DNA of 16,798 bases, taken from contig MTSL01000181.1 of NCBI GenBank assembly GCA_002794465.1, forward strand, positions 1,113 through 17,910, in the 5' to 3' direction. This document shows, piece by piece, positions 1 to 16,798 of this stretch. Below the pieces are notes generated by a model. That model had not been told where the DNA came from and made no database searches. It saw nothing but the letters and a program-made list of their open reading frames with translations. A program made the translations under genes and the position numbers. Source of the stretch: Paramicrosporidium saccamoebae KSL3. Its lineage: Eukaryota; Fungi; Cryptomycota. Position 1 is the stretch's first letter. Every line of letters starts with the position of its first letter.

Positions 1-438
1 TCCTCGTGACCCGAGCCCTCTCTACTTCCACATAAATCTTTCCTTCTGTAACGTTGCGCACAGTCTCTATAAGCTTCATGCGAAGACTGGCATCAGCGAC
101 GGTGGGAATCCATTCGAGGCACTTTTGTACCATGCTCGCTACCGCTTGCTTCAGGATACTTCTCTTCTTGGACATGGTAACAACTACAGTATCAAGCTCG
201 TCAAAATCCCCAGCTCTGAAGCAAAGGGTAGCCATTTGCACGAGCACCTTTGTATTCCCGGCCAAATCTGCAGACATACGAGTGCTCTTTTCTACCGGTA
301 GAAGAGACTCAATAGCATCTTTAAGTTTCCCAGCCTAAATATGTCAGTTAGCCAAGTCAATAGTACCTTTGCGAGTGTCTCGCTCTGTTCAATGCTAGAG
401 TCAATGAGAGCCGGAGGGACTTGATTGTCTACGTCCAT
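1..438 (-). CDS. RPN5: 26S proteasome lid subunit Rpn5/PSMD12, 5' part (runs off the window start)
   Basis: Exons 438-367 and 334-<1; 32-nt intron 366-335 (GTACTA...GCTAAC...TTTAG). Spliced: MDVDNQVPPALIDSSIEQSETLAK/AGKLKDAIESLLPVEKSTRMSADLAG...SKKRSILKQAV...IETVRNVTEGKIYVEVERARVT. The VTEGKIYVEVERAR and KKRxxLKQAV motifs are diagnostic of Rpn5. Confidence 0.93.
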
Positions 439-508
439 CAGAGTGCAAGTAAAGACTAAATCATTATAGGCTTTAATGGTCAAAGTAAGTAAAGGCGAAA
501 ATAATGGG

Positions 509-571
509 ATCTTTGAACCCTAAATATACCTATGAGATGCGTATGAATGTCTTTATTCCTAGTTCAAAGAT
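509..571. repeat. Perfect 10-bp inverted repeat (ATCTTTGAAC / GTTCAAAGAT) with 43-nt spacer
   Basis: Arms at 509-518 and 562-571, read directly. A third GTTCAAAG copy lies at 677-684. Confidence 0.8.
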
Positions 572-678
572 AAGATACGATTACATGTGACGTGGTGTAA
601 TGTGAGGCACTCTTTCGCAATGGGTACAATGCCACGACTCCATGTTAACCCACAGAATCAAACTATACTTTTATCCGT

Positions 679-718
679 TCAAAGGTCTATATATTCATGT
701 CTACTCAAAGGTCTATAT
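679..718. repeat. 14-nt direct repeat TCAAAGGTCTATAT, period 26 nt, duplicating the QTRT1 stop region
   Basis: Copies at 679-692 and 705-718, read directly. Confidence 0.85.
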
Positions 719-1904
719 TTACTGTCAAAAGGGCCTCCACAACCCACTTTGGATATGTCTTAATATCAAGAGATCCATACCAGGCACCTAGGAATTCACG
801 GACAAACTCGGGAAATTGGCCATCAATGATGGCTTGGCGTGCATTCCTCATTAGATTTAGCTGAAACGAAATGTTGTGGATTGTTAACAAGTGGCATCCA
901 ACAGTTTCCTTGGCGGCAACAGAGTGGAGAAAGGCTCTCGTGTAGGTTTTGCACGTTAAACAGGAACAGTCGGCATCAATGGGCCGGTAATCGTCGCGAT
1001 ATTTTGCTTGCTTCAATTGCATATTTCCGCTACGGGTAAGCGCAGTGCCAAATCTGGCAGTTCTGGTGGGATACACACAGTCAAACATGTCAACCCCGAG
1101 TGCAACACAGACGATTAAATCAACGGCGTACCCCACTCCCATGCAATAAATGGGACGATCCTTCGGAAGCCTCTCAGTGCAGTGCAGTACAACTCGCCAA
1201 AATGTATCCTTATCCTCGCCGCCCGATAGACCGCCGATCGCATATCCGGGAAGATCTCGGTCCACCAAAGCTTTGATACATCTCGATCGAAGTTCTAAAT
1301 CGGTGCCGCCCTGAACAATCGGGAACAGATTCTGCTCATTAGGGCGTGAATGGGCGGCAATGCAGCGGTCAAGCCAGCGGATGGTCCTTTCCATCGCTTC
1401 CTCCACTCGAGCTCTAGTTGTAAGAGTGGCGACGACGTCGTCCAACTGCATGATTATGTCGGCGCCAATGGCATTTTGAAGCTCTATAGATTTTTCGGGA
1501 GTGAGAAGCATTTCGCTGCCATCTCGAGGTGACTGGAATAGGACACCCTCTTCGGTAATCTTTGCCAATTTCAACAGTGACACCATTTGAAAGCCACCGC
1601 TATCTGTCAACAATGCACGATCCCATCCAATAAATTTGTGTAAGCCTCCCACTTTGTTCAGCAACTCTTCCCCAGGTCTGAGTCCGAGGTGATATGTATT
1701 TCCCAGCATTATTTGACAGTTTAAATCGCAAAGCTGTTGACAGGCCAGCCCTTTCATAGTCCCTTGCGTTCCGACCGGCATAAAAACGGGCGCATCAACA
1801 GACTGATGTGGCAGATGAATACAAGATGCACGTGCCCTGCTTGTTGCACACTCGGCAAGAATTTCAAATCTGAGGGCCTTGTGAAGAGCAGTCGTCTTGC
1901 TCAT
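705..1904 (-). CDS. QTRT1: Queuine tRNA-ribosyltransferase catalytic subunit (eukaryotic TGT)
   Basis: Single exon; first ATG at 1904 (the track start at 1931 is TTG); 399 aa. Motifs [60 protein letters not shown] and the Zn site CSCLTC...H. Confidence 0.97.
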
Positions 1905-1981
1905 AGTAGCGCAGTGGAGGACCCTGGCCAAGTAACGTGGTCAGGGAGTCTCTTTCGTAATTATCCATCTCTGCAGCACAC
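1905..1981. promoter_or_regulatory. Putative bidirectional promoter QTRT1/TFA2 (77 nt) with inverted repeat
   Basis: Lies between divergent ATGs at 1904(-) and 1982(+). Contains CCCTGGCCA-(7 nt)-TGGTCAGGG at 1922-1946. Function is inferred from position. Confidence 0.6.
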
Positions 1982-2800
1982 ATGAACCCTCATTTACAAC
2001 AACAGCAGGAAGCTTTTAAGAAAAACTTGCAGAAACAGCAGGAGCTTATTAGGAGTTCTGTCTCTCGACCAGACCCTCCGCCATCACCGACGCCCTCCGC
2101 TGCCTCATCTGTTATAAGTAACAGACCGCTAAATTCAATTGTACATGCCATTATCACATATTTAAAGGTATCTTGTATTTCAGCATCGCATAAACTGTAG
2201 GAAATCAATCGTCCAGCATCCCTTCAGGAACTCTATGAAAGGCTCGGGCTTAATCTGACCACACAGCCCGACCTCTTGGAAAAGGTCTGTAGAAATGACC
2301 GCATTTTCTATAGCAACAATACACTTCGATACGAGCCTGCTTTTGCTATTCGAAGTAAAGAAGATATCATTGAAGCTCTTAGGAAAAGGAACGATATGAC
2401 TGGGATTGATTTGGCCGAACTAAAAGAAGCCTATCCAAAGATTGAAGAGGCCTGTATCGATCTTGCCAAGCGTAAGGAAATTTTTTTGATTAGACCCAGA
2501 GAAGATGGCCCAAAGGTGATATTTCTAAATGAATTCAAAGTAGAGAATGTTGTCGATGCAGACTTTCGTCACCTCTGGAGTCAAGTCGCCGTTCCTTCAG
2601 ACGATTTTGAATTACGAGAGTCTCTGGAGAAGGCCGGCATGAAGGCCTGTAGCCAGACAACGGGGATGTCTCTTGCCACGACAAAGCCCCGTGACTCCAA
2701 AAAGAAGACAACTGCTAAGCGTCCATTCCGGAGGATAAAAATTACAAATGATTATTTGGAAGGAATCGATTTATCAATAGATCCTGATACAAATAAATAG
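1982..2800 (+). CDS. TFA2: Transcription initiation factor IIE subunit beta
   Basis: Exons 1982-2167 and 2201-2800; 33-nt intron 2168-2200; 261 aa. The join AIITYLK/EINRPASLQEL, plus LEKVCRNDRI, YEPAFAIRSKEDI, GIDLAELKEAYP, FRHLWSQVAVP and C-terminal IKITNDYL, matches the TFIIE-beta pattern. Confidence 0.9.
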
Positions 2801-2801
2801 C

Positions 2802-4169
2802 TCAATGACTGATTGCTCCGGGATTAAATTTTGGGAATGTAATTGTCACAGACAGAGCAACTTCATCATCACTTTGCGGCAAGTCGTCTGAAGAAAAGGA
2901 TCTGGACATATTTCCGACACGTATTGACTTGCAGACCTGTTCCAGATGTCCCAGTCGCTTACTACATGTAAAAATGGCAGCAATAGTGTGCATACATGTG
3001 AGATCGCTGGTATTTGTTTACAAATTTCGATTGAAGTCGCTTCAATTTGGTCGTAAATTTTGATAGATCCTGCGATATTATTCCACTAATGTCATCAAGC
3101 GCGGGACAAAGAAAGTCATCGATGCTGTCTCTCGCCGATGGTACGATACCATTGCTGATCTCCTTTACCTCACTTTGGTTCATGATTGGAAGGCGTTGTT
3201 CTTCCGTCTCATTCAAAAACACATCGGGTCGATGTTTTTGACTAATAATGCATGACGAAGAAGAGCGTGAAAGGGGTGGAGGAGACGACTCACGGATCAA
3301 TGCATCTGCCAAATTGTCTGCCTCAGGAACCTTGACTGGGCCAGAAGAATTGCCAAGGAGGATTCCATTTGTCACAGACGTCCGTCCTATTTTTGGTACT
3401 TTGCGTTTCAAAGCCGACAGGGCGGTGGACAAAGACTCAAACGAGCCAAGCTCTACTTCCAGGAATACGTTTCGATCCGGTCCCTCTAACCCAAGTTGCG
3501 TTCGATTTAACACGCTCAAATTGTGAATTGAGCCGTATGTAATGTCGAGAACAAAAGGCTCGTCGTCATCTGGTCCCTTAAAGTAAGTGGTTAGTGGTAC
3601 TACTCTTACCCTTAGATTGATACTCACAGATTCACTGTTAACGTCAATCCAGAGACCACCGGCAATGCAGTTGTCAGAGTATTCTGTGTTGTTAAAGTGC
3701 ACACCAGCAGCCTTGATCGACGTGACTCTACAGCTTAAAAAGTGGAAAAGGGTGAACATTGCGCCTGCTTGCCTGTTGATTGTATTAAGATATTCGCGGA
3801 TATGCAGTGTATCCAATGGAGACACGATGATAGAAGCGACTCTGTCGTCTTCGGGTATGACATTAAGTTTAATACTTCGGGCAATCCTCGCAAGTCGACC
3901 CAGAATTGTCATCACTTGGCTCTGCAATTCATAGTCTCCAAGCTCTAATAGCTTATCTGCGAGGTTTCTACAACATAAGCATCAAAAAGATTCTACATTG
4001 TGTTCCAGATGTTTTCATTAGCCCAGTGGCAAACCTCGAGGGCCTCCTTTGTTTTGGTAGCAGAAATCTTGACAAGCGCGGCTTGCGCAGCGTCCTTTCT
4101 CTTTTCAAGCTCACCACCGCTGATAACACTGCTCCAGAGGATCTGAAAACTCGAGGATGCTGCCGACAT
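2802..4169 (-). CDS. Putative meiotic chromosome axis-core protein (SYCP2/Rec10/Red1-like), 434 aa
   Basis: Exons 4169-3997, 3967-2996 and 2961-2802; introns 3996-3968 (29 nt) and 2995-2962 (34 nt) keep the frame. LGDYELQSQVMTILGRL, IREYLNTINRQAG..FTLFHFLS, LWIDVNSESVS and RTSVTNGILLGNSSGPVKVPE resemble recalled SYCP2 N-terminal motifs; helical C-terminus. The gene model is solid; the family call is from memory. Confidence 0.7.
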
Positions 4170-4247
4170 AACTAAAGAGCGAGGGATTCATGCCCATTTT
4201 AAATATTACACATAGTATGGCAACTTTATTCTCAAAAAGGAGATTTC

Positions 4248-4710
4248 TCAAAGCATAATAATTTCAATCTAAACTGGTCAATCTGACGAGCATGGCAAAA
4301 TACATGTAACATGGCGGTCTCTTGTAGACTACATACGTGAAGACCGGCTGGGTGGTAAACTTGAGTGTTTTGCAAAGTTATGAATTTGTCGGCCTTCTCT
4401 AGGCACTCGGCCAATTTGCAGGGGGAAATCCAGTTCAGCAGCCCAAAGGTAAGCATATTGGCAATAACGAACATTAACTCTCTTTCGTGCCGATTTTTGA
4501 AAATGCTATTCACTTCGCCTATGGTCTTCAAAACCAAAGTCTTGTCTATCTTCACAGCACAGATGAAATACAACGGAATAGCGATTGTACCTTGTTTTGA
4601 ATCCTTAACGGACATTCTTCTATGAACCTTATCTCCTCGGGCTGTGTGTAGTCTCTCTCTATGAGCACTTTGTTTACCCCATCGTTGGGAGGAGAGTTGA
4701 TTTGGCTCAT
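4248..4710 (-). CDS. ERF4: Erf4/Golgin-A7 family palmitoyltransferase accessory subunit
   Basis: Exons 4710-4591, 4549-4304 and 4268-4248; introns of 41 and 35 nt; 128 aa. Spliced: LIERDYTQPEEIRFIEECPLRIQNK/IDKTLVLKTIGEVNSIF...FITLQNTQVYHPAGLHV...AMLH/IEIIML, fitting the ERDY..RF..P..TI..IN and N..Y.P.GL..IEI pattern. Confidence 0.82.
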
Positions 4711-4742
4711 CCAGTCAACACACTTCCAGGGGGAGCTCCAAA
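4711..4742. promoter_or_regulatory. Putative bidirectional promoter ERF4/DPH4 (32 nt)
   Basis: Lies between divergent ATGs at 4710(-) and 4743(+); contains CCAGGGGG. Confidence 0.55.
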
Positions 4743-5235
4743 ATGCGGACGCTCTATGAAGTGTTAAGTGTTAATTCGTCTTGCTCCACAGAAGAAGTTA
4801 GAAAGAGCTACCTAAGACTGGCCTTGTTGCATCATCCTGATAAGACGCACAGCCCAGCGTCCTCATCAACCCTAATACAGGCTCGCCATGCTTATGAAGT
4901 CTTAATGGACGCTGAAAGGAGGGCAGAATATGACAAAAAGGTTCGAGGTACATTTAGGAGCGGATACGCCTGACTGATGGTAGATGAATTGACATGGCGA
5001 GGCCAATGTGAGCTCATTTGTATGGAAGACATGTATATCAAAGGTACCTTTGATCAATCTTTTGTGATCCACAGATTCTGAGGTTCGCTCTGTTTGTCGG
5101 TGTGGTTCGGAAATTGGATTATCGTTGGCTGATCTGATTGCCGGATTTTCCAGGATTCAGTGTTCGTGCTGTTCTTTACGTATAGAATTTCAGTGTTCAT
5201 ATGACGAAATTTATAAACTTCAAAACGTTGGTTAA
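4743..5235 (+). CDS. DPH4: Diphthamide biosynthesis protein 4 (J-domain + CSL zinc finger; DNAJC24/Jjj3)
   Basis: Exons 4743-4947, 4984-5043 and 5075-5235; introns of 36 and 31 nt; 141 aa. J-domain with HHPDK, followed by CRCG...CSCCSL. Confidence 0.92.
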
Positions 5236-5267
5236 TTGAAATCAGCGTCCATGGCAAGGGTATCTAA

Positions 5268-5885
5268 ATGTCTTTCTTTCATGAGCCTCCCCATAGCAGT
5301 ACGGCTGTTGGTCCATCAGAGTCCATTGAAAAAGACGCCCACGAGGCTGATACTAGCGACGCAACACAATGTCGCTGGGCAGGATGTTCCGAGTCCTTCT
5401 CTTCAACGGACCTTCTTGGAAGGCACCTGAATGACGACCATGTTGGCAAGAAACAATCGAGCTATATCTGTGAATGGGAGGCATGCCTTAGAGGACGAGA
5501 GCCTTTGCCAAATAGGTTTGCCATAATCGCCCATCTCAGGAGACACACTGGTGAGCGGCCCTATAAATGTGACTCTTGCTCAAAAAGCTTTTCTCGGTCA
5601 GATGCTCTAAATAAGCACATCAAGGCACAGCATTTTACAGGTGAAAACCCGGCAAGTCACCCGGGCATCATTTCAGTTGGGCGCACACGGGAAAAAGTAG
5701 AATCTGTGACTCCAAGCAGTCCATCGAGCAAATTGCACGGCTTGAGGCAATACTTGGATATTGTAGAGTCGGAAAGGGAATCCCTTCAAGCCGATTTGCA
5801 CAATGTACGTACCAGAGTTAAGCGGCTGAGGGCTGAAAAAATTGTGATTCTCGACTATATTCTAACTAAAAAATACCCTTCCTGA
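5268..5885 (+). CDS. Gli/PacC-type triple C2H2 zinc-finger protein with C-terminal coiled coil; resembles INO80 subunit Iec1
   Basis: Single ORF, 205 aa: CRWAGC..H..H, CEWEAC..HLRRHTGERPYKCDSC..HIKAQH, then LRQYLDIVESERESL...KRLRAEKIVILDYIL. The architecture matches recalled S. pombe Iec1-like proteins; orthology is unproven. Confidence 0.8.
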   Translation: MSFFHEPPHSSTAVGPSESIEKDAHEADTSDATQCRWAGCSESFSSTDLLGRHLNDDHVGKKQSSYICEWEACLRGREPLPNRFAIIAHLRRHTGERPYKCDSCSKSFSRSDALNKHIKAQHFTGENPASHPGIISVGRTREKVESVTPSSPSSKLHGLRQYLDIVESERESLQADLHNVRTRVKRLRAEKIVILDYILTKKYPS

Positions 5886-5934
5886 TAAACAGGTTTATTT
5901 GTAAGAGAACGTCAGGTTCGCATCAAAGGGGCTA

Positions 5935-6620
5935 CTACTGGTAAATAGACTCCTCCAAAGACTTGTTAAGCGAAGCAACACGAGTAGCAACGCTAAGATC
6001 AATCGTTTTATCTCCAACCTCCACTAAAAGCCCCCCCATGATTTTCGGGTCGACAATCACATTAACTTTTGGCACCTGCCCTTCTTGGAGAAAACGAGAG
6101 ATTACACTCTTCTTGACAGATTCGATAGTCTCCCGATCCAATTCTGCCGCAGAGGTGATCTTGACAGCAACCTCTCGCCTGTGGGCGCGCATAATTTCTT
6201 CAAAACTCTCAATTATCGGTAGAGTCTGTGCAAGCCTGCCATTTTCGGATACAGTGCGGAAAAAGTTGACCACGATTTCAGAGTAGTTCTGCTTGCTCAG
6301 CATGGAAAGCACAGTAGCGCTCTTTTGATCGCGACGGCAGGAGGGGTCTTTAAGAAAGATTTGCAGCTCAGGTGACTTGGTGATGGCAGCTTTTACTTTT
6401 GTCATCTCGCCTTCCACTGTGCTTAAATTCCCTTTTTTCATACACGCACTATACAGGGCAGTTGCATATCTTCCTTCAAGACTAAACACTTTCAGGGGGA
6501 CCTAAAACCAATAAGAGGCAATGATTGCAAAATTTCAACTGTTCCATTAGAGATACTTGCAAAGGTTCGGCGCTAAAAGTAAGTCGTTTGCACACGCAGA
6601 TTGTAAAGTACCGCAATCAT
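5935..6620 (-). CDS. ATP5: Mitochondrial ATP synthase OSCP (subunit 5 / ATP5PO)
   Basis: Exons 6620-6612, 6572-6540 and 6501-5935; introns of 39 and 38 nt; 202 aa. MIA/RRTFASISNGT/VPLKVFSLEGRYATALYSA...NFFRTVSENGRL...VDPKIMGGLLVEVGDKTIDLSV. Confidence 0.95.
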
Positions 6621-6661
6621 AGCGCAATTGAACTCCGGCACCCCTGCCGCGTCTCCGTCGC
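6621..6661. promoter_or_regulatory. Putative bidirectional promoter ATP5/SNX3 (41 nt)
   Basis: Lies between divergent ATGs at 6620(-) and 6662(+); GC-rich, with CCCCTG (CAGGGG on the minus strand). Confidence 0.55.
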
Positions 6662-7149
6662 ATGAACACCACATCTGAGAATGAGGCTTCTGTCGTAGAG
6701 GACTTGTATGCATGCCCAGAGAATATTATGACAGTGCATGTCTCAAATCCAATCACCCATCGTGGAGAATCTGACCCCTATACCGACTATGAAATTTATT
6801 GCAAAGTATTTGGCTATTATGCATGCTTTCTTACATCTCAGACGAGCCTACCGCTATTTAAAAAGCACGAATCCTCTGTTCGTCGAAGGTATTGCGAATT
6901 TCTGCAATTGCGCGAAGTCCTGATTGCTGAAAATCCTGGTGTAAGGATTCCCGACCTGCCGTCGAGAAGGATTTTTGGCAACAGATTCAGTGATGCTGTA
7001 ATCGAGGAACGACGGGTTGGATTTCAAAAGTTTTTACAAACGTAGGCATAATTATTGTTTCACCCTTTAGAGTTTGTACTCATCCCATTATACAAAACGG
7101 CCCGTCTGCCAGACTCGTAATCTCTTTTTTGCAAGATCCCACCCATTAA
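6662..7149 (+). CDS. SNX3: Sorting nexin-3 (PX-domain only, Snx3/Grd19)
   Basis: Exons 6662-6805, 6842-7041 and 7071-7149; introns of 36 and 29 nt; 140 aa. YACPEN..V.NP.TH, YTDYEIYCK/TSLPLFK...VRRRYCEF, IPDLP, NRFSDAVIEERRVG, VCTHPIIQNG. Confidence 0.93.
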
Positions 7150-7218
7150 TCACAGACTGATTAGGATCTGCTAGCGCTTCGGTGCGCAATCCTACGGCGG
7201 CAAACATATCTTCTGTGA
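7150..7218 (+). other. Structured element: C(UUCG)G-capped hairpin inside a 7-bp closing stem; candidate ncRNA or 3'UTR element
   Basis: TAGGAT(7162-67)/ATCCTA(7189-94), TGC/GCA and GCGC/GTGC around the TTCG loop (7178-81); outer TCACAGA(7150-56)/TCTGTGA(7212-18). No known RNA family recognised. Confidence 0.5.
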
Positions 7219-7305
7219 AAATTAATTCTGCACATAAACATGAATACAGTCAACTCCGTTATTGCTACGTTTGAAAAATTGCACATAGCTAATTGTATAA
7301 CTCTA

Positions 7306-8984
7306 TTATTCTGCAGATTTCTTCTTTTTTTGCCCTGCTCGTGAAAGCGGCCCCCAATTCTTAGTCGGATTCTCAGGGAAACGCTTCAATCCTTGCTCTC
7401 TACTGGGTGGGTTGGACATTGGGTGTTTTTCCAGGCTACACAATTATGCATGATGATAAAATAATGTACTTGATAGTGCTTGAGTAAGACTCGGAGTGTT
7501 CTAGAGCATGGTGTTGAGCAGTGTTGTTGGGATAATCCTGCGGCTTTCTGTCGGACTAAAAATTATTTTAAAAACAGCCGACGCTGTACCATAACTTGCA
7601 TAATCTTCCAAAGTAGGGAAACTGGTGCAGTGGTCTTGATGGCGAGCGGTTCGCAATGACTGCCTGAAACGGCATAGCCCGCATTCAAGATTGCCGAACT
7701 ATTGGAATGAGACTAATGCATCGCGAACGTACCGGAATTTAACCAGAGGAGGCACTGAAATTTTTAAAAAGGAAGCCATTTCGGGAAGGGTGTAGAAAAA
7801 CGGATCTTGCAATTCCTAGAAAATCAGTGTGTAGAAATTCAAAAAGTACTTCCGAAATCACTGCACCAAAACCCTGAATTCGGTCACGAGTACCCAGAAA
7901 TGGCAGATTTTCCGATGAAGCTGTGGCTATAACCTTTTTCACAAATTCCGCGTCATGGAGTGCTCCAAGCCACATTGGCCCACAGGTCTCGACGCGTGAG
8001 TTGCAGACTTGGCATGTATTTGGACATCCAGGGACATTCTGAGTAAAGCCGTAGCTTTTGGCTCCGGTAGATGCCAGCAAAAATGGACTAGAGGAAATTG
8101 TGCGACATTGCACACATTTGGTCACTATTCCGCGTTTTCTACAGACATCAACGAATAGGATCTAGAGTTACGTGGATGACATTTTGACATTCTGCGGCGA
8201 ATCGACGATTCGAACAAAAACCCTGGCGTAAAAATCGATACTGCAAGACATAAGTGGGACAATGTGCCGCCGGTATCGGTTAGCGGATATTTCAATCGAC
8301 TGTAAAATGAGCCTTAAAGCCTACAAATTACAACTCATGAGTAAATCCTACAGCTTCGTGACAAACATCTCCTCGGACAGGGAGCCCTCCATATTTAGCA
8401 AAACACGTTTCAGGGTGCGTCGCACATAACACAGCAAGATCAGTGCAAGTTACACAAAGTAAGCCACCATCCGCAATACTTTGTACTGCAGAGTCTATGA
8501 ATGGAGCTGCAGAGCCATATGGGTCCAGATCAATAACGTCCAGCTGTTGCCCCTCGTATTTAAGGCGGTGCATAGACGCATTTGCGTCACCCTGAATCGG
8601 CTGTATTATGTTGATTATATGTGACGCATCTTCAGAGTTGAGCTTAACGTTGCGCTTGATTGTCTCGACAGCTGAAGGATCCAAGTCATTTGCATATATC
8701 CTTACTATTTTTGGGAGCTCTTTCGCATAGCGAATGGACCGCAGGCCAGTTGCTGATAAAGCCTCCAAGATCGTAAGTCCATCAAGATTTCTTTTTTTTC
8801 TTTCCGACAAGTAAATATCAGAGAATGTTCTGATGACCGAGATGCTCAAGTCTCGGTTGAACTGCTGCACCGGATTGTAAAACACTTCGCCTTTTGGGAA
8901 ACGAATATGAACAGAGCCCTCTTTGACGACAGTGTAGTCATCACAACTAGGGCTCAGAGAGTTGCTGTGCGTATTATCAGTCAT
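7306..8984 (-). CDS. TRM1: tRNA (guanine26-N2)-dimethyltransferase
   Basis: Exons 8984-8352, 8320-8172, 8138-7850, 7815-7733, 7698-7590, 7555-7470 and 7435-7306; introns of 31, 33, 34, 34, 34 and 34 nt; 492 aa. VFYNPVQQFNRDLS, LEALSATGLRSIRYAKE, IDLDPYGS, GGLLCVTCTD, CGPMWLGALHD, RSAILNAGY..SGSH, RFPENPTKNWGP, terminal KKKK. Confidence 0.96.
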
Positions 8985-9117
8985 AGAATAGGGAGCACGC
9001 TGCACACCAAGACGGCGAGTTATCCGTAGAATTGAAAATTCACCCCTTGTCGGTCACCTTGGGTGATTGTGCAGGTTATTATGACAATATTTTATTATCC
9101 ACTTATTTATGCAAATA

Positions 9118-10122
9118 TTAAGAATTTTTGAACTGTGCAGGTTTCTTAGATAAAAATGCTTTCATTCCCTCTTTTTGATCGTCCTATTAATTTAATAACA
9201 CCGATCATAAATAAGGTACAGTGGAAAAGGTCGAGTGGAACAGCCTGCGCTCAAACTCGAGGCCTGCATCTAGATGGACCTCAAAAGCTACAAATTAAAA
9301 ACACCCACAGCTTACACTTATTCACAGCTTCTTTGCACATCATCACAATGGGTGACGAGAACTTTGCTATTTCCGAAGCAGTTTTTAGAGACTCATTTAC
9401 TAGAGTATCACTCGGGAAAATCTTGCTAACCAGCCCTAATCATAATATAAATCAGCTGAGCTGCAGTACCGATCCGCTCAGCCTCTTCAGCAGAGATATG
9501 ACGTCCTGTAAGCATCATTTCCATGGCCTTGGATTTTCCGATAGCCTTTGGCAACCTCTGTGTTGCCCCTCCGCCCGGAATTGTTCCAAGTTTGATTTCA
9601 GGTTGTGAAAATTTGGCATTTTCTCCTGCATAGATAATATCACACATCATGGCCAGTTCACAGCCGCCTCCAAGCTAATGCGTAAATTTTCGTGTTTGAA
9701 TGTACAGCAAATCCGTTTACTGCAGCAATGATAGGTTTTCGGAAAGCACGAAACATTTTTGACCAGTGGCCCAGAAAGTCGTTCGAGTAGCATTGTGCGA
9801 AAGACAGATTGGCCATTTCGGCAATATCAGCGCCAGCTGAGAGTCAGTTTCATCAATCAAAAGATGTACCCGCAAAACTCTTTTCGCTTCCTGTCAAAAC
9901 CGCAGCACCAAAGTCTCCAGATCCATCAATAAATTCCAAGGCCTTCTGAAGCTCCAATGTCAACCCCGAATTCAGTGCGTTTAGTGCCTCTGGCCGATTC
10001 AGTTCGATTAAAGCGACATTTTCTCTGGCCGAGACCTTTAGAAATTTGTAAGCACCAACTTGCAATCATGATGATTCTGCTAAGCCAGAGATACCTGAAA
10101 GAAGCCGCCGGCTAGAGTGCAT
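9118..10122 (-). CDS. ECHS1: Mitochondrial short-chain enoyl-CoA hydratase (crotonase family, ECHS1-like)
   Basis: Exons 10122-10095, 10058-9870, 9836-9706, 9674-9470, 9435-9316, 9287-9220 and 9183-9118; introns of 36, 33, 31, 34, 28 and 36 nt; 268 aa. [66 protein letters not shown]; both catalytic Glu are present. Confidence 0.93.
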
Positions 10123-10188
10123 GGCTCGACGCGTGCACAATCTACCGAAAGACAACATTATAATATTTTCCACAAATTTTAAATTCCT
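10123..10188. promoter_or_regulatory. Putative bidirectional promoter ECHS1/PSF1 (66 nt) with MCB-like ACGCGT
   Basis: Lies between divergent ATGs at 10122(-) and 10189(+); ACGCGT at 10129-10134. Confidence 0.5.
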
Positions 10189-10767
10189 ATGGGCCAATTC
10201 AACGAGCCCGTGCAGTTAATCCGAGAGGCTATTCGCCAGTCCAGTAAACTTGAGCCATACAATGAAGAGAGCGTCCGTGCAACACTAAGAGAAATTTGTA
10301 TACTGTTTGAAGAGGCAGCGAAATGGAGCAAGGTTGGAGAAAAGGAAAGTCTCTTTGATGATTTTGACCAAGCACGTCTTGTGGGAGTCAAAGCGCTGAT
10401 CGAGAGGAATAAGCGCATCCTGCTTGCGTACCACTCTGCCCGTCTAGATTGCATATCTTCAGCAGCTTCGGTGGTTCCCAATCTCCCTCCAAAGACAATG
10501 GAAGCAATGACTCAGATCGAAACACAATTTGCATCCGACTATTATCAAATTCTTAGGGGGCATGCTGCACTCTTCGATGGGATTGATATTTGCTCTTACC
10601 AAAGCCCTCCACATGATTTGTATGTTCAAATCAGGGTCAGACAAGACTGTGGAGTGATCCAGACGGAATATGGACAATTGCATCTGAACCCAGGATCGTT
10701 TCACTTTGTAAGGCGCTCAGATGTCCAAGGACTGCTCGATCAAGGGCTTGTGATACACATTAGGTAA
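10189..10767 (+). CDS. PSF1: DNA replication GINS complex subunit Psf1 (GINS1)
   Basis: Single exon, 192 aa: LEPYNEESVR, IERNKRILLAYHSARL, PPHDLYVQIRVRQDCGVIQTEYG, HFVRRSDVQGLLDQG. Confidence 0.95.
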   Translation: MGQFNEPVQLIREAIRQSSKLEPYNEESVRATLREICILFEEAAKWSKVGEKESLFDDFDQARLVGVKALIERNKRILLAYHSARLDCISSAASVVPNLPPKTMEAMTQIETQFASDYYQILRGHAALFDGIDICSYQSPPHDLYVQIRVRQDCGVIQTEYGQLHLNPGSFHFVRRSDVQGLLDQGLVIHIR

Positions 10768-10816
10768 TTAAATTTGCGAAATAAAATAGTTATAATTGTT
10801 ATCCGTTGCGCGCGCA

Positions 10817-11700
10817 ATGATGGGATACGGATCACGGGGTGGTGGTACAACACGCAATTGGGTTCAGTACCAAACTCTTAGGTGGGTTCATGGACGCCGA
10901 TAATGGGTCCCAGGGAACTCTGACGAAAAACAAAAGTGGAGTCCAAACCATTCGACCAGTCACAATTAAGCAACTTAATGAAGCTGAAGTTCCCGAGGGC
11001 AGTGATGCTTTTTTCGTGGATAACGGTGGCAAGAGTACAGAACTTGGCCAGGTTTAGTTGCGCTCTGTAATGATTTACCTTGAAGGTTGTTATTGTGGGA
11101 TGTGTTCGCAGTATGAAAGAGAGCCCGGCCAGTGTGGATTACATTATTGAAGATGGCACTGGCAGCATTTCGGGAAAATGCTGGCAAGACAAAATTGGCG
11201 CGCCCGTATTGTAGGCCGCTGAAAGAGTTTATGATTTTAATTTGTAGGAATGGCCAGTGGGCTCGTGTATACGGGAGTTTGCGTTCGATGAAGGATTCCA
11301 GGACGCTGAATATTTTTTCAATCAAAGAGATTGTCGATCACAATGAAATCACGTTGCATTTTTTGCAGGCTATACAATTGAACCTCCCCACTGTATTTTG
11401 CGCATTCGTCATTTTATTATTTAGCGCGACACTCACGCACTTGTTGGTTTTGATTCCCTGTCGGCATTACAGAAGGCTATCTTGAGCGTTTATTCAACTT
11501 GCACCGTTCCCCAAGGCCTGCATTACGCCTCGGTAGTGCGAGCGCTATCGGACCGATACTCTTCCGACGATATCAAGTATGCGTTTCCATGAATCCAATT
11601 AACTTTCGATAGGGATACCATTACATGGCTCATGTCTGAAGGATATATATTTGAAACTCATGATTCTGATCATGCTAGAATTGTCACCACCACAGTTTAG
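10817..11700 (+). CDS. RPA2: Replication protein A 32-kDa subunit (RPA2/Rfa2)
   Basis: Exons 10817-10844, 10882-11051, 11086-11210, 11248-11392, 11425-11576 and 11613-11700; introns of 37, 34, 37, 32 and 36 nt; 235 aa. GGGGFM, TIRPVTIKQL, VVIVGCVR, IEDGTG, WARVYGSL, DHNEITLHFL, winged-helix WLMSEGYIF. Confidence 0.93.
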
Positions 11701-11735
11701 CTCGCCCATTTAAGATTAATACACATTGGGTGCTC

Positions 11736-12821
11736 ATGTTTATTAACCGTCGGTTTATAGGCGGCGCCATCTTTAGTTCGATCTGGATTCTCTGTTGGTT
11801 TGTGCTGCGATATACAACTACAACTGATAGAGAAGACTTTGACTTTGAGATTTCCACAGAGAGAGCAGAAACGCAGCATATTTTTGCTGGTAACTCCTCC
11901 AATGCGTATGGGGTGCTTTGTACAAACATGCGAACCGTATATCCCGCGCTAGTTCTCTTCGGGCAATTAAAGGAAGTGAGTCTCCATGTTCATAATCATG
12001 TCGTCCTCATGCCCGAGAATCTGATTGCTCGCGTTGGATGTTTGTTCAAAGGCCTCCAAGTCAAGCCTTGGGCCATCCCACGGGAAAGGCCAGCATTGCC
12101 AGACTACCCGGTTCAAAGCCCGAGCACCCGCAAAAGAGACCGAATACTGTGGAACAAGCTCTTTGCTTGGAAATTGGAGGAGTATCACAAGCTGGTGCTC
12201 CTTGACGCGGATATGTTGGTTTTGAAGAATATTGATGATATTTTTACTATTGAATCGGATCTTGCCGGCGTGCCTGCATTAAGCCTCGACGAAAAGATTT
12301 TGTTTTGGGATCCGCCCGATCCTTTTGAATCCGAGCCATTGGATGCAAACAGTTGGCGGAATTTTACAAAGCCAACGAGATTTGAGCCCGGGCATTCTGG
12401 ATTAAATGGTGGGGTAATGCTTTTGCGACCAAGCATAAAGACGTACGATGAACTGATCCGAGCGTCACAGCTACTCAAGGAAAGGACATGTTGTCCGACA
12501 CAGGAATTTATTTACAGGTTTTTCGAGCTTCGAGGACAATACCACCGACTTCCTCCCGTATATAATATGCGCAAGGAACACAAGCTTTCTATAGAAGAAA
12601 GGGCGGCGTGGCAGGATATCAAGATTTATCATTTTGTAGAGAGGAAAAAGCCGTGGCTCATGGGCAGGATAGAGTCAAAACCTTTCAAGTTTGCAAATAG
12701 CTGGTGGGAAAAGGCAGACAAAACTGATCTTTACTTGAGCAACTTGTTTAGTAACGACACCGAGACCTTGGCAATACTTCGAGAAGTGCGTCATGCTGCT
12801 ATCAACCCACAACATGAATAA
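11736..12821 (+). CDS. Family 8 glycosyltransferase (glycogenin-like fold) with N-terminal membrane anchor
   Basis: ATG at 11736 (the track start at 11730 is GTG); 361 aa. Hydrophobic N-terminus, WNKLFAWKLEEYHKLVLLDADMLV (DXD), NIDDIF, LNGGVMLLRPS, YN, and HF...KPW. Confidence 0.88.
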   Translation: MFINRRFIGGAIFSSIWILCWFVLRYTTTTDREDFDFEISTERAETQHIFAGNSSNAYGVLCTNMRTVYPALVLFGQLKEVSLHVHNHVVLMPENLIARVGCLFKGLQVKPWAIPRERPALPDYPVQSPSTRKRDRILWNKLFAWKLEEYHKLVLLDADMLVLKNIDDIFTIESDLAGVPALSLDEKILFWDPPDPFESEPLDANSWRNFTKPTRFEPGHSGLNGGVMLLRPSIKTYDELIRASQLLKERTCCPTQEFIYRFFELRGQYHRLPPVYNMRKEHKLSIEERAAWQDIKIYHFVERKKPWLMGRIESKPFKFANSWWEKADKTDLYLSNLFSNDTETLAILREVRHAAINPQHE

Positions 12822-12859
12822 AAGCAGTGCCGTAACAATAATGTGTTTTAGTCTATATG

Positions 12860-13680
12860 CTAGTCTGAAAATATCATTTTCAACTCTCCTGAAGCAAATC
12901 TAGGTAAGAGGGTTTTGAAAATCAGGCCCAGCAATGGTTTCACAATTTCTGGGATATCGAATATTGATCTCAACTTGACATCTCTCTCGACATCAATGAT
13001 CAGCAGACAAATATCGGACAATAAATTTGCATCTGCGTTAATAATATCCGCGACTCTTGACGGAGTTCCGATAGCGACTGGAACCTCACGACTCTTTAAA
13101 AAAGAAAGCTGATCCTTAAGCTTAATATGCTTGGCAAAGAGTTTTCCGACGGTGCATTTCGACCTCACCTTGTCCATCCTCCTAAAATAATCAGATTTTC
13201 ATTTCATGATGCTCACTTTAGGATTTCTACGGCTCGTATAGCAGAGCTAGACAATATAAGGATCTGACATTTAGGTTTTTTGAAAATTTTAGAGACATTT
13301 GGAACTAAATAATTAGTAGGAGCTAACATGATGTGGTACAGGCTTCAATAGAAGCGACTATAGAAGTTTGATCCTTCCGATGGGCTATGAACGCCTGCTT
13401 GATTTTGGAATATTCTGCCATTTCTAAGCTCGATATTCCGGGAGTAGCTTTTTCGAGCAAGTTTATCAGGAACTCTGCTGACGCGTCACGGTCTAGTTGA
13501 GCAAGGTTCACACGCACCTGATGGGATCCATCTTTCTTCTTTTTAGCCTAGTTACTAAGTATATTGACAAAGAACGCATACTTTTGATGGCTTTCCCACT
13601 AGCGGTTCGTTTGTGGAGGAATTAGGTGCATCGACGTCCCCAGCCACAAAGTAGTCGACAGGGACATGCTCATCCGCCAT
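12860..13680 (-). CDS. CMS1: Cms1 / CMSS1, 90S pre-ribosome-associated helicase-fold protein
   Basis: Exons 13680-13582, 13547-13340, 13304-13217 and 13181-12860; introns of 34, 35 and 35 nt; 238 aa. ILILSSSAIRAVE, KLFAKHIKLKDQ, IGTPSRV, LLIID..DVK.R..DIPE. Confidence 0.87.
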
Positions 13681-13717
13681 TGTCCAACGGATCGGCCAGG
13701 GTGCTGGGAAAAAGTCC
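13681..13717. promoter_or_regulatory. Putative bidirectional promoter CMS1/UTP21 (37 nt)
   Basis: Lies between divergent ATGs at 13680(-) and 13718(+); contains GGCCAGGGT. Confidence 0.55.
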
Positions 13718-16317
13718 ATGACCACAGATGAAGCTGGAGCCAAGCGCTTCCATGGAGGGTCAGAGACAACCAAATTATATTCATACTTTCGAGCTGTGGG
13801 GCGGGTGGCAGATGGTATTCCAGCTTCCGTGAACTACATGGGGGGTGTGCCGTATGTGACTACCAGTGTCGGCCGATCGTTTCAAATTCTTGATGTATCT
13901 CCCCTCGGGAGTATTCTAATATTTGATAGGCAGAGTCGCTGAACGTTACATTTTCCAGCTCGGAGCTCGATTCTAAAATCTTGCGCTTATGTGGTAAAGA
14001 TGAGTACACCTATGTGCTCACCGAGAACAACATTCATCTATTTAATCGTGCCCGTCTACAACACTCTGTGTCTTTGGAGAGTTGTAACGTCGTTGCTTCT
14101 TTCGTGCTTGGTGGCTGCTTGGCTGTCCTATACACTGAACGCTTATCATTTTATGAACTGCCATCGTTGGCGATCCAGAACAGTGTCGATTTTGACGGAA
14201 CCTCTGAAGCAACTTGTTTTGTTCATCCAGCTACCTATCTGAACAAAGTGCTTGTTGGCTTTGCAGATGGACATTTGGAGCTTTGGAATACAAATTCTTC
14301 CAAGTTAGTGTTTTCATTTCCGGCTTTCGAGTCACAAGTGACTTTGCTCTGCACAGCTCCTGCGCTGGACGTTGTTGCGGTTGGCCTCAAGAATGGTACT
14401 GTGTGGTTGATGGACATTCGAAAGAATAAGCGTCTTTTTTCCCTTTGTCATTCTGCCGCCATTTCGGGAATCGCTTTCCGTACTGACATTAATGACGAGT
14501 CTCAAATAGCTGTCGGTCTCGAGAATGGCACTGTTGTTCTGTGGGATTTGGAAAGTCGCAAAATCCATTCTACCTGGACTGCCCACGAAAGCGTCTCTGT
14601 TGCTACCGTTCAGTTTATCCAAAGCCAGCCTATCCTCATTACAACGGGAAACGACAATGCCATTCGTGAGTGGATCATTGAAGGCGCTGATCTGCGAATG
14701 CTGCGTAGTCGTTCAGGTCATTCCAAGCCGTCCAAACTTGTTAGATTTTACTCTGATGGTGAAGCTATACTATCGGCTGGTGGAGACAAGTCTTTCCGCT
14801 CAATTTCAATGATCAAAGACTCTCAAAGCGTTGAAATGTCCCAGGGTTCCATTGAAAGCATTAGCCGCCGCGCACAGGTGAGCGCCGAGGATCTCAAGTT
14901 GGATCCGATTATCGGGTTTGATTTTTTCTCCACAAGTGATTTGAAATGGGACAATGTGGTGACGGCGCATGAAAAATCGCCCATAGCAAGAACCTGGAGA
15001 GCAGATCATAGAAAACTCGGATCTCATGAACTTCGATCAGCTGACAATTCTTCTATAACTTCTGTGACTATGAGCTCTTGCGGAAACTTTGCAATAATCG
15101 GAACTCTAACGGGTTGCGTGGATGTTTTCAACGTTCAATCGGGGCAACACAGAAAGCACTTTACAGGTCCAAGTTTCCCAGTAATTGGTCTTGGGGTCGA
15201 TGCGGCTAATCAATACATTGTCCAAGTCTACTCCGATGGAACCATAAACTGCACTGAACTTTGCAATGGCCGAACCAAGTTTTCATTTAAACTAGAACAC
15301 ACAGTTTCAAAGGTTTCGTTTTGCTCTGAAGCCGAGCTCTTGATGGTGGCCCTGTCAAACCACGAAATCCAGATTTTTGATGTTCTAGGCCGCACGATCG
15401 TCAGACGATTTGTTGGACATTCATTACAGATTACTGACGTTGTGTTTTCGCAGGATGGACGCTGGGTAATTTCCGCGAGTGAGGACTTGTCCATTAGAAC
15501 ATGGGACATGGCCACCGGTCTGCAGCTTGACGTGCATGAGCTTCCCTCAGTGCCAGTTTCGATTTCTTTGTCACCCAAGTTGGATTTCCTGGCCGTCGCT
15601 TTGGAGGGCGACGTGGCCGTTCATATATGGACAAACGTGAGCATGTACAAACCAGTTGTTTTCCAACAATTTCAAAACCATTCTCTCTCTGCAATTGAGT
15701 CAGTTGTCGACGAAGCTCTATTGGGGCTTGTCAATTTGTCTTTGGAGCCACGCAGTAAATCTGTCAATCTCTTCCATTTGGACTCGATCAAGGCGCGTAA
15801 TAAACCTGTCCTGCCCCCAAAAGCTACTGAGCGAGTTCCATTTTTCCTGGACGCTCTTTTGGGATCTTCTGGAAATCAAAAGCGAGATGCTAGCGGCGCC
15901 AAGAAAAACGAAACTGACGACAGCCCCAGTGGAAATCATTTAGAGCTCTGTCTAGCAGGACTGTTGCGGTCTGAAAAGGGGCAGGATCAGGCGTTTGATT
16001 ATTTAAAGTCTCTGGGCCCATCAACGATTGATTTAGAGATACAGAGTTTGGTTGCCAATTCCTCCGTAGAACTTGACAGCATCTTGAAATTGATAAGAGT
16101 AATAACCCAAAAAATCGAGCAACGCGCGGATTATGAATTGGCAGTAACATTCTTAAATACCGTCTTGAAAGCTCACGCACATCTCATTTCAAGTTACCCA
16201 TCTGAATTTCATAGTGCTCTTCAAAACGCCAGGGATACACTAAGGTCAACTTGGTCAAATCTCGAAACACTATTTCATGAGTCTCTTTGCTTGACCCAGT
16301 TTGCTCGCGGCAATTAA
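13718..16317 (+). CDS. UTP21: SSU processome UtpB subunit Utp21 (WDR36)
   Basis: Exons 13718-13894 and 13930-16317; 35-nt intron 13895-13929; 854 aa. YFRAVG..TTSVGRSFQILD, HPATYLNKVLVG, LRSRSGHS, KWDNVVTAH, VRRFVGH..FSQDGRW, PPKATERVPFFL, LKSLGPSTIDLEI. Confidence 0.95.
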
Positions 16318-16350
16318 TTTGCACGGTTTTACGATATCATAAATTATAGA

Positions 16351-16798
16351 TTATTGTAAGGCTAGAAGTAAGACCCTGTTGATGGGTGAGCTATATTTAT
16401 TAAGATGTATGGCTCCTTTATTGGTAGCCATCCTCGACATGGAAAGAATGGATTGTGGGATCGCCATTGCTATATCTGGGTTGGACATCAATAACACGTG
16501 GATACCGCCTAATAAACCCTTTTAGTGCAAGAAAGTATATCTTTATTAAAGACGCCATTACAGAACACCATCCTCGGGATAGTGATATAGCGAATCGATT
16601 AGCTGGGTATTTGAGGATGTCTTCCTAGTTTGGAGCAATCAAAGAAAGAGCGAGATCTGTATCCATACTATTCTAGGACTACCAGTAACCAAGTTTCCTT
16701 CCCGCCTGACTTGGTCCGCGGCTTCATCCCCACTACGCTACAGGTGTATATTTCGAACCAAACAAGATTGTTCAATAATATTATTATACAGCTTCATT
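16351..16798 (-). CDS. Possible 3' end of an unidentified spliced gene entering from the right
   Basis: Candidate introns 16668-16625 (44 nt) and 16561-16519 (43 nt) join the open frames RSGDEAADQVRREGNLVTGSPRI/EDILKYPANRFAISLSRGWCS/GLLGGIHVLLMSNPD...RVLLLALQ*. No homology recognised, and these introns are longer than the others modelled. Confidence 0.3.

Follow-up and report, generated by a model that had tools for sequence, protein, structure and literature searches.

The introns of the ciliate Paramecium, at ~20-30 nt, are of a tiny-intron type. Those of Stentor coeruleus are smaller still, at 15-16 nt; GUA alone is stringently conserved, the branch A lies at a fixed position, the most abundant intron starts with GUAAU, and both the U1 5' end (ACUUACCU) and the U6 ACAGAGA box are canonical (PMC9505925). 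Among fungi, a donor switch from +4A to +4U in the Saccharomycotina has been linked to loss of METTL16 and SNRNP27K (PMC10581693, PMC11732430), and the yeasts in which it occurred are intron-poor, with signals that become more invariant (PMC11732430). Rozella allomycis has an intron density of 2.5 per kb (PMC8476143), similar to the 2.3 found here, and the treatment of its short introns by Whelan et al. is a passing remark on two introns, without a donor logo. Microsporidia have few or no introns, and in those that remain both the 5' splice site and an extended branch-point motif are conserved (PMC6349667).

Here we describe the introns of a window, by which we mean the whole stretch of DNA analysed (16,798 nt), on contig MTSL01000181.1 of assembly GCA_002794465.1; one 17.9-kb contig is the whole sample. 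Its source, Paramicrosporidium saccamoebae, is a fungus-like parasite (Rozellomycota) that lives inside the nuclei of amoebae. The P. saccamoebae genome paper makes no mention of introns or splicing, and the donor pattern reported below is so far undescribed for this organism.

Introns and gene models of the window

Gene models were rebuilt without recourse to donor positions +3 to +6; homology, the reading frame and the presence of GT-AG ends determined where exons end. This independent modelling of the contig yielded 33 GT-AG introns across 16 genes, at 2.3 per kb of CDS, with the same outer coordinates, 335 and 13929, as in the original prediction. Of the 16 genes, 15 are fused, truncated or missing in the public annotation. 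The public protein set is unreliable for this contig, and the odd intron pattern has clearly misled gene annotation. An exact lookup of 10 spliced proteins in a 15-billion-sequence collection found none of them.

In the first part of the window, many introns share their positions with those of related, uncultured lineages, here designated L001, L002, L007 and L009. Removal of the RPN5 intron (335..366, minus strand, 32 nt, GTACTA...TAG), which has a counterpart at the same position in L002, joins MDVDNQ...LAK to AGKLKD, and the downstream exon carries the PSMD12 N-terminal Pfam match. Splicing of the TFIIE-beta intron (2168..2200, plus strand, 33 nt, GTATCT...TAG), matched in position in L002 and L001, lifts the Pfam match to the TFIIE_beta core to 40.7 bits, up from 23.5, with 2-66/66 covered. 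In a gene for an unknown protein (gene4, minus strand), intron 2 (2962..2995, 34 nt, GTATGC...TAG) was placed with lower confidence on frame logic only, joining ORFs of 339 and 71 codons, and intron 1 (3968..3996, 29 nt, GTAGAA...TAG) on frame logic ahead of an exon with homology to L002 from residue 59 onward. ERF4 (minus strand) contains intron 2 (4269..4303, 35 nt, GTATTT...TAG), which yields the spliced C-terminus ...MLHIEIIML and is found at the same place in L002, there followed by IEIMLINT, and intron 1 (4550..4590, 41 nt, GTACAA...AAG), also positioned as in L002; the spliced protein matches the Erf4 Pfam family in one stretch (2-114/116) at 57.2 bits, up from 36.8. Both DPH4 introns (plus strand) coincide with L002 introns, the first (4948..4983, 36 nt, GTACAT...TAG) being set by frame and the second (5044..5074, 31 nt, GTACCT...CAG) being crossed by a CSL zinc-finger Pfam match (3-51/55). 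The two OSCP introns (minus strand) are of moderate confidence: intron 2 (6502..6539, 38 nt, GTTGAA...TAG), with a non-GTA donor, is the sole frame-compatible route to the conserved VPLKVFSLEGRYA exon, and intron 1 (6573..6611, 39 nt, GTACTT...TAG) joins MIA to RRTFASISNGT as a plausible presequence. For SNX3 (plus strand), intron 1 (6806..6841, 36 nt, GTATTT...CAG) is in-frame, stop-free and shared in position with L002 and L007, and its removal restores YEIYCK-TSLPLFKK, matching the relatives; intron 2 (7042..7070, 29 nt, GTAGGC...TAG) is crossed by the PX Pfam match and shared with L002, to which the C-terminal exon is 67% identical.

TRM1 (minus strand) has six introns, of which intron 6 (7436..7469, 34 nt, GTACAT...TAG) was set by frame into the C-terminal exon NPPSREQGLKRFPENPTKNWGP, presumably like the usual Trm1/TRMT1 C-terminus, and intron 5 (7556..7589, 34 nt, GTACAG...TAG) by frame where the continuous TRM Pfam match stops near the junction. 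The alignment to PDB 2dul crosses three further junctions with a gap at none: KFR/SAILNAGY at intron 4 (7699..7732, 34 nt, GTACGT...TAG), within the Pfam TRM match 14-376/376; VISE/ELQDPFFY at intron 3 (7816..7849, 34 nt, GTACTT...TAG); and CHEA/ALRLIL at intron 1 (8321..8351, 31 nt, GTAGGA...TAG), shared in position with L007. Intron 2 (8139..8171, 33 nt, GTAACT...TAG) was set by frame within the single continuous Pfam TRM stretch. The ECH protein (minus strand) aligns over residues 30-279 to human ECHS1 (PDB 9rgq) without a gap at any of five junctions, namely STFST/DDQKEGM at intron 6 (9184..9219, 36 nt, GTACCT...TAG), intron 5 (9288..9315, 28 nt, GTAAGC...TAG), ERIG/LVSKIFP at intron 4 (9436..9469, 34 nt, GTACTG...TAG), the junction after NGFA at intron 3 (9675..9705, 31 nt, GTACAT...TAG) and KSFA/AGADIAEM at intron 2 (9837..9869, 33 nt, GTACAT...CAG); L007 has introns at the positions of introns 5 and 4. 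ECH intron 1 (10059..10094, 36 nt, GTATCT...AAG) was placed with lower confidence by frame logic, connecting the exon for the presequence with the mature protein.

The RPA2 introns (plus strand) begin with intron 1 (10845..10881, 37 nt, GTACAA...TAG), a lower-confidence placement by frame logic in a Gly-rich N-terminus, and intron 2 (11052..11085, 34 nt, GTTTAG...AAG), of moderate confidence and atypical at both donor and acceptor, which is the sole frame-compatible junction (ELGQ/VVIVGCVR, at the OB fold start). Intron 3 (11211..11247, 37 nt, GTAGGC...TAG) is crossed by the OB-fold Pfam match and matched in position in L007, intron 4 (11393..11424, 32 nt, GTATTT...TAG) follows from frame logic between two conserved blocks, and intron 5 (11577..11612, 36 nt, GTATGC...TAG) is crossed by the RPA_C Pfam match (45-105/106), at a site where L009 also has an intron, of 34 nt. 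The CMS1 Pfam match (43-249/250) crosses intron 3 (13182..13216, 35 nt, GTGAGC...TAG; L009 intron at the same position) and intron 2 (13305..13339, 35 nt, GTACCA...TAG) of the CMS1-like gene (CMSS1, minus strand), and intron 1 (13548..13581, 34 nt, GTATGC...TAG) was set by frame, with a 34-nt L009 intron at the matching position. Finally, the UTP21 intron (13895..13929, plus strand, 35 nt, GTATCT...TAG) keeps the VTTSVGRSFQILD block and lies at the position of a 35-nt L009 intron; the public UTP21 model, which takes GTGACT as the donor of an intron of 74 nt, deletes this block.

After splicing, TRM (14-376/376), ECH_1 (3-250/251), Erf4 (2-114/116) and CMS1 (43-249/250) are each matched by Pfam in a single unbroken stretch, and ~17 intron positions are common to relatives (L001, L002, L007 or L009). 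About nine introns were placed mainly by frame logic (gene4 introns 1 and 2, ECH intron 1, OSCP introns 1 and 2, RPA2 introns 1, 2 and 4, and CMSS1 intron 1), and these sit in N-terminal or poorly conserved regions. The ~22 best homology-anchored introns show the same pattern as all 33, with C11 T5 G3 A3 at +4 and +5G in 7/22 by hand count. From their GT-AG ends, the restored proteins, the branch motif and the shared positions, these appear to be ordinary U2-type spliceosomal introns.

Donor, acceptor and branch-site composition

The 33 introns measure 28-41 nt (mean 34.1, SD 2.8), and all begin with GT and end with AG. Donor composition is A30 G1 T2 at +3, A3 C15 G5 T10 at +4 and A10 C7 G9 T7 at +5, and the acceptors are TAG in 27, CAG in 3 and AAG in 3. 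The original prediction of an atypical GTAY donor and mostly TAG acceptors had given these same +3A, +4, +5G and acceptor counts, which the independent models thus reproduce exactly. Position +4 departs from intron composition (chi-square p=0.0014), with C enriched (p=5.6e-4) and A, as predicted, depleted (p=0.03). Relative to the 108 exonic GTA sites on the sense strand that go unused, C at +4 is again over-represented (50% vs 19%, Fisher p=0.0017) and A under-represented (7% vs 28%, p=0.014). Enrichment of pyrimidines as a class (25/33) is only marginal against intron composition (p=0.04), because the introns are already T-rich.

Position +5 is indistinguishable from background, both for intron composition and for unused exonic GTA sites (p=0.12 and 0.63), which bears out the predicted lack of a +5G preference; the observed 9/33 has a 95% CI of 13-46%, and 75% G is incompatible with it (p=1e-8). 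None of the 33 introns has a GTAAGT or GTATGT donor or AGT at +4 to +6, the mean match to CAG/GTAAGT is 5.0 of 9, and 20 different donor hexamers occur. Extended donor complementarity to U1/U6 at +4 to +6, notably through +5G, is therefore not seen in this set; such complementarity is a typical, not a defining, feature of U2-type introns. The donor retains G+1, U+2 and A+3 together with a weak +4 pyrimidine preference, mainly for C; +5G and +6U, through which a donor normally pairs with U1 and with the ACAGA box of U6, have been lost. Branch points are degenerate, as had been noted: a loose yTnAy motif, its A mostly at -8 to -11 from the 3' end, is present in 25/33 introns vs 15 expected in shuffles, 25 being the maximum of 1000 shuffles.

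Information content amounts to 6.7 bits at the donor and 7.5 bits at the acceptor, and ~8.9 bits are required to single out one site in every 463 nt of pre-mRNA; neither donor nor acceptor is strong enough to be located by itself. Compared with 76 right-length GTA...HAG decoys, of which 61 are wholly exonic, the real introns are richer in T (40% vs 26%) and lower in GC (36% vs 45%), and they more often carry the branch motif (22/30 vs 15/76); TAG ends occur in 27/33 introns vs 11/61 exonic decoys. Intron retention would shorten the ORF for 31/33 introns, and 8/9 introns of 3n length contain an in-frame stop.

Among three related lineages, for which samples are small (11-13 introns each, partly picked by eye), GCA_047514055.1 has introns of 69-119 nt with +5G in 10/11, L002 introns of 35-88 nt with +5G in 7/13, and L009 introns of 29-40 nt with +5G in 4/13. 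Loss of +5G is thus found in both tiny-intron lineages, P. saccamoebae and L009, and these two together differ from the others (p=0.0009). The +4C preference, which the original prediction had expected to be unusual, is specific to P. saccamoebae among the lineages compared (15/33 vs 4/37, p=0.0014). At the same position, A occurs in 3/33 introns vs 15/37 in the relatives, and L009, the other tiny-intron lineage, prefers A.

Accounts of the donor pattern

The account that we favor, and consider probable, is that U2-type introns have been squeezed to ~34 nt and the donor reduced to GUA. The lengths are narrow and near the lower limit, the donor is weak and GUA-only, and retention would usually create premature stops. 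The intron would be recognised as one unit through several weak signals at a fixed 28-41 nt spacing, these signals being GUA, a U-rich low-GC body, a loose yUnAy with its A ~8-11 nt from the end, and UAG; premature stop codons would police intron retention. Stentor provides a precedent, its GUA-only introns being spliced with canonical U1 and U6 (PMC9505925). The earlier suggestion that recognition leans on intron length is plausible in light of the 34.1 +/- 2.8 nt distribution and the weak donor and acceptor information, and recognition plausibly depends on length to a large extent. The squeezed-intron account leaves +4C here vs +4A in L009 unexplained. Since close relatives with normal-looking introns exist, the transition in P. 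saccamoebae is traceable.

A less likely, though possible, explanation is loss of the U6 m6A writer METTL16 and/or SNRNP27K, whereby the advantage of +4A would vanish and the position drift to C or U. It fits the scarcity of +4A (3/33, compared with 28% of unused exonic GTA sites and with 15/37 introns of relatives) and an association documented in yeasts (PMC10581693, PMC11732430). However, the yeast switch goes to U and here C15 exceeds T10, the yeasts concerned are intron-poor with more invariant signals and here introns are dense (2.3 per kb CDS) and their signals degenerate, and such a loss gives no account of the missing +5G.

We regard as rather improbable that the donor-snRNA interaction itself has been re-coded, with U1 or a +4-reading protein (U1C, LUC7 or SNRNP27K-type) selecting C/U and ignoring +5/+6. 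In its snRNA form, equally improbable, a G would lie opposite +4 at the 5' end of U1 or, less probably, in the ACAGA box of U6; it would read C (G-C) and U (G.U) and make +5/+6 pairing dispensable. Pyrimidines at 25/33, the strong enrichment of C over intron and exonic backgrounds and the lack of the bias in three related lineages, as a trans-acting lineage-specific change predicts, all point this way, but the pyrimidine enrichment over intron composition is marginal (p=0.04) and the +4 base is a purine in 8/33 introns. Across eukaryotes the ACAGAGA box of U6 is, to our knowledge, invariant, which counts against a re-coded U6; no snRNA genes were found within the window or 81 kb of related loci. 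Moreover, GUA-only donors function in Stentor with canonical U1 and U6, so altered snRNAs are unnecessary for +5G loss (PMC9505925). If re-coding were true, it would be of recent origin, from relatives still using GTAAGT-like donors.

An artefact of mis-modelled sites, an unrepresentative contig or non-spliceosomal interruptions is very unlikely: although about nine introns follow from frame logic only and the sample is one 17.9-kb contig, every donor was set by reading frame and never by donor sequence, the ~22 homology-anchored introns give the same pattern (hand tally), junctions are gapless against solved structures (9rgq, 2dul), GT-AG ends are found in 33/33, ~17 positions match canonical-looking introns of relatives, and two independent sets of models gave identical counts.

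Comparison with described intron systems

The P. saccamoebae introns resemble those of ciliates in their very narrow lengths, GUA-only 5' end, UAG-type 3' ends and U-rich body, and in a branch site that is weak in consensus and fixed in position. They differ from Stentor introns in being ~2x as long and in preferring +4C, as opposed to the Stentor GUAAU. Because P. saccamoebae belongs to a different supergroup (Holomycota), its tiny-intron state arose independently of that of ciliates. With the Saccharomycotina switch, the pattern shares depletion of +4A in a reduced-genome fungal lineage; however, those yeasts retain +5G and have few introns, whereas P. saccamoebae has lost +5G and favors C over U at +4. 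Rozella allomycis is of the same phylum (Rozellomycota) and also has short introns. Microsporidia such as Encephalitozoon cuniculi, a sister lineage, have a similarly compact genome and short introns, but P. saccamoebae, unlike them, is intron-rich with degenerate motifs.

Gene layout and intron models

The window is very gene-dense, with 16 protein-coding genes at ~45% GC, coding-to-coding gaps of 1-266 nt (mostly 30-80 nt), a gene density of ~1 per kb and, in this sample of the P. saccamoebae genome, an intron density of ~2.3 per kb of coding sequence. Searches for tRNAs and for Rfam RNA families gave no match in the window. Gene models were assembled from three-frame displays, the only demands on an intron being that it start with GT and end in AG, leave the frame intact and agree with the protein family. 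Because nearly always only one GT fitted the frame, positions +3 to +6 played no role in donor choice. A first modelling pass yielded 32 introns, and a scan for leftover GTA...TAG segments added a second intron of the ERF4 gene at 4269-4303, behind which lies a conserved C-terminus (IEIIML here vs IEIMLINT in a relative with an intron at the same place). Three other options were discarded: a single 55-nt OSCP intron with a GTATCT donor, which shifts the frame and was replaced by a two-intron model; a GTATGT donor in the 3' region of ERF4, downstream of which the sequence is coding and homologous in the uncultured relative Logan SRR27341044; and a motif-blind scan based only on open reading frames, which recovered 28 of the 33 introns but was too noisy (1,156 candidates in 218 clusters).

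Several lines of evidence anchor the models. Once spliced, the products match their family profiles in one uninterrupted stretch each (TRM 14-376 of 376, ECH_1 3-250 of 251, Erf4 2-114 of 116, CMS1 43-249 of 250), and splicing raises the profile scores of TFIIE-beta and Erf4. The enoyl-CoA hydratase encoded by ECH aligns with human ECHS1 (PDB 9rgq; residues 30-279) across five splice junctions with a single one-residue gap away from every junction, and the alignment of TRM1 with PDB 2dul runs across three junctions. About 17 intron positions are common to the window and related genomes, and 31 of the 33 introns would shorten the open reading frame if retained. Around nine introns were placed mainly by frame logic (those of gene4, ECH intron 1, both OSCP introns, RPA2 introns 1, 2 and 4, and intron 1 of the CMS1-like gene). 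A chimeric seven-protein query for transcript-derived proteins returned no matches, nor did exact look-ups of 10 spliced proteins in a 15-billion-protein collection or of the intron-less QTRT1 protein.

Start codons of five divergent gene pairs lie only 30-77 nt apart (1905-1981, 4711-4742, 6621-6661, 10159-10188 and 13681-13717); judged from this spacing, such pairs must have either extremely short bidirectional promoters or else overlapping transcripts. The convergent genes TFIIE-beta and gene4 have stop codons 1 nt apart (2798-2804), and 38-49 nt separate the gene ends of the other convergent pairs (5886-5934 and 12822-12859), so nearly back to back that the 3' UTRs of opposite-strand neighbours must overlap. 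A CATG palindrome at 6661-6664 and again at 13717-13720 supplies an ATG on both strands of a divergent pair; the minus-strand ATG of each opens a longer alternative frame, of OSCP and of the CMS1-like gene respectively, that would overlap the neighbour's start codon, and downstream candidate starts were adopted for both genes. The 434-aa product of gene4 (2802-4169, minus strand) matches no Pfam family, and the one homologue detected for it, at the syntenic place in Logan SRR27341044, is only weakly similar (23% identity); the protein appears to be fast-evolving and lineage-restricted. The final 480 nt (16318-16798) hold no recognised gene, and no similarity was detected there to the DHHC palmitoyltransferase gene that directly follows UTP21 in relatives; two intron-like GTA...TAG segments lie on the minus strand at 16470-16505 and 16625-16668. 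At the other end, RPN5 is broken by a scaffold gap, filled with N, at record positions of about 938-1112, directly before the window; the extra 1.1 kb of contig to the left holds this gap together with the rest of RPN5, which has no introns, and so adds none.

MAKER and Augustus, the latter trained on Rhizopus oryzae, produced a public annotation with 10 models on this contig vs the 16 genes found here, and just one of the 16, a zinc-finger gene lacking introns, agrees exactly. RPN5 and QTRT1 are fused into one model (843 aa), as are PSF1, RPA2 and GT8 (633 aa); ERF4, DPH4 and the CMS1-like gene are absent; and OSCP (156 aa), SNX3 (127 aa), TRM1 (260 aa) and ECH (94 aa) are truncated or unspliced. 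The TFIIE-beta model (252 aa) implies an intron of about 60 nt vs 33 nt here, and gene4 is given 393 aa vs 434 aa. The public UTP21 protein (PSACC_02930) is 98% identical to the present model, with a 74-nt intron and a GTGACT donor that delete 13 residues; we reject this donor because the deletion removes the block VTTSVGRSFQILD, which we take to be conserved in Utp21 proteins. Should the contig prove typical of the genome, the figure of 3,750 published proteins and the inferences of gene loss drawn from it would need re-examination, and fungal splice-site surveys based on this annotation would miss the donor pattern described below.

Donor code and intron recognition

The original prediction was of GTAY donors with depleted +4A and no preference for +5G. 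Independent modelling of the 33 introns, all from one contig, gave identical counts, with A at +3 in 30, C, T, G and A at +4 in 15, 10, 5 and 3, and G at +5 in 9; the acceptors were likewise reproduced (27 TAG, or 82%, 3 CAG and 3 AAG). The pattern is unchanged among the roughly 22 best-anchored introns by hand count (+4 C11, T5, G3, A3; +5G in 7 of 22). Composition at +4 departs from that of the intron bodies (chi-square p=0.0014; C enrichment p=5.6e-4) and also from an exonic control of 108 sense-strand GTA triplets unused as donors: C follows GTA in 50% of donors vs 19% of these triplets (p=0.0017), and A in 7% vs 28% (p=0.014). Position +5 resembles both the intron composition (p=0.12) and the exonic GTA background (p=0.63), as the prediction held. 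G at +5 usually reaches 75% or more in eukaryotes; here it amounts to 27% (95% CI 13-46%), which is incompatible with 75% (p=1e-8). The 33 donors comprise 20 different hexamers, none of them GTAAGT or GTATGT, only two are of the GURAG type, and by our own count of the flanks only about 8 of the 33 introns have AG directly before them.

The 33 introns are 28-41 nt long (mean 34.1, SD 2.8), with bodies of 40% T and 36% GC. A branch-like yTnAy motif occurs in 25 of 33 vs 15 in shuffles, its A mostly at -8 to -11. Donor and acceptor carry 6.7 and 7.5 bits of information, and about 8.9 bits per site are needed for sites that occur once every 463 nt of pre-mRNA. Segments of the form GTA...HAG with the right length that are not used as introns number 76, of which 61 are wholly exonic. 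These decoys differ from real introns in composition (26% T, 45% GC) and in the frequency of the branch motif (15 of 76 vs 22 of 30), and only 11 of the 61 exonic ones end in TAG. Since single signals are weak and decoys many, several weak cues and a fixed spacing must combine in recognition; site information content and the decoy comparison thus bear out the earlier suggestion that length matters. The 61 exonic decoys could serve as probes of further intron-defining features, or are possibly sites of alternative splicing. Examples on the plus strand lie at 14480-14509, 11920-11952 and 15466-15497, and a UTP21 decoy, GTACTGACATTAATGACGAGTCTCAAATAG (30 nt, in frame, with a CTGAC motif), exemplifies an apparently unspliced segment.

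Intron length and donors in relatives

The window's genes recur, in unchanged order, in four uncultured relatives. In GCA_047514055.1 (52-58% GC) introns measure 69-119 nt, with G at +5 in 10 of 11, C at +4 in 1 of 11 and CTAAC-like branch sites; in Logan SRR27341044 (59% GC) they measure 35-88 nt, with +5G in 7 of 13 and mostly A at +4; and in Logan SRR12926096 (45% GC) they measure 29-40 nt, with +5G in 4 of 13 and mostly A at +4 (C in 1 of 13). The corresponding values for P. saccamoebae are 45% GC, 28-41 nt, +5G in 9 of 33 and +4C in 15 of 33. G stands at +5 in 13 of 46 introns in the tiny-intron lineages vs 17 of 24 in the longer-intron lineages (p=0.0009); the intron samples of the relatives are small and were in part selected by eye, with long open frames on both sides of most candidates. 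The expectation that a +4C preference would be unusual is upheld, C occupying +4 in 15 of 33 P. saccamoebae introns vs 4 of 37 in the pooled relatives (p=0.0014), and A in 3 of 33 vs 15 of 37 (p=0.003). From these lineage contrasts it follows that loss of +5G accompanies intron shrinkage and that the +4C bias is specific to P. saccamoebae.

Public assemblies (GCA_047514055.1 and the Logan SRA loci L002-L004, L008 and L009) contain at least three uncultured Paramicrosporidium-like lineages, in which gene order is kept while GC ranges over 45-60% and intron length from about 30 to 120 nt. QTRT1, intron-less in the window, has a 54-nt intron in Logan SRR27341044, and in GCA_047514055.1 (locus L007) an OSCP intron occupies a site that is unsplit in the window. 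Relatives that keep introns of 70-120 nt with GTAAGT-type donors at the same positions therefore offer a natural series on how the spliceosome changes as introns shrink and +5G is lost. Genome reduction usually leaves fewer introns with a stronger consensus; P. saccamoebae contradicts this rule, being gene-dense yet intron-rich with very weak signals.

Mechanism and comparison with known systems

G+1, U+2 and A+3 sit in the catalytic core of spliceosome structures; the canonical U1 5' end is ACUUACCU and the canonical U6 box ACAGAGA. The donors here conserve just these three bases, and the contacts of +4 to +6, which usually assist U1 and the U6 ACAGA box in locating the site, have been dropped. 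In Stentor, with introns of 15-16 nt, stringent conservation limited to GUA and a branch A at a fixed position, the U1 5' end and U6 ACAGAGA box are canonical nonetheless (PMC9505925). Because GUA-only donors thus coexist with canonical U1 and U6, minimal pairing and intron definition with ordinary snRNAs is, by this analogy, the probable mechanism in P. saccamoebae. It leaves the +4C bias unexplained. A G opposite +4 in U1 may account for that bias by reading both C and U, and a pyrimidine does stand at +4 in 25 of 33 donors; no snRNA genes were found in the window (Rfam, E-value mode) or in five related loci totalling 81 kb (Rfam, gathering threshold). Loss of METTL16 or SNRNP27K, also suspected in the original prediction, may remove the advantage of +4A, but the yeast switch goes to U, in few-intron species with more invariant signals (PMC11732430). 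Pressure for stop codons in retained introns was considered as a cause of the +4 pattern and set aside, since it would select a purine at +4 (A or G, giving TAA/TAG), the opposite of the counts.

The rozellomycotan P. saccamoebae parasitises the nuclei of Saccamoeba and has a genome of 7.28 Mb, 46.9% GC and 3,750 annotated proteins; the genome paper does not mention introns, splice sites or the spliceosome (PMC5701793). In the literature searched, one paper alone brings Paramicrosporidium and splice sites together, with a passing remark on a 120-bp intron of S23; it also describes Rozella introns of about 30 nt without conserved motifs (PMC6349667). P. saccamoebae is absent from a 644-genome survey of fungal introns. 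In P. saccamoebae the tiny-intron state has arisen independently, on the fungal branch of the tree. Stentor and P. saccamoebae both keep GUA, whereas their introns differ in length (15-16 vs 28-41 nt; PMC9505925). In Saccharomycotina the +4 switch is to U and introns are few, whereas P. saccamoebae has +4C and is intron-rich (PMC11732430). The system described here is the known tiny-intron syndrome, now in Holomycota, to which an unusual +4C and traceable intermediates are added.

What the first reader, a model, noticed from the sequence alone, without database searches (positions are those of the whole stretch)
2802..4169. Miniaturised SYCP2/Rec10/Red1-like meiotic axis protein: a sign of cryptic meiosis
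Seen: a 434-aa spliced protein with GDYELQ (aa 68-73), IREYLNTINRQAG, LWIDVNSESVS (around aa 164), a Ser/Pro-rich linker and a helical C-terminus (ISQDLSKFTTKLKRLQSKF...KRLGHLEQVCK). Known: axis-core proteins have the order ARM-like, PH-like, closure motif, disordered region, coiled coil. From memory, SYCP2 carries GDYxLQ, RxFLNxxN and FWIDFN motifs in this same order. Inference: this is a very short family member (SYCP2 about 1500 aa, Red1 about 800 aa) lacking most N-terminal ARM repeats. These fast-evolving proteins are usually missed by annotation, and finding one in a microsporidia-like genome would imply a meiotic chromosome axis.
Basis: partly seen in the sequence, partly recalled or inferred. 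Interest (0 to 1): 0.85.

Follow-up and report, generated by a model that had tools for sequence, protein, structure and literature searches.

The report
Probable mini SYCP2-like meiotic axis protein
A small, real gene of the amoeba parasite Paramicrosporidium saccamoebae probably encodes a very short relative of the SYCP2/Red1 proteins that form the meiotic chromosome axis. The match is suggestive rather than proven, and meiosis genes were already known in this organism.

Summary
A 434-aa protein is encoded on the minus strand at 4169..2802, split by two ultra-short introns of 29 and 34 nt. The window is Paramicrosporidium saccamoebae, and the gene is annotated, with different and probably wrong splicing, as hypothetical protein PSACC_02923.

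GDYELQ, RIFLNLVN and FWIDFN are in mouse SYCP2 (PDB 5IWZ) in the same order with similar spacing. A fourth collinear block, YFKGPDDDEPF against FYIAGDEEDHQW, was also found.

Statistics are suggestive, not decisive:
- hhalign against a mammalian SYCP2 profile gives E 0.0016 and probability 16%, with shuffle P about 6e-4.
- With the GDYELQ anchor removed, the downstream region still aligns on the same diagonal (P about 2e-3, roughly 3e-4 with the diagonal constraint).
- Pfam gives no hit, but its two SYCP2 models skip the best-matching stretch.
- No other real homologue appeared among 1.8 to 5.8 billion proteins.
- AlphaFold failed (pLDDT 34 and 39), so there is no structural test.
- The closure-motif likeness (P 0.036) and the C-terminal coiled coil are weak.

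"Cryptic meiosis" is not new: the 2017 genome paper lists Hop1, Rec8, Spo11 and Dmc1. Divergent SYCP2-type proteins were already reported in Microsporidia. Verdict: a plausible new family member (about 0.65) of modest interest.

The parts
2802..4169 (-). Whole coding region of the 434-aa protein (three exons, two introns, stop at 2802-2804). It corresponds to NCBI PSACC_02923, which is spliced differently.
3997..4169 (-). Exon 1 (aa 1-57 plus 2 nt): N-terminal sequence that is helical by eye. hhalign places aa 12-57 against SYCP2 residues about 156-199 with low confidence.
   Evidence: codon score 0.229
3968..3996 (-). Intron 1, 29 nt, GTAGAA..TGTAG. It contains the in-frame TAG that splits the ORFs.
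   Evidence: It has the same style as five control introns in the window.
2996..3967 (-). Exon 2 (aa 58-381): last ARM-like helices, PH-like beta domain, closure-motif-like block, disordered linker and the start of the C-terminal helix.
3871..3966 (-). Anchor helix pair NLADKLLELGDYELQSQVMTILGRLARIARSI (aa 59-90; GDYELQ at 3922-3939). It aligns with mouse SYCP2 NMGERILDVGDYELQVGIVEALCRMTTEKRRQ (about aa 202-233).
   Evidence: BLASTP 28.9 bits, pairwise E 6e-5. This is the only part with pLDDT 70-77 in the second AlphaFold run.
3763..3801 (-). IREYLNTINRQAG (aa 114-126), aligned with SYCP2 CRIFLNLVNGILG.
3391..3759 (-). Beta-rich region (aa about 128-250) ending in a helix (SFESLSTALSALKRK). 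This is the putative PH/Spt16M-like domain. It contains LWIDVNSESVS (3622-3654) and TTYFKGPDDDEPF (3553-3591), aligned with SYCP2 FWIDFNLGSHT and LSFYIAGDEEDHQW.
   Evidence: Secondary structure from the low-confidence models. Collinear alignment.
3319..3408 (-). KRKVPKIGRTSVTNGILLGNSSGPVKVPEA (aa 245-274), directly after the PH-like domain. It is a candidate HORMAD (Hop1) closure motif and resembles mouse SYCP2 395-414 and its flank (KQGISVAKTSIHVLFDASGSQILVPES).
   Evidence: The similarity is weak on its own (P 0.036). The position matches the rule given in PMC6349405.
3103..3318 (-). Ser/Pro/acidic-rich linker (aa 275-346), predicted disordered. The amphipathic stretch SIDDFLCPALDDISGII at its end is a speculative cohesin-interacting motif.
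   Evidence: Composition. No regular structure over most of it (only one short helix). The CIM idea comes from preprint 10.64898/2026.01.19.700424 and is inference only.
2962..2995 (-).
   Evidence: An alternative 64-nt intron (3021..2958) would give 424 aa. No RNA data are available to decide between them.
2916..3102 (-). C-terminal basic amphipathic helix (aa about 347-397, spanning intron 2). It is the putative self-association or coiled-coil element.
   Evidence: A helix was predicted with the best pLDDT of that model (50-57). That piece read into the intron after aa 381. The heptad signal is weak. There is no PDB sequence match.
2802..2961 (-). Exon 3 (aa 382-434) plus the stop codon.

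Best explanation
PSACC_02923, in the corrected 434-aa splice form, is most likely a highly diverged, miniaturised SYCP2-type axis-core protein. This family includes SYCP2, Red1, Rec10 and ASY3.

Inferred working model, in four steps:
1. Three to five ARM-like helices (aa 1-135) pack on a PH/Spt16M-like beta domain (aa about 135-250) to form the folded N-terminal module.
2. The segment directly behind it (aa 245-274) acts as a closure motif. The HORMA domain of Hop1 (PSACC_01776) captures it, which recruits Hop1 to chromosomes.
3. A disordered Ser/Pro-rich linker (aa 275-346) may carry a short amphipathic cohesin (Rec8) binding motif.
4. The C-terminal helix (aa about 347-397) self-associates, alone or with an unidentified SYCP3-like partner. 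This builds the filament that scaffolds the chromatin-loop axis in meiotic prophase.

Shown here: the gene, its splicing, its small size, and a collinear, better-than-chance similarity to the last ARM helices plus the PH domain of SYCP2. Inferred only: the fold, Hop1 binding, cohesin binding, oligomerisation and meiotic expression.
For: (1) The motifs are real in SYCP2, verified against 5IWZ_A.

(2) Alignments are collinear. MAFFT gives 25% identity over 188 aa and 19-24% to 21 mammals over 285 aa. hhalign gives score 32.9, E 0.0016 and 243 aligned columns.

(3) Shuffle controls for the whole region: real score 30.9 against mean 14.8, sd 2.65, max 24.3 (n=320), Gumbel P 5.6e-4. The 16 other long ORFs (120 aa or more) of the window reach at most 20.9 over 35 columns, against 30.8 over 120 columns for the target.

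(4) Independent test with the GDYELQ anchor removed from both sides. hhalign still aligns REYLN..WIDVN..YFKGPDDDEPF, at query 41-123 against template 45-112, which is the anchor's diagonal. The score is 25.0.
- Global shuffles: 4 of 400 reach it, none of them on the diagonal.
- Local-composition shuffles: 0 of 600, Gumbel P 0.0019, with only 17.5% on the diagonal.
- Joint probability is about 3e-4. Multiplied by the anchor's pairwise E of 6e-5, my rough estimate is 1e-8 to 1e-7 per comparison. That is about 1e-3 to 1e-2 after correcting for 1e4 to 1e5 families.

(5) The matching stretch is the one Tromer et al. call most diagnostic: the last ARM repeats plus the PH domain, combined with a C-terminal coiled coil.

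(6) The Pfam negative result is weak evidence. In mouse SYCP2, ARLD covers residues 9-187 and SLD covers 278-389. GDYELQ and RxFLNxxN lie in the uncovered gap.

(7) The architecture and predicted secondary-structure order fit. A KTS[IV]..[IV]L[FL]..SG....VPE block sits exactly where SYCP2 and Red1 have their closure motif.

(8) The genome has Hop1, Rec8, Spo11 and Dmc1, but no axis-core protein is listed.

NLADK aligns with NMGER, which the NCBI model deletes.
Against: - No test reaches database-level significance on its own. hhalign probability is 16%. The mammalian HMM gives 9 bits. Smith-Waterman shuffle P is 3e-4 to 4e-3. Anchored global alignment of the downstream region gives only z 2.1-2.6, P 0.01-0.03.
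- Pfam SYCP2_SLD, which does cover the WIDxN block, gives no hit at E<=10.
- phmmer against PDB does not list 5IWZ at E<=10.
- No bridging homologue exists in any search or in metagenomes. The profile was mammals only.
- AlphaFold gave no confident fold, even with SYCP2 rows in the alignment (pLDDT 34.4 and 39.4). Foldseek therefore gave nothing.
- The closure-like block is weak (P 0.036). The best match of that segment within full-length SYCP2 lies elsewhere, in low-complexity sequence.
- The C-terminal helix is about 50 aa with a weak heptad signal. Red1's coiled coil is about 95 aa and plant ASY3's about 145.
- My combined probability is a rough product of partly post-hoc tests.
Confidence: 0.65

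Rival explanations
1. It is a lineage-specific orphan protein of unknown role. Its resemblance to SYCP2 is a chance run of short motifs: one exact hexapeptide plus a few low-scoring blocks.
For: - There is no real homologue in 1.84 billion representatives or 5.8 billion clusters.
- The anchor alone would have E of about 10 in a PDB-wide search. This is consistent with 5IWZ being absent.
- Each downstream block scores only 23-26 raw BLOSUM62 points by hand count.
- Anchored global alignment gives P 0.01-0.03.
- There is no Pfam hit and AlphaFold is not confident.
Against: - With the anchor removed, the rest still aligns on the same diagonal with P about 2e-3, and 0 of 600 local shuffles reach the score.
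- Four blocks are collinear with near-identical spacing.
- The architecture and the position of the closure-like block fit the family.
- The genome has Hop1, which in fungi, plants and mammals is recruited by an axis-core closure motif.
Confidence: 0.27
2. It belongs to another family with a PH-like or Spt16M-like domain, such as a FACT/Rtt106-type histone chaperone module or another ARM-plus-PH adaptor, and is unrelated to the meiotic axis.
For: The SYCP2 SLD is structurally close to the FACT Spt16 middle domain (PMC5498334), and PH-like folds are common. The beta-rich region followed by a helix would fit many PH-like domains.
Against: No Pfam family of any kind is hit at E<=10, apart from noise. 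There is no PDB sequence hit to Spt16, Pob3 or Rtt106. The only better-than-chance similarity found is to SYCP2, and it includes the helices in front of the PH domain.
Confidence: 0.06
3. It is not a functional gene: either a chance ORF or a decaying pseudogene.
For: It is an orphan, and the two annotation models disagree.
Against: The 321-codon open frame has native codon usage, and the other five frames score negative. The two introns match the local consensus and restore the frame. The gene is tightly packed between neighbours, like other genes in the window.
Confidence: 0.02

Closest known systems
Mammalian SYCP2 (mouse SYCP2 N-terminal region, PDB 5IWZ; closure motif residues 395-414)
   Same: - Collinear blocks: GDYELQ helix, RxFLNxxN helix, WIDxN strand and YxxGxxxD loop.
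- A KTS[IV]..L[FL]..SG..VPE-like block directly behind the folded domain, where SYCP2 has its HORMAD2-binding closure motif.
[quoted passage not shown]
   Different: - It is 434 aa against 1500 aa.
- Only about 67 residues precede GDYELQ, against 210 in SYCP2, so roughly 9-10 of the 14 ARLD helices are missing.
- It has a 9-aa insertion and an apparent deletion of about 14 aa in the PH region.
- The linker is about 70 aa against about 900 aa.
- The C-terminal helix is about 50 aa, much shorter than the coiled coils reported for this family.
- Identity is 19-25%, and no Pfam ARLD or SLD hit is found.
Fungal Red1 (S. cerevisiae, 827 aa) and Rec10 (S. pombe), Pfam Red1 family
   Same: The domain order is the same: ARM-PH, then a closure motif immediately after (Red1 346-362), then a disordered region with a cohesin-interacting motif, then a C-terminal coiled coil. 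Red1 and Rec10 are the axis-core proteins of other fungi, and P. saccamoebae is a fungal-lineage organism.
   Different: The Pfam Red1 model did not hit. According to Tromer et al., Red1 and Rec10 are themselves highly diverged from SYCP2. The window protein shows its detectable similarity to the metazoan-type SYCP2 sequence.
Divergent SYCP2-type orthologues reported in Microsporidia (Encephalitozoon intestinalis) and early fungi (Spizellomyces punctatus) by Tromer et al. 2021
   Same: These are the nearest phylogenetic neighbours for which family members have been claimed. They were found only by iterative profile 'hopping' and are fast-evolving.
   Different: P. saccamoebae is not named in the main text of that paper, and its supplementary tables are not held. 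The sequences could not be retrieved, so direct comparison was not possible.

Membership tests
SYCP2-type axis-core proteins (SYCP2/Red1/Rec10/ASY3/KKT17-18; criteria of Tromer et al. 2021 and West et al. 2019) | Significant profile similarity (E<1e-2 in an HMM or HH database search) to the last ARM repeats plus the full PH domain | tested here: inconclusive
   hhalign against 116 mammalian SYCP2 N-termini gives E 0.0016 for one comparison, probability 16%, 243 collinear columns. Shuffle P is 5.6e-4. The anchor-free test gives P about 2e-3 on the same diagonal. This is above chance, but it is not a database-level E-value, and only a mammalian profile was available.
SYCP2-type axis-core proteins | Folded N-terminal module with ARM-like helices packed on a PH/Spt16M-like domain (as in 5IWZ) | tested here: inconclusive
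   AlphaFold2 single sequence gave pLDDT 34.4. With SYCP2 rows in the alignment it gave 39.4. Foldseek against PDB found no match at E<=0.001. The predicted order helix-helix-helix, several strands, helix is compatible. Most ARM helices are absent, with 67 aa before GDYELQ against 210 in SYCP2.
SYCP2-type axis-core proteins | HORMAD-binding closure motif directly after the N-terminal domain | tested here: inconclusive
   The block at aa 245-274 is in the right place and resembles SYCP2 395-414 plus its flank. The similarity is weak (P 0.036), and it is not the best match of that segment within SYCP2. Binding cannot be tested here, and the Hop1 sequence of this organism was not retrievable.
SYCP2-type axis-core proteins | Extended disordered central region | tested here: met
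   Residues 275-346 are rich in Ser, Pro and acidic residues and have almost no predicted secondary structure. The region is about 70 aa, against 370 aa in Red1.
SYCP2-type axis-core proteins | C-terminal coiled coil that forms tetramers and filaments | tested here: inconclusive
   There is a long predicted helix at aa about 347-397. The heptad a/d hydrophobic signal is not above shuffles. There is no PDB sequence match. Oligomerisation cannot be tested here.
SYCP2-type axis-core proteins | Co-occurrence with meiotic HORMAD (Hop1) and the Rec8 kleisin in the same genome | not tested
   This is taken from the literature, not tested here. PSACC_01776 (hop1) and PSACC_02365 (rec8) are listed in Supplementary file 1 of PMC5701793.
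SYCP2-type axis-core proteins | Meiosis-specific expression and localisation to chromosome axes | not testable with these tools
   No expression or cytological data are available, and no sexual stage has been described for this organism.
Pfam SYCP2_ARLD (PF18581), SYCP2_SLD (PF18584), Red1 family | Score above the gathering threshold of the Pfam model | tested here: not met
   There is no hit at E<=10 for the exon pieces, the spliced 434-aa protein or P0001. Caveats: ARLD covers mouse residues 9-187, which are mostly absent here. The strongest motifs lie in the uncovered gap at residues 188-277.

The most novel reading that the evidence does not exclude
This is the smallest SYCP2-type axis-core protein described so far, at 434 aa. 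It keeps only the last few ARM helices, the PH domain, a closure motif, a 70-aa linker and one short C-terminal helix. It would define a near-minimal meiotic axis scaffold. Because it keeps metazoan-type SYCP2 motifs in a Rozellomycota lineage, it would also suggest that the ancestral opisthokont axis protein was SYCP2-like and that Red1/Rec10 are the derived forms.
Probability: 0.5. Interest if true: 0.45.

Novelty: new member of a known kind. Interest (0 to 1): 0.35.

Why it matters
If correct, this fills the one missing structural piece, the axis-core scaffold that recruits Hop1, in the otherwise complete meiotic toolkit already reported for P. saccamoebae. It also corrects a mis-spliced database entry.

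A 434-aa version would be a compact construct for biochemical work on which parts of SYCP2/Red1 are indispensable. It would also be a useful bridging sequence for finding axis proteins in Rozellomycota and Microsporidia.

It does not change the existing conclusion that this organism probably has meiosis. SYCP2-type genes have already been claimed for Microsporidia, so the gain is incremental.

Tried and rejected
1. Homologue searches with exon 2 found nothing real. The searches were the word-index search and the full phmmer scan of 1.84 billion representatives. The only extra hit, P0002 (E 1.7e-8), is a bacterial SBBP beta-propeller repeat protein. Its score is summed over seven repeats of a weak 60-aa match, so it was rejected as an artefact.

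2. A search with mouse SYCP2 1-389, padded so that full-length proteins qualified, found 978 hits. Only the best 120 were shown, all mammals, so no diverse profile could be built.

3. A search with the window protein padded to 700 aa, restricted to region 66-169, found only itself.

4. Two metagenome scans used the shared motifs [DE][VL]GDYELQ and [CI]R[IE][FY]LN[LT][VI]N. They matched 481 stretches, about the number expected by chance, and tblastn confirmed none.

5. Pfam scans of all pieces, the spliced protein and P0001 gave nothing relevant.

6. PDB sequence searches gave nothing relevant, for either exon 2 or the C-terminus.

7. AlphaFold2 was run twice and both models were poor. I did not try to get round that and used the contiguous exon-2 translation instead. 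Foldseek on the poor model gave only noise.

8. A simple heptad score did not single out the C-terminal helix.

9. An alternative intron 2 (3021..2958, 64 nt, giving 424 aa) was considered. It is less likely because it is about twice the local intron length.

10. The supplementary tables of Tromer et al., which list SYCP2-type genes per species, are not held.
Full report
**What is there**

The finding lies on the minus strand. Three open pieces, 4169..3993, 3927..2962 and 2993..2802, join into one 434-aa protein when two very short introns are removed. These are 3996..3968 (29 nt, GTAGAA..TGTAG) and 2995..2962 (34 nt, GTATGC..TGTAG). GDYELQ is at aa 68-73, IREYLNTINRQAG at 114-126, LWIDVNSESVS at 163-173, and the C-terminal ISQDLSKF...KRLGHLEQVCK at 355-393.

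The gene is real. Its codon usage (0.142 bits per codon) matches seven confirmed genes of the window (0.135-0.228), while the other five frames are negative. Exons 1 and 3 score 0.229 and 0.170. Five control introns, which I located in the conserved TRM1-like and SNX3-like genes, are 29-36 nt with GTA.. donors and YAG acceptors. Removing four of them restores continuous, recognisably conserved protein sequence.

**Organism and annotation**

The exon-2 protein matches only NCBI 'hypothetical protein PSACC_02923' of Paramicrosporidium saccamoebae, a member of Rozellomycota. That 393-aa model uses an atypical 83-nt GTTTGC..ATAAG intron and a different frame for the last exon. It also keeps residues (NLADK) that align with SYCP2, so the database model is probably mis-spliced.

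The protein cannot be much longer. An Erf4-like gene ends at 4232, 62 nt upstream of the ATG, and an in-frame TGA lies 21 nt upstream. The convergent TFIIE-beta gene ends at 2800. The neighbours are ordinary housekeeping genes: TGT, Tfa2, Erf4, a Zap1-like zinc finger, OSCP, a PX protein, TRM1, PSF1, a GT8 enzyme, CMS1 and UTP21.

**Is the remembered SYCP2 resemblance real?**

Yes. I checked the mouse SYCP2 N-terminal sequence against PDB 5IWZ chain A and it matched residue for residue over 1-389. It contains GDYELQ (211-216), CRIFLNLVNG and FWIDFN in that order.

MAFFT aligns the window protein to it collinearly, with 25% identity over 188 aa and 19-24% to 21 mammals over 285 aa. hhalign does the same.

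Directly behind the domain, KIGRTSVTNGILLGNSSGPVKVPE aligns with SVAKTSIH--VLFDASGSQILVPE. This is the mapped HORMAD2-binding closure motif of SYCP2 (residues 395-414) plus its flank.

**How strong is it?**

Each single test is modest:
- BLASTP finds only the GDYELQ helix pair (28.9 bits, pairwise E 6e-5). That would be E of about 10 in a PDB-wide search, and phmmer against PDB indeed does not list 5IWZ.
- An HMM of 116 mammalian N-termini gives 9 bits.
- hhalign gives score 32.9, E 0.0016 for the single comparison and probability 16%.
- Against 320 shuffles of the query, the real score of 30.9 compares with mean 14.8, sd 2.65 and max 24.3 (Gumbel P 5.6e-4).
- Smith-Waterman shuffles give P of 3e-4 to 4e-3.
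- The 16 other long ORFs of the window reach at most 20.9 over 35 columns.

The most informative test removed the GDYELQ anchor from both sides. hhalign still aligned REYLN..WIDVN..YFKGPDDDEPF with score 25.0, at query 41-123 against template 45-112, which is the anchor's own diagonal. Four of 400 global shuffles reached that score, none of them on the diagonal. None of 600 local-composition shuffles did (Gumbel P 0.0019), and only 17.5% of the shuffles fell on the diagonal.

A stricter anchored global alignment gives only P 0.01-0.03. The closure-like block alone gives P 0.036.

Multiplying the anchor E by the anchor-free result gives my rough estimate of 1e-8 to 1e-7 per comparison. That is about 1e-3 to 1e-2 after correcting for 1e4 to 1e5 families. 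The estimate is partly post hoc and should be read as 'probably homologous', not 'shown'.

**Negative and inconclusive results**

Pfam finds no SYCP2_ARLD, SYCP2_SLD or Red1 domain, even at E<=10. This counts for less than it seems. In mouse SYCP2, ARLD covers residues 9-187, most of which the window protein lacks. SLD covers 278-389. The two best motifs lie in the uncovered stretch 188-277.

No bridging homologue exists:
- A full phmmer scan of 1.84 billion representatives returned only the protein itself and a bacterial repeat-protein artefact.
- Two further index searches and two metagenome scans added nothing.
- My one search for SYCP2 relatives returned only mammals.

AlphaFold2 failed both without an alignment (pLDDT 34.4) and with SYCP2 rows added (39.4). 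In the second run only the GDYELQ helix pair reached 70-77. Foldseek was therefore meaningless.

The secondary-structure order in both poor models is compatible with ARM-end, PH, linker and helix: three helices, five to six strands, a helix, a mostly unstructured stretch, then a long C-terminal helix. It is not diagnostic. The C-terminal helix is about 50 residues with a weak heptad signal, so 'coiled coil' is a hypothesis.

**Most likely function**

[quoted passage not shown] Tromer et al. found that similarity over the last ARM repeats plus the PH domain, together with a C-terminal coiled coil, best discriminates true members. That is exactly where this protein matches.

I therefore think it most likely (about 0.65) that it is the P. 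saccamoebae axis-core protein. It would recruit Hop1 (PSACC_01776) through aa 245-274 and self-assemble through its C-terminal helix. The stretch SIDDFLCPALDDISGII may be a cohesin-binding motif, but that is speculation.

The main rival (about 0.27) is an orphan with a chance resemblance.

**Novelty**

Meiosis in this organism is not a new inference. The genome paper reports Rec8, Spo11, Dmc1, Hop2, Mnd1, Msh4/5 and Hop1, plus diploid allele frequencies (PMC5701793). It does not list Red1 or SYCP2.

Tromer et al. already report highly divergent SYCP2-type orthologues in Microsporidia and in early-diverging fungi. Whether P. saccamoebae was in their tables could not be checked.

This is best filed as a probable new, unusually small member of a known family, together with a corrected gene model. 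Interest is modest.

Noticed in passing
window 2802-4169 (minus strand), compared with P0001: The public model PSACC_02923 (393 aa) seems mis-spliced. It uses an 83-nt GTTTGC..ATAAG intron (4034..3952) and a different frame for the last exon. Local introns are 29-36 nt, GTA..YAG.
   Followed up: yes
window 6806-6841, 7042-7070 (+); 8351-8321, 8171-8139, 7849-7816 (-): Ultra-short spliceosomal introns (29-36 nt) occur in the SNX3-like and TRM1-like genes. Some are read through in frame, so plain ORF lists look continuous or are oddly split.
   Followed up: partly
window 4169-4232 and 2800-2802: Gene packing is extreme. There are 62 nt between the Erf4-like stop codon and the next ATG on the same strand. 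The stop codons of the convergent TFIIE-beta gene and the target gene are one base apart, so their 3' UTRs must overlap.
   Followed up: partly
P0002: A bacterial SBBP beta-propeller repeat protein scored E 1.7e-8 against exon 2 only because seven weak repeat matches (each about 30 bits or less) were summed. This is a trap for automated annotation of this orphan.
   Followed up: yes
window 3587-3934 (+): A 115-aa antisense ORF lies inside the target gene. It has no Pfam hit, and all three antisense frames score negative for codon usage, so it is probably spurious.
   Followed up: partly
window 9156-9608 (+), 10975-11485 (both strands): ORFs of 116-150 aa with no Pfam match lie between the TRM1-like, PSF1 and GT8 genes. 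They could be further orphan genes or non-coding spacers.
   Followed up: no
window 5935-6489 (-): An ATP synthase OSCP subunit gene is present. This agrees with the published finding that this microsporidia-like parasite keeps a canonical mitochondrion.
   Followed up: no
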